Assembly (NCBI GenBank): GCA_044892505.1
Contig: CM097882.1
Coordinates: 283,978,896 to 284,024,000, forward strand
Origin: Schmidtea nova
Taxonomy: Eukaryota
Direction: 5' to 3'
Length of the DNA stretch: 45,105 bases
The notes under the pieces are model-generated. The model was not told the origin of the DNA and did no database searches. It saw nothing but the letters and a program-made list of their open reading frames with translations. Shown piece by piece: positions 1-45,105 of the stretch. A program made the position numbers and the translations under genes. Positions within the stretch are counted from its first letter, which is position 1, and each line of letters begins with the position of its first letter.

Positions 1-217
1 ATAACACTTTATAAAATAATTAATAAATTTGTATCGGATTATGCTCCTAGTTTTTCTATTATCTAGTTTTTCTATTATTATATACAGTTGAATTAATGTT
101 TACAGTTTTTTTATTATTAATGAATAATCTTATAGTTTTTTGAATTAATTATATAGTTGTTTTGTTCGTTAATTATATATTAATTGGTTTTATTTTAATT
201 TTAGATAATACATTGCC

Positions 218-222
<5 letters not shown>

Positions 223-304
<82 letters not shown>
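223..304. repeat. (TA)n microsatellite
   Basis: About 41 uninterrupted AT units. Confidence 0.98.
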
Positions 305-307
<3 letters not shown>

Positions 308-989
308 ACGTTCCCAATAGTGTACCTGGGTATAAATAACCAATTTGAGTACCCGGGTATACTAATTGGATTTATTATTTTTTCAGAATATTGCCATTTT
401 CCAATTAGAGTACCCTGGTATTATATTCAGAACTTGACGGTAGTACAAATGTATTTACTCTTTGGCATGTTTCACAATAATCATGTTTGATACACCAGGA
501 ATTATTATAAGCATGTATATGTGTATGAAATAGTAAATATATTATTAAGTATTTATTTGTTTGTTTGATTATTTATAAATTAACAAGGGATTTACTAGTT
601 TTTATTTTGTTTTGAATTCCAGCAAACAGGTATAGATTTTAACGTCAGTTTGGGACTAAAAGGGACATTATGCCTGCTATCCGTCACCCTTGAACTGACC
701 TGTGACAATCGGTAAATTATAGTTTTGATTCATTCGACTCTCAATTTTTGCGAATGTCAACCCATTTGTTGCAGTACCAGCGTTACACTGTAGTGTGCAA
801 CAAGATGATTAACTAACGTTTTATGTGTTAGTTGTTGATATTGTCAGCCATAGAAACAGTCAAGGTCATTTTGCTATCAACAACCCCCCAATAGTTACGA
901 TGGTTGAATTTACCATACTCAACATATAACAAATTTTAATATCTCGAATGTAAAAAATTGATCTTTTTCTGTCTCATTCACAATGATTC

Positions 990-1110
990 ATGAAATAAAC
1001 CTTTAATTAACTGATATGTCTGAATTTTCGTATTTATCTTTGAAGCGATTCTTAAAGACTCCAAATGTATAAGCAATGGTTTACCGACGTTCTAGTTTTA
1101 GAAATGCGCA
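990..1110 (-). pseudogene. Degenerate PIF/Harbinger (DDE_Tnp_4) nuclease fragment
   Basis: Minus strand reads RISKTRTSV, then after a frameshift TIAYTFGVFKNRF; resembles the family motif RLSRAR..IE.AFG.LK.RF. Confidence 0.45.
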
Positions 1111-2801
1111 GATAAAAAGCCTACAAAATGTTTTGTTAACTTTATATTTGTTTTATTCAGCACTACTTAAACCAGGTTACATTTTCATTTATTTGGTTCC
1201 ACCATTGCTGGAATAGAGATTTATTATTACAAATATTTTAATGTATCGACTAGAATCAATGCGGTTCCAATTCTCTTTATTTTGAACGGTCATGAACAAT
1301 TTCAAATTTTAAAACTTAATCACGCTCCCCTTAGAATAATGATTATTTGCCTGACCTATTTTTAACGTTATCAGTCATCTGAGTTTCAAGATTTCTTTGA
1401 CGGACATTGGATACACCGTCTTTCACTGACGTTTCTCACCTATAATACACGTGAGTGAGACGCGTCCAGGGTAATTACTCATGGTTATTATTCACTTTTT
1501 AAAATTTTTGGCATTAGTCATTTTAAAATGGCTTTCAAGTAATTTTATTTATTAGGATAACTTTTAAGGCTTTTATTTTGATCTCATAATGATATGAGAT
1601 CACTATAAAAGCTTTAAAAGGTTGTCTATGTTCTACAAATTAATTTTTAATTAGTTTGTAGGAAATTATCATTTTGAAATTATGCTTTTGAAATTATTTT
1701 CTTTCAAAGTGAGTTAAAATCATTTTTTTAAAAATTAAAATTTATTTATAAAACTAATATTCGATGCTTGCTACTACTTTTTCTGCTGTATGATAGATCA
1801 TCATATTTTTTATATTTATAAATTATATTTCTGATTGCCTATTTTGGTATTCCAAGTGAACTTGGTTATTTTCAATGACATTTATTATCCTGCTTCGTCA
1901 ATATCTGAAATACTAATCACAATCTAATAATTTTTTAAGTATAGATTATTTCAAATTAATATTTTCTGAAAAACCTTTCGGGTATCGAATGTTTTGTAAT
2001 CAGTAGACGTACCTGGAATATCTGAAAGGCTGAAAACATTGTAAATATTTTTTTAATTAAAAATAATTTATCCCATATTACTTCCTCATCGTCGCAAAAC
2101 GTAATAATTTTTAGTGAAGAATTTTCTGAAATTCTTTGAAAATATAAATTTATTAAAGAATTTTTATGGGCCATTTTAATTTTTAATGTTTCTGATGATT
2201 GAAATTTTGTGTGAGATTAAAAAATGAGACAATTAACTCGTCTGAAAGTTTACATCTGTTTTTTCTATGTTTTGTTTTTGTGTGTGATTGTTTTTTTCTA
2301 TAATAATAAATGATACGATTGAGTAAAATAGCAATGGACAAGGTACAGGTAAGCGTGTATTTTTCTATAGTATAAAATTACTGATTATTATAAGTGGGAC
2401 ACTTCAGTGAAACACAGTGTATGATAATCATAATATAAAATATGGATTCCATATGTTCAAGGATCTCAAAATAATGGCGCATCGGACCCGTTTAGGGTAA
2501 TTATGCCCCTGAATTTATTTCACTTTTCACAATATATTTAGTTAAAGTACTAATTTTTTAGAATATCAATGTCAGAAATTGATTTAATAATTATATTAAA
2601 TAAATAATTATTTATAATCAAAAGTATAACCGATGAGTGATAATATCAAGTTGTCCTCATTTGTCAAGTCATTCGCAACTCCGGATAAACTATTACCTTG
2701 CAGTATTGATAGTTAGATTATATTAATTGCTATTATCAATTAAAAGTTGAAATTAATATGATATTTAAAGTAAAAAAAAATCATCTAACAATAGTATTAT
2801 T

Positions 2802-3053
2802 ATGCCAGATATGAAGAACGAAAATGAACTCACGAGATCCAAGTCTCAAGGAAGCATTGTAAAATCCTCATCAAAATCCATTTTTGTCCATGATAACAAT
2901 TCAGTGTCGCAGCAAATTTTATCTGCCAAACTTCTGCGTTTGCCAATCCAAAAGAATGAAATTCAAAGCCTAAAGTGCAAGTTGGAAACCATGACGACAG
3001 AAAATCGAACTCTCCGAAACCAAAATTTCAAACAAGAAAAAGAACTAATTCAC
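2802..3053 (+). CDS. LCA5: Lebercilin-like protein, first recognised coding exon
   Basis: QQILSAKLLRL..KNEIQSLKCKLETMTTENRTLRNQNFKQEKEL matches the lebercilin domain start (ILSARLLKINELQNE...ENKSLKRLQYRQEKAL). Phase-0 donor GTAATT at 3054. A possible 5'UTR exon ends at 2348 (GTAAGC). Confidence 0.85.
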
Positions 3054-4305
3054 GTAATTCTGTATATTCAATTTGCTTGGAAAAGATGACTTTTACGGTT
3101 CCTAAATTCTTTTTAAAAAAATTTCTTTAATTAAAAAGGCCAAAATAGACAAACAAGGAAATTTTACGACTAGATATTTACAAATATTCCCTAACCAGCT
3201 GATGACACGCGAGTCACGTGACGTGGCAGCAGCAGCAATATTGCACAAGGTTCCATTTCTAGCAATTTATCCGGAAGCCAGAATAAGCAGAAGTGCAAAA
3301 GTTGTCCATTTTTCTTCACGAATTCTAAATAATATATTGCCATGGTTTTAAGTTTATTTGTTTATACAGCTTAATTGATTCTTTTGTCAAGCGTAATATT
3401 TTTTTACCTAAGCTGGCAGTATTGTTTTTGGAACGGAGCGAGTATTACCTAGCTGCAATATTTCATCAGCAAGAACTGCGACTTATGAAGCTTCACACCG
3501 CCCAGAAATCTTTACTTAATTTAAAATTTATCTTGGCTTTGTATAATGTTTAATATTATGCATTCCTAGGCATAATGCAATAGAAAAATGAATTTTGAAC
3601 CGTAAAAGCTATTTTTACTCCAATTTAAAATAATCTAAATGCGTGGTTATAAAACAATAAAATTGATTTACTAATTAATTTTGAAGGATTTACTTTTTGG
3701 AAGTTATTTCATGTTGCAAATTTATAATTTAATTTGATAGCTGCATATTTAGAATTTAACACTGCGCAATAAACTGACCCCGACAAATATGAGGTATCAC
3801 ATGAAACAACGGTTACTCAATGTGTCTTCTTCCCCAAAAATAAATATATAAATTATTATTATGTTTAACTATATTGCATTAAAAAATATTTTCAATTTAT
3901 TTTCATATAAAATGAAAAAAATGATATTATATTATTTATAAAAATATAAATATAAAGCCTGGCAGTCGCAATTTTTTGAATTTATATAAAATTTAATATA
4001 GATGATATTGGACCGGCAGGGAGAGGGCAGTCAGTGTCATTATTTATACTATAAAACAGAAAATAGGTGCATGTCTCTCCGAAACAGTGAACAGTAGAGA
4101 CTTGACATTTACACATGTCATTCTGGTTGTCAGTTCTAAGTCAATTGTGATATTTTCAACTTTCAAATATTGTTGTGTGTGTAACCTGAAGTACGTTCAC
4201 TGTGATATTTTCATTTAATCTCCAACTTTTAACATTAGCTTTTCAATTTACAAGTTTTAATATAATTATATATTAATGAATATATTATATTAATATATAT
4301 TAATG

Positions 4306-6916
4306 CAGGCGAACCCGCTTAATATCATGCTTACGGTTCCAAAAAAAAATCATGATATTAAGCGGGTCGTGATAATAACCGAAACTCGCTTAATATCCAC
4401 ATACGTGACATTAACCGAAAACTCGGTTATTATCATTATTCATGACAATAACCGAAATTTTATTTCAATAGAGAATTTATTTATGTATTTATTTATGAAA
4501 AAAAGACATTATATTGACTACTTAGTAATAATTTATTTATTTTTAATATACATCCAATATATTGACTAGTAATAATTCATTTATTTATTTATACATATAC
4601 ATATATACGCTCGCAAATTTATTTGAACCATTTTTCTAATGTTAATTGGCGTGTTTTGCTTTCATTTTTTAAGTGTGCTGAACTATATTATCCAACTGAT
4701 TTAAACAGTCCCAAGCTGCAGCATTGTTATTTGTTAAAAAAATTTGTATATTTTTAAAAGATTCTAAAGCAATCTTGTTGGTTATAGTTGTTGCAGTTGA
4801 TTCTGATTCATCGTCGCTATCATCACTTGCCGAAATTATTATTTTCATTTTGCTTTTTTTGTTCCACGATGGATTCCACAATCATTTGATCATTCAAAGG
4901 TTCTGAACATTCTTTATTGATATCCATTTCCAAATATTCATTAAAATCAAAATCCAGTTCATTTATATTCAAAGTAAGTTCGTCACTTTCAATTAAATCT
5001 GGAGCATTATTACAAAACTTTGCCTTTTTGAAACAATTTTGTACAGTTATGCTGCTAACCTTGTTCCATGCTTCTTTTATTAAAAGTACCGCATCCAATA
5101 GATTAAGTTTTTTTACTATTTGCCCAGCTTGTATTTGATCAGTGGAAGATTCAATTGCTGCTAGTAATTTCAATACAAGTAATCGACAATAATGGAACTT
5201 AAAATTGCGGATAATGCCTTGATCACATGGTTGAGCTAGTGATGTTACATTGGGTGGGAGGAAAATTAATTCGATGTTATTAAATTTTAACTTTGGATGC
5301 GCAGAGCAATTGTCTAAGACTAAAGCAATCTTCCGACTTTGAGAATACAGTTCTTTATCCCATTGACGTAGCCATTCTTCGAATATAGAGGACGTCATCC
5401 AGGCATTTAAATTATTTTTATAGTTTACAGGTAACTGTCTAACACCTCGAAAGCAACGCGGTGTTTTAGATTTGCCAATTACTAAAACTAGTTGCTTCTC
5501 ACCATCCATACTGGCACAAAGTAAAATAGTAACTCTTTCTTTTGATACTTTACTCCCAGAAAGTTCAGTTGCCTTAAAGACATGTGAACCATTCGGCATT
5601 GCACGCCACAAAAGGCCAGTTTCGTCGGCGTTGAAAATATCTTTTGGTTGATAGCGGCGGAATACATCGACCAAGGTTGTAGATAACCATTCTTCTGCTG
5701 CAGGAACATCTGCATCAACTTTTCCCCCATGTGCTTTTTTATATACGATTCCAAATCTTTTCTTCCATCTATCTAACCATCCATTAGTGGCCACAAAATT
5801 TATGACGATAGATCTCTAGCAAATGCTTCAGTTTTGACACGCAGTATTTCACCGCTGATGCTAATGTTGGTGGCTAAAGCACCCATAAACCATTTATACA
5901 ATGCTTTATCTATATCTTCAGCTCTGCTATGCCGTTTTCTTTTTCTATTGCTGTTTAAGTTTACAACATCAGATAATGCAATGAATCAATGTTGAATTTC
6001 TTAGCAACAGCTGCATATGTTTGTTTTGGTGGTCCATCACAAGTTGCTATAATATCCAATTTTTGTTTTACAGTTAATTCTGTTCGTTTACGTTCTGTCA
6101 TTTTTGATTTAGCCCTTGTAAGAAATTATAAATTACATACATGTGTATTAAAACAACAATCACTTTAATCTCAAAAAAAATTAAGAAAACTTATTAAAAT
6201 TTACCTCTGTTTATATCAAAACCCTGTAGATTTTGCTTGCTTCCAATAAATATATGTATTTTAAATTAAAATTATCAAGTTTCTGATTAGATATGTATTT
6301 CAAAACCATTTAATACTTTATTAGATAAAATATATATTGACAGAACTGCATCTAATGTTATTAACCAACTGCGCATTATCATCAATTCTAGGTGTGTTTA
6401 CTTTTTAAATGCTCACCTGTTACATTTTGGATGAGTACATTCAATATATGTATTTATGTGCAAATAAATGCGTTTTTTAAAAGATTTGAAAAACGAAAAA
6501 GGAAAATTGTTTAAATATGATTTTCACGGTTTTCTATCACCATCTTGCGTTTTTATTGTGCAATAAGTTTGTTTTTATAAGAAATATAAGAAAACAGTTA
6601 CAAAATATAGGAAATGTAAATTATATTTAATGTTTCAGTTTTAAATTTTTTAAACTTCTTTTGTGTGAACTTTGATAAAAAAGATTATAAAAAAATTCAT
6701 AAAAAATCATGATATTAAGCGAATTTGAAATATCAAAATAAAAAAATATTCATGATAATAAGCGGGAAATAGATATTATGCAAGATGATATTAACTGAGT
6801 AAAAATGTATTGATTTAATAGTGTTTAGCAAGTGGATTTTGAGTTTTAGTGATATTAAACGGGTCGTGATAATAACCGAGGTGATATTATTAATGAATAT
6901 ATTAATGATTAGACTG
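4306..6916 (-). mobile_element. Tigger/pogo DNA transposon (intronic)
   Basis: Imperfect CAG-starting TIRs (CAGGCGAACCCGCTTAATAT at 4306; ..ATTAATGATTAGACTG|TA ending 6916). Subterminal GATAATAACCGA repeats at both ends. Encloses the transposase. Confidence 0.7.
4669..6101 (-). pseudogene. Tigger-type transposase (HTH, CENP-B HTH, DDE_1), frameshifted
   Basis: MTERKRTELTVKQKLDII at 6101; GWLDRWKKRF, IFNADETGL, LVLDNCSAH, FLPPNVTSLAQPCDQGII; acidic tail continues in the 4669-4881 frame. Confidence 0.92.
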
Positions 6917-6942
6917 TATTTTGTAGGTATCACATGAAGTAA

Positions 6943-7410
6943 GGTCCAAAGGATATTTTAAACTTTCAACATAAGCTAGCATTAAAATTAGGCCAACGTC
7001 TAAATTACCAAATGTTAGCAAAAAAACTTGATTCTGTCTTTGACAAGTTCAGGGACGAGATTAAAGGGCTTAAATACAAGAGTGGGTGTTTTTTTATACC
7101 AATGTGTTATAGTTTGTTAGTGGAAAAAGAGTATATTAAGGCAAGTGGGATATCACTGAAGGGTTCTGACTTCAAACATAATTTTATTGTTTTTTAAGAC
7201 CAATCGAAAATATTAAGTATGAATCACCAGTTTTTTACAGAAAATAATAGTAAAGTAGTCTTAACTAACTTGGATGATAAAATGGTTTCGGTGGAGAAAA
7301 GCTAGAGTCTGGCTTATGGATATTATAGGGGTGTTGATGTGGTTATTGGGATGCGCGAAGTTGATCCTGACGACGAATTCCAAGATTATCAAGATGAATA
7401 TTTTCTCTGA
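6943..7410 (+). pseudogene. Degenerate ORF of unknown family (about 155 codons, 2 internal stops)
   Basis: The 7012-7197 frame extends upstream to 6943 and downstream through two stops to an acidic end (..EVDPDDEFQDYQDEYFL*); no motif recognised. Confidence 0.35.
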
Positions 7411-8009
7411 TTAAATTGTTATATTAAAATACAATGTCTTTTGAATCTTTATTTTTATGTGATAAATACAGGTTTTTATGTGAGTAAATATTTATGTATA
7501 GATAATTTGTCTGGTAAATTTTATTTATAATTTATTTGTCGGAAATCCAAAAGTCGAAACTTATTACATGTAAGTTTTACCATAATGTTGGTTTGAACCT
7601 GAGAATTGGTTTTTACTCTTGGGAAATCTTAGAGTTGACATTTTTCTACATGTAAATGCTTTTTACTTTGAAATTTTATGCTTTTTAGTGAGAATTTACC
7701 GAATTTACCGTCGCAATATTATCGCGCTGTATATAAATGTAGAGCACTTAAATTCTGTATAATTAAGGGAGTGAGATAATTAAGCCAACATCGATACAGG
7801 GGTAGGTTGTTTTAATGATGTCAAATAAAAAAAACATCCTGTTTTATATAGGATTCAATCAGCTTCTATCATATTTTAACAATTGGAATAAATTTTAAAT
7901 TCTAAGTTTTAAGATTTTACTCTTTTGGTTTCTACGACTAGTTTTTTGGAGTTGTCTACAATTGATAGTCTAAAAATAATTTAAAAAATTAATCAAACTT
8001 TATTTTAAG

Positions 8010-8282
8010 ATCAATAATCAAGACCTAAATGTCACAAAACTAATCGAGCAGCACGAGGCGGAAATTCAAATCTTCAAAGAACAATTGCGTAAAGCTAAAA
8101 CGACAATCACTCACGAACAAAGTCTAAGAAAGGAAGCTGAAAGCGAGTCAATGAAATTAAAAACAGCTTTAAATAAAAGTAAAGAAATTATTTGCAACAA
8201 AGGATTAATTGACAAAGCTGAATTGAAAAAACAGCTCGACGAAGCTTTAGAAAACCTTAATTCTACAAAAAATCTGCTTGAA
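8010..8282 (+). CDS. LCA5: Lebercilin-like protein, second recognised coding exon
   Basis: TTTTAAG acceptor ending 8009, GTAAAT donor at 8283, phase 0 at both ends. INNQDLNVTKLIEQHEAEIQIFKEQLRK...LIDKAELKKQL matches ..LIFRHNNEITALKERLRK...LPERDDLAKKL. Confidence 0.88.
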
Positions 8283-8775
8283 GTAAATTTATAAAAATTA
8301 TGTTAGTTTCGAATTTAATAATTCGAAATATCTTGCTGGATTTTTAATATTTTATAATTATGTTGGTATGATATTGTGTTTAGGGATCCCAAAATACTTA
8401 GCAGATGTAAGAGTATCATTAGTAATGTGAATATCACCAATTCCATTGCTATTGAAACAGCCCTAGGCCACAACGGACTTATTATATTTGAGTCTGTTTT
8501 ACATTTTCAGATTTAATTAGCTCTCCAGGCACCTTTCAATTTTATCATCTTCTATCACTTCTTTCTAAGTTTATTTTTGTTTCATCTGACCATATTACCT
8601 TTTCCCGATAATTTACCGTCCAATTTTTGACAAAATCAAATTTTGCTTTTAATTTCTTTTTTGAAGAACCGGCGATCACTTTCAAGTGTTCCGCGAAAAA
8701 ATCAAATGTACAATTCAATTAAAAATTGTAAACAAAAATTGTAAAGACAAACAAACGCGAGAGACTATGGAATTT

Positions 8776-9109
8776 AGAAGAAGAAATGCGAGTAGCTTTA
8801 TCATTTATTCGTCCCAATATCGCTGAGATCTGTAAAGATCGTCAAGCTCATGTATCGCATTAAGTTTGATATTTTTTAAAAGTATTGTAATTTTAATTGT
8901 GTTTTCAATAAATATATTTGCATCAATCAATATTTGTTTTTAATAAGTGTTTTTGCGAACATTATTCTATTTTTTATTGCTCTTTTGATTTTAAAAAGGT
9001 TAACTACCCGCGCCCCCTGTTTTAAAGTTTATGTTGTATTGTAGATGTTCCGCCTAAAAATATATCAGAGTTTAGTGTTCCCTGACTTCAAAAAGTTTGA
9101 GAACCACTG
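8776..9109 (+). mobile_element. hAT Buster/Charlie-type 3' remnant
   Basis: EEMRVALSFIRPNIAEICKDRQAHVSH* (8776-8863) resembles ZBED5/Buster C-termini; TIR GTTTGAGAACCACTG at 9095-9109; 5' end not found. Confidence 0.75.
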
Positions 9110-9324
9110 CCCTAAGTTAACAAAATTATTTCATGACAGAAATTCTATTTTTTTTTAAAATAATGTTAATATTTATTTGAAATTTTTTAATTTCTTGATT
9201 ATAATTTTTCTTTAACTGTAAATATTAAACATGAAGTATTATTATTATTAAAATCTAAAATTTCATTTTGGTAGGATACTTTTTTTGAAATAAATTATAA
9301 TTTTGATTATAAATTGTCACATGC

Positions 9325-9399
9325 ATAAATATTATGTAAGTAATATTGTATATACTATATACTATATAGTATATACAATATTACTTACATAATATTTAT
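9325..9399. repeat. Perfect palindrome, 36-bp arms, 3-nt spacer
   Basis: 9325-9360 is the exact reverse complement of 9364-9399. Confidence 0.95.
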
Positions 9400-9591
9400 A
9401 GTATATAGTATAGTATATAGCAATATAGTATATAGTATATAGCAATAACTTTTTGTGTTTTATATAAATATATGATAATTGAAATAATTAAATAGCATTA
9501 CTTCAAAAAAATTTTAAAAAACTAAGGGATCAGATGCTCTTTTCTTTAATTGTAACTCTTTCCAGAACATAAAAATTATGAAGCTATACAA

Positions 9592-9772
9592 CTTTAAACT
9601 TTAAATTTGTCTTGACATCCGACGTTTAAGTAATAAAGTTACAAGAATACTCAACATATTTATGTTGCATAAGCCTTTAAACTTTAAAGGCTTATGCAAC
9701 ATAAATATGTTGAGTATTCTTGTAATTTTATTACTTAAATGTCGGATGTCAAGACAAATTTAAAGTTTAAAG
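9592..9772. repeat. Near-perfect palindrome, 90-bp arms, 1-nt spacer
   Basis: 9592-9681 versus 9683-9772; two mismatches, both G:T. Confidence 0.95.
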
Positions 9773-12700
9773 CAGGCCTTATTTTAAGGAATTTTTATCA
9801 CTGCACAAACGGTAGTTTTTTCAGACGTGCCTTGATTGACGAGCCGGGAGTTATATACCCCTCCATTGTAATGACAACAGCCCCCTCCAAAATTTTGAAA
9901 ATTTGGGTACATGTGTGCATTCATTATACACACCACACACCCCAATGGAGGTGAACCCCCCCCCCCCCCCCGAGGTGGAATTTCTGGCGGAAATCCTGTT
10001 GAGGAGAATTCCCTTCTAAAACGGTGTTTGATCTAAACTGGTCAGTTTTGGAGGTGCAACATCTACATATTTAAGACCACTTGGGAGATTTGTGTTTTTG
10101 AGGGTATAAGGAAACACATCTTGATTAAACACTGCCTCTAAAATTGACAATGTAATAAATTGGTTTTACCTTTATGTCTGCACAAAATGCTGAGTAAAAT
10201 TTTAAAAGGAGCAAGAAGCTAATTTTCAATTTCGATACCTATATCGAGCAACAAGAATGTTTTCAATTAAAAGATGTTTGTCTTTAAAAGTTTTCCATGA
10301 CTCATTGTTCAAATATGAATGTTAAATGATCGGAAATGCCCTCCAATTTGTTTGATTAATAATATAAACAACAACACTAAACAGATAATAATAATGAAAT
10401 TGATACAAACACAAGATGTGTGCGTGTGTATGAGAGAGAGAGAGAGAGAATAAACACAGAGAAATCATAGAAACATGACATGCATCAAAATTTCATGTTT
10501 TTTAATTTCATATCAAATGTTTCCGTTTCTTCTGTGGGACAGGGGGATATGAAAATGTTTTTTAACCATTCTTGGTCTTGAGTCTTTGGAGTATCTCGGA
10601 CTCTTCTGTTTTTCGCAGTCATCCATTTCATCACCGCAGGCCGTGGGTCGAAGGCAGAGAGAGGTGGCATGTTCATAAAAATGTGCAGATAGTTTTTAAT
10701 CGTTTTCCTATTCAAACAAGAGCGAGAAGAAGTTTTGAGTAGATTGTATGCTGATATAATTCTTTCACAGTCAGCAGAATGGAGCTTGCATACCAAAATC
10801 CGGCTGAACACTTTAGCTAGCTCATCATATTACTCAGACTTGCACATTTGCTGGAGTGTCTCCAAAGGTTTTTTGTTCTCGTTGCGACTTTGCAAAACAT
10901 CCGTATATTGGTCATTAATCGTAGCCAGGTCAAGGTCAGGAGCAAATGTGTGAAGAACACTCCGTATATTCTCATTGTTCGCCTTGAACGTGACAAAATT
11001 TGTGGTGACATTTGTGTATGTGTCACTGAGAGCAAGTCGAGATTCCATGAAATGTTTTATTGTTAGAACTGTTTCTTGACGAACAGCAGAAAAGTCTCTT
11101 TCTTATGACACAAACATATTTCTCGCAATCATTCGACGTTCTTTTTCCCAAAGTTAAACACCATGTAAAACATTCTCAGGCGTAAGATTCTCGCAGAGAG
11201 CTTCTTCCCATTCTCCAAGCAGAGGTTTTCCTTGTAAAGTTTCCAGCTTTTTGAGAAAATGGGACACTTCTTTGGGCAAGTCGACAATGGTGATTGAGTC
11301 AGACTGCAACCGCTTTTGAAAATTAGTTAGGAGAAAAATTAGATCAGCCATGAACGCCATCAGTTGGATATTTGTTTTGTTCGATAACATTTTCCCAAAT
11401 TTCTTGTTTTGAGAACCTTCCACTGTGCTGAAATACTTTGTTAGAGCTCGCCAGGAAGAGAGAACAGCATCCAAGAGTGAGTGAGAGAACTGAGCCCAGC
11501 GAACTTCAAAATATTTTGGTAGACGTCGAACTGTCAGTCCACTTTCGTTGACAACTATTTCGAGCTCGGTTGAATGCTTAGCGCTCATATGAAAATAAGT
11601 GGATATACCAGAAACCTTCTCGAGTAAATGAGATATGTCTGTCACATTTTTGCATAGATCCTTGAAAGCCAAAGCCGAACTATGAACACCACAGACGGAT
11701 TTAAGTAAGGGCAAACTGCTTTGTCGCTCTTTTCGTTCTCGATCAAGCAAAGGCCAGAGGCCTTCATGTTTCCCGACATTTTTTGGTTCTCCATCCGTCG
11801 ACAAGTGTGTGATTATGTTTAATAAGGCATCAAAACCAACTGTTTCTTCTGATTCTTCTTTGATTGCCTTTAAATGTTCAGTTGCTCCACTTTCTGGGAC
11901 TTGCCCGATGCCAATGAATAGTAAACGTTCATGGCCATTGGGATTTATCGTTTTCATCAGTTCGAACTGGTTCTCTTTTTGAGTGCGATCCATCGAAGAA
12001 TCAAACCGAGAGGAGGCAGCAAGACATGTTTTGACCTCACGCTTGAAGCGTGGCATATCCGCCACTACGATTGCTTCCATCATCTCGTGCTGTGACAGAG
12101 GAGAAATATATTGTAGGTCTATGTTGGGTGATGAGAAAGGAGTGAATGGCTCATTAATGTGGAATAATTTAGACATTTCCTCAGCAACTACGCGAGATGG
12201 GAAAGAATAGGTTGAAATTGTTAGATTTTTGGCATCATTGTACACATGGTACATCAGTCCACCGATTTTATCGGCAAGAGTAGTATTCATTTGGTTGATT
12301 GATTTAATAAGAGGAACTTCTTGAAGTTTTTAAGACATTGATAGCGACGCAAGACAAGCTGCTTTATAACTCTCCTCATGGATGTCACTATTCAAATGTA
12401 TTTTAATTACCTCGCTTCGATGTTCAGTCCCACTTTCAGTGCATATAGGCGGTAGCCTCTGCCTGTAACAGAACCGTTTAGCAGTGTCTTGTTGTTCTAT
12501 ACAAATACGGTATCGCACACGTTTGCACTGGCCTTTGTGGTTTGGCACATTTTCGACGCACGAGAAGGCAACTGGTGATTTATGATCAACAGAGTTCTGT
12601 AGCGCAATAGACGAAGAATCAGTTGTTTCAATGGAATCCGTATTCTCAGACACATCACACCTAGAATCAGTAGACACATGAGGATCAATACACTTCTGTG

Positions 12701-13490
12701 ACACAATGGACGAAGAGTCAGACGATTCAAAATTATCAATGGAGTTCTCGGCTACAACACATGAAGAACTGGTTGATGGAATAGATTCAATAGAGTGCAA
12801 TTCACTGACTGAAGGAATGTTTGGAGATGGTTTAAAAAAAGCGAAGATGTTCGTTTGGATAGACATTACAAGAACACCTGAGCTAATTCAATCACAACTG
12901 AATGCTGGAAAATGAATGCACGGACAGCGGAAAAATAACTAGTGCGTGGTTCACAAACTGGTTGTAGGCGAGTCTACTGTTTAAAAATGGCCAAAGGAGG
13001 GTATGCTTCAACACTTAAACGAGGGAGAGGAGACAGTAGACTGAATTCAAGCACATTTTATTCACACGCATGGGTTCCATTCCCGTATTAGATAATTTTA
13101 TAAACTACACTATGTATTCATAAAAACGTTGTATGTAAACCTAATTCCATAATCAGCAAATTCTATTCACACCTTCACACAGACAAAAGTATCAGAATTA
13201 CGTGTGTAGGGGTTATCAATCGCTAGCGTGTGTATACATTGTATTAAATATTTTGACAGGACTGTCTGTGATAGGCGAAAGACAAACAACTCTCTCCATA
13301 AGGTCTGTTTTGCTTATAGATGAGGCGCCTCACTATCATGTGATTGAAATAAGGACCAATCGCGTGAAATTAACAGGAGAGCAATGTCAATATGATAAGA
13401 AATTAACGCTAATTCAAAATTTCTAACAAAAACAGTACATTTTATCACTGCACATCTTTCATTTATCACTGCACGTTAAAATAAGGCCTG
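9773..13490 (-). mobile_element. Full-length hAT DNA transposon (ZNF862-like transposase)
   Basis: 15-bp TIR CAGGCCTTATTTTAA / TTAAAATAAGGCCTG; 8-bp TSD GTTTAAAG (9765-9772 and 13491-13498); subterminal TTATCACTGCAC repeats. Confidence 0.95.
10485..12866 (-). pseudogene. hAT transposase, about 793 codons in one frame with 4 internal stops
   Basis: ORFs 12330-12866, 11154-12290, 10830-11048 and 10485-10811 share a frame. Motifs: RFDSSMDR, LSTDGE, VCGVHSSALA, EVRW, HSADCERIIS (hATC). Confidence 0.92.
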
Positions 13491-13996
13491 GTTTAAAGAA
13501 TTTATATGTTATAAGTAATGTGATTTGGATAGGTCGATGAATATTCACAAATTAATAGTGGAACTTGAAGTTTCATTTTTATTTAAAAATCTTATTGACC
13601 CAATCTTTGTAATAAATAAATTATAAATTTTTTCAAAATTATCTTAATAGAAACTCATATCTATTAATAGCCATTAAAATTATTGAAATCTTTTATTTTG
13701 TTCACCTTTGGGTTTTTGATTTATGACTTCACTTATTTCTATTATTTCCACATAAAAATGTTTTCAATTTAACACAATCTTTGATACTGGTTTTTTAAAG
13801 TGTTATCTGAAAAGGATAGTGTCAAAAATTTGTATTAAATTTTAAATATTTTAATCTGTGGCCTAAAAGAATTAGAATGAACTAATCTTTGCACATTTTT
13901 AATGATTGTAATTAAGAGAATAGTGACCGTAAATTATATAATTTAATTCATGATTTAATTGTAAGGTGTTATTATATTAATAATCATAATTGTATG

Positions 13997-14410
13997 ACTA
14001 GATCAAAATATTTTGGGGTTTTTTGGTTGTTAAGTACATGATATTTCGACAAAGCCTTTATCAAGTGTTTATACACACTTGATAAAGACTGTGCCGAAAT
14101 ATCGTATACACTTAGTCCTCAATTTACACGATAGATTAGTTCCTCAAAATGCTGTGTAAATCGAAATTGTGTAAATTGAAACCGTACAATTAGTAATTAA
14201 ATATATATTTTATTGAAAAAATACGTGTTGAATCCAAATTAAAAGAATATATATTACAAATTTCTTTATTTTTTGATCGTGGTAAACTGAAAACTAGTGT
14301 AACATAAATGGAATTTTTCCGCATTTCTTCAATAGTGTTTAACTGAAACCGTACAAATCGAGTACCGTGTAAATCGAGGGCTAAGTGTACTTAACAACCA
14401 AAAACCCAAA
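13997..14410. mobile_element. Foldback MITE interrupted by a nested MITE
   Basis: Arms GGTTGTTAAGTACATGATATTTCGAC..CTTTATCAAG and CTTGATAAAG..GCCGAAATATCGTATA|CTTAACAACC; an uninterrupted relative lies at 15167-15305. Confidence 0.75.
14109..14387. mobile_element. Tc1/mariner-superfamily (Tigger-like) MITE nested in the foldback MITE
   Basis: TIR CACTTAGTCCTCAATTTACACG / CGTGTAAATCGAGGGCTAAGTG with TA duplication on both sides. Confidence 0.88.
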
Positions 14411-14480
14411 GAAAATTATTAATTTAATTATTATTTTAAAATTTGCAATTTATGTTTAGTTAAACATGTTATGTTTCTAG

Positions 14481-14618
14481 ACAACTCAAAGCAAATCTGA
14501 TTATTTAGAAGGAAACTATAAAGTAGAATTATTGAACTGTAAAAAACAAGCTAAATTATATTCTGAAAAATGCGAAGAATTAGAATCAAAAATTAATTTC
14601 CTCAATATTGCTCTAAGG
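14481..14618 (+). CDS. LCA5: Lebercilin-like protein, third recognised coding exon
   Basis: TTTCTAG acceptor and GTAAAT donor; 138 nt, phase 0; coiled-coil TTQSKSDYLEGNYKVELLNCKKQAK..FLNIALR in the expected position. Confidence 0.82.
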
Positions 14619-15166
14619 GTAAATATAAGAGTTGATTATGATTTTCTAAATTTATTTTCAATTTAAAATATTAGTATTATTTATATATTAGTTTGTCAAA
14701 TTTTATTATTATCAGTAAAATGATTTATCTTTATTCATTTTTATTTGTTCTTTATTTTCAATTTTATCTATCTTCATTTAGTTTCGACTTGACACTTACC
14801 ACGAATTTTTGGCTCTGTATTTCTTTTAATTATTTATTACTTGCTAAAGACAGTGCCGGAAATTTATTTTAAATAGAAAATATTGATCTATTATTAAAAA
14901 CTAAACGAAGATAAATAAAATATTTAGTTTTACCAGTTTTGTTAGTTTTTATATTTTACTGTGATATATAGTGAGGCCTGGTAATGAATGCTCAGGTTAT
15001 CGGGCTTGATTACAAAATTACTAGGTTCTATCCTTAGAGGACTTAATTAGCTGAAAACTAGTCTGTCATCATAAATTACATGAAGTGTCAAAGCATACTT
15101 TGTTTTAATTATATTTTGGTTAACTTTGATCTCTTTTTTAATTAAATAATTTTAATTTTTGTAAGA

Positions 15167-15305
15167 CTAGATCGAAATATTTTTTCTGGTTTTAAGTAGA
15201 CGATATTTCGACACAGCATTTATCAAGCGTGTTACATTAAATAGTAAAGAAATACAAACTTGATAAAGAGTGTGCCGAAATATCATGTACCTAACAACCA
15301 AATAA
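15167..15305. mobile_element. Second copy of the foldback MITE
   Basis: Shares the ACTAGATC.AAATATTTT start and the GATATTTCGAC / GCCGAAATATC arms with 13997-14410. Confidence 0.7.
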
Positions 15306-15559
15306 ATTTTGATTTATAGTCTTACAAAAGTTAATATGAAAATTATTGAATTAAAAAACAGATCAAAGGTGAAACCAAAAGATAATTATAAATTAATTAA
15401 TTAAATTTATATTATCGAATGATTAAATGACTAAGTGTGGTTTGTATGTTTGATAATTTATTTATAATTGTTTTTAGATGAATTTTTATACAAATAAGTG
15501 TAAGTGTCCAAACAATAAAGAATAAGGTATATACATTAATTTAGTATAAAAATATAATT

Positions 15560-15850
15560 ACACATAAATTATCACAATTACCAAAAAACCCTAATAAATG
15601 AAATATTAACACTATCTAATGCAAAGGCCATTCTATCAAATGAGAAACCCTATATTCAGTATAACATTAAATAAATCACCAAAAACACTTATAAATGAAA
15701 TATTAACACTATCTAATGCAAAGGTCATACTATCAAATGATAAACCCTATATTCAGTATAATATTAAATAAATTATCACAATCACCAAAAACACTGATAA
15801 ATGAAATATTAACACTAACTAATGCAAAGGTCATACTAGCGAATGAGATA
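15560..15850. repeat. About 100-bp tandem repeat, ~3 copies (further dispersed copy near 25380-25445)
   Basis: AAATGAAATATTAACACTATCTAATGCAAAGG recurs near 15596, 15692 and 15798. Confidence 0.85.
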
Positions 15851-16045
15851 CCTGATATAGATAATTCTTGAATAAAATTTATTTTATTTCATAATTATCT
15901 TGCACTTTTTAGTTCAGAATAAATATAGCATTAAAACAGTCAATAAAATAAAATACATTAGATACCGCTTAATAAAATTTTATCTTTTAATTTTATAATT
16001 CGAAATATATTTTCTGTAATTTATTAAGTAAAACTTTTCTTTAAG

Positions 16046-16240
16046 GAAAAAGAAAAACTTTTAGAAATTCAAAACATATATTCAAATCGGTTTAAGAAAC
16101 CAAAGTTGTCAAGAAAATGTGAAGATGTCTCTTCTCGATCTAACTGCACAATTACAAATAAAGAAAAAACTATGAAATCACATATCCCGCCGGAAACCAA
16201 GTTTTTGTCTTGCATTGACAAATACGATAACTTAAAAAAG
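16046..16240 (+). CDS. LCA5: Lebercilin-like protein, fourth recognised coding exon (later exons not located)
   Basis: TCTTTAAG acceptor and GTCAGT donor; 195 nt, phase 0; EKEKLLEIQNIYSNRF matches lebercilin EKERELDIKNIYSNR. Confidence 0.9.
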
Positions 16241-16447
16241 GTCAGTTGCAAATCTTTTCAAAATTTTGCTCACTTTAATTAACCTCTTCGGGATCATCGA
16301 CACGTATTGTGTACGTTGGGCTTTTTTGAAATTAAAATTACTTACAGTAAAATTAATTTTCTGCAGAATTTCTTAATTAATTTTAAATAATTTTGTTTTT
16401 TGAACTTTTTCCACTTCCTATTTTTCACTGCAAAAGAAAAGTGTTAT

Positions 16448-16663
16448 TCAATAAATCTTCAAGTAATCTTCAATATATTCCAGCAAATTATTATCTCCCA
16501 TATTGATATACATTCTGTTGTTTAGGATTCTCATCTTAGTTGCCTTCTTTAAAAATAAATTGCATTCTGATTTTGTGCCGAAATTAGGTATATTCCCGCT
16601 ATTTAAAAAGTTTACATAAGACTGATGTTCTTCTTCCGTATTTATTTGAATTATTGCTGGCAT
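16448..16663 (-). pseudogene. Fragment resembling the N-terminal region of Gypsy-like/Ginger integrases
   Basis: YVNFLNSGNIP...NLFLKKATKMRILNNRMY resembles Y..yL..G..P...frrkA..f.l.dg.Ly; no catalytic core seen. Confidence 0.35.
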
Positions 16664-17386
16664 GAGACTTATGAAAGAAATAATTTATATATAATTTTTA
16701 ATAGATTTTTAACATTTTTTAAACTTAATATTAATTTTTGGTATTTTCATTAGGCATCATTTTTATTAGACACAAAAAAGCTTTGCGTTCTTATCAATAA
16801 ACACACGTTTTATGTATATTATATTATGTATATTATATAAGGTTTTAGTGACGTATAGTACTTGTCTTGTATGTTATGTGATTTTATTGTAATTGAATAT
16901 TAGATAGCCCTGACCCTATGATGCAATATGTAAGCAAAATAATTATTGTGTTGAATGCTTGCATTTACAAAAATATAACTAAGTAGCAATTAAAGTTTTT
17001 ATTTAAAGCAAGCAAGGTATGCTTGAATTGAATTTTTACTAGTCTGGCGGATCGCGAAAAGTTTACTTTTTTAAAAGTGTATACATATTGTTGGTGTATT
17101 TGTTGTTAAAAATTATTATTACTAGGGATTTCTGTAACACAATCATGAAAATGTTATATTTTCCTCACTCGTCTACCCATCTATGTTGGTAATGTACATA
17201 GTCGTGCGAGAATTCCATGAGCAGACAAGCATTGTTGCAAAAACTGCTCTTCATTTTATTTTCTCTTTCGGCTTTTTTCTTCCGCTAGAAATTCTTACAA
17301 TTAAATTGACTCTACTTTTAAGGTCCTATTAACTTATCAACTCATGGCTTTCAATAACATCGCTTTATGCTATCTAACATAAACAC

Positions 17387-17822
17387 TGTAGTGCCTCCGT
17401 CATATATATCTTTATATTGTAATATATTAAAAATATTCATTTATGTTAAATTTAACATATTCTTATATATAAAAACACAAGTGAGTTGTTTAAATATCCA
17501 AATAAAACCAGCAGAATTTAAAATTAGAAGAAAAAAAGGACTTGAAGCATTTCAAAGCAGAATTTAAAATTAGAGGAAAAAAAGCACTTGCAGCATTTCA
17601 AAGTAGAAGAAAATAAATCACTTTAAGAAAATGTATTCAGATATAGATTTGCAACCTGCTACTGTTGTAGCGCTACAAAAACTCAGATGTTTTCTCACGG
17701 ATACTAAAAAGAACAAGCAATGTTACTTAAAAATAAATATTTTATTAGTGTTTATTTTGTATTTTATCTTTTATCCGATTATGACAAATACAAAACGGGG
17801 TATAGAAATACAGAGCCCCACA
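17387..17822 (+). repeat. 5' LTR (436 bp, TG...CA)
   Basis: TGTAGTG...CCCCACA; direct repeat of 20176-20602; contains an internal ~46-bp duplication. Confidence 0.92.
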
Positions 17823-17824
17823 AT

Positions 17825-17835
17825 TGGTGTCAGAA
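17825..17835 (+). promoter_or_regulatory. Primer binding site, tRNA-Leu type
   Basis: TGGTGTCAGAA, 2 nt after the LTR-terminal CA. Confidence 0.85.
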
Positions 17836-18431
17836 CTGACCACTACAGTCCAATGTTTCAATCACATCAAAATTCTATGCCTCCTCAATCAACGATTAAT
17901 CAACAGCCTGACCACTTTGTAATCGTAGCTTCGCAATACCAATCATATTCTGAGCAACAATTGCCCATTAATACTACCAATAACGGACCTATACAACGGA
18001 AAGTTCACCAAATAAGTTATCAACATTGAGCAGCATCAAATGTTAATGCACAAATGCAATTCCAACATCAACATCAAGTATCTCAACCGATTAGTCCTAG
18101 GAGTACAGATGCTTCTAATCACCAAAGCGACATGTCAGAAATTAACTATACCACAGCAGTGTCAATTTCAAGCAACCAACCAAATTATATTATGTTTCCC
18201 GATGCAAACCACATGGCAATATGTATTATTTATTATATTTATATTGAAAAAATTTTATTTATATTTATCATAATTTTATATATATTATTTAATAAATTTA
18301 TTTATAAAATTACCCTTCCCGTTTTCTCTATTCCGCCTTTCTTTCGCCCTTTAACTCCAAAACACACTCATAATCCTAACCTAGATCCAATACACGATAA
18401 CGATTCTTTCGCCAAAACCACACCGATACTA

Positions 18432-19511
18432 CCAGCCTATATCCTCACGCGTTTTAATAACAGAATGCGGGAAATCGCCGTTACTTCCGATATACACGCC
18501 GACATTGACACATCGCTTCGCATTGACAAGACCTCATTCTACGTGTCGTGCAATGGTTCTTTAGTCTCCTCTTCTACCCAGCTACAGTCTAATTCAATCT
18601 TGGACATCAACTGTCACATCCTAGGAGGTGGTAGAATCACAACAGAGCTATTTTTCTCATCCGGATTCCGCTCTATTCTGTTTTTTCTGGACCCGGGCGG
18701 TACACCTTCTTCGTGGTTTCGGATCTTTGAAGCGCGTACGTCTTCCTCTCCAAATTCACGAGCAGATTACCTCCTCGACAGTTTACTTGCCGAATTGATA
18801 GCCGAACTAGCCCCGAAAATTGCTGATGCTCTTGACGCAGGAAATCTATACGAAAGCTTAAAAAATCTAATTACGACCAAACACACTTCTTCACAGACCC
18901 AAGCTCTAAAAAAACTATTGGCGCCACAGATTTACTCAGGCCAACAGCCTAGTCTCTTTTTGGGAGAGATAGTTCGTTCAAACGATGCGGCAGTATCCGG
19001 TCTTTCTAAAAACGCACCTATTCCTTTCTGCACTCCCCTACCATCTACAAACTTTTCTGGCATTGGTTGACTCTGAAGATCCATATCACCTTGCGAAGAT
19101 TGCTGACAGCATTCACGCACTGCAACCATATAAACCCAGCGGAGATATTTACGCAGCACCTCCACTACCCCACCGTTAACGCAGCGCATACACTTCATAA
19201 CCCTTTCCTCGGACAGTTGAAAGATATCCCAACGACACTGCTCCATCACATGATGCACAGCATCCCAATCACCTACCAACAACACGCGCACAAAACATGC
19301 AATCAATAACAGCGCCACACTAATCTGTTTTTATCATAGCAGATTTAGACAGCATGCACAAAAATGCTGCATCGGTTGCATGTCTGAATTTCGCCCCCAT
19401 CAAAGTCCAACCATTCCAGTTTGTATCCATCATCATCTCTTCAAGAACGATGCCAGATCGTGCCTTGACGGATGCACATGGCGCACAAGCGACTACCATC
19501 CACCAAAACAC
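18432..19511 (+). pseudogene. Ubiquitin-like domain fused to Gag with two C-x2-H-x8/9-C-x3-C fingers (frameshifted)
   Basis: Ubl ..SFYVSCNGSLV..LQSNSILDINCHILGG (18432-18629); Gag PSSWFRIFEAR..QQPSLFL; FLSALPYHLQTFLA..LAKIADSI (18985 frame); ICFYHSRFRQHAQKCCIGC and VCIHHHLFKNDARSCLDGC. Confidence 0.8.
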
Positions 19512-20163
19512 TAATCAAGTCATCGGATATTTTTGGACGCTACGATAACTCCCCGCCAGTGAATTGCCTTTCTCACAGCCAACCATGTCCAACGCATACA
19601 CGATTAACTCCGTCAGCTAGCATCATATCAGAAACAACCACTACTCTCTCCACAGTACTATTTTCTCACACAACACCACCACCAATACCAATACAGGAAC
19701 CAACACTAGAACAAGAACCAACCAGCTCACCTCGCACAACACTTGCAAGAGCACCAACAAAAACTTCACCCAGCACACCGCACACAGCACCATCCGCATC
19801 ACTACCAGCTGCAGCATCCATAATACCATCAAAAACACCACTAACAATACCACAAGCATCGCTAACCTTTTCCGACAACGAAACCCACACAGACTACACA
19901 CACATTCTACCACAGTCGCCACAAACCGCATTTCCGTCATTGCTCTCACCAACACTTATCGTCACGATGGAAACATACTCGTCCTTTTCAATACTACCTA
20001 CCGCTTTCATCGCAGACACATCTTGCTCATCATCCGCCCTAGCCGCGAAAGGTACACACAAACTGCTCTCCGGTATAAGAACAATTGAGTTTCGTCCTCC
20101 AAGTATTTTTTACTCCGACCCTTGAATACCGTTTTGTCTTTTCCCATACGCTTGGCGTACTTC

Positions 20164-20171
20164 GGCGGGGA
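20164..20171 (+). promoter_or_regulatory. Short polypurine tract
   Basis: GGCGGGGA just upstream of the 3' LTR. Confidence 0.6.
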
Positions 20172-20175
20172 CTAT

Positions 20176-20602
20176 TGTAGTGCATCCGTCATATATATCT
20201 TTATATTGTAATATATTAAAAATATTCATATATATTAAATTAAACATATGCTTATATATAAAAAACAAGTGAGTTGTTTAAATATCCAAATAAAACCAGC
20301 AAAATTTAAAATTAGAAGAAAAAAGCACTTGAAGCATTTCAAAGCAGAATTTAAAATTAGAGGAAAAAAAAGCACTTGCAGCATTTCAAAGTAGAAGAAA
20401 ATAAAGCACTTTAAGAAAATGTATTCAGATATAGATTTACAACCTGCTACTGTTGTAGCGCTACAAAAACTCAGATGTTTTCTCACGGATACTAAAAAGA
20501 ACAAGCAATGTTACTTAAAAATAAATATTTTATTAGTGTTTATTTTGTATTTTATCTTTTATCCGATTAAGACAAATACAGAACGGGGTACAGAAATACA
20601 GA
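20176..20602 (+). repeat. 3' LTR (last ~8-10 bp missing)
   Basis: Aligns to the 5' LTR with roughly 15 differences by eye; diverges before the terminal GCCCCACA, so no TSD can be checked. Confidence 0.9.
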
Positions 20603-21962
20603 AATATATGATTTAATAAAATGATGGGCAGAAAACTCGACCCGACGGTTCCGTTCAAGATCTTCCACCCGATTGGGAACTCGCTGCCGATAAGCCGACA
20701 GAGAATTAAATAGAAATATTTATAATTTAATTTGTATATTTATTTTACTAAATGAATTATTTACTTGTTTTTCGGTAAAATTAACTTTAAAATTTATTTC
20801 ATTTATTTTCTAAAGGTTTTCTGTTAATTCTAATAAAACTAGGCGTGTATTCAACATGGCGACATTTTGCTTGTGTTAATTAATTGAATAATCAAATCTT
20901 TCTATTTTATATCGACACTTATGAGATGCGTTTAATATTCATACTTTTTGTGCTTATTTTGGTTTTAATATCCTATGTTCCCCTTGTGCCATTTTACTGT
21001 TTAGTGCTCTTATATGTTATCATGAGCTTTAAATTCGCCTCTTTTTATGTGTACTCATCCTTCGATACATTGAAACAGAAATTTAATTTTACTCCCACCA
21101 GCTTAACAATTATTATATCTTGATTTTCTAGGTCTTCAGATAAATGTTTATTGTTTATCGTAATGATACCCAATAATATACGTATTGTAGACACACAAGT
21201 AATTATATGATAAACCTCAAATTAATCTTTGTTTTGAATAATTCTTGGATAAATTTTATTTGACATCATTTTTATTAGTCTTAAACTATGTCAAATTCAA
21301 GTGAAGGTGGCTTAATTTGTCACTGCAGCAAATTAACCTTTCCTTTGAGGAAAAAGGTATTTCATATAAGCTTTTTAGAAACATGCCTTGAAGATAGAAT
21401 TTTCCCTTCGTTTATTCATAAGAAAACGTTATATGATTGCCTCTCAAAAAGTGATATTTGAAAATTACATTTGAAGGTACTTGGACGGCACTTGAGGCAC
21501 TGAACATTTGATGAAAAGAAATAACAACTCAGCTATCGTCAATCTGGTTAATGTTGTATGGGATGATTGTTTTAGTTTATGTATAAAAATGGTCATTAAT
21601 TTATTTCTCTGATATTTGATCCTAAACATGGTAGTTTGATTATCCCAATCGGTCATTTCATCTGCCAGACATTCAAGCGCATCAAAATATGAAATGAGGA
21701 GTTATCGCTATAGTATTGATTTTTAAGTGCAAATATATTTTAAAAAGGGCTAATATTTATTTTAGGTGCGAAATTCGCTTTTTGCCCGAAAATCTTAGAT
21801 TTCCGCTTGGTTACCCACGATTTGTCAAAATCTTTGCTTGGCGATGGATAAAATAAAAACTGTAAAATTTTGAGTTTTTATTTTTAGTGCAAATATATTT
21901 TTTTAAATGCTAATATCGATTTAAAAGTGCAATTATCGATTTGAAAGTGCTAAAAGGTAGTA

Positions 21963-22178
21963 CAGGAATACCTCGCATAGTACGGTTTCGATCAGTACGG
22001 TTTCTCTATAGTACGGTTTTGAAATTTTCAAAATATGATTATAATCACGATTTTTAAATTTCTTAATAGGGGTACTAAGCCGTAAATTTATTAGCGCCAG
22101 AATGCCTCGAATAGTCCGGTTTCAAATAGTACGGCTAAATTCCAGAACCGATTAACCGTACTGTTCGAGGTATTCCTG
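21963..22178. mobile_element. Tigger-like MITE
   Basis: 23-bp TIR CAGGAATACCTCGCATAGTACGG / CCGTACTGTTCGAGGTATTCCTG with TA TSD. Confidence 0.92.
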
Positions 22179-23019
22179 TACTGTAAAATCGATAATAACA
22201 CTAAAAGTGATAATCTTTATTTTAAAGTGCTATTATCGGAAACACCATTATTAAGTTCTATTGTGAAAGATTGTGAATAAACTAACATTGATGAAAAATT
22301 TGAATGTGAAATGAAATAGTGTACAGATTATGCTTATCAAGATTAATGTTAAATAAATGTTCCAAGTTGTGTTAAAATAACTGTGATAAATTTTTTTTGA
22401 TAAATTTTTATTAAATGTAATAAATATAATTAAACATTATTAAACATTAATTAAACACATTTTTTTACCAAAAACATGATTGTATTTCTTTTATATGTTT
22501 GATTGGTTAGTAAATAAAATAGTTCATGATGTAAAATATTTAATTGGTTCATCAACACTAAATACAGAAAACTATTTTTCAATTATTGTATAATGACAAA
22601 ATTTTCAGAAACGGGTAAATATGTGCTTCACTATTTTATTATTATTAATCTTTTAGAATTTAGAGTTTAAGTTCTTGTTAATAAAATTGTTGAGATTTAT
22701 CCAGCAATTAAAGATGAAATCTTGAATTGTGCTCCAGAAATCGCTACCGTAAAAATCTATCAATTTATTGGAATCAATATTGAACGCATTATATTCCATC
22801 ATAGATTTCTGATATATGGATTCGAAAAACAAAAATTAGTTTGTCCGAGAAAATGTCAAGCATATGTTGATTACAAACGAAAAAAACTGTAAATATTTTA
22901 GTTAAGGAACTTTTCAAATATCCTTAAAACGCATGTTTTGATTAACCTAGTTATTAGTTGAAAATTATTGTCTTTATATAATGTTGTTGTAAAAATAGAT
23001 TATTAACATAAAATTGATT

Positions 23020-24090
23020 CAAAAGTTATTATCGGGGTTTTGTAGAGAAATAAATTACAAGTTGGAAAAGGTAAAAATATGTTGAAAAATAGTTTGAGAT
23101 TTTGAAAAAAAAAATCAAAGTGCAGTTGGCACAAAATTTTAAAATCAATATTCTAATAAAAGTTTAAATAGAATCTTGTAGAGAATTAAATTGTGAATAG
23201 AACGAGCTCTATAATTGTTGAAAATAATATCCAACAGTTGCAGAAATCTTGAATTGTACCGTGTCAAAATAAAAATCACTTATATACCTAAATTAAGATA
23301 TGGTATTATAGAGAATAAGTTTTCAAAATAATTGATGTAATAAAATGTTAAAAAATTATATGAGTATATGAAAAAGATGAAGTGCACAGTGTGCAAAATA
23401 TTAATATTATAACAAACTTCTATATATCAACTTGTAGAGGATAATTTTTCAAATAAAATTAACTATAAAATACTTGATAATAAGTGCAAAAACTTATAAA
23501 ATATTTGAAATTTACAATGTACCAAAAATTAAAAATTGATATTATTACAAAAGTTTTAAATCATCTTGTAAAGAATACTTTTTCTGATAGATTGAGATAT
23601 AAATCTCTTGAAAGTAATTTTTAGCACCTATGAAAAAGTTGTAGTGCAGTGAGTGCCAAATTTAAAAATCAATATTATATCAAAACTTTATATATTGTTG
23701 AGAATATTTTCTTTCTAATAGATTGAGCTATAAATCTCTTGATAATAAGTGCAAAAACTTACAGAAAAGTTGAAGTGTACAGAGTGCCAAAAATACAAAT
23801 CAATATTATTATAAAAATTTATATACCGTCTCGTAGAGAAAAGTTTTTTTAAGAATGAGTTATAAATCTCTTGAACATAATTTCGAGCACTCATGTAAGA
23901 GTTGAAGTGCAGTGGATGCAAAATAAAAAATTCTTGTTTTAACAAAATTTCTAGATTGGCAGGAAGAGCACTTGATTTCAAACATGTGACGTAAAAATTA
24001 ACTCTATAAGTTGTTGCAGTTGCTGGGAAAAATAAAGTATTTGAATAACAATATTTTACAAAATATTTTTGGTGCAATTGATGAGGCACT
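23020..24090. repeat. Degenerate ~130-bp tandem array (~8 units)
   Basis: CTTGTAGAGAA..TATAAATCTCTTGA..GTGCA motifs recur near 23040, 23176, 23297, 23432, 23564, 23696 and 23832. Confidence 0.65.
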
Positions 24091-24699
24091 AGTTTTTGAG
24101 TCGAATGATACTAGACGCATTTAAATTTGTCCAGTAGATTACTCGGAATTTTGAATTTAGTGGAGATCGATAATCAACCCTTGATCCCATTTCCAAATTT
24201 TAAATTATATGGTAATTTATGTTGCACAAAAATCATGGAAAAATTAAATTTTTCATAATTTTTCAAGCAATTATTATTACAGGGGAACCGGACGCACTAC
24301 CCCATAATTTGATTCAATAAAATTCCTAGAAAACCTGTAACCCTATGAAAAATGTGATTTGTGCACAAAATTTGCCATTTTGCACTTTTTTACTTAAAAA
24401 TCGATAGTAACACTTAAAATAAAGTGCAGCACTTTTTAAATTATATATGTACTTGAAAATCCATAGTAGCACTTTTAATCAACAGATTTTTTTGATTTTT
24501 TTTTAACGCGCGATAACGTGTTGCACCGTCGCCAATCAAAAACTGACAAATCTTGGGTAACCAAAAAACACGTTGTTGATCCTTAAAATCAATATTATCA
24601 CTGTTTTAAAATATATTTGCACTTCACAATCAATACTACCGTGATAACTCACCAATCAAACGCGCGAAAACTTATCAATCACTAGGGGGCTTGATAATT

Positions 24700-25170
24700 C
24701 ATACTGATTTACGGGGCTCACATCTACCTACTCTCTTACAAGATTTAAAATATTTTTCTTGCATAAATAACAAAATCTAAATGCATTGAATGAATATTTT
24801 TCATCCAAAGTGAGTGGTGACATTGGTTTCCCCCCTTGCAATAATAATATGGAAACACAATTTTTGTAGTTATCCTCAACTTTCATCAAAAATTCAAATA
24901 CACAATTTCCATCAATGAATTGATAATGGTTAACTATAATGGAAAAACTTTGAGATAATAATAATCCAGCAAAAATTAGTAAATGTTTTTGAAAGTGAGA
25001 ATCATCTACTGATAGAATAGATTCAAAATCTACATAAATAACATATGGATGTGTTATTATTTTTGTTACTTTTTTTTGTTATTATTTTTGACCAATTATG
25101 AAATTCAAAATTTTATTTTTGGGTAAGATAAAGAATATTATTTCCAATTGATTCTTTTAACAATTCTGCA
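24700..25170 (-). pseudogene. Maverick/Polinton protein-primed DNA polymerase B remnant
   Basis: Minus strand reads HPYVIYVDFESILS..FQKH, GNCVFEFL, KPMSPLTLDEKYSF..FCYLCKK; matches Maverick pPolB motifs PFVIYADFESIL and PM..LT.EE..F....CHIC.K. Confidence 0.75.
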
Positions 25171-25948
25171 TAATATAATTATAATGAAATAACCAATAGT
25201 TACTAAAAAATAAAATGTTACAAATTTTAAAATTAATTTATATATACAAGTTTATGTAATTTTACTTTAATTCTTTAATTACATACATTGATTTAAATCA
25301 TTTAAATTAATAGTTAAAGAAAGTAGTTATAATTAACTATATTTGACATTAAAAAAACTCTAGTGAAAATTTAATACTATTAAATGAAACATTAACACTA
25401 TTAAATGCAAAGGTCATACTAATAAATGAGAAACTCTATATGCAGTTATTATAAATGCATAAGTTTTATTGGTAGCATAAAATTTCATAAATTATGATTA
25501 GCAAATAATTACTTTTGTCGTTTGTTAGATTTTTAATTGTGTAAAAACTGATTAAATGAATAATTAGAATATTTTACTTTAGAAAAACGAATATTCTCAA
25601 CAAATTGTTTTTCAAGGTTAGATTTCGGTTATTAGATTAATATTGGAAATCATATTACTAGGCTTTTTTGCTTTAGATACCTAAAGACTTCAAGAAATAT
25701 AAATAAATAATTTATTGAATATTTATAATTTCCCTTTTCAAATTTTCTTTTCCCGCCTTAATACATAAACATATCTAAAAATCTAACAAATTCACGACAT
25801 AATAAGTACTAATGTTTATTATTCAAATTAAAATGCTTTATTCATATTTATTGCTGATTAATAGAACATTCGTTTTTATTTTGCGTTAAAATATGATGAG
25901 AGAATGTACTTTGACTGTCATAGAAGTCATATTTATGTACCTAAGACT

Positions 25949-26452
25949 CAGGGTTACCAACTCTGGAACGAGTCAGACCCGAAGAAATTATTTTTACATC
26001 CGAAAATTTAATATATAATAAATACATATGAATATAAAACAAAATATATTTATTCAATAACAATAAAACATAAAACAACAAAATTTATTCAATAAGAAAA
26101 CATAAAAAAATTAGGAACTTCAGAAAATATAATTAATTCTTAAAATTATATTTTATTGTTTTTAATGAACATTCAAGTAAATTTTTTTGTTCTGGTGCTT
26201 TTAAATATGTAAGAAAATCTTCACATTTTTTTGGGATTATATTAATTGTTGGTAAAGTTACTTTACCAACAATTAATATAATCCCAGCAAAAAACAACTA
26301 ATAATACCTGCAAAATTATATAAAAACTAAACCTGCAAACATTAAAAAAATATTTTGACAAACCCGAAGAAATAAGAGTTCAACCCGAAGACCTGAAGTT
26401 ACCACATCAAACCCGAAGTCTTCGGGTGAAAATGGTCGAGTTGGTAACCCTG
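25949..26452. mobile_element. hAT MITE
   Basis: TIR CAGGGTTACCAACTC / GAGTTGGTAACCCTG; 8-bp TSD CTAAGACT on both sides. Confidence 0.95.
26232..26286. repeat. Perfect palindrome, 27-bp arms, 1-nt spacer (inside the hAT MITE)
   Basis: 26232-26258 is the reverse complement of 26260-26286. Confidence 0.93.
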
Positions 26453-27504
26453 CTAAGACTTAAGAAAACCTAATAATAAATTTTATTTAATCATTATAAT
26501 AATATAATATCACGTGGCTTTTTCTGTTGTCAAAGGGGGATTGTTCATGTATTCATGTGTAATTTATGTGGGTTTAAATATAGCCGGATGTACACCTGCT
26601 TTCGTACAATAAAAGTTTCTATAATATAAAAAATAAATAACCAATAGCAAATGATAACTTACGTTGATGTTAACTGTTGATTTTTCGTAGTTTAAAAGTT
26701 TTAATATGTGATAGACAATCTGTATGAAAAAATAAATTATGCACACAAACATAAAACAATTATGAAAATTGAATGCAAACTTTTAAGGGTACTTTTTTAC
26801 GCGATTAAATGTCCTATAATAACTTTATTTATTTTTAAAATATGGTTTTTGGGTAAATATTTGGAATATTTCCTAGGAGAGTTATAGAGAAAATGGATAT
26901 ATACCATCGTGAGTTTTATTTTAATATAAAAATTCATATATTTCCAAAAATTATTTTGCATTAGCCAAAAAAATAATTCCGTCAAATTATTTTCAAATTT
27001 TAGACAATTAAACATATTTACACTGCAATTTAAATCATTTTGAAATCTCAGATAATACAGGACAATAAAATTTGGAAATTCTTGAAATAAAAAATTAAGC
27101 TTAATTAAGTTATTTCTTAGAATATCCAAAAAATATTTTAAAATAGAAAATCTTTATTTAATAATAATAATTATAATAATTCTTAGTTAAAAATGATTAT
27201 TTAACTTACGTTAAAGAAAATAATTCCCAAAAATTGTTAAAGAAAACATGATTTTCTAAAAAGTAGTTAAAAATTAAATAAAAATAAGTGTAGAGCAAAT
27301 ATAATGGATAACTATTCAGTGACGAATTAATTTCCTTAATAAACTATTGTTTAAAAATATTTTTACTTGCATTTAATGTAAAATACTTCCAATAAACTTC
27401 ATAAAAAATCATGTTTTCTAAAAAGCTAATAAATATTGAATCACAATAATATTGAAGAATATAGATAAACTTTCTAAGCTTCTATAGTGATCCACCATGT
27501 CTTA

Positions 27505-27990
27505 TACCGTACTATAAAGCCAAGCGTGGTTGGTTAATTTCCTTCTGATTTTCTCGACGGAATCATTGTCATCATCATTCAGCAATCCATTAACTGCTTT
27601 CCCTCGATTGTCACTACTCCGCGTCTTCCTGATTCTGTCAGTGCCATCATCGTTATCATCATCCGTGTACACCAACGAGGACGCAGACGAAGTCCAATGG
27701 GAATCGCCACCAATGTTTTCCTCTTCATCCGAAGACAAACAAATGTTCTCCTTTACCCCATTGACGGGAACTGTTTCACTTTCACGTTCATCAACAGCAG
27801 CATCATTTACCTCCTGGCGGAATGCATCAATCAGCTGCTGCTTTTTATCAGGCTGGATAGAAATATGACCAAACAATTGACTAGCTAGTTCGTTCATACT
27901 CTCATAGCTGCACCTATTCAAAGCATCCAATAATTTTGCACCTTCAATATCACTTCCCAATTGCTCAATAATTGATTTAATTAATGATCA
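27505..27990 (-). other. Possible exon or gene fragment: helical (death-fold-like?) segment plus acidic linker
   Basis: Open frame SLIKSIIEQLGSDIEGAKLLDALNRCSYESMNELASQLF...DDDNDD...; possible donor GTATAA after ..LYST; homology not established. Confidence 0.35.
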
Positions 27991-28020
27991 ATTCAGATCC
28001 ATAAATCCAGAATAAAAATT

Positions 28021-28185
28021 CTCTTTATCCCATCCAATAAAGAGCATAGAGACTCCATAAGGCCGTCGGCCGCAATACATTGTGCAGGTGGGCATTAAAT
28101 CACAAATCTGAGTTACCAATTGATCAACTGGAATTGGTTCTTGCAAGGTTAGCAAATGACGTTGAGCATTCAGTCGCATTTGATA
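28021..28185 (-). pseudogene. PSMA4: Proteasome subunit alpha type-4 (alpha3) fragment
   Basis: QMRLNAQRHLLTLQEPIPVDQLVTQICDL..GRRPYGVSMLFIGWDK versus PSMA4 [44 protein letters not shown]; substitutions in conserved positions; no splice acceptor. Confidence 0.85.
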
Positions 28186-29365
28186 CATTAAATCCATTAA
28201 ATCCATTAAATCAAAATCCATTAAATCCCAATTAAAAAATCCAATTTATTATTTCCATTAAGACACAATTTAAATTCTTCCAAATCCATTATTATTTAAC
28301 ATCAAATTACAACATTTTTAAATCATTCCAATTTATAATCATTATTTAAGCAACCATCACCAAAACAAAAATTTTCTACTTTATCATAAAATTTTTCTAA
28401 TTTACCAAATTCCGATAATTTAAAAAATCACAATTCTAAATTACAATTCAGTTCAAATAGAATTGTCACTAATAGGATAGAATCAGTTTTGATATCTTCT
28501 CTAGTTACTGCAGGGTTGTGGCGCACTGTTGAAATCGTAATATAATTCAGGAGACAATTGATGAGCACCTAGAGGAATCGGTGAATCGATTAAGTCCATA
28601 GTCCGAAAGTTGGGATGCTGATGAAATAGTGATTGGAAAACACATGGTCTGCTGTGAAGATAATTATTCATACTGTATAATGCGCCGAGAGCCGATCCTT
28701 CAACAACATTAACTACAACTAATCCGACTAGTGAAGGTATCACAGATTTAATAGCAGAGTGAATGTCAATTGCACCGCCCATGTTGTGGTGCACAGGCCA
28801 TGTCATATACGATTTCGATAGATTTCGATAATACCGTTTACCGGCTTCAGACTTCCAAGCTCGCCCCACAATCTCTCACAGCATCAAGCCCCGCCTTTTA
28901 CTATTTTATTTTTATTTAATTACTTTTTTAATATTTTACAAAGCGGGCGCGACCAGTGGTTAACAGGTTATTGCTAGGGTACATTAGCAAATATAGATGA
29001 TAAAAATATTGAGATACAAGATTTCTCAAAATACTTTGAAATGGAAAAGAATCTAAATAATAAAAAAGGAAAGAAAATGAAATTAAAAAAGACACAACTA
29101 TGTGTGATAATTTCATTTTAATTAAATGATTACCCTGTTTTTTGGTTATAAAGTACTACTCCCTTCTAAGATACGACATTATTAAAGTTTTTGGAAGCCC
29201 ACGATTTTTGTACTATCTTTACAAAGGTACCACTTTTTACTAAGGTACTACTTCTACGTTATAATATTAATTAAAATATTTTTTAAAAAATTAAGATACT
29301 AATAATAAATCAATAATTTTTTTTAATTATATAATTAATTTAACAAATTCAAATCAAATTGAAAA

Positions 29366-29830
29366 ATGGCAGACAAAAAACGAAAAACATATACAATACA
29401 ATTAAAAGAAGCTGCTGTGAATTATGCTTTGAATTCATCCATTTCAAAAGCATTTGAACATTATGGCTGTCACATTAACCTCATCAAACGATGGAAAAAA
29501 CAAAAAGATCTTCTGCAATCGATTGGGAATAAAAATGCAAAAGTAGTCAAGAGAATTCGACTTATTCAAAGGCTAGCATCGGAGTATCATTTGAAGAAAT
29601 GGGTTATTCAGCAGAGAAAAAATGGATTTCCAGTTCCTACGAAAAGATTTGTCATTGGATATCTGAGGCATGGAAGGCAGTATCAGTTTCTGCAATAAAA
29701 TGGTTTCAGATCGACAACCATTAATTTTTATACAGAAGACTTGGATGATATTAATGAGCCAATGGTTGAAGAATTGTTGGATGATAAAGATGAAGAAGAA
29801 AAAGACTATAATGATATTCGTAACTATTCG
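29366..29830 (+). pseudogene. Internally deleted pogo-type transposase (Brinker-like HTH, CENP-B HTH part, acidic tail)
   Basis: KRKTYTIQLKEAAVNYA..IKRWKKQ..WVIQQRKNGFPV; DDE core absent. Confidence 0.7.
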
Positions 29831-29879
29831 TAAATAAACAATTTTATTTGTCTTTGCAAATATTTAAATTTAAATTATA

Positions 29880-30452
29880 CTACCTCTGTTCAAAAATTAT
29901 TGTCTCATTTGACATTTGTTGCCAACTTAACAATATAAGATGACATTTGTGTATGAGCTATTTTATGAGTTTATTATAAATGAGTTTATAATAATCAGTT
30001 TATAATCAGTTTATAACGTTCAGTTTATAATAGTTTCATAAATAACTAGCAATTTCTGAAATTTGTAATATTTGGCTGTGTACCAAAATAACCCGCTGCT
30101 ATTTTCTTTGCAGTCCAAATAACCTTAAATCATTGAAATTCAAAATTCTAGAGTAAAGTACAAAAATTTAAGTGACAAGGAGAGAAATGCGATCCTGCAA
30201 ACACTTCTGGTGCGATCTAACAATAAGAAATTGCCAAAAGGAACAATTAAAGATGTTGCTTGAGAATTTAAAAAGTCCCCAAAAACATTTTCAAGAATTT
30301 TTGCGAGAGCCGGCCAATGTACACTCCAGGGCATGAAATTTCAATTTCTAAAGCGAAATTGAAGTAAATACATTGTATATAAAACTAACGAGACAATCAA
30401 TTTTGAACAAATATTTTCACCAAAACGGACAATCATTTTTGAACGGAGGTAG
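29880..30452 (+). mobile_element. Non-autonomous mariner with Stowaway/DD39D-like ends and an N-terminal transposase fragment
   Basis: TIR CTACCTCTGTTCAAAAATTATTGTC / GACAATCATTTTTGAACGGAGGTAG with TA TSD; internal LSDKERNAILQTLLVRSNNKKLPKGTIKDVA*EF..TFSRIFARA. Confidence 0.8.
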
Positions 30453-30528
30453 TATTAAGAAATTAAATGGAATATATTATAGTTAAATTTTATTTTCACA
30501 GTATTCTAAATTGTACTACCTCAATTTA

Positions 30529-30532
<4 letters not shown>

Positions 30533-30610
<78 letters not shown>
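30533..30610. repeat. (TA)n microsatellite
   Basis: About 39 TA units. Confidence 0.98.
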
Positions 30611-30613
<3 letters not shown>

Positions 30614-30659
30614 CTGAAAAAGAATAAATGTATAGAAAAGAAATAATAACAAGGAAAAA

Positions 30660-31570
30660 CATGAACATTACAAATAATATTAAGAAAATTATTTTTTAAA
30701 AATATGAAACAGACAAAACAGTAAAATAAATATCTAATAAATATCTAATATACCTTAAGTCTGCCACGGTCTCGGAAATAATACAAAAAGTATAAAGAAA
30801 CAGGAACAATAGAAACTTAAATACACAGCTATAATAGGAGAAAGATTTCCAATGCTGAATCAGATGAGAAAATAAAGGAAAGAATTGAAGAAGACATTTT
30901 TGCTACATTAAATGAAATCAAGACGATTCTAGCCACTAGTCATAACACAAACGTATCCACATCAACACTACACAGCACAATTAAATTATTCGAATATAGT
31001 TTTGAACGTATCACTTAATACTGGCGAGGCGTAACGTATAAGATCATATAGAAATGTATAAGAAATGGACCAAACTAAATTAGTTTTTACAGATGAAATG
31101 GGTGTGAATTGTTCAATGAGAAGAAGATTTGGGAGATCATTACTAGGTACAGCACCACGTAAAACAGTAACATCCATAGGAAGTAAAAATATATCAATAT
31201 CTGCAGCTATAACAAAGGATGAACTACTATATTTTAAAACAAATGTTGGTGCATTTAATTCTGACTCTTTTTCACTAATTATAAACGATTTGATGGATAA
31301 ATTAAGATTCAAGAATCTGACAGGGATGACGATTATTTGTGACAATGTACTTTTTCGTAAGTCCGAATCAATACAAAACCTTATTCGGGAAAATGAACAT
31401 ACATTACTTTTCTTGCCTCCGTACAGTCCTCAACTGAATCCTATAGAACAGATATTTGGCGTTTGGAAAGAAAAAATAAGATCAAGAAATTGTTAGAATC
31501 AGGATTCTTTGTTTGGAGCCATTGAAACAACTTCAAATCTAATAACAAGGGATCATTGCATCTCCTTTTA
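30660..31570 (+). pseudogene. Tc1/IS630-like DD34E transposase (degenerate 5' half, intact DDE core 31065-31496)
   Basis: LVFTDEMG..IICDN..FLPPYSPQLNPIE; 34 residues between the second D and E. Confidence 0.9.
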
Positions 31571-32197
31571 TTGATTTTCGTTAATAATAGCGATTACAAA
31601 ACAGCGATTACAAAGATAGCGAGTAGTTAAAAATAGCGACCACAAAACAAAGATTTAATATAAATTTTTCAATTTAGATAAATAGTATATAATTGACAAA
31701 GTTATATCACATAAACTGTATTTCAATGAAAAATTCATTCGAAAATCAAAAATGATATGATTTTATAAAACTATAATCAAAATTTATTAATTAAAAATTA
31801 AAAAATAACAATATAAAATAATAATAATAATAATGATAATAATAGTGTTGGGCCCACCAATTGGTCTAAAAAGACAAAAATATTGTACTAATTCAAACAA
31901 TAAATACAAATAATAACCACAAAAACATTCGAAAAACCTAAATTAAAAAATCAAAATAAAATAATAAATAATAATTACTAAATTTCCAGCAAAGGAAGAA
32001 AATCAAATTGACACGGGAACGAGCAGTATGGGGATCTGAAATAAGAAAATTACAAATAAAATCAAATAAAAGTACAATTAATTGGTTAATTACTTGAAAA
32101 AATCAGGACCACCCAGCGAGAAATCTGAACCGGAAATTTAAAATGGTTTATATTAAAATAAAATAACAAAATTACTTTGATGGACGGCCTGATCCTG

Positions 32198-32232
32198 ATT
32201 GGTCAATCTGACCAACTGGATCAGTATAAATA
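32198..32232 (+). promoter_or_regulatory. Candidate LTR promoter: inverted CCAAT plus TATA box
   Basis: ATTGG at 32198-32202; TATAAATA at 32225-32232. Confidence 0.5.
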
Positions 32233-33150
32233 CCGATCCAAAAATCATACAGATACCCTAAAAACTTAGCTACCGAACTGATCTATAACAGTCAGTTACA
32301 TCAACTTTGATACGACAAATATTGTGTAAAATTTTGGAAGCGCTGCATCTTGGATTTAAAGAGTAAATTTTGTTGTATTGTATTTGAACTAATTTTATGA
32401 TATGTTTTACATGATTCCCATTCATTTCATTTCATTTAATATAATTTATTACTATTAATTGCTCTATTTTCTTATGCTATTATTTTATGATATGATAAAT
32501 ATACTTCCTCAGTAGCTCACGCTGCGAGGGAGTAAGCCGTAAATGTGGGATTTCACCGTTCCACAAGATGGTGAGCAGAGTTTCTATTGGTATTTTTTTA
32601 TTTAATTTAATTTTTTATCAGAGGTTTAACTTTACAGTAAAGTTGTACAGGGACAAGAACACGGGTAAAATTAGTAGACAGTGTTTAACATTAGTTAATT
32701 AACGTTCGATCAGACAGGAGAGAATAAACTACAGTATCAATTATCATGTCAACTAAATCGATTTCGCATATGCACACGATTTTTTCGAATCCACATAGCT
32801 GATCGAAATAATGTCCGGACACACCGAGACGATTTCGACATTTCAACGATAGTTTTAATTAAGATATAAATAACAACATAATCAGATTGACACTACTGAT
32901 TGAATAACTAAAACCGTAACCTGATCGCTGTAAATAGCGCAGGTGATAATATGTAAATTTTTAATAAACGTATCCCGATCGCTGTATATAGCGACGGTGT
33001 TAATTGAATAGCTTAGAAAATTTTTTTTTTATTCCTCCTTTTCATATTTTTTTTGTTTTGTTGATCAACGAGAGGAGCACATTTCATCAGGTCTCACCAA
33101 AATTTGCGGATTCGTCACAGTAAATTTTATTAGCATTATTATTTTCTCAG

Positions 33151-33651
33151 ATGAAATCAACGATACTGGATGAATTTCTAACAACCCAACGTCGTGCGGC
33201 ACGGGACGAAAATCCTCTAATCCGGACGCAACAGAAGAAATTGAAGTCGCTTCCACAGGAACTTCTAAGAACGCTAAATGCGTTGATGTACAAGTGGAGA
33301 CGGGAACTGGGAAAAAAATGTCCATTTTCGATTTGGACCGGTGGATTAGATACCATCATATATCGAGGAGGCCCCGGATGGAAAAGTTCAGACGAAAGAG
33401 ACCCCGAAACGACAGCTCGATTCATCATAGTGTTGACGGACATCGCAGGCAACCCAACGACCGTAATCCACTGGGGATATGTCTCACCGCTCAAGTTGCT
33501 TCGATTTGGTTTGATTCCGAACCACCTACTGAAAACGGACCATGGACGCCCCAAACTAAACTGTTCAATGGCTCACATCCGACGAGATCCAGTCAATCAC
33601 GGGTTGCATATTACCCCCGTTCACGGCCTCAAGCGAAGCGTTTTTCACTAA
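33151..33651 (+). CDS. Intact 166-aa hypothetical accessory protein inside the probable LTR
   Basis: ATG-to-stop ORF, GC-richer than its flanks; no recognisable motif. Confidence 0.55.
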   Translation: MKSTILDEFLTTQRRAARDENPLIRTQQKKLKSLPQELLRTLNALMYKWRRELGKKCPFSIWTGGLDTIIYRGGPGWKSSDERDPETTARFIIVLTDIAGNPTTVIHWGYVSPLKLLRFGLIPNHLLKTDHGRPKLNCSMAHIRRDPVNHGLHITPVHGLKRSVFH

Positions 33652-33803
33652 AAATTCTATTCACATTACTATGAACTAAATGTTTTCTATAAATTAAATG
33701 GTGTTGATCTGTGTTTTGTTTGTTATTAGTTAAATTTCTATCTATTTATTTAATTATACAATCTTTTACACTTGACGGATAATATTAGTCGTTGGTAACA
33801 TAA

Positions 33804-34427
33804 TTGCTGCATCATAAAATAGGTTTGTTATTTAGTATGACAGAAACCAGCCAACAGCGGGAATTGGATAAGGCGTGGAGAATCCGCCGAGCATTAGAAA
33901 AGGAGTTAAATCAAGAGAAAGCATTTCGAGCCAAGGCAGAAGCTCAGATCCAGCATTTACGGACCAGCTGGTTCGCCCCAGCTCGCATGAAGGAGCAGAT
34001 AAGTCGAACGGATAGGGCTCAAAAGACAGCTGACGACTATCGTACCGAATGGGAAGCAACAAAAATTGAGTTGCGCCGATGTCTCCATTCGGTGACGACT
34101 TCTTTTATCGAGTCCGAATTGAGATCACAAATCCGACCTATCACCTACCAGAAATGGGTAGGAGAACAGAAAGTGGCCTGCTCGGTCAGTACGGACACCG
34201 ATGGGCTCGAGACAACAACAGTGCAGAGTCGGGTGGAAACCACCACTGCATCAAACCCCGTCGGAAAAATGAACAAGCGAAAACGAATCGGCTCCAAACG
34301 CCGTCGCCAAAGAAAGCTGTTTTCTCAACAGTTGCAGACACAAGTGACCACTATGGCCGAAATGTCGGAAGCCGAGTGGTTATCCGAGATATTCCCTCCT
34401 GAAGGAATCTTCAAAGAATTTCTGTAG
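33804..34427 (+). CDS. Intact accessory protein: coiled coil, basic NLS, acidic-hydrophobic C-terminus (likely ATG at 33837)
   Basis: RELDKAWRIRRALEKELNQEKAFRAKAEAQIQHL; KRKRIGSKRRRQRK; EMSEAEWLSEIF. Confidence 0.6.
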   Translation: MLHHKIGLLFSMTETSQQRELDKAWRIRRALEKELNQEKAFRAKAEAQIQHLRTSWFAPARMKEQISRTDRAQKTADDYRTEWEATKIELRRCLHSVTTSFIESELRSQIRPITYQKWVGEQKVACSVSTDTDGLETTTVQSRVETTTASNPVGKMNKRKRIGSKRRRQRKLFSQQLQTQVTTMAEMSEAEWLSEIFPPEGIFKEFL

Positions 34428-34917
34428 CAGATAGAAACATAATATGATGTCAGATTTTGGAGTTAATTAAATCTTTGCTCGTTTTGTTTTGTTGTTGTTA
34501 TTTCCTATGTATATTCTTCGATTACATAATTCATATAATTAAATTTACCTTACCCGTCACACAACGAAAGGAGTAGCGTTAAAGAATTAGAATATCATCG
34601 AATTCGTAGTTTCGTTTTGCTTGTTTTTTTTTGTTTTTATGATAAATATAGAACATCACACACACAATGGAACAATAATTGCGTAAGTCCTTCTACGGCC
34701 GCGTGAACCCGTAAACATAAAGGGGGAGTAGTCCTAGCAATAGTGCTCACGTGCCCCTCATTGTTTAACCACCCTGCGCATCCCCAACTTGGTTATCAAG
34801 GGAAATAATCAAGGGCGCTCGAGTGTAACTTACGACTATTTATGCATGATCATGGATGGGAGATCCCTAGCAATCATTAGAATTTTTACCAAACCGTCCA
34901 TGAACCCAGCATAAATT

Positions 34918-34935
34918 TGGGGGCTCAGCCGGGAC
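34918..34935 (+). promoter_or_regulatory. Primer binding site, tRNA-Pro type
   Basis: TGGGGGCTCAGCCGGGAC versus canonical tRNA-Pro PBS TGGGGGCTCGTCCGGGAT (15/18). Confidence 0.85.
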
Positions 34936-35248
34936 TAGCTTCGTTTTATCGGAAAAATGTGAATGCAAAATCTGCAGAGAAGTTTAAAGTGCTCGTGTCG
35001 TGTGAATAAATTCAATAAAAACAGAGAGTTTATAATTAAATCTAAATTCTGAACAAAAATAAACCACAAACACAACAGTAATAAAAGTAAAGTTATAAAA
35101 ATCAAATGCATGTATAAATAATTTGTCGGGACGACAATTTTAGGAAACACGGGGAGAGTAAATAAATATTAAAGATACAAAACGAAACATATTACTACTT
35201 TAAATAAATATTAAAAGACACAAAACGAGACATATTACTACTTTAAAA

Positions 35249-35752
35249 ATGATAAAAACAACAAAGTTAAAACGATTATTTATTCAGCAAATGGAGGAAA
35301 AACTGAAAGAAATCGAAGAATTTCTTAACACAGAAAACGAAACATTAGCAACAATTGGCAAGAAAATAAACCGATTTAGAGAAATTGAATTTCAAGAACC
35401 CACAACACAGACCGAGGAAACAGATGAATTAATAAAGATAACAGAAAGAACAAGTAAAATCGACATAAAAACCCGCTACAAATGGTACAGAGCACGACTA
35501 GAGAATGCGGAGCTAAACATTAGATGCAGACAAATAGAACAACAATTAACCCCAACATACAATCGATGGAGGGCGCAAGGGGTAGAAGCAGCGAAAAAAT
35601 ACCGACAGTGCTATATATGTGAAAACAACGAGATACAAATTATGTTTTTACCTTGCGGACATTTCCGTTTTTGTAAGATCTGTGCCAGCAAGTGTGACCG
35701 GTGTCCGATGTGCAACTTTACTGTGAATGAAAAAATTGTAGTTTATTTGTAA
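35249..35752 (+). CDS. IAP-type C-terminal RING (C3HC4) E3 ligase with N-terminal coiled coil, no BIR
   Basis: CYICENNEIQIMFLPCGHFRFCKICASKCDRCPMCNFTVNEKIVVYL* versus XIAP [46 protein letters not shown] overlaps the stop (35751-35756). Confidence 0.9.
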   Translation: MIKTTKLKRLFIQQMEEKLKEIEEFLNTENETLATIGKKINRFREIEFQEPTTQTEETDELIKITERTSKIDIKTRYKWYRARLENAELNIRCRQIEQQLTPTYNRWRAQGVEAAKKYRQCYICENNEIQIMFLPCGHFRFCKICASKCDRCPMCNFTVNEKIVVYL

Positions 35753-36219
35753 TAAATGTTTAGAGTTGATTAGTAAAATGTCGAATGGTGAATCATGGGA
35801 ACAATCATTGTATTTAAATAATTTTTGAGCTACTACAAAGTAGTCCGGTAAGAATCCACTGGGAGGCACCGATTGATCAACCCATTCAGAGCATATAGAA
35901 AGGGGCCCATCGCAAATGTTGGAAAGTTTTTGTGATGTGATTGATCACCACATCCCGCATTAATAGACCAACGCGATCTTTTTGTATATTTTGGTTGGGG
36001 AGAGAGATAGGGAAATCTTGATGGAGTAAGGCGCGCATAGAAAAATTAATAAAATTTGAAGCAGACTGATCAGAAAATAGTTACGATAAAATAGAAAATG
36101 AATGACGGTATAAAAAGGTGCATAATCAGCTCGCATAGAAGTAGTTATAACTCAGCTGAGAAATTTAAGTCGCTAGCGAAGTTAAGAATTGTGATTAACC
36201 GGTTAAGTAAAGTTATAAA

Positions 36220-36312
36220 GTTATTAGAGTTGTCCCTTGAAACAAAGGGTTATTAGCGGTTTGTCCCTTGAAACAAAGGGTTATTAGCGGTTTGTCCCTT
36301 GAAACAAAGGGT
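36220..36312 (+). repeat. 31-bp tandem repeat, ~3 copies
   Basis: TGTCCCTTGAAACAAAGGGTTATTAGCGGTT at 36231, 36262 and 36293. Confidence 0.95.
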
Positions 36313-36313
36313 T

Positions 36314-36582
36314 GAGGCCAATGAGCCATATTGAATGACCTAGCTAGGCGTTATGGAGAGATATTAAATTGAGGCCAATAGAGCCATGCGAGAGATTAAA
36401 TTGAGGCCAATAGAGCCATATGAGAGATTAAATTGAGGCCAATAGAACCATATGAGAGATTAAATTGAGGCCAATAGAGCCATATGAGAGATTAAATTGA
36501 GGCCAATAGAGCCATATGAGATATTAATTTAAGGCCAATAGAGCCATGTGAGATATTAAAATTGAGGCCAAAAAGAGCCATA
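36314..36582 (+). repeat. 32-bp tandem repeat, 7 copies plus a partial, nearly all with GGCCAAT
   Basis: (G/A)AGGCCAA at 36371, 36403, 36435, 36467, 36499, 36531 and 36564 (last copy CCAAA). Confidence 0.95.
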
Positions 36583-37190
36583 GAGAATTATAGAGATATC
36601 CGGATAATTAGTAACAGAGGGAATATAGGCCATAGTTGTGATCGGCAACGAGATTAAGAATAGTGCGCACTAGTAGTTAAGAAATGCGAGTAAAGCTGAT
36701 TATGCAACCTGAAGTAAAGCATGCAAGGAGAATAATAAAAAATTAGAGCTGACCGGAGAAACCGGCAGACTAGGTAAAACGATAGCTAGCAATGAGTAAT
36801 GAATAGAGATGATAAAATAATGATAAACGAGTCAGAAAGACTCAGGGAATTAGAGCGCTCAAGCGACCAATAATTGGGAAATTGTGGGAAAAGTAATTGA
36901 TTTGTAAAATATAGATAATTATTACGACATAAATAGATAATTGTGACCAGTCTATAGATAATTTAAATAGACTAAAAATAAAGGGAAATCTGGGGATTGG
37001 GAAATAATGAAAACCCGGTAATAATTAATCCCGAAAGAAAGGGAATAAAAGCGCGACGATAACAATAATGTATCGTTGAGGACCTTTGTATTTTAGATAT
37101 ACAAATCAATCAAATCAATCAATCAAGCAAGAAGAATCAGAACACGATAAGAAATAGGACAGGAAAATTGAGTATACAAAAGTAATCCCG

Positions 37191-38570
37191 TTGAGAACAG
37201 GAGTAAAGAGTGTCGTAATAAAGCCAACAGAAAAGAAAGTCGGCAGTGAGAGTAACAAAAAAGACAAAACTAGTACTACCACAAAATCAGCAAAAAAGCA
37301 GAAAGCCGGCAAAGATAACAACAAAAACCCACAAGGGAGTAAAGCGAGGAAGATAATAAGAGACAAATCGATTATCGAAAACGATAAATTGTCAGTAGTA
37401 AGCAACAGCTCAAGTAACAAAGAAAACCAAGCGGAACCCAAGGAGAACCAAACAAGTGAAATAGAAATCGACGAAACTAACAACGATAATATCGAAGAAG
37501 TAGAAAACGAGGTAGAACCAGAGGTAGAAATCAACGAGAGTGATAACGAAAGTATAATATCGGATAACGAAGTAATAAGAGAAACAGAAAGCGACTCAAG
37601 CTCGAGTGAAACAGAAGACGAACATAACAACGAACTAGAAACAAGAGGAAACGAAAGTAAAATAACTCAAGACAGCGGAATTGAAATGGGTGAACCAAGA
37701 GAAGAAATAAAGGATAAATTTTCAGGAGAACCATTTAACGGAGATGCGAGTAAATTAGAAACTTTTCTAAAGGAATTTGGCATATTCGTGGAGGTATGCA
37801 AGTGGAAAGCTGAAACAACAGTAAGCAGAATTCAGTTATATTTGAAAGATAGTGCATTGGACCTATATTTGGAAGCGAAAAATGGTACCAATCCACCTGC
37901 AAATTGGACAGCGATAAAGGATTTTTTCCAACAAACCTTTGGAATAAATAAAGTGCTAAGCGAGGCATTCATAGAATTTTCAATGAGGAAACAGAAGATG
38001 AATGAGTCTAACGCGGTATACGCGAGCGAACTGAAAAAATTAGCAAAATCGGTATTCAAGGATGGGGGTCCAATAAACGAGGAACTAATGGCAGCCATCT
38101 TCATAGGAGGATTAAGAAGACCCGACATAAGAGCGCAAGTGGGATGCCAAGGATGCAAAACCATAGATCAAGCGTTAGAAACAGCTAACCGATTCGAATT
38201 GCACATGATAGGAAGCGAGGGCAGAATTTACTTAGCCATGGACACAGCGCAAACCGAACAAGAGGTAAATCTCAACAATCACATCCCAAATTCGCAACAG
38301 TTAAACCGACCACCCCCTCAACGAAGGAATGAAGGAAATAAAGTGCAGAACTTTGGAAACCAAAACAATTACAACCCTCAAGGACAAACAAAACAATGTA
38401 AAACATGTGGAAAGTTGGGACACTGGCAGCAAGAATGCTATCAAAATTTGAATTGCGGAAAATGTGGGGTCAAAGGACATTCGGAGAGTAGATGTTCTAC
38501 GATAACCTGTTTTAATAGCGGACGACCTGGTCACTACTCAAGAAATTGTGGACAAAAAAGTAATCAGTGA
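37191..38570 (+). CDS. gag: Polyprotein segment 1: acidic N-terminus, Ty3/Gypsy Gag capsid, three CCHC knuckles
   Basis: PFNGDASKLETFL..LYLKDSA..W..IKDFF..KQKMNESNAVY..FIGGL; CKTCGKLGHWQQEC, CGKCGVKGHSESRC, CFNSGRPGHYSRNC (38397-38549); true start codon unresolved. Confidence 0.92.
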   Translation: MRTGVKSVVIKPTEKKVGSESNKKDKTSTTTKSAKKQKAGKDNNKNPQGSKARKIIRDKSIIENDKLSVVSNSSSNKENQAEPKENQTSEIEIDETNNDNIEEVENEVEPEVEINESDNESIISDNEVIRETESDSSSSETEDEHNNELETRGNESKITQDSGIEMGEPREEIKDKFSGEPFNGDASKLETFLKEFGIFVEVCKWKAETTVSRIQLYLKDSALDLYLEAKNGTNPPANWTAIKDFFQQTFGINKVLSEAFIEFSMRKQKMNESNAVYASELKKLAKSVFKDGGPINEELMAAIFIGGLRRPDIRAQVGCQGCKTIDQALETANRFELHMIGSEGRIYLAMDTAQTEQEVNLNNHIPNSQQLNRPPPQRRNEGNKVQNFGNQNNYNPQGQTKQCKTCGKLGHWQQECYQNLNCGKCGVKGHSESRCSTITCFNSGRPGHYSRNCGQKSNQ

Positions 38571-39860
38571 GGAAACTGGCAGAATAATGGAAACCGGCAA
38601 AATTACGGAAATCAAACAAATACCGTAAACCGACAAGATTATGGAAACCAACAAGTCCATAATAACCATAATCAGAACAAAACTACCACCAAAGAAATAC
38701 ATTTGATGCAAGAAGTCCAAAGGTTGACGGAACTTATAAACAACACGACGAGAGGAAATCCACAAACCAATCCACAGCAAATTAGTATGATGAGAAAAAT
38801 AGAAAGCGAAAACGAACGATTGAATCGAGAAAGTCAAGCACTACACGCTCAGGAATGGGCAAGAATACAAAGAGAAGATGAACAAAAACAGCAAGAAAGA
38901 GAGCGACAACCTCTAAGAATTAACATGTTGAGAGCAACAAATCAAACAGATACCCACGAGAAAGAAACCACATTAGAAATAAATTCGAATCCAACCGACA
39001 ATGGAAGTCGAAAAGGAGTAATACAAGACGATAAGGAAGCAGAAAAAGAAATAGAAAAGGAAGTAGAAACTGAGATAAACCAGGAAGAGAGGAGGAAAAT
39101 TTGGAAAAAAGGAATGATGGTAATCATGCCCAACAACCATATGTTTCGATTCCAATATAACACAAAAGAAGAGGTGGCAATACTGTTTAACAAAGTAAAC
39201 CAAATGGTTCCAGGAGTAACAAAACTGCCCAGAGAAGCGTTCCTACAAATAGACGGTGCGCCAGAAGTAAAGTTGAAATTAACGGATATATGGGAAAACA
39301 TGGGAGTAGTAGAAACAAAAAGAAACGTGATGATTATCAAAGAAATAGAACCAGAGAAAATCCCAGCACCAGTGCGTCACGAAACCCGAATCAGTCGAAT
39401 ATTTAAAGGAAAAATGATAAGAAGACGTTTGAAAGAGATAGACGAGTTGGAGAAGAAAATGAGAAAAGTCGAAGTAATAGAGGACAAGAGTGAACCAACA
39501 CCAGAGATTGACAAAAACGAACCAGAACGAACGGAGAATATACAGGGGGAAACGAACCAAATAGCACACATTAATATGTTAAGAAATACCACCAGAGAGT
39601 TTTCCGATGAGGAAGGAGATAGCGATATCAGTAGCCTAGCAGGAGACATATTAAACGAACCCGAAGACGAAAATAAAGAGAGAGAAGTAATAACGACCTC
39701 AGAACCTACACAGATAAAAGTAGATGAAATCCAGAAATTACTAGATAACTCGCTAGACGTAATATATAACGAAGAGTTCATGGACAAGAAACAATACCGG
39801 AAATTCATGAAAGCATTATTACAAATGAACTACAAAGAATGGTTACAAGACCGGAAGTAG
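38571..39860 (+). CDS. Polyprotein segment 2 (in frame with Gag after TGA): N/Q-rich, coiled coil, possible Ubl, acidic
   Basis: 38703-37191 is divisible by 3 and the frame is open from 38571; beta-grasp-like MVIMPNNHMFRFQYNTKEEVAILFNKV..LTDIWENMGV (39111-39338). Confidence 0.75.
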   Translation, partial: GNWQNNGNRQNYGNQTNTVNRQDYGNQQVHNNHNQNKTTTKEIHLMQEVQRLTELINNTTRGNPQTNPQQISMMRKIESENERLNRESQALHAQEWARIQREDEQKQQERERQPLRINMLRATNQTDTHEKETTLEINSNPTDNGSRKGVIQDDKEAEKEIEKEVETEINQEERRKIWKKGMMVIMPNNHMFRFQYNTKEEVAILFNKVNQMVPGVTKLPREAFLQIDGAPEVKLKLTDIWENMGVVETKRNVMIIKEIEPEKIPAPVRHETRISRIFKGKMIRRRLKEIDELEKKMRKVEVIEDKSEPTPEIDKNEPERTENIQGETNQIAHINMLRNTTREFSDEEGDSDISSLAGDILNEPEDENKEREVITTSEPTQIKVDEIQKLLDNSLDVIYNEEFMDKKQYRKFMKALLQMNYKEWLQDRK

Positions 39861-42040
39861 ACATGTTAAATCGATACGTAGGGAAATTAATAGAGGAACC
39901 ACTCCTCAATTACACCATCTCAATAATAATAAATACATCTACACCAAGAATCTGGATCAAAACTCCATTTACAGACGATATCTACAGATGGGTAGAGGAC
40001 AGGCTAGGTAGTTCATATAAAAACAAATTCATCTATTCGCAGAATAGACTCGTAAAGAAAAGAACGCATTTAGTAGAAACAGGTATATGGCCAGGAGAAG
40101 TAACCCTGTTATCAATATGTGATGAAAAGGAAGGAGAGAACCTACAAGAAGTTGCAAAGGAAGCAAACACGTGCTTTGAAAGGAGAATAAAACCACGGTT
40201 AGAATACGAGAAAGGACGAGTCTTACGAAAGAATCTAAATTCCCTGATAGAACAAATCATACCACAAGTCAAAAAACATAGAAAGGAGTTAATGCGAAGC
40301 GAATACGAGAAGCTGAAACGATGCATCGAGTGCATACGTGACACAAGTCACACGAGATGGTCACAGATCTCACACGACAAATTAATCGCAAAAATGGGAA
40401 AAACAATGTTCAGACAAGGGAAAATAACGGATCTAAAAATTTCAGTAGAGTTACCTAATGAGGACACCAAAGAAATTGAAGTGGTAGCAGATTGCACCAT
40501 AAGAGAATTAGTAAAGATCATAAACGAGACACTAGTGCAGACAGAACCAGAAGACGAATGGGAAGACGACATAATCATGAAATATAACGAACATGTATTA
40601 TGGGATCACGATGAGAGACGACTATATAAAATCGGTATATGGGATAATCACCAAACCATCCACGTTATCAGAATGGACGATACACCCAGAGAAACTGCTA
40701 AAGATGAGAAAAAAGAACGGGAACGACAAAAAGAAGTTATACACAAATTACAACAAATAGCAGAAATTTATCGAAATTGGCGGATTTGGCCGGAGTGGGA
40801 AAATGCATTAGAAGAACTCAATCTCAACAGACGAATACGAACATCCGTAGAAAAACAATGGAACGAGCAAGGAAAATGTTGGGAACCAAAAGAAGGGGAA
40901 TATAAAGAAGAATATGAAAGAGGAATGGAAGGTGACTGCGAACCAGAAATGGGAAGGGTTTGCATGGTGACAAGAAAAACTACGCCAATAGATCTAGATG
41001 GACCAGAAACAGCGGCTATATGGTTAGAAAAGGAAAAGCAAAAAACGGAAGAATTAGTCGAAATATTAAAAACTAATGCGCACGGTAAGAGAAAAGTAAT
41101 AAAAGGTCTCGCAGATTTTTTCGTGGTTAATGGAGAAGATGTAACATGCTTGCGTAAAGTAGCAAAAGCAATCGCAGAATATAAAAGAGTCAACGAGTGG
41201 TGTCCGGAACAACTAGACCACGTAATTAGGAAATGGAGAAATCAAGAATACTCGCAAGAAATTCCACAAAAAGTACATTTAAGAATAATATATCCAAACA
41301 AGGATAAGGAAGAATTTTGGGTAGGAATAGCAGAAAAAATTTGAGATATTAAAAAGAAATTGAGATACGAACCACCATTCCATTTACAACACCAAGGACG
41401 ATCACTAGATAACAGTTTGGAAATCTGAATAACGCCAGCACAACTAGATCTCATGAATACCTTGACAGTAGAAGCAATAGCAGGTCAACCATTGAAACGT
41501 AAAGAAGAAAACCATAAACCACACGGAAGTATAAGTACGCCGAGCCCGATGAAATCAGTATTAACGCAAGGGACAAGTTCAAAACGATCTGAGACAACAC
41601 CCAGAGGGAATAGAGAAAGGACTCCACCACAACCATATGACGTGGACGAAATATTAACAGACAGCGACGACATGATAGAAGAGCTAACCAAATTAACAAA
41701 GGAAAAAGACGACAACATTTTCGAAAGAATACAAGAACTACCTACGACAATACAAGTAACCAACACCGGAGAAGCAGAAGTCGAAGATGAAATAATAATA
41801 GAAGAAGTAAACGATTTGACAGAAGACGAAACGAGAGGAGCGAATGTACAATTAACACAAGAAATGGAAAGATGGTTGGAAGAAAGAGCCAACGAACCAA
41901 GAGATGTCACGGAAGAAACCGGACGGGCAACAAGGTTTGTGGAAACAGGTACAGGAATGGATAGACGACCTCGAGGTAGACCCAAGACAGATCCAGCGAA
42001 TGTAGTCATCAGAAATAAGGATGAAAAGAGACAAGATTAA
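39839..42040 (+). CDS. Polyprotein segment 3: ubiquitin-like domains plus acidic linker (two internal TGA)
   Basis: Ubl 40433-40675 LKISVELPNEDTKEIEV..TIRELVKII..IMKYNEHVL..LYKIGI..QTIHVI; weaker Ubls at 39911-40120 and 41273-41455; the frame continues across TGA 41342 and 41426 into ORF 41453. Confidence 0.75.
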
Positions 42041-42520
42041 TGGGAATTATGTTTAAAGAAATTAAATAAAATCGCGGAGATAAAAGAAAAAGAGACAACA
42101 CCAATATGTCAAGGGAAGGAATGGATATCGAAAACAATAATGGAAATATTGGCAATAATTGATCCGGAATTGAGAAAATACTGGCGGATAACTGAGATAA
42201 GCGAAAAGGCGAAGTCATTACACAGCGCAATCGCACCCATCTTACCGGAATTCATAAAAGAGAAAACTAAGTCAAATCATTTAGACTGGCAAGGAACCAC
42301 TACGTTAATAAAGAAACTGACAGAAGGAGCGGAAACAGATAACAAATACGTAATAGCCATTGCATACACTATTTACAACCTACTAACACTGAGTAGAGGT
42401 CGACCAAAACCCACTGCGTTGGAAAGACACATAAAAAATACCGCAAAAATTATAGCCAGAGAAATAGAACCATACATCATTAACAAAGGAGGATGGGAAA
42501 CATTTATCAAAACTAACCAG
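42041..42520 (+). CDS. Polyprotein segment 4: Bcl-2-like domain
   Basis: IKNTAKIIAREIEPYIINKGGWETFIK aligns with Bcl-xL alpha6-BH2 ([28 protein letters not shown]); helical pattern upstream; BH1 NWGR degenerate (DNKY). Confidence 0.7.
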
Positions 42521-42616
42521 AAGAAAACGCAAGCCAAGAACATGAAAAAGAAATTCGAAGAGATATTGGGAGAATTGGAAAAAGAACAAGCAGGAACAGG
42601 AAACGCGAAGTCGTCA

Positions 42617-44545
42617 ATGAACCTGAGTTCAATTATAATGATGATGTTGATATGGATGATTAGCACCGATAGCGCAACAGCGTTCGAAGTATTTGATTGC
42701 GATCAGATGGCATTAGGCGAAAAATATTCATTGCGAGGTACAGAGCAATGTAAGGATGCAACTCCAACGGAACTAAAGACAATACAAAAGAAACAACTCT
42801 ACCATGTGTACCAGGAAGCGGAATTGATAAAAACCATGGTTAGAGAGTGTAAAATTTATAAAACAAGATTCGCTTTCTATTGTGGACACCGTCATTATTC
42901 GGCAATCGTAATGCCAGGAACCGAAAGAGAATCAGTAATGCTGCAAGGAGAAGATTGCGAAAAATTGTTCAGACACGGGGAAATAGAAACAAGAGATAAG
43001 ATAAGATTGAAAGGGAAAGTTGGAGCGATATTACAACAAACCTTATACGTAGCAGCAGCTATCACAGGAGGAGAAGGCTATTGTCAAGGAGAAACCTACC
43101 CTATATTCGGAAAACCAGCAACGAACTTAGTGGTGATTGACACCTACACAGTAGAACTTAAAGCATACGAAGGATTCTTTGACCCAGCGACAGGAGAAAT
43201 GAAAACCCTGCCGATATGTAAGATAGACGCGAATACCTGCCAAACAGGCCTGTCAACTTTAACATACCAAACGCGAGGAAATGAATGTCAATTACAATTT
43301 TTAAAGCAAGCAGAATTCGATGAAATACAAGGAAAGACTTTCCAAGAGGAAGAGGAAGACGAAGTAGCAAGAGGAAAGATTCTCAAAGAAACAGTACAGG
43401 TAGAAGGAAAGATCGAAGCAACACAGGAAAAACAAATCAGAATGAGAAATACCCCAACGGTACTCATCTCCTCGGATGAAGATATAGGAATGAGATTCGT
43501 AAAAGGTAAAACAGCCTTGAAATGCGGAGTATCAATGTTAGAAACCAACTATCCCGGTATCTTCGTATCAAGACAAGATGTACCTAACGCAAAACGTCAA
43601 GTAAACACGAACGATGTTAAACTACACCTCTACGTAAACAATAAAATGGATTTCCTATTTCACAGAGGACAAGCTTCATTACAAAAGGTGTATTACGACC
43701 TTATTAACAACGATTGTATATTGAATAGAGAGATACTGAAAACAAAGTTAGCAGTGGCCATCACCAATCCAGACAGTGCAATGCCACTATTGCCACTAAG
43801 AGAAGGTCATTTTGGAAGAGTAGTTGGTGAAGTTATGTACGTATACATATGCAAAAAGACTAACGCAAAAGTTGCAACGGCGACAAAATTACAACCAGGG
43901 CAATGTACAAACGAATTAGAAATAGAATACAAAGGAAAAGTTAGATACGTACAGCCAGTAAAAAGAATTATAAATCCAGTAAGCTTCGAACCAAACCCTT
44001 TCAATTGCAGCAACGCATACGGACCATTATATCAAAAACCGGATGGAAATTGGGTTATGTTTCCCGCAAGAACGGAAGTACCAGCACCAAGAGAATTCGA
44101 ACTAATGCGATTATCGAAAAGACGAAAATTCAAAGACGTCGATGTAAGCAATATGGGATTTTATAGCGCGAAAGATTTAGAAGCAGCAAGACAAAATATA
44201 CTGTTCCCAGCAAGGAGAGAAGCGGTACTATCCAGTATTGTAACTATAACAGGAGGAACAAATTACCAAGGTGGACCCAATTATGAACTACTTTTATCAC
44301 CAGCTCATTTTAAGAAAGCAACTGAGAATATGATGAAAGCGATGTGGGGAAGGTTTTTGATTTTCGGACAAATGATGGCAGGAATACTTGGTGTCATACT
44401 AATAATACAAATAATACGGGTGGTCATAACACAAATGCTCGCGTGTTTTTATATTTACAAAAGAGAAAAGAAAGTCAACTGGAAATTAGTGTTAGGATTC
44501 TTACCATTTCTGGCTAAAACCATGGTGTTACAGATGAAGAAATAG
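42617..44545 (+). CDS. env: Polyprotein segment 5: internal signal peptide plus chuvirus-like (class III, gB-like) envelope glycoprotein
   Basis: IIMMMLIWMISTDSATA|FEVFDC; LYYDL..C.LNREIL..LA..NPD..GH..VVGEV.Y...C; QP..RII; GFYSAKDL; FPARREAVL; W..FLIFG..AGILGVILII TM; all follow chuviral G patterns. Confidence 0.85.
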   Translation: MNLSSIIMMMLIWMISTDSATAFEVFDCDQMALGEKYSLRGTEQCKDATPTELKTIQKKQLYHVYQEAELIKTMVRECKIYKTRFAFYCGHRHYSAIVMPGTERESVMLQGEDCEKLFRHGEIETRDKIRLKGKVGAILQQTLYVAAAITGGEGYCQGETYPIFGKPATNLVVIDTYTVELKAYEGFFDPATGEMKTLPICKIDANTCQTGLSTLTYQTRGNECQLQFLKQAEFDEIQGKTFQEEEEDEVARGKILKETVQVEGKIEATQEKQIRMRNTPTVLISSDEDIGMRFVKGKTALKCGVSMLETNYPGIFVSRQDVPNAKRQVNTNDVKLHLYVNNKMDFLFHRGQASLQKVYYDLINNDCILNREILKTKLAVAITNPDSAMPLLPLREGHFGRVVGEVMYVYICKKTNAKVATATKLQPGQCTNELEIEYKGKVRYVQPVKRIINPVSFEPNPFNCSNAYGPLYQKPDGNWVMFPARTEVPAPREFELMRLSKRRKFKDVDVSNMGFYSAKDLEAARQNILFPARREAVLSSIVTITGGTNYQGGPNYELLLSPAHFKKATENMMKAMWGRFLIFGQMMAGILGVILIIQIIRVVITQMLACFYIYKREKKVNWKLVLGFLPFLAKTMVLQMKK

Positions 44546-45105
44546 GACGCAAATTTAAAAAGATAATGAATGACGAACAAGCAAGACAACAGCTCAAGAG
44601 AGAAAGAAAAGGTTTATGGGAGAGGATGAAAGGATATAAAACCCAAAATGATTCGAGCGACGACGATGATGACGATGATGACTATAAAGGAGGACAAGTG
44701 TATAAGAACCAAGCACCACAATACATCGAAAAGAACCCAGCTGACGCATGGAAATGTTACGCACCCCCACCAACAATGTATCAAGAACCACTACAAGGAG
44801 GAAGAACGACCACGATGCAAATGATGCCAATGACGAATGTATACCCCATGATACCAGAAGATTATAAAATGAGAAGATGCAGAAGTGTGGATCCACAAGG
44901 AGATACGCATACGATCGCCGTGATGTCATCAAACACAGGTCCAGTACTAACCACGACAATAGAAATTAACGGAAGAGAAATCGAAGCAATAATCGACACT
45001 GGAGCAAATATTTCCGCCATCGACATCAAATGGATACCACAAGAGCAAAGACGGGATATAGAAAGGACGAACGTCCACGTAATTGCATGTAGCAAAGAAA
45101 TTGTA
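44518..45105 (+). CDS. pol: Polyprotein segment 6 (-1 frame): cytoplasmic tail and start of retropepsin; runs off the window
   Basis: Open frame absent from the ORF track (no stop): NHGVTDEEIGRK...GPVLTTTIEINGREIEAIIDTGANISAID; DTG at 44995-45003. Confidence 0.9.

What the first reader, a model, noticed from the sequence alone, without database searches (positions are those of the whole stretch)
31846..45105. Giant enveloped Gypsy retroelement with a single Gag-Ubl-Bcl2-Env-Protease polyprotein and anti-apoptosis cargo
Seen: ORFs 37191, 38703 / 39839, 41453, 42140 / 44518 join into one >2600-aa frame with only 4 stops (38568, 41342, 41426, 42038) and 2 single-base shifts (~39840, ~44518). The order is Gag-3xCCHC, up to 4 Ubl, Bcl-2-like, signal peptide, chuvirus-like Env, tail, protease. 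An IAP-type RING gene lies between the PBS and gag, and two more ORFs lie in a ~3 kb LTR. Established: env in errantiviruses and retroviruses is a separate ORF 3' of pol; Bcl-2 and IAP mimics are typical of large DNA viruses. Inference: a virus-like retroelement that blocks host cell death at two nodes (mitochondrial Bcl-2 axis and IAP/ubiquitin axis) while producing enveloped particles. From memory, giant Gypsy 'Burro' elements with multi-kb LTRs are described in the planarian Schmidtea mediterranea and have been linked to anti-apoptotic cargo. That comparison must be made before claiming novelty.
Basis: partly seen in the sequence, partly recalled or inferred. Interest (0 to 1): 0.95.

Follow-up and report, generated by a model that had tools for sequence, protein, structure and literature searches.

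The report
Decayed Burro-type giant planarian retroelement
The region is the front half of a broken copy of a giant, virus-like LTR retroelement whose single long gene carries Gag, a Bcl-2-like domain, an envelope glycoprotein and a protease. This layout is striking, but it was already published for the 'Burro' elements of planarian flatworms.

Summary
The observation mostly holds. From 37191 to the window's end, one + strand reading path of about 2,640 codons is interrupted by only 4 in-frame stops and 2 frame changes; the other frames carry 72-173 stops.

Supported parts:
- Gag with zinc knuckles, two canonical and one variant.
- A Bcl-2 fold (AlphaFold2 plus Foldseek).
- An internal signal peptide.
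- A Monjiviricetes-type fusion glycoprotein (Pfam PF24664, E 1e-70).
- A retroviral protease, cut off by the window's end.
- An intact upstream ORF with an IAP-type RING but no BIR domain.

Weakly supported:
- 'Up to 4 Ubl': one candidate has sub-threshold support and the rest have none.
- The 3-kb LTR and the PBS, which are inferred from one end only.

Two distant relatives also carry the Bcl-2-like part, signal peptide and Env in one frame. A third relative runs unbroken across one of the window's frame changes. So this copy is decayed, not natively split.

The layout is already published for Burro/GYPSM1 elements of Schmidtea mediterranea and a relative (PMC6431247). That description includes env in frame between gag and pol, and the idea of apoptosis/ubiquitin cargo. 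Gag-env-pol order in flatworms is also published (PMC13524379).

RT/IN, the 3' LTR and the host species could not be checked. Verdict: real, but already known.

The parts
31846..34911 (+). Candidate 5' LTR (3,066 bp), inferred
   Evidence: Starts with TG directly after an (AAT)n microsatellite (31804-31844) and ends with CA. The terminal hexamers form a 5-of-6 inverted pair. GC rises from 0.26 to 0.32-0.43 at this point. No second copy lies in the window, so the extent is unverified.
33151..33651 (+). ORF of 166 aa inside the LTR candidate, function unknown
   Evidence: No Pfam or NCBIfam hit. Open stretches of this size are rare in shuffles. Third-position composition differs from the element's main frame.
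33804..34427 (+). ORF of 207 aa inside the LTR candidate, function unknown
   Evidence: No family hit. Longer than the longest open stretch in all 300 shuffles.
34918..34935 (+). Primer-binding-site-like 18-mer starting with TGG, 6 nt after the LTR candidate
   Evidence: Read. Its complement has the form of a tRNA 3' end (T-stem strand, acceptor strand, discriminator, CCA). No tRNA gene in the window to match it against.
35159..35247 (+). 43-nt tandem repeat (2.1 copies) just 5' of the RING ORF
35249..35752 (+). Intact accessory ORF (167 aa): coiled-coil-like N-terminal part plus a C-terminal IAP-type RING
   Evidence: Pfam zf-C3HC4_3 E 3.7e-11. Best PDB relatives are cIAP2 at 3.4e-10, XIAP at about 1e-9, cIAP1 and ML-IAP. 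No BIR domain in this ORF or in neighbouring ORFs.
36230..36590 (+). Leader tandem repeats: 31-nt unit x2.7 (36230-36313) and 32-nt unit x7.3 (36358-36590)
   Evidence: Tandem repeats are drawn in the published Burro maps (figure legend in PMC6431247).
37191..45105 (+). Giant gag-to-protease polyprotein gene, broken (4 in-frame stops, 2 frameshifts) and cut off by the window's end
   Evidence: Counts. A-rich coding strand with AT skew 0.32-0.45 and GC 0.36-0.40 throughout. Domains as listed below.
37191..38549 (+). Gag region, ending in three zinc knuckles (38397-38549)
   Evidence: Pfam zf-CCHC E 6e-6. Retroviral nucleocapsid chains at E 0.016-0.05. Two canonical knuckles and one with Ser at the second Cys position. 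No Retrotrans_gag hit was found.
40421..40699 (+). Best ubiquitin-like (beta-grasp) candidate; weak support only
   Evidence: Pfam Ubiquitin_4 E 0.073 over profile positions 2-78 of 89, and SAP18 E 0.073. Strand-strand-helix-strand-strand order in a low-confidence model. Conserved in relative P0001. Candidates at 39105-39359 and 39899-40150 gave no hit.
42101..42520 (+). Bcl-2-like helical domain
   Evidence: AlphaFold2 model with pLDDT 67 and pTM 0.63. All top 50 Foldseek PDB matches are Bcl-xL, BFL1/A1, Mcl-1, BAK or Bcl-2, with probability 1.0 and target TM 0.5-0.72. The viral library's top matches are viral Bcl-2 homologues. Pfam Bcl-2 is E 0.13 here and E 9.6e-4 in relative P0002. A G-G-W motif is invariant in the window, P0002 and P0004.
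42620..42682 (+). Internal signal-peptide-like segment between the Bcl-2-like domain and Env
   Evidence: Hydrophobic core at 42623-42667. A basic residue precedes it and small residues sit at -3/-1 before a conserved Cys-containing start of the ectodomain. The same arrangement is seen in P0002 and P0004.
42683..44431 (+). Envelope fusion glycoprotein: ectodomain plus membrane anchor (44369-44431)
   Evidence: Pfam PF24664 Monjiviricetes_fusion E 9.6e-71. 14 Cys in the ectodomain. 35-40% identity to P0002-P0004. No solved relative by sequence.
44953..45105 (+). Retroviral-type aspartic protease, N-terminal part only (window ends)
   Evidence: Pfam RVP E 1.2e-5, matching profile positions 7-50 of 101. 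D-T-G at 44995.

Best explanation
The region holds the 5' LTR, the leader and the first roughly 2,640 codons of a decayed copy of a Burro-type giant LTR retroelement (endogenous retrovirus-like), of the kind described in planarian flatworms.

Shown here:
- A gag-to-protease reading path that carries, in order: Gag with zinc knuckles, poorly characterised accessory segments, a Bcl-2-fold domain, an internal signal peptide, a Monjiviricetes-type fusion glycoprotein with a membrane anchor, a cytoplasmic tail and a protease.
- A separate intact RING ORF in the leader.
- In divergent relatives, the Bcl-2-like part, signal peptide and Env are one uninterrupted frame.

Inferred:
- In intact relatives the whole path is one polyprotein.
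- The internal signal peptide inserts into the ER membrane, so Gag and the accessory domains stay in the cytosol, the Env ectodomain enters the lumen, and the tail, protease and polymerase return to the cytosol.
- Host signal peptidase and the element's protease then separate the parts.
- The Bcl-2-like domain and the IAP-type RING would act on host cell-death and ubiquitin pathways.

This particular copy cannot make that polyprotein as it stands, because of its 4 stops and 2 frameshifts.
For: - Domain calls.
- Break counts against background.
- Uniform composition from Gag to the protease, with no flanking repeats around env.
- P0002 and P0004 (35-40% identical Env) carry the Bcl-2-like extension, signal peptide and Env in one frame.
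- P0001 matches the end of one window piece (its residues 29-190, E 5e-6) and the start of the next (201-546, E 2e-43) in one unbroken chain.
- The overlap of the last two pieces holds no canonical slippery heptamer.
- Published description of the same layout in Burro/GYPSM1 and a D. tigrina relative, including env in frame between gag and pol, upstream accessory ORFs, leader tandem repeats and multi-kb LTRs: PMC6431247.
Against: - The host species is not known, and identity look-ups for the window's ORFs were blank.
- RT, RNase H, IN, the 3' LTR and the target-site duplication lie outside the window, so 'LTR retroelement of the Gypsy group' rests on Gag, the protease and the literature.
- No Burro reference sequence could be compared.
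- The window element lacks the MATH/TRAF domain listed for Burro-1. The relative P0001 has that domain at the corresponding spot.
- No BIR or ankyrin domain is seen in the visible half.
- The Ubl call is sub-threshold.
- All functional statements are homology-based inference.
Confidence: 0.8

Rival explanations
1. The element is a separate, undescribed lineage of flatworm gag-env-pol retroelements. It would be related to Burro but not one of Burro-1 to -4, and possibly from another species. It lacks MATH and carries a RING accessory ORF.
For: - The only relatives found are distant: 32% identity for P0001 and 35-40% for P0002-P0004.
- A MATH domain is present in P0001 and absent at the matching spot in the window.
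- A RING ORF in the leader is not listed in the published Burro domain lists read here.
- Gag-env-pol elements form several host-linked clades (PMC13524379).
Against: - Every visible module except the RING is in the published Burro description.
- That description already notes that accessory domains move between the polyprotein and upstream ORFs, and that a relative lacks MATH in ORF1.
- The databases searched hold almost no planarian proteins, so distant hits say little about how close the nearest real relative is.
Confidence: 0.13
2. The interruptions are partly native expression signals: the stop after the zinc knuckles is a gag terminator that is read through, and the frame change before the protease is a programmed ribosomal frameshift, as in retroviruses. 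On this view the element encodes separate Gag, accessory/Env and Pro-Pol products, not one polyprotein.
For: One stop falls right after the nucleocapsid knuckles, and one frame change falls shortly before the protease. Retroviruses place such signals at these positions (established knowledge of retroviral gag-pro-pol expression).
Against: - The overlap before the protease holds no canonical slippery heptamer.
- No Rfam frameshift or readthrough element is found.
- The other frame change lies inside a stretch that relative P0001 reads without a break.
- The published Burro-1 ORF1 is a single 4,873-aa frame through PR, RT and IN.
Confidence: 0.05
3. The env block is a nested insertion or an endogenised RNA-virus gene that merely lies inside an unrelated retroelement.
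For: The Env belongs to a family otherwise known from negative-strand RNA viruses (Pfam PF24664).
Against: - Env continues in the same uninterrupted frame as the Bcl-2-like domain here and in two distant relatives.
- Composition and AT skew do not change across its borders.
- No direct or inverted repeats flank it.
Confidence: 0.02

Closest known systems
[quoted passage not shown] 2018; annotated in PMC6431247)
   Same: - Multi-kb LTR, leader tandem repeats and a giant first ORF.
- Gag with three zinc knuckles.
- A ubiquitin/SUMO-like region.
- A BCL2-like domain directly before an in-frame env.
- Then PR.
- An apoptosis/ubiquitin-related accessory content.
   Different: - No MATH/TRAF domain at the matching spot.
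- No BIR or ankyrin in the visible half.
- A separate RING ORF in the leader.
- This copy is interrupted 6 times and cut by the window's end.
- Sequence identity to the reference entries could not be measured.
Burro-like element of Dugesia (Girardia) tigrina (PMC6431247)
   Same: ORF1 lacks MATH. An accessory domain is encoded by an ORF upstream of gag. The layout is Gag, BCL2, env, PR.
   Different: There the upstream ORF carries MATH; here it carries a RING. That element has two zinc knuckles; this one has two canonical plus one variant.
Gag-env-pol 'errantiviruses' of Platyhelminthes, Nematoda and Bryozoa (PMC13524379)
   Same: env lies between gag and pol. The Env is of the class III (gB-like) kind, to which that paper also likens chuvirus-type glycoproteins.
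   Different: Those elements are described as having separate ORFs and ordinary size. No Bcl-2-like domain fused to the Env signal peptide is reported in the passages read.
Mosquito BEL/Pao elements with a captured chuvirus-like glycoprotein ('Anakin'; PMC7642597)
   Same: An LTR retroelement carrying a glycoprotein of the Jingchuvirales/Mononegavirales kind.
   Different: A different retroelement superfamily, with env as a separate gene, no Bcl-2 or RING cargo, and an arthropod host.
Viral Bcl-2 homologues of herpes-, pox-, asfar- and iridoviruses
   Same: The same fold, carried by a mobile or viral genome.
   Different: Those are free-standing proteins of large DNA viruses. Here the domain is a segment of a retroelement polyprotein. 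Cellular Bcl-xL matches the model slightly better than the viral homologues do.
IAP proteins (cIAP1/2, XIAP, ML-IAP)
   Same: The RING of the leader ORF is closest to IAP RINGs.
   Different: There is no BIR domain, which is the defining part of an IAP. The N-terminal part looks like a coiled coil.

Membership tests
Burro-type giant LTR retroelements of planarians | Host is a dugesiid planarian | not testable with these tools
   The organism is not given. Identity look-ups were blank. A GC content of 0.21-0.30 in the flanks is merely compatible.
Burro-type giant LTR retroelements of planarians | Multi-kb LTRs and a total length above 30 kb | tested here: inconclusive
   A 3,066-bp 5' LTR candidate is inferred from one end only. 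13.3 kb of the element is visible and it has not ended at the window's edge.
Burro-type giant LTR retroelements of planarians | Gag with two or three CCHC zinc knuckles at the start of the giant ORF | tested here: met
   (two canonical knuckles, one variant). The Retrotrans_gag motif named in the paper was not detected by Pfam.
Burro-type giant LTR retroelements of planarians | Ubiquitin/SUMO-like domain before BCL2 | tested here: inconclusive
   One candidate scores E 0.07 for two beta-grasp families; the others score nothing. The stretch that corresponds by position to the published SUMO-like domain is interrupted in this copy and is too fragmented to search by pieces.
Burro-type giant LTR retroelements of planarians | BCL2-like domain | tested here: met
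   Fold match. The relative P0002 reaches Pfam Bcl-2 at E 9.6e-4.
Burro-type giant LTR retroelements of planarians | env in frame between BCL2 and PR | tested here: met
   The Bcl-2-like domain, signal peptide and Env are one uninterrupted frame here and in P0002 and P0004. PR follows after a tail, in another frame in this copy.
Burro-type giant LTR retroelements of planarians | PR-dUTPase-RT-RNase H-IN after env | not testable with these tools
   Only the first part of PR lies inside the window. The contig could not be extended.
Burro-type giant LTR retroelements of planarians | MATH_TRAF_C, BIR and ankyrin accessory domains (listed for Burro-1; not universal, since a relative lacks MATH in ORF1) | tested here: not met
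   None is found in any ORF of 31846-45105. MATH is present in relative P0001.
Burro-type giant LTR retroelements of planarians | Sequence identity to the Burro/GYPSM1 reference entries | not testable with these tools
   No reference sequence is reachable. The primer table of PMC8532177 is not held, and the Nature paper is not held.
Ty3/Gypsy (Metaviridae) | RT and IN phylogeny, with domain order PR-RT-RH-IN | not testable with these tools
   RT and IN lie beyond the window's end.
Bcl-2 family | Bcl-2 helical bundle with BH1/BH2-type motifs | tested here: met
   The fold is met. By sequence, only the C-terminal half aligns, below the Pfam cut-off. Pro- or anti-death activity was not tested.
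IAP (inhibitor of apoptosis) proteins | At least one BIR domain | tested here: not met
   No BIR in the RING ORF or elsewhere in the region. Only the RING is of IAP type.
Monjiviricetes fusion glycoprotein (PF24664) | Score above Pfam's gathering cut-off | tested here: met
   239 bits against a cut-off of 27.
Chuvirus (Jingchuvirales) glycoprotein specifically | Closest named relatives are chuvirus glycoproteins | tested here: inconclusive
   The only hits were three unnamed proteins that themselves carry the Bcl-2-like extension. Two further searches were blank. There is no solved relative.

The most novel reading that the evidence does not exclude
The hydrophobic segment between the Bcl-2-like domain and Env may serve two purposes. 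It would be the signal peptide that sends Env into the ER. After signal-peptidase cleavage, it would also be the C-terminal membrane anchor of the Gag-to-Bcl-2 product, with the same orientation as the tail anchor of cellular Bcl-2 proteins. That would make this a flavivirus-style, signal-peptidase-processed polyprotein in a retroelement. The arrangement is kept in three lineages whose Env is only 35-40% identical. I found no statement of this in the papers read.
Probability: 0.3. Interest if true: 0.5.

Novelty: already known. Interest (0 to 1): 0.25.

Why it matters
The type matters. It is a retroelement that carries its envelope gene inside the gag-pol polyprotein, together with cell-death and ubiquitin modules, which blurs the line between transposon and virus. 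It is also abundant in a regeneration model animal. That point was made in print in 2018-2019, and this window adds only one more decayed and truncated copy.

Two things here may be of some use:
- The Bcl-2-like part, signal peptide and Env are fused in distant relatives too. This argues that the fusion is old and under constraint.
- The accessory set varies between lineages: MATH is absent here and a RING ORF sits in the leader.

Tried and rejected
- Extending the contig or finding the source: identity look-ups with three of the window's own ORFs found nothing.
- Protein searches: the Env query and the Env alignment gave blanks because the candidate lists were swamped. Only the search restricted to the ectodomain worked.
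- The exhaustive search with the Ubl-candidate piece found a single relative among 1.84 billion representatives, so no deep alignment could be built.
- The AlphaFold2 model of that piece was unusable (pLDDT 34) and its fold search was not significant.
- A profile of that piece plus P0001 against solved structures found only TRAF MATH domains, from P0001's extra segment.
- hhalign among the Ubl candidates was not significant.
- No other copy or fragment of the element lies in the window.
- Rfam found nothing in the window, and there are no tRNA genes.
- Burro primers or reference sequences from papers are not held.
- Rejected: env as a nested insertion, and the RING ORF as an IAP.

Full report
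**What is there**

The window is AT-rich (GC 0.21-0.30 in most of it). Composition steps up at 31846. There a TG-led sequence starts directly after an (AAT)n microsatellite.

From 37191 to the window's end, the + strand has a strongly A-rich coding bias (AT skew 0.32-0.45). It reads as six stop-free pieces lying in three frames. Counted along that path there are 4 internal in-frame stops and 2 frame changes in about 2,640 codons. The other five frames of the same stretch hold 72-173 stops. I do not list where the breaks are.

**Domains, each piece searched apart**

- **Gag piece.** It ends in zinc knuckles: Pfam zf-CCHC E 6e-6, and retroviral nucleocapsid chains at E 0.016-0.05. Two knuckles are canonical and one has Ser at the second Cys position.
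- **Bcl-2/Env piece.**
  - It holds a fusion glycoprotein of the Monjiviricetes family: PF24664, E 9.6e-71, 239 bits against a cut-off of 27.
  - A short hydrophobic signal-peptide-like stretch (42623-42667) precedes the glycoprotein, and a membrane anchor (44369-44431) follows it.
  - Ahead of the signal peptide in the same uninterrupted frame lies an all-helical domain.
  - By sequence the helical domain only grazes Bcl-2: Pfam E 0.13 over the second half of the profile, and Bcl-xL chains at E about 1.2.
  - An AlphaFold2 model built with two relatives (pLDDT 67, pTM 0.63) matches only Bcl-2-family structures in the top 50 of the PDB library. These are Bcl-xL, BFL1/A1, Mcl-1, BAK and Bcl-2, with probability 1.0 and target-normalised TM 0.5-0.72.
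  - In the viral library the same model matches viral Bcl-2 homologues.
  - I take the Bcl-2 fold as supported.
- **Last piece.** It carries a retroviral protease start (RVP E 1.2e-5, D-T-G at 44995) and is cut by the window's end.
- **Leader.** An intact 167-aa ORF (35249-35752) has a zf-C3HC4_3 RING (E 3.7e-11). Its best solved relatives are the RINGs of cIAP2, XIAP, cIAP1 and ML-IAP. There is no BIR domain anywhere in the region, so it is an IAP-type RING protein and not an IAP.

**What did not hold up**

- **'Up to 4 Ubl'.**
  - One candidate (40421-40699) scores E 0.07 for both Ubiquitin_4 (nearly the full profile) and SAP18.
  - That candidate shows a strand-strand-helix-strand-strand order, but in a model too poor to use (pLDDT 34).
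  - Its fold search gave ubiquitin-like folds only at probabilities of 0.1-0.4.
  - Two other candidates gave nothing, and the candidates are not significantly alike.
  - The stretch that corresponds by position to the SUMO-like domain published for Burro-1 is interrupted in this copy. It is too fragmented to search piece by piece, so I left that test out.
- **LTR and PBS.**
  - The LTR (31846-34911; TG...CA with a 5-of-6 inverted terminal hexamer) and the TGG-led tRNA-like 18-mer at 34918 are plausible.
  - They rest on one end only.
  - No second LTR copy lies in the window.
- **LTR ORFs.**
  - The two ORFs are longer than chance: 0 of 300 shuffles reach the longer one, and 1-3 of 300 reach the second-longest open stretch, which contains the other ORF.
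  - They have no relatives.
  - Their codon-position make-up differs from the element's main frame.
  - They remain unexplained.

**Relatives**

- **Search with the Ubl-candidate piece.** An exhaustive search found one relative among 1.84 billion representatives: P0001, 882 aa.
- **P0001 is colinear with the window.**
  - The end of the preceding window piece matches P0001 residues 29-190 (E 5e-6).
  - The Ubl-candidate piece matches residues 201-546 (E 2e-43) and 784-871 (E 5e-9).
  - So a relative reads straight through where the window changes frame. That break is decay, not design.
- **P0001 has an extra domain.** Between residues 547 and 783 it has a TRAF-type MATH domain, where the window has about 30 residues. 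This is a lineage difference in cargo.
- **Search with the Env ectodomain.** It found P0002, P0003 and P0004, at 35-40% identity.
- **The fusion is shared.**
  - P0002 and P0004 carry, in frame ahead of their own signal peptides, an extension that aligns with the window's Bcl-2-like domain. The alignment includes an invariant G-G-W.
  - P0002's extension reaches Pfam Bcl-2 at E 9.6e-4.
  - The Bcl-2/signal-peptide/Env fusion is therefore a shared, conserved feature of a diverse group.
  - Together with uniform composition and the absence of flanking repeats, this rules out a nested insertion of env.
- **Protease junction.** The overlap of the last two pieces holds no canonical slippery heptamer, and Rfam finds nothing. 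A programmed frameshift before the protease is therefore unlikely, though not excluded.

**How it most likely works**

- **Shown:** the order of the modules and their fusion in relatives.
- **Inferred topology and processing:**
  - Intact relatives make one polyprotein.
  - The internal signal peptide inserts into the ER membrane. Gag, the accessory segments and the Bcl-2-like domain stay cytosolic, the Env ectodomain enters the lumen, and the anchor returns the tail, protease and polymerase to the cytosol.
  - Signal peptidase and the element's protease then cut the parts apart.
- **Inferred cargo function:** the Bcl-2-like domain and the RING protein act on host cell-death and ubiquitin pathways.
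- **Possible twist:** the signal peptide could stay on the Bcl-2-like product as a tail-anchor-like membrane segment. This is my own inference and is untested.
- **This copy:** with 6 interruptions it cannot make the polyprotein as it stands.

**Comparison with what is known**

The review PMC6431247 describes Burro-1/GYPSM1 of Schmidtea mediterranea and a Dugesia tigrina relative as follows:
- Internal regions up to 25 kb and more than 30 kb with LTRs, present in thousands of copies.
- A 4,873-aa (or 5,140-aa) ORF1 with Gag and three (or two) CCHC knuckles.
- MATH_TRAF_C, a SUMO-like domain and BCL-2.
- Then PR, dUTPase, RT, RH and IN.
- Tandem repeats.
- The suggestion that the element interferes with apoptosis and ubiquitination.

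PMC8532177 shows that BURRO1 is expressed and controlled by PIWI. PMC13524379 reports gag-env-pol order with gB-type Env in Platyhelminthes, Nematoda and Bryozoa, and likens chuvirus-type glycoproteins to gB.

Membership in Burro is well supported by architecture. It is not proven:
- The host, RT/IN and identity to reference entries could not be tested.
- MATH, BIR and ankyrin are not in the visible half.

If the source is another planarian or a separate lineage, this would at most be a new member of a known kind.

- **No fetching of relatives' contigs.** I did not look up or fetch the contigs that encode P0002-P0004, and I did not scan the viral or metagenome collections with the Env. I cannot tell whether that would be fetching a virus of animals. 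Only their protein sequences, as returned by the search, were compared.
- **Early look-ups.** Before settling on that reading of the bar, I made three identity look-ups with the window's own ORFs. They returned nothing.
- Such bounds coincide with breaks. I left those records as they stand and do not repeat them here.

**Verdict**

This is a real and correctly read feature. It is a decayed, truncated copy of a known kind of element, so interest is low because the kind is already described.

Noticed in passing
window 17387-20602: A small LTR-bounded element. Direct repeats of about 430 bp (17387-17814 and 20176-20602) are 94-98% identical. Inner ORFs lie at 18054-19070 (DUF7041, E 1.3e-3) and 19472-20125. 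The interior is GC-rich (up to 0.46) with a strong negative GC skew.
   Followed up: partly
window 4823-5794 (-): A pogo/Tc5-type transposase ORF (Pfam DDE_1, E 1.1e-44).
   Followed up: partly
window 31065-31496 (+): A Tc1/mariner-type transposase ORF fragment (Pfam DDE_3, E 5.5e-25) lying 350 bp 5' of the big element. The element may have landed in or beside another transposon.
   Followed up: partly
window 9592-9772: A near-perfect palindrome: 90-nt arms, 98% complementary, 1 nt between them.
   Followed up: no
window 10485-12866 (-): A GC-richer island (0.36-0.41) with ORFs of 378 and 178 aa (11154-12290 and 12330-12866) that hit no Pfam family.
   Followed up: partly
window 15584-15883, 25370-25466 and 23436-23957: Tandem arrays: a 97-nt unit with three copies plus a fourth copy 9.6 kb away, and a unit of about 131 nt with three copies.
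   Followed up: no
window 33151-34427: The two ORFs inside the LTR candidate are longer than chance but differ in codon-position make-up from the element's main frame. Third-position A is 0.32 in these ORFs against 0.45-0.51 in the main frame. They have no relatives. A captured or nested sequence inside the LTR is not excluded.
   Followed up: partly
window about 41966-41995: An AT-hook-like basic motif (R-G-R-P core) sits in the acidic linker ahead of the Bcl-2-like domain. It was read in the translation and not tested.
   Followed up: no
P0001 residues 547-783 against window about 40880-40975: The relative carries a TRAF3-like MATH domain (PDB E 3e-22) where the window element has only about 30 residues. 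The accessory cargo differs between lineages.
   Followed up: yes

Follow-up and report, generated by a model that had tools for sequence, protein, structure and literature searches.

A small coiled-coil RING protein with no detectable BIR, encoded upstream of gag in a probable Burro-type retroelement of Schmidtea nova

We have analysed a stretch of 45,105 nt from Schmidtea nova (contig CM097882.1 of assembly GCA_044892505.1, positions 283,978,896 to 284,024,000, forward strand), which will be called the window. On its + strand it contains, in this order, a candidate LTR, a primer-binding site (PBS), an open reading frame (ORF) coding for a RING protein, tandem repeats, gag, a weak ubiquitin-like stretch, a weak Bcl-2-like stretch, env and a protease. 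The flanks have a GC content of about 25–30%, and at the candidate LTR it climbs from about 0.27 to 0.41–0.43.

Other repeated or mobile sequences are found elsewhere in the window. Direct repeats of about 430 nt, 2788 nt apart and 94–98% identical, flank an ORF with a weak DUF7041 match (17387–20602), probably a small deleted LTR element. A near-perfect palindrome, with 90-nt arms which are 98% complementary and a 1-nt loop, is located at 9592–9772. Remnants of DNA transposons, including pieces of DDE_1 and DDE_3 transposases detected with Pfam, are found at 4823–5599 (−), 31065–31496 (+) and 11154–12866 (−). Some of the frames in these three regions, with no Pfam match, are presumably hAT-like.

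We infer the ends of the candidate 5' LTR at 31846..34911 (+): it is about 3.07 kb long, of the form TG...CA, with 6 of the 7 terminal bases complementary. It ends 6 nt before a PBS of the tRNA-Pro type (34918..34935, +), which differs in one base, as the reverse complement, from the 12-nt Pro_UGG_AGG_CGG PBS used for comparison (supplement 1 of PMC13524379). Two ORFs lie inside the candidate LTR, both on the + strand. The first (33151..33651, 166 aa) has no Pfam match and a best PDB match with E 0.63; the second (33837..34427, 196 aa) has a basic NLS-like stretch, recognized by eye, and only sub-threshold Pfam matches. Their GC3 is raised (0.49 and 0.53, respectively) and neither fits convincingly in any family. 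Protein genes within an LTR would be duplicated at either end of the element.

The internal part of the element is retrovirus-like. Between the RING ORF and gag there are two sets of tandem repeats (36230..36590, +), with 2.7 copies of a 31-nt repeat and 7.3 copies of a 32-nt repeat. In the gag frame (37158..38570, +), which is closed by an in-frame stop, the first ATG lies at 37686; the frame matches zf-CCHC (E 1.2e-06), together with Retrotrans_gag below the cut-off (E 7.8e-04). The env frame (42140–44545) codes for a fusion glycoprotein of the gB or class III type (42680..44545, +; PF24664, E 9.6e-71). It is followed by a retroviral aspartyl protease, the start of pol (44953..45084, +; Pfam RVP, E 1.2e-05), which is cut by the end of the window; RT, IN and the 3' LTR would lie beyond this end. 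Two further domains are only possible ones. A stretch at 40436..40612 (+) is weakly ubiquitin-like: Pfam gives SAP18 (E 0.055) and Ubiquitin_4 (E 0.11), and the best PDB match is a ubiquitin variant (E 0.72). Another, directly 5' of env (42140..42550, +), is weakly Bcl-2-like, with Pfam Bcl-2 as its sole family match (E 0.083). All the matches listed by Foldseek for a model of this stretch are chains of the Bcl-2 family (E 0.42–1.4), and no Bcl-2 chain appears among the 50 matches listed in VIA, a wider structural search. The AlphaFold models are poor (pLDDT 46 for this stretch, 47 for the RING protein), and the fold searches serve as leads only. The Bcl-2-like stretch contains a GGW which we take to be a BH2-like motif, in frame with env. 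The ESM Atlas gave no usable match for the Bcl-2-like part or for the N-terminal part of the RING ORF.

This arrangement resembles that of the planarian Burro/GYPSM1 elements, giant gypsy-like LTR elements, as described in PMC6431247: a gag with CCHC knuckles, Ubi/SUMO-like and BCL2-like parts, env ahead of the protease, tandem repeats, and a cargo related to apoptosis and ubiquitin which differs among families. The ubiquitin-like and Bcl-2-like stretches are located at the places expected from that layout, each of them sub-threshold. An accessory ORF upstream of gag is also known, in the Burro element of D. tigrina (PMC6431247). There it codes for a MATH protein, while here it codes for a coiled-coil RING protein; no cargo of the MATH, BIR or ankyrin type was detected over the 13 kb of the element inside the window. 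Gene order and a gB-type env are also common to the GAG-ENV-POL errantiviruses Smed_errantivirus_1-6 (PMC13524379), and, by eye, about 125 residues of our env line up in the same order with that of Smed_errantivirus_5 (supplement 2 of the same work), a Schmidtea element being the nearest among the rows compared. The main text of that work does not refer to RING domains, apoptosis or accessory ORFs, and it gives no PBS for the six Schmidtea elements. The order gag, env, protease is found too in nematode and bryozoan elements.

The polyprotein of the present copy is not continuous. There are in-frame stops at 38568, 41342, 41426 and 42038, and the frame changes near 39770–39857 and 44518–44545, which makes six breaks in all. 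We read them as decay, which is also reported for Burro copies (PMC6431247), and hence we speak of a Burro-type element and assign it to no named family. With this reservation, the RING ORF is very probably an accessory ORF of a giant Ty3/gypsy element of the Burro type.

The RING ORF is located at 35249..35752 (+). It is open over 167 aa and codes for a coiled coil followed by a C3HC4 RING. No ORF of at least 167 aa was found in any of 1000 shuffles of 34918–37157. The RING matches zf-C3HC4_3 (aa 119–159, E 3.7e-11 in Pfam) and has all eight zinc ligands (C121, C124, C136, H138, C142, C145, C152 and C155). Its last Cys is followed by a 12-residue tail with a Tyr at +11; RING and tail (C121–C155 and the tail) are coded by 35609..35749 (+). 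The N-terminal part has coiled-coil heptads at aa 12–43 (35282..35377, +), with 9 of the 10 a/d positions hydrophobic and a score which is equalled in 0 of 300 shuffles. The heptad pattern is less marked in a second predicted helix, where 9 and 35 of 300 shuffles reach the same score. Pfam did not detect a BIR in this ORF or in the other long ORFs of the element, and the BIR motif is absent from the six frames of 31400–45105. The initial annotation had described an intact ORF with a coiled coil in place of the BIRs of IAP proteins, and both observations hold. A homodimer prediction for the protein gave a score of 0.02 against a mark of 0.32 and has been counted neither way. A second in-frame ATG, at 35291, is nearer than the first one to the position where the relatives described below start.

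We had considered the intact ORF as a sign of selection and have abandoned this idea. Six breaks per about 2650 codons leave a frame of 167 codons open by chance in about two cases out of three, by our estimate. The openness of the RING ORF does not show selection, because the polyprotein of the same copy carries these six breaks.

The sequence around the ORF contains several signals which might belong to a transcription unit. A TATA-like motif (35113..35120, +) lies 136 nt 5' of the ORF with no intervening ATG, and its presence by chance has a probability of 0.42. A 43-nt tandem duplication (35159..35247, +) stops just 5' of the start codon. At the other end, an AATAAA (35751..35756, +) overlaps the stop codon. 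Of the 13 AATAAA sites in 34918–37157 (6 upstream of the ORF and 2 within it), this is the one with the GT/TG-richest downstream sequence, a result within chance. The interval from the PBS to the stop holds eight others, and the chance of finding an AATAAA at no more than 101 nt from the stop is 0.17. The 331 nt between the PBS and the ORF (34918–35248) contain six of these sites, 18/kb compared with 2–4/kb elsewhere in the element. As 43 ATGs are found between the TATA-like motif of the LTR (32225) and the PBS, scanning from a promoter in the LTR would be disfavoured. The motif at 35113 and the AATAAA at the stop would thus fit a small separate unit, yet both are within chance. The poly(A) signal over the stop had been correctly noticed in the initial annotation; the separate transcription unit deduced from it does not follow, since 13 such sites are found locally and the chance is 0.17, and we no longer consider the signal as proof of such a unit. 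Rfam gave no match across 31400–38000. Four sequencing runs, all from one study, carry words of the query (shares 0.36–0.41), and no RNA run is found among the matches listed.

The same annotation placed the gene between PBS and gag as an insertion. The position is right (PBS at 34918, gag at 37158, or 37686 from its first ATG). The insertion is another matter: the ORF has A 0.43 and GC3 0.35, compared with A 0.39–0.40 and GC3 0.35–0.37 in gag and env. The ORF has the same base composition as gag and env, so that no mark of a recent insertion is seen, and we have dropped this proposal.

A protein search against 1.84 billion representatives gave 1502 matches at E≤0.001. The top one, P0001, has 160 aa, is 32% identical to the query (E 3.3e-19) and spans nearly all of it; among the best 150 of the 1502 matches, it is the only one with a clearly related N-terminal part. 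Two other proteins, P0151 and P0157, were added by a cluster look-up and a profile search. The three relatives have 160 aa each, are 31–32% identical to the query and have the whole architecture in common with it. The relationship is not limited to the RING. The N-terminal part alone gives an alignment score of 95, compared with 32±6 in shuffles (0 of 2000 as high) and with 55 for the best of 112 other matches which have a long enough part before the RING, among the matches listed. The eight zinc ligands and the tail Tyr are kept in the query and in the three relatives. Heptads are found also in P0001 and P0157 (0, 0 and 2 of 300 shuffles are as high for the query, P0001 and P0157, respectively), and Pfam detects no BIR in P0001.

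The relatives are known from contigs of 655–1137 nt only. No locus of a relative was confirmed among metagenome contigs (0 of 591 and 0 of 62 pattern matches) or viral contigs (0 of 601 pattern matches), and none was found in phages. A word-indexed protein search found nothing for the RING ORF alone and nothing for the env ORF. The single match found for env (L001, 28 residues) is limited to a short motif located in an unrelated ORF; we have discarded it as due to chance.

The RING ORF might be a non-functional relic, for example an IAP or a Burro BIR+RING protein (B-IAP) stripped of its BIRs, whose frame happens to have remained open while the element decays. The six breaks of the polyprotein make such chance intactness likely, and neither the promoter motif nor the poly(A) motif exceeds what chance would give. 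Against this, there are three full-length relatives, 31–32% identical, with the same BIR-less layout and with heptads, ligands and tail conserved, and we consider a relic very unlikely. Since this layout is conserved in three relatives, the BIR-less form would have been under selection for a long time, which does not imply that the present copy is expressed. Judged from the alignments, the BIR-less form is old and constrained, because full-length relatives at this level of identity keep heptads, ligands and tail: it is a family and not a broken IAP.

Does this RING descend from those of the IAPs? Among solved structures, IAP RINGs are the best matches: cIAP2 (43.2 bits) and XIAP (41.8 bits), with 32 bits for the best non-IAP. 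When a profile is compared with the PDB, IAPs reach 48.3 bits and the best non-IAP 37.3; cIAP2, XIAP and cIAP1 lead CGRRF1 and MYLIP by about 11 bits. MYLIP, CGRRF1 and MEX3C are among the further PDB matches. In PDB entries 3eb5, 4ic3 and 6hpr and in PMC6349121, the RING dimers of cIAP1, cIAP2, XIAP and BIRC7 have in common with our protein a collinear RING with eight zinc ligands, a helix before it and an aromatic tail residue at the F616 position. With the cIAP1 numbering of PMC6349121 the offset is constant at 450 residues (H138/H588, C155/C605, Y166/F616). Our protein differs from them in having no BIR, an Asn (N156) at the linchpin Arg (R606 in cIAP1), a Val (V164) at R614 and a tail which is one residue shorter.

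The tail is not a distinctive feature. Among the matches listed, terminal RINGs with an aromatic residue at +11 occur in 5 of the 6 non-BIR matches that have other domains (seven were labelled and the RING-tail pattern missed one) and in 17 of 29 BIR matches. The same tail mechanism is described for RNF4 and MDM2–MDMX (PMC6349121). The terminal RING had been called IAP-specific, with last residues like those of dimeric IAPs. The tail aromatic (Y166) is indeed kept; being common to non-IAP terminal RINGs, it is not IAP-specific, and we have withdrawn this description.

Pfam scanning covered 106 of the 150 matches listed (43 proteins below 150 aa and P0008 were left out) and found a BIR in 29 of the 106 and none in the other 77. 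In a tree of 50 rows, the query and P0001 appear together (support 99/88) and the nearest labelled row is a gastropod IAP with two BIRs (91/85, unstarred, with a bootstrap which had not settled). The RINGs of BIR proteins do not form one clade in this tree. Only the last RING was taken from matches with BIR or other domains, and the tree left out four long-branch BIR rows, two ankyrin proteins, P0151 and all but five of the unlabelled matches. A tree of 197 rows, built in quick mode and without P0002, is poorly resolved. The reference RINGs were all gathered by their similarity to the query, so the set is biased. AU tests reject neither a grouping with Mind-bomb-like RINGs (p 0.41) nor one with non-BIR coiled-coil proteins (p 0.18). 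BIR and non-BIR profiles, which classify 44 of 48 references correctly, practically tie: the query scores 71.3 with BIR and 69.5 with other non-BIR, P0001 62.4 and 65.4.

These results leave some room for a RING captured from a source other than an IAP: a host ligase of the MYLIP or CGRRF1 type, a protist-type coiled-coil RING, or a small BIR-less helix+RING protein of a large DNA virus. Its target would then be a restriction factor or the proteins of the element, with no link to apoptosis. The tied profiles and the AU tests fit this explanation, as do the matches with MYLIP, CGRRF1 and MEX3C and the 77 of 106 scanned matches with no BIR, among the matches listed. In a viral fold search with the model of pLDDT 47, IAPs appear side by side with other small viral RING proteins, such as BIR-less RINGs of iridoviruses, ascoviruses and giant viruses (E 1e-3 to 4e-2). 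Proteins of large DNA viruses like IIV6 413R and the ascovirus 16.4 kDa RING, as well as MYLIP, CGRRF1 and MEX3C, have a helical N-terminus and/or a terminal C3HC4_3 RING and, by name or description, no BIR. However, no homology with the N-terminal sequence of any of them was detected, no viral relative of this part appeared in the searches of proteins, phages and viral contigs, and the carrier is a retroelement and not a DNA virus. The lead of about 11 bits of the IAPs in the PDB, the two-BIR IAP as nearest neighbour in the tree and the BIR and BCL2-like cargo known in Burro elements (PMC6431247) also argue against a non-IAP source, which we regard as unlikely.

An IAP origin is thus favoured by sequence comparison and unproven. 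The RING phylogeny proposed with the initial annotation gives a gastropod IAP as neighbour and leaves non-IAP placements unrejected; in the same way, the label of IAP-type RING agrees with the best solved matches and goes beyond what the AU tests and profiles support. We prefer to call the RING IAP-like. Membership in the IAP (BIRC) family needs at least one BIR (PMC13159474, PMC3972657). Our protein has a C-terminal C3HC4 RING and an aromatic residue at F616 but, lacking a BIR, does not belong to the family as so defined.

Starting from its established features (position in the element, intact RING with tail aromatic, coiled coil, absence of a BIR, and a full-length BIR-less family), we propose that the product would be a small, dimeric, IAP-like RING ubiquitin ligase, used as an accessory protein by a Burro-type element and probably expressed from a putative short RNA of its own. 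It would dimerise through the RING, the preceding helix and the tail, as in the RINGs of cIAP and XIAP, and the tail tyrosine, acting in trans, would prime E2~ubiquitin. As a part for oligomerisation or substrate binding, the N-terminal helices may stand in for the BIRs. A protein with no BIR would lack the usual mode of binding to caspases or to IAP antagonists, so any effect on cell death would be indirect, through the ubiquitination of partners, and probably pro-survival, alongside the Bcl-2-like cargo. On this mechanism as a whole our opinion is evenly divided.

Several catalytic positions have diverged. The R614 equivalent is Val in the query and in its three relatives; the linchpin is Asn in the query and Asp in the relatives, and in the last CxxC of the relatives the Pro is missing. 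The query retains this Pro and the Ile of loop 1. Such changes may weaken the ligase. They do not show that it is inactive, because XIAP has a Tyr at the linchpin position and 13 of 29 BIR matches have a residue other than Arg there (Asn in 4 of them), among the matches listed.

The protein might nevertheless be a weak or inactive partner RING, related to an active one as MDMX is to MDM2. It would form heterodimers with the RING of a BIR-bearing IAP, which may be a host protein or the B-IAP of a different Burro family, and alter the stability or activity of that ligase. This comes near to the pairing with host IAPs suggested in the initial annotation. The tail aromatic is kept while the linchpin, the R614 equivalent and, in the relatives, the Pro of loop 2 diverge, a pattern which suits this explanation. 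Use of the tail in trans (PMC6349121) and heterodimers of IAP RINGs (PMC3972657) are established. A partner with BIR and RING reportedly exists in Burro1, a B-IAP described as anti-apoptotic and as protecting planarian stem cells (Lee et al. 2026, as cited in PMC13465017). On the other hand, the query keeps the Pro and the loop-1 Ile, the residues found at the linchpin in XIAP and in BIR matches are also opposed to it, and PMC13159474, whose main text names no planarian, reports the loss of RING-bearing host IAPs from the platyhelminths it sampled. All in all, we consider a partner RING of this kind improbable. A broader version would have a second conserved family of Burro accessory proteins, BIR-less RINGs which, by pairing with it, would tune or antagonise either the B-IAP of other families or an IAP-type ligase of the host. 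We find this quite improbable; if true, RING heterodimers would be the means by which co-resident retroelements work with or against each other over the death of stem cells.

The preferred reading, that of an accessory RING ligase, should be compared with Burro1 B-IAP, as described in PMC13465017. Both are IAP-type RINGs on a planarian Burro element. B-IAP has a BIR and reportedly blocks caspase-mediated death, while our protein has a coiled coil and no BIR. The literature searched does not describe any Burro element with a BIR-less coiled-coil RING, which does not mean that none has been described: Lee et al. 2026, Grohme et al. 2018 or their supplements may include one. Since apoptosis cargo has already been published for the giant retroelements of planarians, what is gained here is a variant and not a new principle. 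Most of the surprise is gone, because elements of the Burro type are already known for their apoptosis and ubiquitin cargo.

In summary, an IAP-like RING has been kept with no BIRs in a family which has diverged to about 30% identity. This suggests an independent role for the ligase half. The RING protein is also a small, testable handle on the use of host ubiquitin and death pathways by these giant elements.

Follow-up and report, generated by a model that had tools for sequence, protein, structure and literature searches.

Likely ubiquitin-like domains form a small array between Gag and a Bcl-2-like domain in a giant Burro-type retroelement of Schmidtea nova

Background

What does a giant retroelement encode in the long region between its Gag and its Bcl-2-like domain? 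The question is raised by a stretch of 45,105 nucleotides from Schmidtea nova (assembly GCA_044892505.1, contig CM097882.1, forward strand, positions 283,978,896 to 284,024,000; hereafter the window), in which an earlier note had read this region as an array of up to four ubiquitin-like domains (Ubls; here segments S1 to S4).

Burro/GYPSM1 elements are giant (~30 kb) planarian Ty3/gypsy elements with a single polyprotein which, as described in print, comprises Gag, a Ubi2/SUMO-like motif (PF11976), a BCL-2-like domain, an in-frame Env related to mononegavirus glycoproteins, PR-RT-RH-IN and ankyrin repeats, alongside RING and MATH/TRAF cargo; a single Ubl, between MATH and BCL-2, is reported in the text (PMC6431247). 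A further paper cites an anti-apoptotic role for the Burro1 IAP and a report that one Burro element aids stem-cell survival (PMC13465017), and another describes Burro1 expression and PIWI control in passages that do not mention Ubls (PMC8532177). An array of several Ubls in Burro elements did not come up in our literature searches, and the figures or supplements of Grohme 2018 and Jurka 2007 may show more than one Ubl.

Results and discussion

The host element and its copies

The array is held by a recent 29.3-kb Ty3/gypsy element of the Burro type, whose first base is position 31846 and whose 3' end lies some 16 kb beyond the window. The element ends in TG...CA and has a 4-bp target duplication, ATAG. 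Its polyprotein follows the order Gag, Ubl region, Bcl-2-like domain, Env, PR, RT and IN, with RNase H before the integrase and ankyrin repeats after it as identified by Pfam (Table 1). The assignment to the Burro type draws on a size of about 30 kb with long LTRs and a high copy number, on the placement of Env between Gag and Pol and the order PR-RT-RH-IN in a frame that is interrupted in the window copy, and on a cargo of BCL-2-like (only E=0.1 in the window copy), MATH/TRAF, ankyrin and RING domains. In size, polyprotein layout, Env, ankyrin repeats and RING and MATH/TRAF cargo the element thus matches Burro/GYPSM1. It differs in that the MATH domain of the window family belongs to a separate RING-zf-TRAF-MATH ORF close to the 3' LTR, outside the polyprotein, and in that no BIR domain was detected in the RING ORF, which is presumably of the IAP type, or in any other ORF scanned with Pfam, a scan that covered part of the accessory ORFs.

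The window copy is broken, with stops and a frame change within the Ubl region. Two in-frame TGA codons fall within S4 (41342-41344 and 41426-41428), and a TAA lies just 5' of the Bcl-2-like domain (42038-42040). A 1.7-kb probe drew 542 candidates from the genome, and all 40 that were scored were at least 95% identical. In most siblings the reading frame is open from the end of Gag to the Bcl-2 region. Of the 29 siblings fetched, 23 are open from S1 to S4 when counted by hand, and S4 is free of stops or shifts in 27.

Table 1. Features of the element within the window, with the evidence for each
Feature	Position	Strand	Evidence and remarks
5' LTR	31846..34911	+	3,066 bp; identity to the 3' LTR, located beyond the window, 99.6%
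Separate accessory ORF with a C-terminal C3HC4 RING	35204..35752	+	PF13920 E=4.2e-11
Gag with CCHC zinc knuckles	37158..38570	+	PF00098 E=6.6e-6; stop at 3' end in window copy
Four candidate element-protease sites, I-[N/H/S]-[M/L]-[M/L]-[R/Q]	38694..39584	+	starts 38694, 38778, 38916, 39567
S1, small lineage-specific segment, Ubl status unsupported	39111..39338	+	z 0.9; N/S 0.29
Helical unit H1, before S2	39710..39900	+	spans frame change of window copy; ORFs overlap 39770-39860
S2, likely Ubl	39911..40123	+	z 3.9, rank 4/74; N/S 0.03
Helical unit H2, before S3	40232..40426	+	rank 1/74, z 2.3; N/S 0.07 for 40124-40426
S3, likely Ubl / beta-grasp domain	40427..40672	+	z 2.9, rank 3/74; N/S 0.07
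Helical unit H3, before S4	41030..41260	+	rank 5/74; N/S 0.05; conserved in P0001 and family D
S4, likely Ubl	41267..41473	+	z 6.6, rank 1/74; N/S 0.06
RRPRGRPK, presumably AT-hook-like	41963..41986	+	sequence; RGRP present in families C and D too
Bcl-2-like domain	42041..42500	+	PF00452 E=0.1 in window copy
Hydrophobic segment, predicted anchor/signal	42620..42685 (approximate ends)	+	Kyte-Doolittle 19-residue mean 1.45
Env-like fusion glycoprotein, Monjiviricetes-type	42686..44545	+	PF24664 E=1.1e-70
Start of retropepsin; RT, RNase H, integrase and ankyrin repeats beyond the window	44518..45105	+	Pfam

Three segments resemble ubiquitin-like domains

As delimited in the earlier note (39111-39338, 39911-40120, 40433-40675 and 41273-41455), the four segments translate as it had stated and lie between the Gag zinc knuckles upstream and the Bcl-2-like domain downstream. 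The GIW motif that it had seen in S2 and S3 is indeed common to both, and Gly-Gly is absent from the end of each of S1-S4, none of which has a C-terminal diGly. To compare these segments with known Ubls we used a glocal profile built solely from the element families B and C (see below) and host ubiquitin-type sequences, from which the window family was excluded and one host row (L206) was dropped on account of a long insertion and a stop. The coding frames of the element were scanned with this profile as 74 non-overlapping scan windows, and 150 shuffles were run per segment. S4, S3 and S2 took the first, third and fourth ranks, with edges near those originally proposed, and the second rank fell to an unrelated scan window. 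None of the 150 shuffles reached the score of S4 or of S2, one reached that of S3, and three control segments gave z values of at most 0.5. The rank test is partly circular because the segments had been chosen for their Ubl look in the first place, and S3 taken alone, with z 2.9 against 74 scan windows, makes a weak case. S1 did not rise above chance, its score being reached by 27 of 150 shuffles, and its z values were 0.5, 0.3 and 1.2 under three broader profiles to which S2-S4 or family D had been added. The orthologs in family D gave z values of 4.8 (S2), 3.0 (S3) and 7.5 (S4), with 0 of 150 shuffles reaching the score in each case, the S3 ortholog ranking only fifth of 14 scan windows; the S2 ortholog in the database protein P0001 is the best-scoring scan window of that protein.

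The Ubl support for S2-S4 comes from this analysis-specific profile, with standard HMM tests remaining below significance. Pfam returned Ubiquitin_4 (E=0.051) and SAP18 (E=0.08) for S3, and no match for S1, S2 or S4 of the window copy. Sequence searches of the PDB with the whole ORF and with S1-S4 separately found nothing significant, and local hmmsearch and hhalign recovered no significant link of S1-S4 to ubiquitin or of S2-S4 to the Ubls of families B and C. With a profile of S3, three of five PDB rows were of the ubiquitin type, the top one being the DSK2 UBL at a non-significant E=0.23; UBLs of LUBAC (HOIL-1/SHARPIN type) were absent from the PDB search rows, these searches being insensitive at such distance. 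In the ESM Atlas S3 matched Ubl clusters at 0.87-0.89, which we treat as leads only, and S1 had no match. The family D ortholog of S3 drew in FERM_f0 (E=0.005), OTU1_UBXL (E=0.009) and PI3K_rbd (E=0.16) from Pfam, all of which are beta-grasp families.

AlphaFold2 was run on alignments that held no rows from the diverged sister family D. For S1 it gave a model with pLDDT 37 from 25 near-identical rows, with the order beta-beta-alpha-beta-alpha, and for S2-S4 a model with pLDDT 34 from 17 rows; both are of too low a quality to serve as evidence. The succession of secondary elements in them would be compatible with a beta-grasp in S1 and in the first half of S3. Foldseek with the S1 model placed ATG12 at the top with a non-significant E=0.97, and in the Foldseek and VIA fold searches with the low-confidence models a few low-rmsd rows were beta-grasp proteins, none of them significant. 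With the Pfam cut-offs and PDB significance reached by none of the segments taken singly, and with predicted folds of low confidence, we can only infer the beta-grasp fold of S2-S4 from sequence. The proposal of up to four Ubls therefore finds support for three segments, as judged by profile ranks and z values: S2, S3 and S4 are probably all Ubl domains, whereas S1 is unlikely to be one.

Related families carry one, two or three such domains

The same genome holds three other families (B, C and D) with a Gag-Ubl-Bcl-2-Env layout, and the order Ubl-Bcl-2-Env is kept in all four families seen. Across the families of this one genome the Ubls number 1, 2 or 3, each behind a helical unit; family B (~3,400 aa) has two and family C (~3,070 aa) has one. 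The Ubls of B and C match PF11976 below the cut-off (E=0.0013 and 0.006), and those of the window family gave no match to it. PF11976 covers the SUMO-like domains of Rad60/Esc2/NIP45, which are integral, tandem and non-conjugated Ubl modules; the weak matches of B and C constitute the likeness to these proteins, from which the window-family Ubls differ in the missing match and in their setting. A joint profile of the B and C Ubls recovered ubiquitin, FAT10 and ISG15 from the PDB, with E-values of 3e-4 to 8e-3 for single domains. The Bcl-2-like match to PF00452 is also stronger in these two families; in one related family it has E-values of 2.7e-4 and 1e-3.

Family D has an ORF of ~5,000 aa that is ~31% identical to the window family in the Ubl region and 87% in RT/RNase H. 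It has the order S2, S3, an in-frame MATH and then S4, and its frame is open through Env and Pol. Between the two families S2-S4 are 37-53% identical, with S4 at 53%. Because S4 follows MATH in family D, S4 occupies the published Ubl position and S2 and S3 are additional; the window family therefore differs from published Burro/GYPSM1 in having three supported Ubls, of which two precede the MATH position. Protein database searches with the region found no relatives other than P0001 and P0002. Both carry S2, and P0001, which has the in-frame MATH layout of published Burro, carries S3 and MATH as well. S1 was found in neither of these proteins, P0002 having a charged stretch there, nor in the fetched loci of families B, C and D, and a tblastn search with S1 against 79 loci (families B, C and D, and host Bcl-2 matches) came back empty. 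S1 would be a family-specific insert.

Each supported Ubl is preceded by a helical stretch of ~70-80 aa. A profile of the pre-Ubl helices of families B and C ranked H2, H1 and H3 first, third and fifth of the 74 scan windows. Against shuffles H2 did no better than a coil control, and a repeated helix+Ubl unit is therefore only suggestive. Comparison with domain families and the PDB yielded no family assignment for the helical unit. The HOIL-1/SHARPIN tethering motif and the TFIIS N-terminal domain, considered as leads, gave no match to it.

Constraint among copies and the Ile44 position

From variants shared by at least 3 copies among the 29 siblings, N/S is as low in S2-S4 (Table 1) as in the Bcl-2-like domain (0.05) and the helical units (0-0.07). 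Three linkers gave 0.25-0.39 and an acidic linker 0.10. These values are rough, since each cell holds few variants (1-44) and the copies are related to one another. S2-S4 are under strong purifying selection and S1 varies like linker. That the acidic linker is constrained too counts against the reading favored below.

Absence of diGly, a single reading frame in the siblings and purifying selection together fit the suggestion that these are integral Ubls that cannot be conjugated. The likeness to ubiquitin, ISG15 and FAT10 lies in the weak match of those proteins to the B/C profile; the Ubls are set apart from them by the lack of a C-terminal diGly in S1-S4 and by the residue aligned with Ile44, the main receptor patch of ubiquitin. 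According to the alignment this residue is I in S2, K in S3 and Q in S4; in the family D orthologs it is Y (S2), V (S3) and Q (S4), and in the Ubls of families B and C it is K, R or Y. The Ile44-centred hydrophobic patch of proteasome-receptor-binding UBLs (RAD23/DSK2 type) is, at the level of the alignment, mostly lost.

Candidate processing sites and a membrane segment

The motif I-[N/H/S]-[M/L]-[M/L]-[R/Q], a pattern chosen after inspecting the sequence, occurs four times in the window element between the zinc knuckles and H1, the last two occurrences bracketing S1, and once after the integrase. It is not found from S2 to the protease in the window copy. It recurs four times in P0002 and, in family D, three times in the corresponding region and once after the integrase, with a single looser match after MATH; under this pattern it is absent from families B and C. 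From this distribution we infer that these motifs may be sites of the element protease. All four families have just one strong hydrophobic segment, placed between the Bcl-2-like domain and Env, with Kyte-Doolittle means of 1.85-2.44 in B, C and D. Family B has PTAP and YP(x)3L-type motifs after Env; in the window family no PTAP, PPxY or YPxL was found between Env and the protease.

A possible docking scaffold and its alternatives

The reading that we favor over particle assembly, a decoy or RING partner and an inert spacer is one in which three non-conjugatable Ubls, each preceded by its helical unit, together serve as a docking scaffold joined to the Bcl-2-like domain; we give it a probability of about 0.45. 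The array would have grown by repetition of the helix+Ubl unit. The element protease would cut at the I-N-M-L/M-R motifs, of which the last precedes H1 and S2, releasing S1 separately from between two of them and leaving a single product made of three helix-Ubl units, a linker, the Bcl-2-like domain and the hydrophobic segment. This product might be held at the membrane by the hydrophobic segment, which would double as the signal of Env. The Ubls may then recruit host proteins of the ubiquitin/SUMO system or of signaling pathways by surfaces other than the Ile44 patch, and such recruitment would help the anti-apoptotic cargo (Bcl-2-like, RING and TRAF) to keep the host cell alive. Docking Ubls embedded in a large protein are known from coronavirus nsp3 (Ubl1/Ubl2) and USP7 (UBL1-5), which are analogies only, no sequence link having been found.

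That the array lies in frame between Gag and Env throughout the four families would also suit a role in particle assembly. In this reading a long cytosolic Env leader, made up of the Ubl array, the Bcl-2-like domain and the anchor, links Env to the Gag core or draws budding machinery, as a ubiquitin mimic or a stand-in for matrix. Such a role has precedents in the foamy-virus leader peptide and in coronavirus nsp3 Ubl1, and the PTAP and YP(x)3L-type motifs of family B point the same way. However, ESCRT ubiquitin receptors use an Ile44-type patch, which is mostly lost here, and the window family has none of the corresponding motifs between Env and the protease. Moreover, the array looks more host-facing because its size varies from 1 to 3 and the identity of S2-S4 is low compared with that of RT/RNase H, so that we regard an assembly role as improbable. 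The earlier note had instead proposed up to four Ubls that serve as proteasome/UBA/DUB decoys or that partner the element's own RING ligase. The lack of diGly, the co-occurrence of RING and TRAF-MATH genes in the element and the Ile that S2 retains at the Ile44-aligned position are in keeping with this, but S1 is unsupported as a Ubl and the Ile is confined to S2: S3 and S4 have K and Q there, the S2 ortholog of family D has Tyr, and the Ubls of B and C have K, R or Y. An ordinary ubiquitin-receptor decoy is disfavored because this residue is mostly replaced; the decoy proposal is thereby weakened, and in either form we hold it to be quite unlikely.

A still smaller chance attaches to the Ubls being folding or solubility spacers of a giant polyprotein with no specific host partner. 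Their free variation in number and low identity between families would be expected of spacers, but within the family they are as constrained as the Bcl-2-like domain, and they are kept in all four families. It is also rather improbable that S4, or S4 and S3, are the only Ubls and the remaining segments chance beta/alpha patterns: S2 has no support from Pfam or the PDB and the predicted folds are of low confidence, yet its z values in two families are 3.9-4.8, and in P0001 its ortholog outscores every other scan window. Beyond the docking scaffold as such, a more far-reaching and doubtful possibility is an expandable module of (helical bundle + Ubl)n, with n = 1, 2 or 3, fused to a Bcl-2-like domain whose anchor is the Env signal, so that one processed protein would both block cell death and couple core to envelope through fast-diverging Ubl surfaces in conflict with host ubiquitin. 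If true, a single protein combining these two roles would be new among retroelements.

Conclusions

A single Ubl in Burro elements was already known; what is likely to be new is a small Ubl array whose size differs between element families. It refines a known system and opens no new one. Burro elements are a rare instance of transposons that carry cargo of the apoptosis and ubiquitin systems; about half of their polyprotein had previously lacked annotation. Together, the three probable Ubls and the candidate processing sites specify a concrete protein product that can be tested, and families with 1, 2 or 3 Ubls side by side in one genome lend themselves to comparison.

Organization of the Burro-type element and its relatives

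In the sister family D and in P0001, a database protein relative, a MATH domain lies within the polyprotein between the likely ubiquitin-like segments S3 and S4, whereas in the family of the window element the S3-S4 interval holds only a less conserved stretch at the equivalent position. The window element also has a MATH-containing accessory gene, placed with the other features in the table. No real Pfam match was obtained for the extension 3' of its ankyrin repeats, and Pfam searches with the open frame in its LTRs gave no informative match. Over window 37000-45105 and L031-L032, the DNA past the window, the element shows a strong excess of A over T on its coding strand, with an AT skew of ~0.3-0.5, and the flanking DNA has a skew of roughly zero.

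Both subfamilies of the related family B (L095, L097) retain late-domain-like motifs, PTAP followed by YP(x)3L, between Env and the protease; neither motif occurs in the same interval in the window family. The additional family B ORF has motifs which we take to resemble those of a DEDDh-type 3' exonuclease. Among the neighbouring elements, the interrupted minus-strand frames, presumed from their appearance to be a hAT-type transposase, had no Pfam match.

Features of the window, of the DNA past it (L031, L032) and of family B (L095)
Feature	Location	Strand	Details
DDE_1/Tc5 transposase	window 4823-5815	-	E=1e-44
Inverted repeat	window 9592-9772		90-bp arms, 98% complementary, 1-nt gap
Interrupted frames	window 10485-12887	-	hAT-type transposase look
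Small element	window 17387-20602		429-bp direct repeats, 96.5% identity; decayed Gag-like piece (DUF7041, E=0.0013)
207-aa open frame within each LTR	window 33804-34427; L032:5924-6547		two copies nearly identical
Tandem repeats	window 36230-36613		31-bp and 32-bp units, between RING ORF and Gag
Long extension 3' of ankyrin repeats	L031:6057-9980		repeated Cys-containing modules, hydrophobic segments
RING + zf-TRAF + MATH accessory gene	L032:553-1932		near 3' LTR; one stop in window-element copy
Additional family B ORF	L095:6186-7634		3' of Pol

A ubiquitin-Gag fusion in a different retroelement family

A near-canonical ubiquitin is encoded in frame upstream of Gag in a high-copy family of the same genome (L153, L154, L156, L162 and most of 150 scored matches), which we assume to be BEL/Pao-like from the look of its Gag and Pol. 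This family has also captured other host pieces, an Hsp70-like one among them. Its ubiquitin ends mostly in LRLRGG, which could be a cut site for a host deubiquitinase.

Follow-up and report, generated by a model that had tools for sequence, protein, structure and literature searches.

The window, i.e., the whole stretch of 45,105 nucleotides of Schmidtea nova DNA that was analysed, contains part of a Burro-like gypsy LTR element of 29,289 bp (about 29.3 kb), which spans the window and the neighbouring genome stretch (Table 1). The LTRs of the element are 3,066 bp each, have TG...CA ends, and are 99.6% identical; a 4-bp target duplication (ATAG) was found, and the 3' LTR lies ~13-16 kb beyond the end of the window. 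Two ORFs at window positions 33804-34427 (+) and 33124-33674 are internal to the LTR, occur in both LTRs and were assigned to no family; a ~202-aa counterpart is present in the three sister copies read. A primer-binding-site-like stretch begins at 34918, 6 bases beyond the 5' LTR, and runs to 34934; we take it to resemble the 3' end of tRNA-Pro. The leader before gag carries tandem arrays of 31 bp x2.7 (36230-36313) and 32 bp x7.3 (36358-36590). Elsewhere in the window, the remnant of a Pogo/Tc5-type DDE_1 transposase was found at 4823-5815 (-) (E 1e-44), together with GC-richer ORFs at 11154-12887 (-), 17607-19070 (+) and 19469-20125 (+), which have no or weak Pfam matches (DUF7041, E 0.0013, for 18030-19070) and probably belong to other mobile elements.

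Table 1. Features of the element within the window (window positions).
Feature	Position	Strand	Evidence or remark
5' LTR, 3,066 bp, TG...CA	31846..34911	+	LTR comparison, target duplication
Accessory ORF, C3HC4 RING finger	35204..35752	+	Pfam PF13920, E 4e-11
Gag (zinc knuckles) and long unannotated, partly acidic polyprotein region	37158..42040	+	broken in the window copy
Bcl-2-like helical domain, ORF residues ~20-161	42098..42523	+	profiles, fold search, pN/pS
Degenerate BH1 position, TDNK replacing NWGR, basic residue kept	42323..42367	+	alignment
BH2 motif EPYIINKGGWETF, ORF residues 143-155	42467..42505	+	GGW invariant in 9/9 element families
Linker, partly predicted helix (pLDDT <50)	42506..42616	+	AlphaFold model
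Predicted Env signal peptide, polyprotein-internal; h-region at 42632-42661, with Ala in positions -3 and -1; cut predicted behind 42682	42617..42682	+	
Env ectodomain, Monjiviricetes/gB-type (chuvirus-type) fusion glycoprotein	42683..44371	+	Pfam PF24664, E 1e-70
Env C-terminal transmembrane segment	44372..44428	+	KD19 2.55
Pol start, aspartic protease (DTGA)	44518..45105	+	after frame change near 44518-44545 in the window copy

The stop-to-stop frame 42041-44545 encodes 834 amino acids, of which the front is Bcl-2-like and the remainder is a fusion glycoprotein of the Monjiviricetes type. The match of this Env to PF24664 reached 238.8 bits against a cut-off of 27, and both the xxx[YF]DC start and the C-terminal transmembrane segment (TM) are present. 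Pfam analysis revealed Gag zinc knuckles in frames upstream of 42041 and the aspartic protease in the next frame downstream, and beyond the window come, after the protease, reverse transcriptase (RT), RNase H and integrase with the ankyrin repeats behind them. The giant polyprotein cannot be made from the copy in the window, which is broken: stops are present at 38568, 41342, 41426 and 42038, one more lies beyond the window, and the frame changes near 39854 and 44518-44545.

A search of the genome (G000) yielded 1,189 candidate copies, and all 150 that were scored had 94-100% identity. Open frames of >5,600 aa are present in more than 30 of these 150 (as counted from the table of copies), and single frames of 5,666-5,687 aa were found in 3/3 sister copies read. 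The domain order in one scanned sister copy was Gag, Bcl-2-like domain, Env, protease (PR), RT, RNase H, integrase, ankyrin repeats, and further hydrophobic segments. The stop at 42038-42040 was seen in only one of the 55 copies read. A preliminary description of this DNA had let the domain begin at 42041; because the stop just before it is private to this copy, that start is an accident of the copy, 42041 was rejected as a gene start, and the Bcl-2-like domain is internal to the ~5,680-aa frame. The same description had overlooked that the copy is broken, that the domain would end a Gag-containing precursor, and that the BCL2-env arrangement had been published (PMC6431247).

The published elements are the Burro/GYPSM1 gypsy-like LTR elements of planarians, which are described as larger than 30 kb, with long LTRs and one polyprotein of ~5,000 aa; they have a BCL2-like motif, and env lies in frame between BCL2 and protease, i.e., between gag and pol (PMC6431247). 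A Gag with CCHC knuckles, a mononegavirus-glycoprotein-like env, and ankyrin, MATH/TRAF, RING, BIR and dUTPase-like domains are also reported there. The present element shares the size of ~30 kb, the long LTRs, the giant ORF (3/3 sister copies read), the order BCL2-env-PR-RT-RH-IN and the ankyrin, MATH/TRAF and RING domains, all three of which were found with the element by Pfam. It differs in its ~5,680-aa frame and in the placement of a MATH/TRAF ORF 3' and a RING ORF 5' of the polyprotein; Burro-1 to -4 were compared by their description. For a Burro element of planarians, BURRO1, a rise in expression upon smedwi-2 RNAi is reported (PMC8532177). BIR and dUTPase domains were not found by Pfam at E 0.05, and in the Burro paper some were detected only by HHpred. 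In the sister copy at L020-L021 (residues ~4530-5630), six more hydrophobic segments follow the integrase and the ankyrin repeats; several are signal-like, they lie within Cys-rich repeats without a Pfam match, and they possibly represent a second set of membrane proteins. The ORF 3' of the polyprotein (L021:2698-4113) encodes a TRAF zinc finger and MATH, and is followed by ORFs of 362 and 201 aa of no clear family.

An equivalent Bcl-2-like domain was found at the same place in four more families of the genome (B, L039; C, L040/L070; D, L062; E, L069) and in four polyproteins from outside (P0004, P0005, P0010, P0015), giving nine families in all. With identities of 15-25%, the layout of BH2, linker, h-region and xxx[YF]DC recurs in all eight, and given this recurrence the order BH2-linker-signal-Env is beyond chance. 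Beside the window family, the genome thus holds four or more families in high copy number (L039-L059, L060-L089, L090-L098), with single frames of 3,000-3,400 aa that combine a Bcl-2-like domain with an in-frame Env; the LTRs are 99.8-100% identical in the three read. A different polyprotein, P0006 (Env-PR-RT-IN), is labelled by its source as a hypothetical protein of Flavobacteriaceae and is likely to stem from an animal retroelement whose DNA was binned with a metagenome.

The relationship of the domain to Bcl-2 was assessed with sequence profiles and with a predicted fold. Taken alone, the window domain is marginal, with Pfam E values of 0.09-0.14, 13.8 bits against the curated PF00452 cut-off of 31.4, and a best phmmer match to Bcl-xL at E 1.2. 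The positionally equivalent domains of families B (34.8 bits) and C (35.1) lie above the cut-off, and those of D (20.5) and E (23.4) below it. A nine-row profile made only from elements matched Bcl-xL over the BH1-BH2 span with E 3e-7, in a search in which two designed coiled-coil bundles took ranks 1 and 3. After removal of the two rows that had been picked via a Pfam Bcl-2 search, the seven-row profile still matched Bcl-xL with E 2e-4, mostly over BH2. Word-index homologue searches returned nothing for the domain or for residues 1-420, and contributed only P0015 to the alignment; the ESM Atlas search gave no usable match.

The AlphaFold model was built from 21 rows of the window and G000 families (five families, without the four outside proteins), which makes it shallower; its mean pLDDT is 51, with 60-70 in the BH1-BH2 helices and <50 after residue 144. 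A single-sequence model of the domain had a pLDDT of 41 and was unusable. When the 21-row model was compared with a set of 48,161 chains, the 21 best-ranked rows all belonged to the Bcl-2 family (Z 5.8-7.8, rmsd 3.2-4.4, 104-128 residues aligned), among them the viral proteins KsBcl-2, BHRF1 and A179L. Even the best row (Z 7.8, rmsd 4.1, 127 aligned, on a model of pLDDT 51) stays below the tool's caution line, so that the weight rests on the unanimity of the rows and on their agreement with the sequence profiles. Foldseek gave no row at E 0.001 against PDB or BFVD; above that value, all 45 of the rows listed for PDB and the first-ranked row for BFVD were Bcl-2 family. The weak single-sequence Pfam values and the Z values below 8 would fit a helical bundle that is not related to Bcl-2 and has its GGW by coincidence. 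This reading is largely refuted, and hardly credible, in view of the sister-family domains above the Pfam cut-off, the match of a profile with no row picked by a Bcl-2 search, and the uniform top 21 structural rows. The claim of a Bcl-2-related domain, now placed at 42098-42523, is supported by the profiles, by the Pfam matches of two sister families, by a fold search with a weak model, and by the low pN/pS of shared variants given below.

Of the BH motifs, the GGW of BH2 is invariant in 9/9 rows, and the first W of W..GGW is a Y in the window family. The motif had been noted before with a span (42461-42508) two codons too wide in front and one behind. The earlier statement that NWGR of BH1 is lost was correct: the aligned position reads TDNK, and across the nine rows the Gly is absent in 9/9 and the Trp in 8/9, with the basic residue kept in 7/9. 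The Gly of NWGR matters for BH3 binding. Family C had been a candidate for keeping BH1 as NWDR, which was rejected, as the Trp is present in only 1/6 family C copies read. In the Bcl-2 loci that we label host-like, the BH1 Trp is kept in 7/8. These short-frame loci (L030-L038, L041, L049, L051, L055, L058) resemble host genes; several have a divergent BH1, and some are near-duplicates carrying stops. In a tree of five element and seven host-like domains, a single origin was seen in 49% of the bootstrap trees and the window domain was the longest branch, and a 12-domain tree of this kind does not allow the donor to be named. In the poxviral protein DPV022 no BH motif can be recognised, yet binding to Bak, Bax and Bim is retained (PMC11209288), and roles of Bcl-2 proteins independent of the groove are described (PMC7022251); thus, the loss of NWGR does not exclude a role in death or stress signalling.

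The second feature of interest was the hydrophobic segment in front of Env. As had been described, a hydrophobic stretch with A-x-A (LSSIIMMMLIWMISTDSATA, 42623-42682) directly precedes FEVFDC, which begins at 42683. It does lie downstream of BH2, at a distance of 39 residues (from the motif to L195) instead of ~35. The segment has a 10-residue core, a polar c-region (STDSATA), and Ala at -3 and -1. A search of representatives returned polyproteins and many stand-alone G proteins, the latter with a signal peptide at the N-terminus in front of xxx[YF]DC. In 47/68 of the stand-alone proteins (selected for an M-start, 560-800 aa, and the motif within the first 48 residues), a cut three residues before the [YF] of [YF]DC fits the -3/-1 rule, taken as a small residue at -1 and a small or aliphatic one at -3; other offsets fit at most 14/68. 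The same register was found in 7/9 polyproteins with and 8/10 without the Bcl-2-like domain, and ATA|FEVFDC falls in it, in agreement with the earlier prediction of an internal signal peptide cut at ATA|F.

The ten polyproteins in question contain the same internal segment without a match to the element Bcl-2 profile (4/152 proteins match); several are fragments, and some may have a more distant Bcl-2 domain. In a quick, midpoint-rooted Env tree, the deepest polyprotein branch is without Bcl-2, and the supported branches force at least three trait changes. This distribution shows that the Bcl-2-like domain apparently comes and goes across relatives and that the signal peptide stays. Because the register is common to the stand-alone G proteins, and because the segment is also present in Bcl-2-less polyproteins, the segment is, on this comparative evidence, a feature of Env, homologous to the signal peptide of stand-alone G proteins. 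The median hydrophobic core is 10 residues with Bcl-2, 11.5 without it, and 9 in the stand-alone proteins, and four measures of length and hydrophobicity revealed no significant difference between the three groups (p 0.075-0.78). The preliminary description had regarded the segment as the tail anchor of the Bcl-2 domain, a label that is not supported: the sole candidate for a dedicated C-terminal tail anchor is the homologue of the Env signal, which is neither longer nor more hydrophobic where Bcl-2 is present. The KD19 value of the window segment is 1.45, the second weakest of the nine families, and that of its own Env TM is 2.55. Families D and E have cores of 18-19 residues with KD19 values of 2.3-2.45, which true TMs also reach (median of 1.99 for the TM of stand-alone proteins), on a scale that is blunt and separates signals (1.74) poorly from TMs.

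Selection was analyzed with 55 copies, read from 150 listed, and pN/pS was based on variants common to at least three copies, with doubletons excluded. For the Bcl-2-like domain it was 0.04 (55 synonymous and 9 non-synonymous shared variants), for the linker 0.15, and for the hydrophobic segment 0.06 (9 variants), all with a downward bias of pN, because the copies had been ranked on protein identity over 42041-42682. The values for Env and for the upstream acidic region, which is conserved too, were 0.05 and 0.09, respectively. As read from these shared variants, the ratio shows purifying selection on the Bcl-2-like domain in a recently spreading family. Among the 55 copies A214 is kept in all, and A212 and the Met at -22 (M193, 42617) in 54 each.

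Taken together, it is fairly probable that the segment acts as the Env signal and is cut at ATA|F, and that the Bcl-2-like domain ends a Gag-side precursor that is tethered to the ER until a second cut. Upon co-translational insertion, Gag and Bcl-2 would stay on the cytosolic side, Env would enter the ER lumen, and Pol, which follows the Env TM, would again be cytosolic. After the cut at ATA|F by signal peptidase, the Gag-side precursor would hang on the signal peptide. Later it may be released from the ER by the protease of the element or by signal peptide peptidase (SPP), as in the cases of flavivirus C and HCV core; no second (releasing) cleavage site was identified. In families B, C and E the integrase is followed by a second signal-like segment and a TM, with a small ectodomain between the two. 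This fits such an alternating topology, and internal signals seem to be a habit of the element. The Bcl-2-like domain might tune cell-death or stress signalling of the host, probably not via a canonical NWGR groove. Such a role is suggested because RING, TRAF/MATH and ankyrin domains keep it company, and it has already been proposed for the Bcl-2 of these elements (PMC6431247).

Four properties would agree with the version of the preliminary description, in which the segment persists after cleavage as a tail anchor and leaves a lasting ER-anchored Bcl-2 mimic. The domain lies 49-79 residues before the cut in 9/9 families, as expected for a tail anchor; most Bcl-2 proteins are tail-anchored, and Bcl-xL without its anchor loses activity (PMC7022251); the segment is conserved, if pN/pS is read from its few shared variants; and the cores of D and E have TM length. 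By topology, moreover, tethering would be the first state after cleavage, and to this extent the earlier proposal of a Bcl-2 part that is held at the ER after cleavage stands; this part would lie on the cytosolic side and end in the segment. However, the segment is no longer than in Bcl-2-less relatives or in plain signal peptides, it predates or outlasts the Bcl-2 domain, and the window family has only the 10-residue core with the polar c-region. The analogy to the flavivirus capsid anchor, also drawn before, is apt with respect to the shared internal segment and not with respect to a lasting anchor: in flaviviruses NS2B/NS3 removes anchor C, and in HCV the signal of core is cut away by SPP (PMC7601889). 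Because the anchor is removed in both cases, a transient anchor is favoured; by this analogy, release by the element protease or SPP is likelier than retention, and lasting retention is rather unlikely, with families D and E as the place where it is plausible from core length.

A start of Env on a separate RNA would make the attachment of Bcl-2 dispensable. If the main source of Env were a spliced or subgenomic RNA with its start at Met 42617, it would have an ordinary N-terminal signal, and M193 indeed gives a textbook signal of 22 residues, with the Met nearly always kept among the copies and a Met at -22 also in family E. In family B and in P0010, the stretch from BH2 to the cut contains no Met, so that such a start is not general; in P0004 the only one is at -1, and in the sister copies the open frame continues across the junction. 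We regard this as improbable. No GT..AG joint was seen among 15 of 22 joints listed (contigs from four runs, library unknown), which has no bearing on splicing. The segment could also be an uncleaved signal-anchor, with the Bcl-2 domain staying as the cytosolic N-terminal tail of Env, since gB-type ectodomains are reported to lie either between a signal peptide and a TM or between two TMs (PMC13524379). The conservation of the -3/-1 pattern in one register across all three groups of proteins and the retention of A214 and A212 among the copies argue against it, and we consider it very improbable. A bolder reading combines a lasting ER tether with activity against cell death: a captured Bcl-2 fold placed directly before an Env signal would, by signal peptidase alone, yield a membrane-anchored viral Bcl-2 that has no tail anchor of its own, the tether would hold Gag at the ER and the Env TM would carry Pol, so that one chain would supply Gag, Env and Pol for packaging and the host cell would be guarded from death during particle assembly. 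As a whole, this reading is unlikely.

Several known systems resemble parts of the proposed arrangement. As in flavivirus anchor C and HCV core-E1, one internal segment would end a cytosolic upstream protein and target a downstream glycoprotein (PMC7601889). In contrast to these viruses, what lies upstream is a Gag-side precursor with a Bcl-2 fold at its end, and the second cut, documented there, is conjectural here; the element would thus work alike and is not a member of the group. GAG-ENV-POL errantiviruses with an HSV/gB-type Env are described from Nematoda, Bryozoa and Platyhelminthes (PMC13524379), and share the gene order, the type of Env, and an ectodomain between signal peptide and TM; the main text of that paper, as far as accessible, mentions neither Bcl nor Burro nor a polyprotein. 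The Bcl-2 proteins that large DNA viruses encode (KsBcl-2, BHRF1, A179L, F1L, DPV022) likewise combine a Bcl-2-like bundle with decayed BH motifs (PMC11209288). They are stand-alone genes, some with a C-terminal TM of their own and shown to bind BH3 peptides, whereas the domain described here is embedded in a retroelement polyprotein. The accessible descriptions of Burro (PMC6431247) contain nothing on a signal peptide or topology, and no discussion of the segment between BCL2 and Env was found in the openly accessible literature searched.

The type of element and the order BCL2-env are already published, and the finding is mostly known. A modest addition is a testable topology for gag-env-pol polyproteins, with the Gag side on the Env signal peptide and Pol behind the Env TM. 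It is also added that the Bcl-2-like domain appears to be under purifying selection and to be gained and lost across relatives while the signal peptide persists. The review of viral Bcl-2 proteins, in its accessible part, covers dsDNA viruses only (PMC11209288); should the domain turn out to block cell death while tethered to the ER, it would count as a viral Bcl-2 that works from within a retroelement polyprotein.

What the first reader, a model, noticed from the sequence alone, without database searches (positions are those of the whole stretch)
42683..45105. Chuvirus-like glycoprotein placed upstream of, and apparently fused to, the protease
The Env ectodomain, TM and tail carry chuviral G motifs. 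A single -1 shift in TAAAAC (~44515-44520) links the tail to an open frame reaching DTGA. Chuvirus-like env capture is known for BEL/Pao elements (Anakin), and a gB-like env for Ascaris Tas. Here the Gag is Gypsy-type and env precedes pol, so this looks like an independent capture. The topology would tether PR(-RT-IN) to the cytoplasmic side of the Env membrane and couple enzyme packaging to budding (inference).
Basis: partly seen in the sequence, partly recalled or inferred. Interest (0 to 1): 0.85.

Follow-up and report, generated by a model that had tools for sequence, protein, structure and literature searches.

The report
Envelope gene embedded in giant retrotransposon polyprotein
The window ends inside a giant Gypsy-type retrotransposon whose viral-style membrane-fusion protein sits between gag and the protease; this layout was already described for planarian "Burro" elements, and this copy looks broken rather than specially regulated.

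Summary
An 801-codon ORF starting at 42140 encodes a signal peptide, a class III fusion-glycoprotein ectodomain starting at 42683, a membrane anchor and a short tail. It matches Pfam Monjiviricetes_fusion at E 1e-70. Its best structural matches are chuvirus glycoproteins, followed by herpesvirus gB. A retropepsin (DTGA) frame follows and stays open to the window end.

Thirteen related natural ORFs from at least four public datasets carry Env, PR, RT, RNase H and IN, and sometimes Gag, in one uninterrupted frame. Env embedded in the polyprotein is therefore a feature of the whole lineage. These Envs form one clade (200/200 bootstraps).

The layout is already published:
- Planarian Burro elements have BCL2-Env-PR in frame (Arkhipova & Yushenova 2019).
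- GAG-ENV-POL elements occur in flatworms, bryozoans and nematodes (Chary & Hayashi 2026; Sacco 2022).

The window copy also has a Bcl-2-like domain directly before Env.

The proposed programmed -1 shift is not supported:
- Seven of nine related loci are in frame.
- The overlap has no slippery heptamer and no downstream RNA structure.
- This copy carries four in-frame stops and two frame changes in all.

Verdict: a new, probably defective member of a known kind.

The parts
35249..35752 (+). Accessory RING-finger ORF (167 aa, zf-C3HC4_3). It may belong to this element or be the remnant of a neighbouring copy.
   Evidence: Pfam E 3.7e-11. Homologous to the last accessory ORF of relative L002, also 167 aa (E 2.7e-8). 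The A-rich strand bias starts at about 35.0 kb.
35753..37190 (+). Non-coding LTR or leader region upstream of gag, with a 7-copy array of a 32-nt repeat at 36326-36613. The 5' end of the element is not fixed.
   Evidence: Similar short tandem arrays lie upstream of the coding region in L001 and L002.
37191..38570 (+). gag: Ty3/Gypsy-type capsid region plus two CCHC zinc knuckles. A third knuckle-like stretch lacks one Cys.
   Evidence: zf-CCHC E 6e-6. BLASTP to Gag of L002, L004, P0007 and P0017 gives E 1e-9 to 1e-11. The L002 and L004 Gags reach Pfam Retrotrans_gag above its cut-off, and L005 matches it below cut-off, all in the region aligned to the window Gag.
38571..45105 (+). Post-gag polyprotein gene (unknown part, Bcl-2-like domain, Env, PR ...), cut off by the window end. 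It is broken as it stands: three in-frame stops and two frame changes inside it. Counting the gag stop, there are four stops and two frame changes from 37191 onward.
   Evidence: Counts. Relatives encode the equivalent as one ORF of 2146-4844 aa.
38571..42139 (+). Coding stretch of unknown function between gag and the Bcl-2-like domain.
   Evidence: Open stretches of 200-520 codons in 43%-A sequence. No hit in Pfam, PDB sequences or the relatives.
42272..42595 (+). Bcl-2-like helical domain directly upstream of the Env signal peptide (tentative).
   Evidence: AF2 model with pLDDT 56. All 50 best PDB matches are Bcl-2 family proteins, E 6.5e-3 to 4e-2. Same position as the BCL2 motif of Burro (PMC6431247).
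42617..42682 (+). Internal signal peptide of Env (residues 160-181 of the ORF).
   Evidence: Read from the translation. Relatives have a hydrophobic segment at the same place, hundreds of residues inside their polyproteins.
42683..44347 (+). Class III fusion-glycoprotein ectodomain, chuvirus/Monjiviricetes type.
   Evidence: Pfam PF24664 E 9.6e-71. AF2 pLDDT 81. Foldseek: chuvirus and related glycoproteins at E 1e-36 to 1e-29 with TM-score 0.5-0.6, herpesvirus gB at E 4e-13. Conserved cysteines present.
44348..44458 (+). Transmembrane anchor of Env, followed by a cytoplasmic tail of about 28 residues.
   Evidence: Kyte-Doolittle maximum 2.55 over residues 737-773. The tail is conserved with relatives at 39-59% identity.
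44905..45105 (+). N-terminal half of the retropepsin (PR) domain with DTGA, cut by the window end. It is in the -1 frame relative to Env and preceded by an acidic linker of about 130 residues in the same frame.
   Evidence: Pfam RVP E 1.2e-5, 26 bits against 20.7. BLASTP to PR of P0151, P0003, P0002 and P0162. The motif lies 150 codons after the end of the Env ORF, against 85-401 in relatives.

Best explanation
The finding covers the middle of a Burro-like giant Ty3/Gypsy LTR retroelement. In this lineage a chuvirus-type class III fusion glycoprotein is not a separate downstream env gene. It is a module inside the Gag-Pol polyprotein, placed after a Bcl-2-like domain and before the protease(s), RT, RNase H and integrase. 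Shown: the domain order, the fold class, the hydrophobic segments, and the single-ORF state in relatives. Inferred mechanism: an internal signal sequence sends the ectodomain into the ER lumen, and signal peptidase separates it from the upstream cytosolic part. The C-terminal anchor leaves the tail and everything downstream (PR-RT-IN) on the cytosolic face. The element's own protease then releases the enzymes, so enzymes and Env are made in equal amounts at the same membrane. The window copy does not encode this as it stands. Four in-frame stops and two frame changes cut its coding strand into six open stretches. The -1 offset between Env and PR is most likely one of these lesions, either a one-base length change or an assembly error, and not a programmed frameshift.
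For: Env identity: Pfam PF24664 E 9.6e-71; chuvirus glycoproteins are the best structural matches; gB fold. Lineage feature: P0003, P0006, P0012, P0151, P0159, P0162 and P0017 are uninterrupted natural ORFs with Env-PR-RT-RH-IN; P0002, P0007 and P0017 also hold Gag. The ORFs are contiguous in the DNA. They come from ENA ERZ25039515 and ERZ5540424, JGI 3300033082, and NCBI records. Seven of nine related loci keep Env tail and PR in one frame. The spacing from tail to PR motif in the window (150 codons) lies within the relatives' range. The fused Envs and the window Env form a clade in 200/200 bootstraps. Pol is Gypsy-type (RT_RNaseH_2, Integrase_H2C2, rve; no BEL/Pao families). A Bcl-2-like fold precedes Env, as in Burro (PMC6431247). 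L005 has LTR-like repeats 20.2 kb apart. Against programming: no X XXY YYZ heptamer in the 28-nt overlap; downstream RNA folds no better than shuffles (z 0.11); other breaks in the same copy. A short overlap of two frames is what a single-base indel leaves in sequence where about 7% of codons are stops.
Against: No other copy from the same genome was available: there was no exact match in the collection, and the nearest relatives are 37-59% identical. Whether this family's shift is fixed could therefore not be tested. Gag and the 801-codon Env ORF are themselves intact, so the copy is young or partly constrained. Two relatives (L008, L009) also end their Env ORF a few codons after the conserved tail motif, which could hint at recurrent evolution of a separate Env. 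The stretch between gag and Env has no homologue, so its stops cannot be proven to be lesions. Burro sequences themselves were not at hand, so the link to Burro rests on architecture only. The linker between tail and PR shows no significant similarity to relatives' linkers.
Confidence: 0.7

Rival explanations
1. Programmed -1 ribosomal frameshift. In this family Env ends after its tail, and a fraction of ribosomes slip into the PR frame within the 28-nt overlap. This would set an Env:Pol ratio much as retroviruses set Gag:Pol.
For: The two frames overlap, and the PR frame is open from just before the Env stop to the window end. Env and Gag ORFs are intact. Two relatives also end Env at the homologous place.
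Against: The overlap has no canonical slippery heptamer and no stimulatory structure (z 0.11). Seven of nine loci are in frame. The two exceptions are +1 with an 89-nt overlap and -1 with a 59-nt gap that no slip could bridge. The copy has other stops and another frame change.
Confidence: 0.12
2. Env is a separate gene in this family. Pol would be expressed from its own start codon in the PR frame (one lies shortly after the Env stop), by reinitiation or from a spliced or subgenomic RNA, with no fusion protein.
For: An ATG occurs in the PR frame about 16 codons after it opens. L008's downstream ORF starts with ATG two bases after the Env stop. Other GAG-ENV-POL elements are described as three ORFs (PMC13524379).
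Against: Most relatives are fused. A pol ORF downstream of five open stretches has no evident route to translation. No splice evidence is available.
Confidence: 0.1
3. The protease belongs to a different element nested into, or abutting, the Env-bearing one.
For: The linker between tail and PR has no significant similarity to relatives' linkers. The window ends before RT, so the pol type of this copy is unseen.
Against: No LTR, gag or composition break lies between Env and PR; the A-rich bias is continuous. The frames overlap by only 28 nt. The tail-to-PR spacing matches relatives. The PR piece is most similar to the PRs of the same Env-bearing relatives.
Confidence: 0.03
4. The frame change, and possibly some stops, are assembly errors in A-rich sequence, and the real copy is in frame.
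For: The coding strand is 43% A with many short A runs. One-base length errors are the usual error of long-read assemblies (general knowledge). Gag and Env are otherwise intact.
Against: Four in-frame stops of three different kinds are substitutions, not length errors. No read data could be examined.
Confidence: 0.05

Closest known systems
Burro / GYPSM1 giant Gypsy-like LTR retrotransposons of planarians (Grohme et al. 2018; Arkhipova & Yushenova 2019, PMC6431247)
   Same: Gag has CCHC knuckles. Env lies between a BCL2-like motif and PR, inside the polyprotein. That Env is reported to hit fusion glycoproteins of arthropod and fish mononegaviruses. The extra domains match (ankyrin, RING, apoptosis/ubiquitin themes). 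Polyproteins of about 4,800-5,100 aa compare with P0151 at 4,844 aa. Element size is above 20 kb (L005). Decayed copies with stops and frameshifts are reported for Dugesia japonica.
   Different: No Burro sequence was available for direct comparison. MATH, SUMO-like, BIR and dUTPase motifs were not detected in the window or the relatives. The relatives carry RNase_T and P4Ha_N ORFs not mentioned for Burro. The window's host is unknown.
GAG-ENV-POL 'errantiviruses' of Platyhelminthes, Bryozoa and Nematoda (Chary & Hayashi 2026, PMC13524379), and non-canonical nematode ERVs with a captured RNA-virus glycoprotein (Sacco et al. 2022, known to me only through that paper's citation)
   Same: A Ty3/Gypsy backbone with a class III (gB-type) Env placed between gag and pol.
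   Different: Those are described as three ORFs of ordinary size (regions of at most 10 kb). Here Env is a module of a giant polyprotein with accessory domains. Whether the two groups are the same lineage was not tested.
Anakin and other arthropod retroelements with chuvirus-like glycoproteins (Dezordi et al. 2020, PMC7642597; 114 gypsy elements noted in PMC13524379)
   Same: The Env is of the Jingchuvirales/Monjiviricetes glycoprotein family.
   Different: Anakin is BEL/Pao with env downstream of pol. The window Env is 77-83% different from the roughly 650-aa group of homologues and sits in a separate clade.
Glycoproteins of Chuviridae and allied Monjiviricetes (for example the Tacheng tick virus 4 glycoprotein returned by the fold search)
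   Same: Same Pfam family. Best structural matches: E 1.7e-36, TM-score 0.5-0.6 over about 660 columns.
   Different: Only 16-20% identity. The viral proteins are free-standing, about 650 aa long, and encoded by RNA genomes.
Polyproteins of enveloped positive-strand RNA viruses, as a likeness in working only (general knowledge)
   Same: Envelope proteins sit inside one polyprotein. They are delivered to the ER lumen by internal signal sequences while capsid and enzymes stay cytosolic, and cleavage is shared between host signal peptidase and a viral protease.
   Different: There is no homology. Here the enzymes are those of a retroelement, and the processing scheme is inferred.

Membership tests
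Class III viral fusion glycoproteins (gB / G / GP64) | Characteristic multi-domain ectodomain fold with a long central helix | tested here: met
   AF2 model pLDDT 81 with a central helix at residues 495-542. Foldseek gives at least 50 herpesvirus gB chains at E 4e-13 to 7e-11 over about 640-740 columns.
Class III viral fusion glycoproteins (gB / G / GP64) | Type I membrane protein: N-terminal signal, single C-terminal anchor, short tail | tested here: met
   Signal-like residues 160-181. One hydrophobic segment at 737-773 followed by a tail of about 28 residues.
Class III viral fusion glycoproteins (gB / G / GP64) | Trimer formation and membrane-fusion activity | not testable with these tools
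   No multimer modelling or assay was available.
Monjiviricetes / chuvirus-type glycoprotein (Pfam PF24664) | Profile match above the curated cut-off | tested here: met
   239 bits against a cut-off of 27, E 9.6e-71. 922 homologues in the full HMMER scan.
Monjiviricetes / chuvirus-type glycoprotein (Pfam PF24664) | Named chuvirus glycoproteins come back as the nearest viral relatives | tested here: met
   The top BFVD hits are glycoproteins of Tacheng tick virus 4, chu-like and chu-related viruses, Wenling crustacean virus 14 and a xinmovirus, at E 1.7e-36 to 2e-29. Sequence searches with names failed.
Monjiviricetes / chuvirus-type glycoprotein (Pfam PF24664) | Conserved cysteine framework | tested here: met
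   All 8 invariant columns, 6 of them Cys, and the nearly invariant cysteines are present in the window protein.
Burro-like giant Gypsy elements of planarians | Env located between gag and pol and in frame with them | tested here: inconclusive
   The order is met in the window. In-frame state is met in 7 of 9 related loci and 13 ORFs. The window copy has a frame change between Env and PR.
Burro-like giant Gypsy elements of planarians | BCL2-like domain immediately upstream of Env | tested here: inconclusive
   All 50 best PDB matches of the N-terminal domain are Bcl-2 family, but the model has pLDDT 56 and E is only 6.5e-3 to 4e-2. Pfam does not detect it.
Burro-like giant Gypsy elements of planarians | Typical Gag with retrotrans_gag motif and 2-3 CCHC knuckles | tested here: met
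   Two CCHC knuckles by Pfam. The capsid region is homologous to relatives' Gags that match Retrotrans_gag.
Burro-like giant Gypsy elements of planarians | Giant size (internal region up to 25 kb) with a polyprotein of several thousand residues | not testable with these tools
   The window ends in PR. Relatives have ORFs up to 4844 aa and LTR-like repeats 20.2 kb apart.
Burro-like giant Gypsy elements of planarians | Sequence relatedness to published Burro1-4 / GYPSM1, and a planarian host | not tested
   No Burro sequence or host label could be obtained with the tools. The AT-rich (about 26-30% GC) flanks fit a planarian only by my own recollection of planarian genome composition.
Ty3/Gypsy (Metaviridae) rather than BEL/Pao | Pol domain set and order PR-RT-RNaseH-IN with Gypsy-type families | tested here: inconclusive
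   Met in all relatives (RVT_1, RT_RNaseH_2, Integrase_H2C2, rve; no Peptidase_A17). In the window only the start of PR is visible.
Retroviral-type programmed -1 frameshift site | Slippery heptamer X XXY YYZ in the zero frame within the overlap | tested here: not met
   None is present in the 28-nt overlap (read).
Retroviral-type programmed -1 frameshift site | Stable stimulatory RNA structure just downstream | tested here: not met
   MFE -7.8 kcal/mol against a shuffle mean of -8.0, z 0.11.
Retroviral-type programmed -1 frameshift site | Frame offset conserved among relatives | tested here: not met
   Seven of nine loci are in frame. One is +1 with an overlap and one is -1 with a gap. Copies from the same genome were not available.
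Anakin (mosquito BEL/Pao with chuvirus-like env) | BEL/Pao pol with env downstream of pol | tested here: not met
   Env lies upstream of PR, and the relatives' pol is Gypsy-type.

The most novel reading that the evidence does not exclude
In this family, and independently in the lineages of L008 and L009, the ancestral in-frame Env-Pol fusion has been replaced by an Env ORF that ends just after the conserved cytoplasmic tail. Pol would then be reached by a non-canonical recoding or reinitiation event in the short overlap. This would be a device that lowers Pol relative to Env and has no counterpart among known retroelements.
Probability: 0.1. Interest if true: 0.6.

Novelty: new member of a known kind. 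Interest (0 to 1): 0.35.

Why it matters
Retroelements with the envelope protein inside the Gag-Pol polyprotein break the textbook gag-pol-env plan. They force a membrane-spanning topology on the replication polyprotein, more like that of enveloped RNA viruses. The arrangement has been noted only briefly in the literature, in one paragraph on planarian Burro elements and in a survey listing GAG-ENV-POL order.

- The embedded Env is a class III fusogen whose nearest viral relatives are chuvirus glycoproteins.
- The fused state occurs as uninterrupted ORFs in several independent public datasets.
- The fused Envs form one clade, so there was one old capture rather than many.
- A Bcl-2-like domain abuts the signal peptide.

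For this particular window the value is modest. It is a diverged and probably defective copy, and the programmed-frameshift idea that made it look special is not supported.

Tried and rejected
- **Word-indexed protein search.** It gave nothing three times: whole Env, its conserved part, and alignment A1. The full HMMER scan was needed.
- **PDB sequence searches.** Searches with Env and with two of the three unknown stretches between gag and Env gave nothing useful.
- **Names for homologues.** Nearly all are unnamed metagenome proteins. One cluster belongs to the wasp Leptopilina heterotoma, and one fused ORF is filed under a Flavobacteriaceae MAG.
- **Linker homology between Env tail and PR.** Not significant.
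- **Stop-codon reassignment.** Rejected, because the in-frame stops are of all three kinds.
- **LTRs.** None can be defined in the window because the 3' end is missing.
- **Remnants of a second copy upstream of the RING ORF.** None found.
- **First neighbour-joining run.** It had a numerical fault (logarithm of a negative number) and is superseded.

Steps left out on purpose:
- No protein was read across the Env/PR frame change or across the stops, and each open stretch was searched on its own.
- No contigs were looked up for the roughly 650-aa homologues, which may be exogenous animal viruses.

- Loci L001-L009 are unnamed metagenome contigs carrying related retroelements. I fetched them by look-up of proteins that my own search returned, so that copies could be compared.
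Full report
**What is in the window**

The window is AT-rich DNA (about 21-30% GC over most of its length) scattered with DNA-transposon remnants: a pogo-like DDE_1 ORF at 4823-5794(-) and a Tc1/mariner DDE_3 piece at 31065-31496(+). From about 35.0 kb to the window end the + strand becomes strongly A-rich (AT skew 0.26-0.45, 43% A) and carries a string of long open stretches. In this composition about 7% of random codons are stops, so stretches of 200-800 codons are coding sequence, not chance.

**The observation**

An 801-codon ORF starts at 42140. Pfam places it in PF24664 Monjiviricetes_fusion ("viral fusion glycoprotein") at E 9.6e-71, 239 bits against a cut-off of 27.
- Residues 160-181 read as a signal peptide. 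The mature chain then begins at 42683, the exact start given in the finding.
- A single strong hydrophobic segment (residues 737-773) is followed by a tail of about 28 residues.
- An AlphaFold2 model built on 83 homologues has mean pLDDT 81.
- Against solved structures, every top match is herpesvirus gB, the archetype of class III fusogens (E 4e-13 and weaker, about 640-740 aligned columns).
- Against predicted viral structures, the best matches are glycoproteins of chuviruses and their allies (Tacheng tick virus 4, chu-like and chu-related viruses, Wenling crustacean virus 14, a xinmovirus) at E 1.7e-36 to 2e-29 and TM-score 0.5-0.6. Rhabdo-like, nyavirus and gB proteins follow.
- All invariant columns of the family alignment, six of them cysteines, are present.

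So "chuvirus-like, class III" is confirmed, at 16-20% identity to the viral proteins.

A frame offset by -1 overlaps the end of this ORF by 28 nt. It stays open for 196 codons to the last base of the window and contains a DTGA retropepsin motif (Pfam RVP above its cut-off).

Upstream, the gag ORF (37191-38570) has two CCHC knuckles.

**Relatives**

A full HMMER scan of 1.84 billion representative proteins found 922 homologues. They fall into two groups.

- The nearest (E 1e-137 to 1e-57, 29-48% identity) are very long natural ORFs from metagenome assemblies.
- Pfam shows Env-PR-RT-RNaseH-IN in one uninterrupted ORF in P0003 (2855 aa), P0006 (2627), P0012 (3243), P0151 (4844), P0159 (3003), P0162 (4099) and P0017 (2146).
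- P0002, P0007 and P0017 also contain the Gag knuckles or Gag homology upstream of Env. P0001 and P0004 are Env-PR.
- The contigs confirm that these ORFs are contiguous DNA, not spliced models.
- They come from ENA ERZ25039515, ENA ERZ5540424 and JGI 3300033082. One NCBI record is filed under a Flavobacteriaceae MAG and is surely a mis-binned eukaryotic contig.
- The pol families are those of Ty3/Gypsy; none of the BEL/Pao families appears.
- Several relatives have two or three protease domains, ankyrin repeats, and accessory ORFs after pol (an RNase_T exonuclease, a RING finger, P4Ha_N).
- L005 has LTR-like direct repeats of 98% identity 20.2 kb apart. These are giant elements.

The second group of homologues (about 650 aa, 20-27% identity) has the size of free-standing viral G proteins or their endogenous copies. 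One cluster is from a wasp genome. I did not look up their contigs.

On 546 aligned columns, the window Env and the polyprotein-embedded Envs form one bipartition against 73 members of the second group in 200 of 200 neighbour-joining bootstraps (an earlier run was numerically faulty). The embedded Envs therefore go back to one capture shared by the group. This is not a capture peculiar to the window's element.

**Is the -1 offset a device or a lesion?**

I located the conserved Env tail in nine related loci and asked where the first protease motif lies.
- In seven loci it is in the same ORF, 85-401 codons further on.
- In the window it is 150 codons further on, in the -1 frame.
- The two exceptions differ. 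L008 has the PR-bearing frame at +1 with an 89-nt overlap. L009 has it at -1 but separated from the Env stop by a 59-nt gap, which no ribosomal slip could bridge.
- The closest relative (L007, 59% identity in the tail) is in frame.
- The 28-nt overlap in the window contains no canonical slippery heptamer.
- The RNA downstream folds no better than shuffled sequence (z 0.11).

The copy is interrupted elsewhere as well. Counting from the gag start to the window end, four in-frame stops (of all three kinds, which excludes a variant genetic code) and two frame changes cut the coding strand into six open stretches. Relatives read the equivalent in one or two ORFs. A short overlap of two open frames is what a single-base length change leaves behind in sequence this rich in potential stops.

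I therefore read the offset as a lesion, or possibly an assembly error. Two caveats apply. No sister copy from the same genome could be examined. Gag and Env are each intact. I did not read any protein across the frame change or the stops; each open stretch was searched separately.

**How it most likely works (in intact relatives)**

Shown: the order Gag - variable part - Bcl-2-like domain - signal sequence - ectodomain - anchor - tail - linker - PR(s) - RT - RH - IN; a hydrophobic segment at the start of the Env homology deep inside the polyproteins; and one anchor at its end.

Inferred:
- The internal signal sequence targets the nascent chain to the ER.
- The ectodomain is translocated, and signal peptidase frees it from the upstream cytosolic part.
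- The anchor returns the chain to the cytosol, so PR-RT-IN hang from the Env tail on the cytosolic face until the element's protease cuts them off.

**Comparison with what is known**

- Arkhipova and Yushenova (2019, PMC6431247) described the giant Gypsy-like Burro/GYPSM1 elements of the planarian Schmidtea mediterranea and a Dugesia relative. [quoted passage not shown] - To test the likeness, I modelled the 170 residues that precede the Env signal peptide in the window. The model is weak (pLDDT 56), yet all 50 best PDB matches are Bcl-2 family proteins (E 6.5e-3 to 4e-2). That is the Burro order BCL2-Env-PR.
- The RING ORF at 35249-35752 and the ankyrin repeats in relatives fit too. MATH, SUMO-like, BIR and dUTPase were not detected.
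- Chary and Hayashi (2026, PMC13524379) report the GAG-ENV-POL order with gB-type Env in Platyhelminthes, Bryozoa and Nematoda. They cite Sacco et al. (2022) for nematode elements with a captured RNA-virus glycoprotein and flipped env/pol order, and they note chuvirus-like glycoproteins next to gypsy pol genes in arthropods.
- Anakin (Dezordi et al. 2020, PMC7642597) is BEL/Pao with env after pol, and is not the same thing.

No Burro sequence was available to me, so membership rests on architecture. The host is not identified. AT-rich flanks and the literature make a flatworm likely, but that is an inference.

**Verdict**

It is partly wrong: the frameshift is not shown to be programmed, and the capture is not independent or new. 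The element is a new, diverged and probably defective member of a known kind.

The most novel reading still open is that this family evolved a separate Env ORF with non-canonical access to pol. I put that at about 0.1.

**Housekeeping**

- Consensus lines printed by the alignment tool were not used.
- In my reasoning I once recalled a short Bcl-2-family motif from memory.
- My notes quote ORF bounds as listed by the ORF tool.

Noticed in passing
window 35249-35752 (+): A 167-aa RING-finger ORF is homologous to the last accessory ORF of relative L002, where it follows pol and RNase_T. Here it lies about 1.4 kb upstream of gag, with no pol or RNase_T remnants before it. It is either a remnant of a second copy sharing an LTR or a different gene order. 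The 5' end of the element is therefore open.
   Followed up: partly
window 36326-36613 (+): Seven tandem copies of a 32-nt unit lie in the non-coding region upstream of gag. Relatives L001 (32-nt unit) and L002 (26-nt unit) have similar arrays in the same position, although the units differ in sequence.
   Followed up: partly
window 38571-42139 (+): About 3.5 kb of clearly coding, A-rich sequence lies between gag and the Bcl-2-like domain. It has no match in Pfam, PDB sequences or any relative, so it is a family-specific part of the polyprotein of unknown function.
   Followed up: partly
window 42272-42595 (+): A helical domain directly before the Env signal peptide folds like Bcl-2 family proteins: all 50 best PDB matches, but from a low-confidence model. 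This would be a possible apoptosis regulator carried by the element.
   Followed up: yes
window 17387-17814 and 20176-20602: A pair of direct repeats of about 430 nt (94-98% identical, 2.8 kb apart) encloses a GC-rich stretch with strong C excess (GC skew down to -0.46). It looks like a small LTR-bounded element unrelated to the finding. One ORF inside weakly matches DUF7041.
   Followed up: no
window 4823-5794 (-) and 31065-31496 (+): A pogo-like DDE_1 transposase ORF (E 1e-44) and a Tc1/mariner-type DDE_3 fragment (E 5.5e-25).
   Followed up: partly
L002, L004, L005, L008 (relatives): The relatives' polyproteins hold two or three retropepsin domains in series, ankyrin repeats between them, and 1,000-1,700 residues of unknown function after integrase. 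Accessory ORFs after pol encode an RNase_T-type exonuclease, and in L005 and L006 P4Ha_N-like pieces lie inside the LTR-bounded unit.
   Followed up: partly
P0006 (NCBI HBK71150.1): A 2627-aa Env-PR-RT-RH-IN ORF is filed in NCBI as a hypothetical protein of a Flavobacteriaceae metagenome-assembled genome. It is almost certainly a mis-binned eukaryotic retroelement contig.
   Followed up: no
L008 and L009 (relatives): Two relatives also end their Env ORF 5-12 codons after the conserved tail motif, as the window does, but with different frame relations to the protease ORF.
   Followed up: yes
window 220-300 and 30531-30610: Long (TA)n microsatellites.
   Followed up: no
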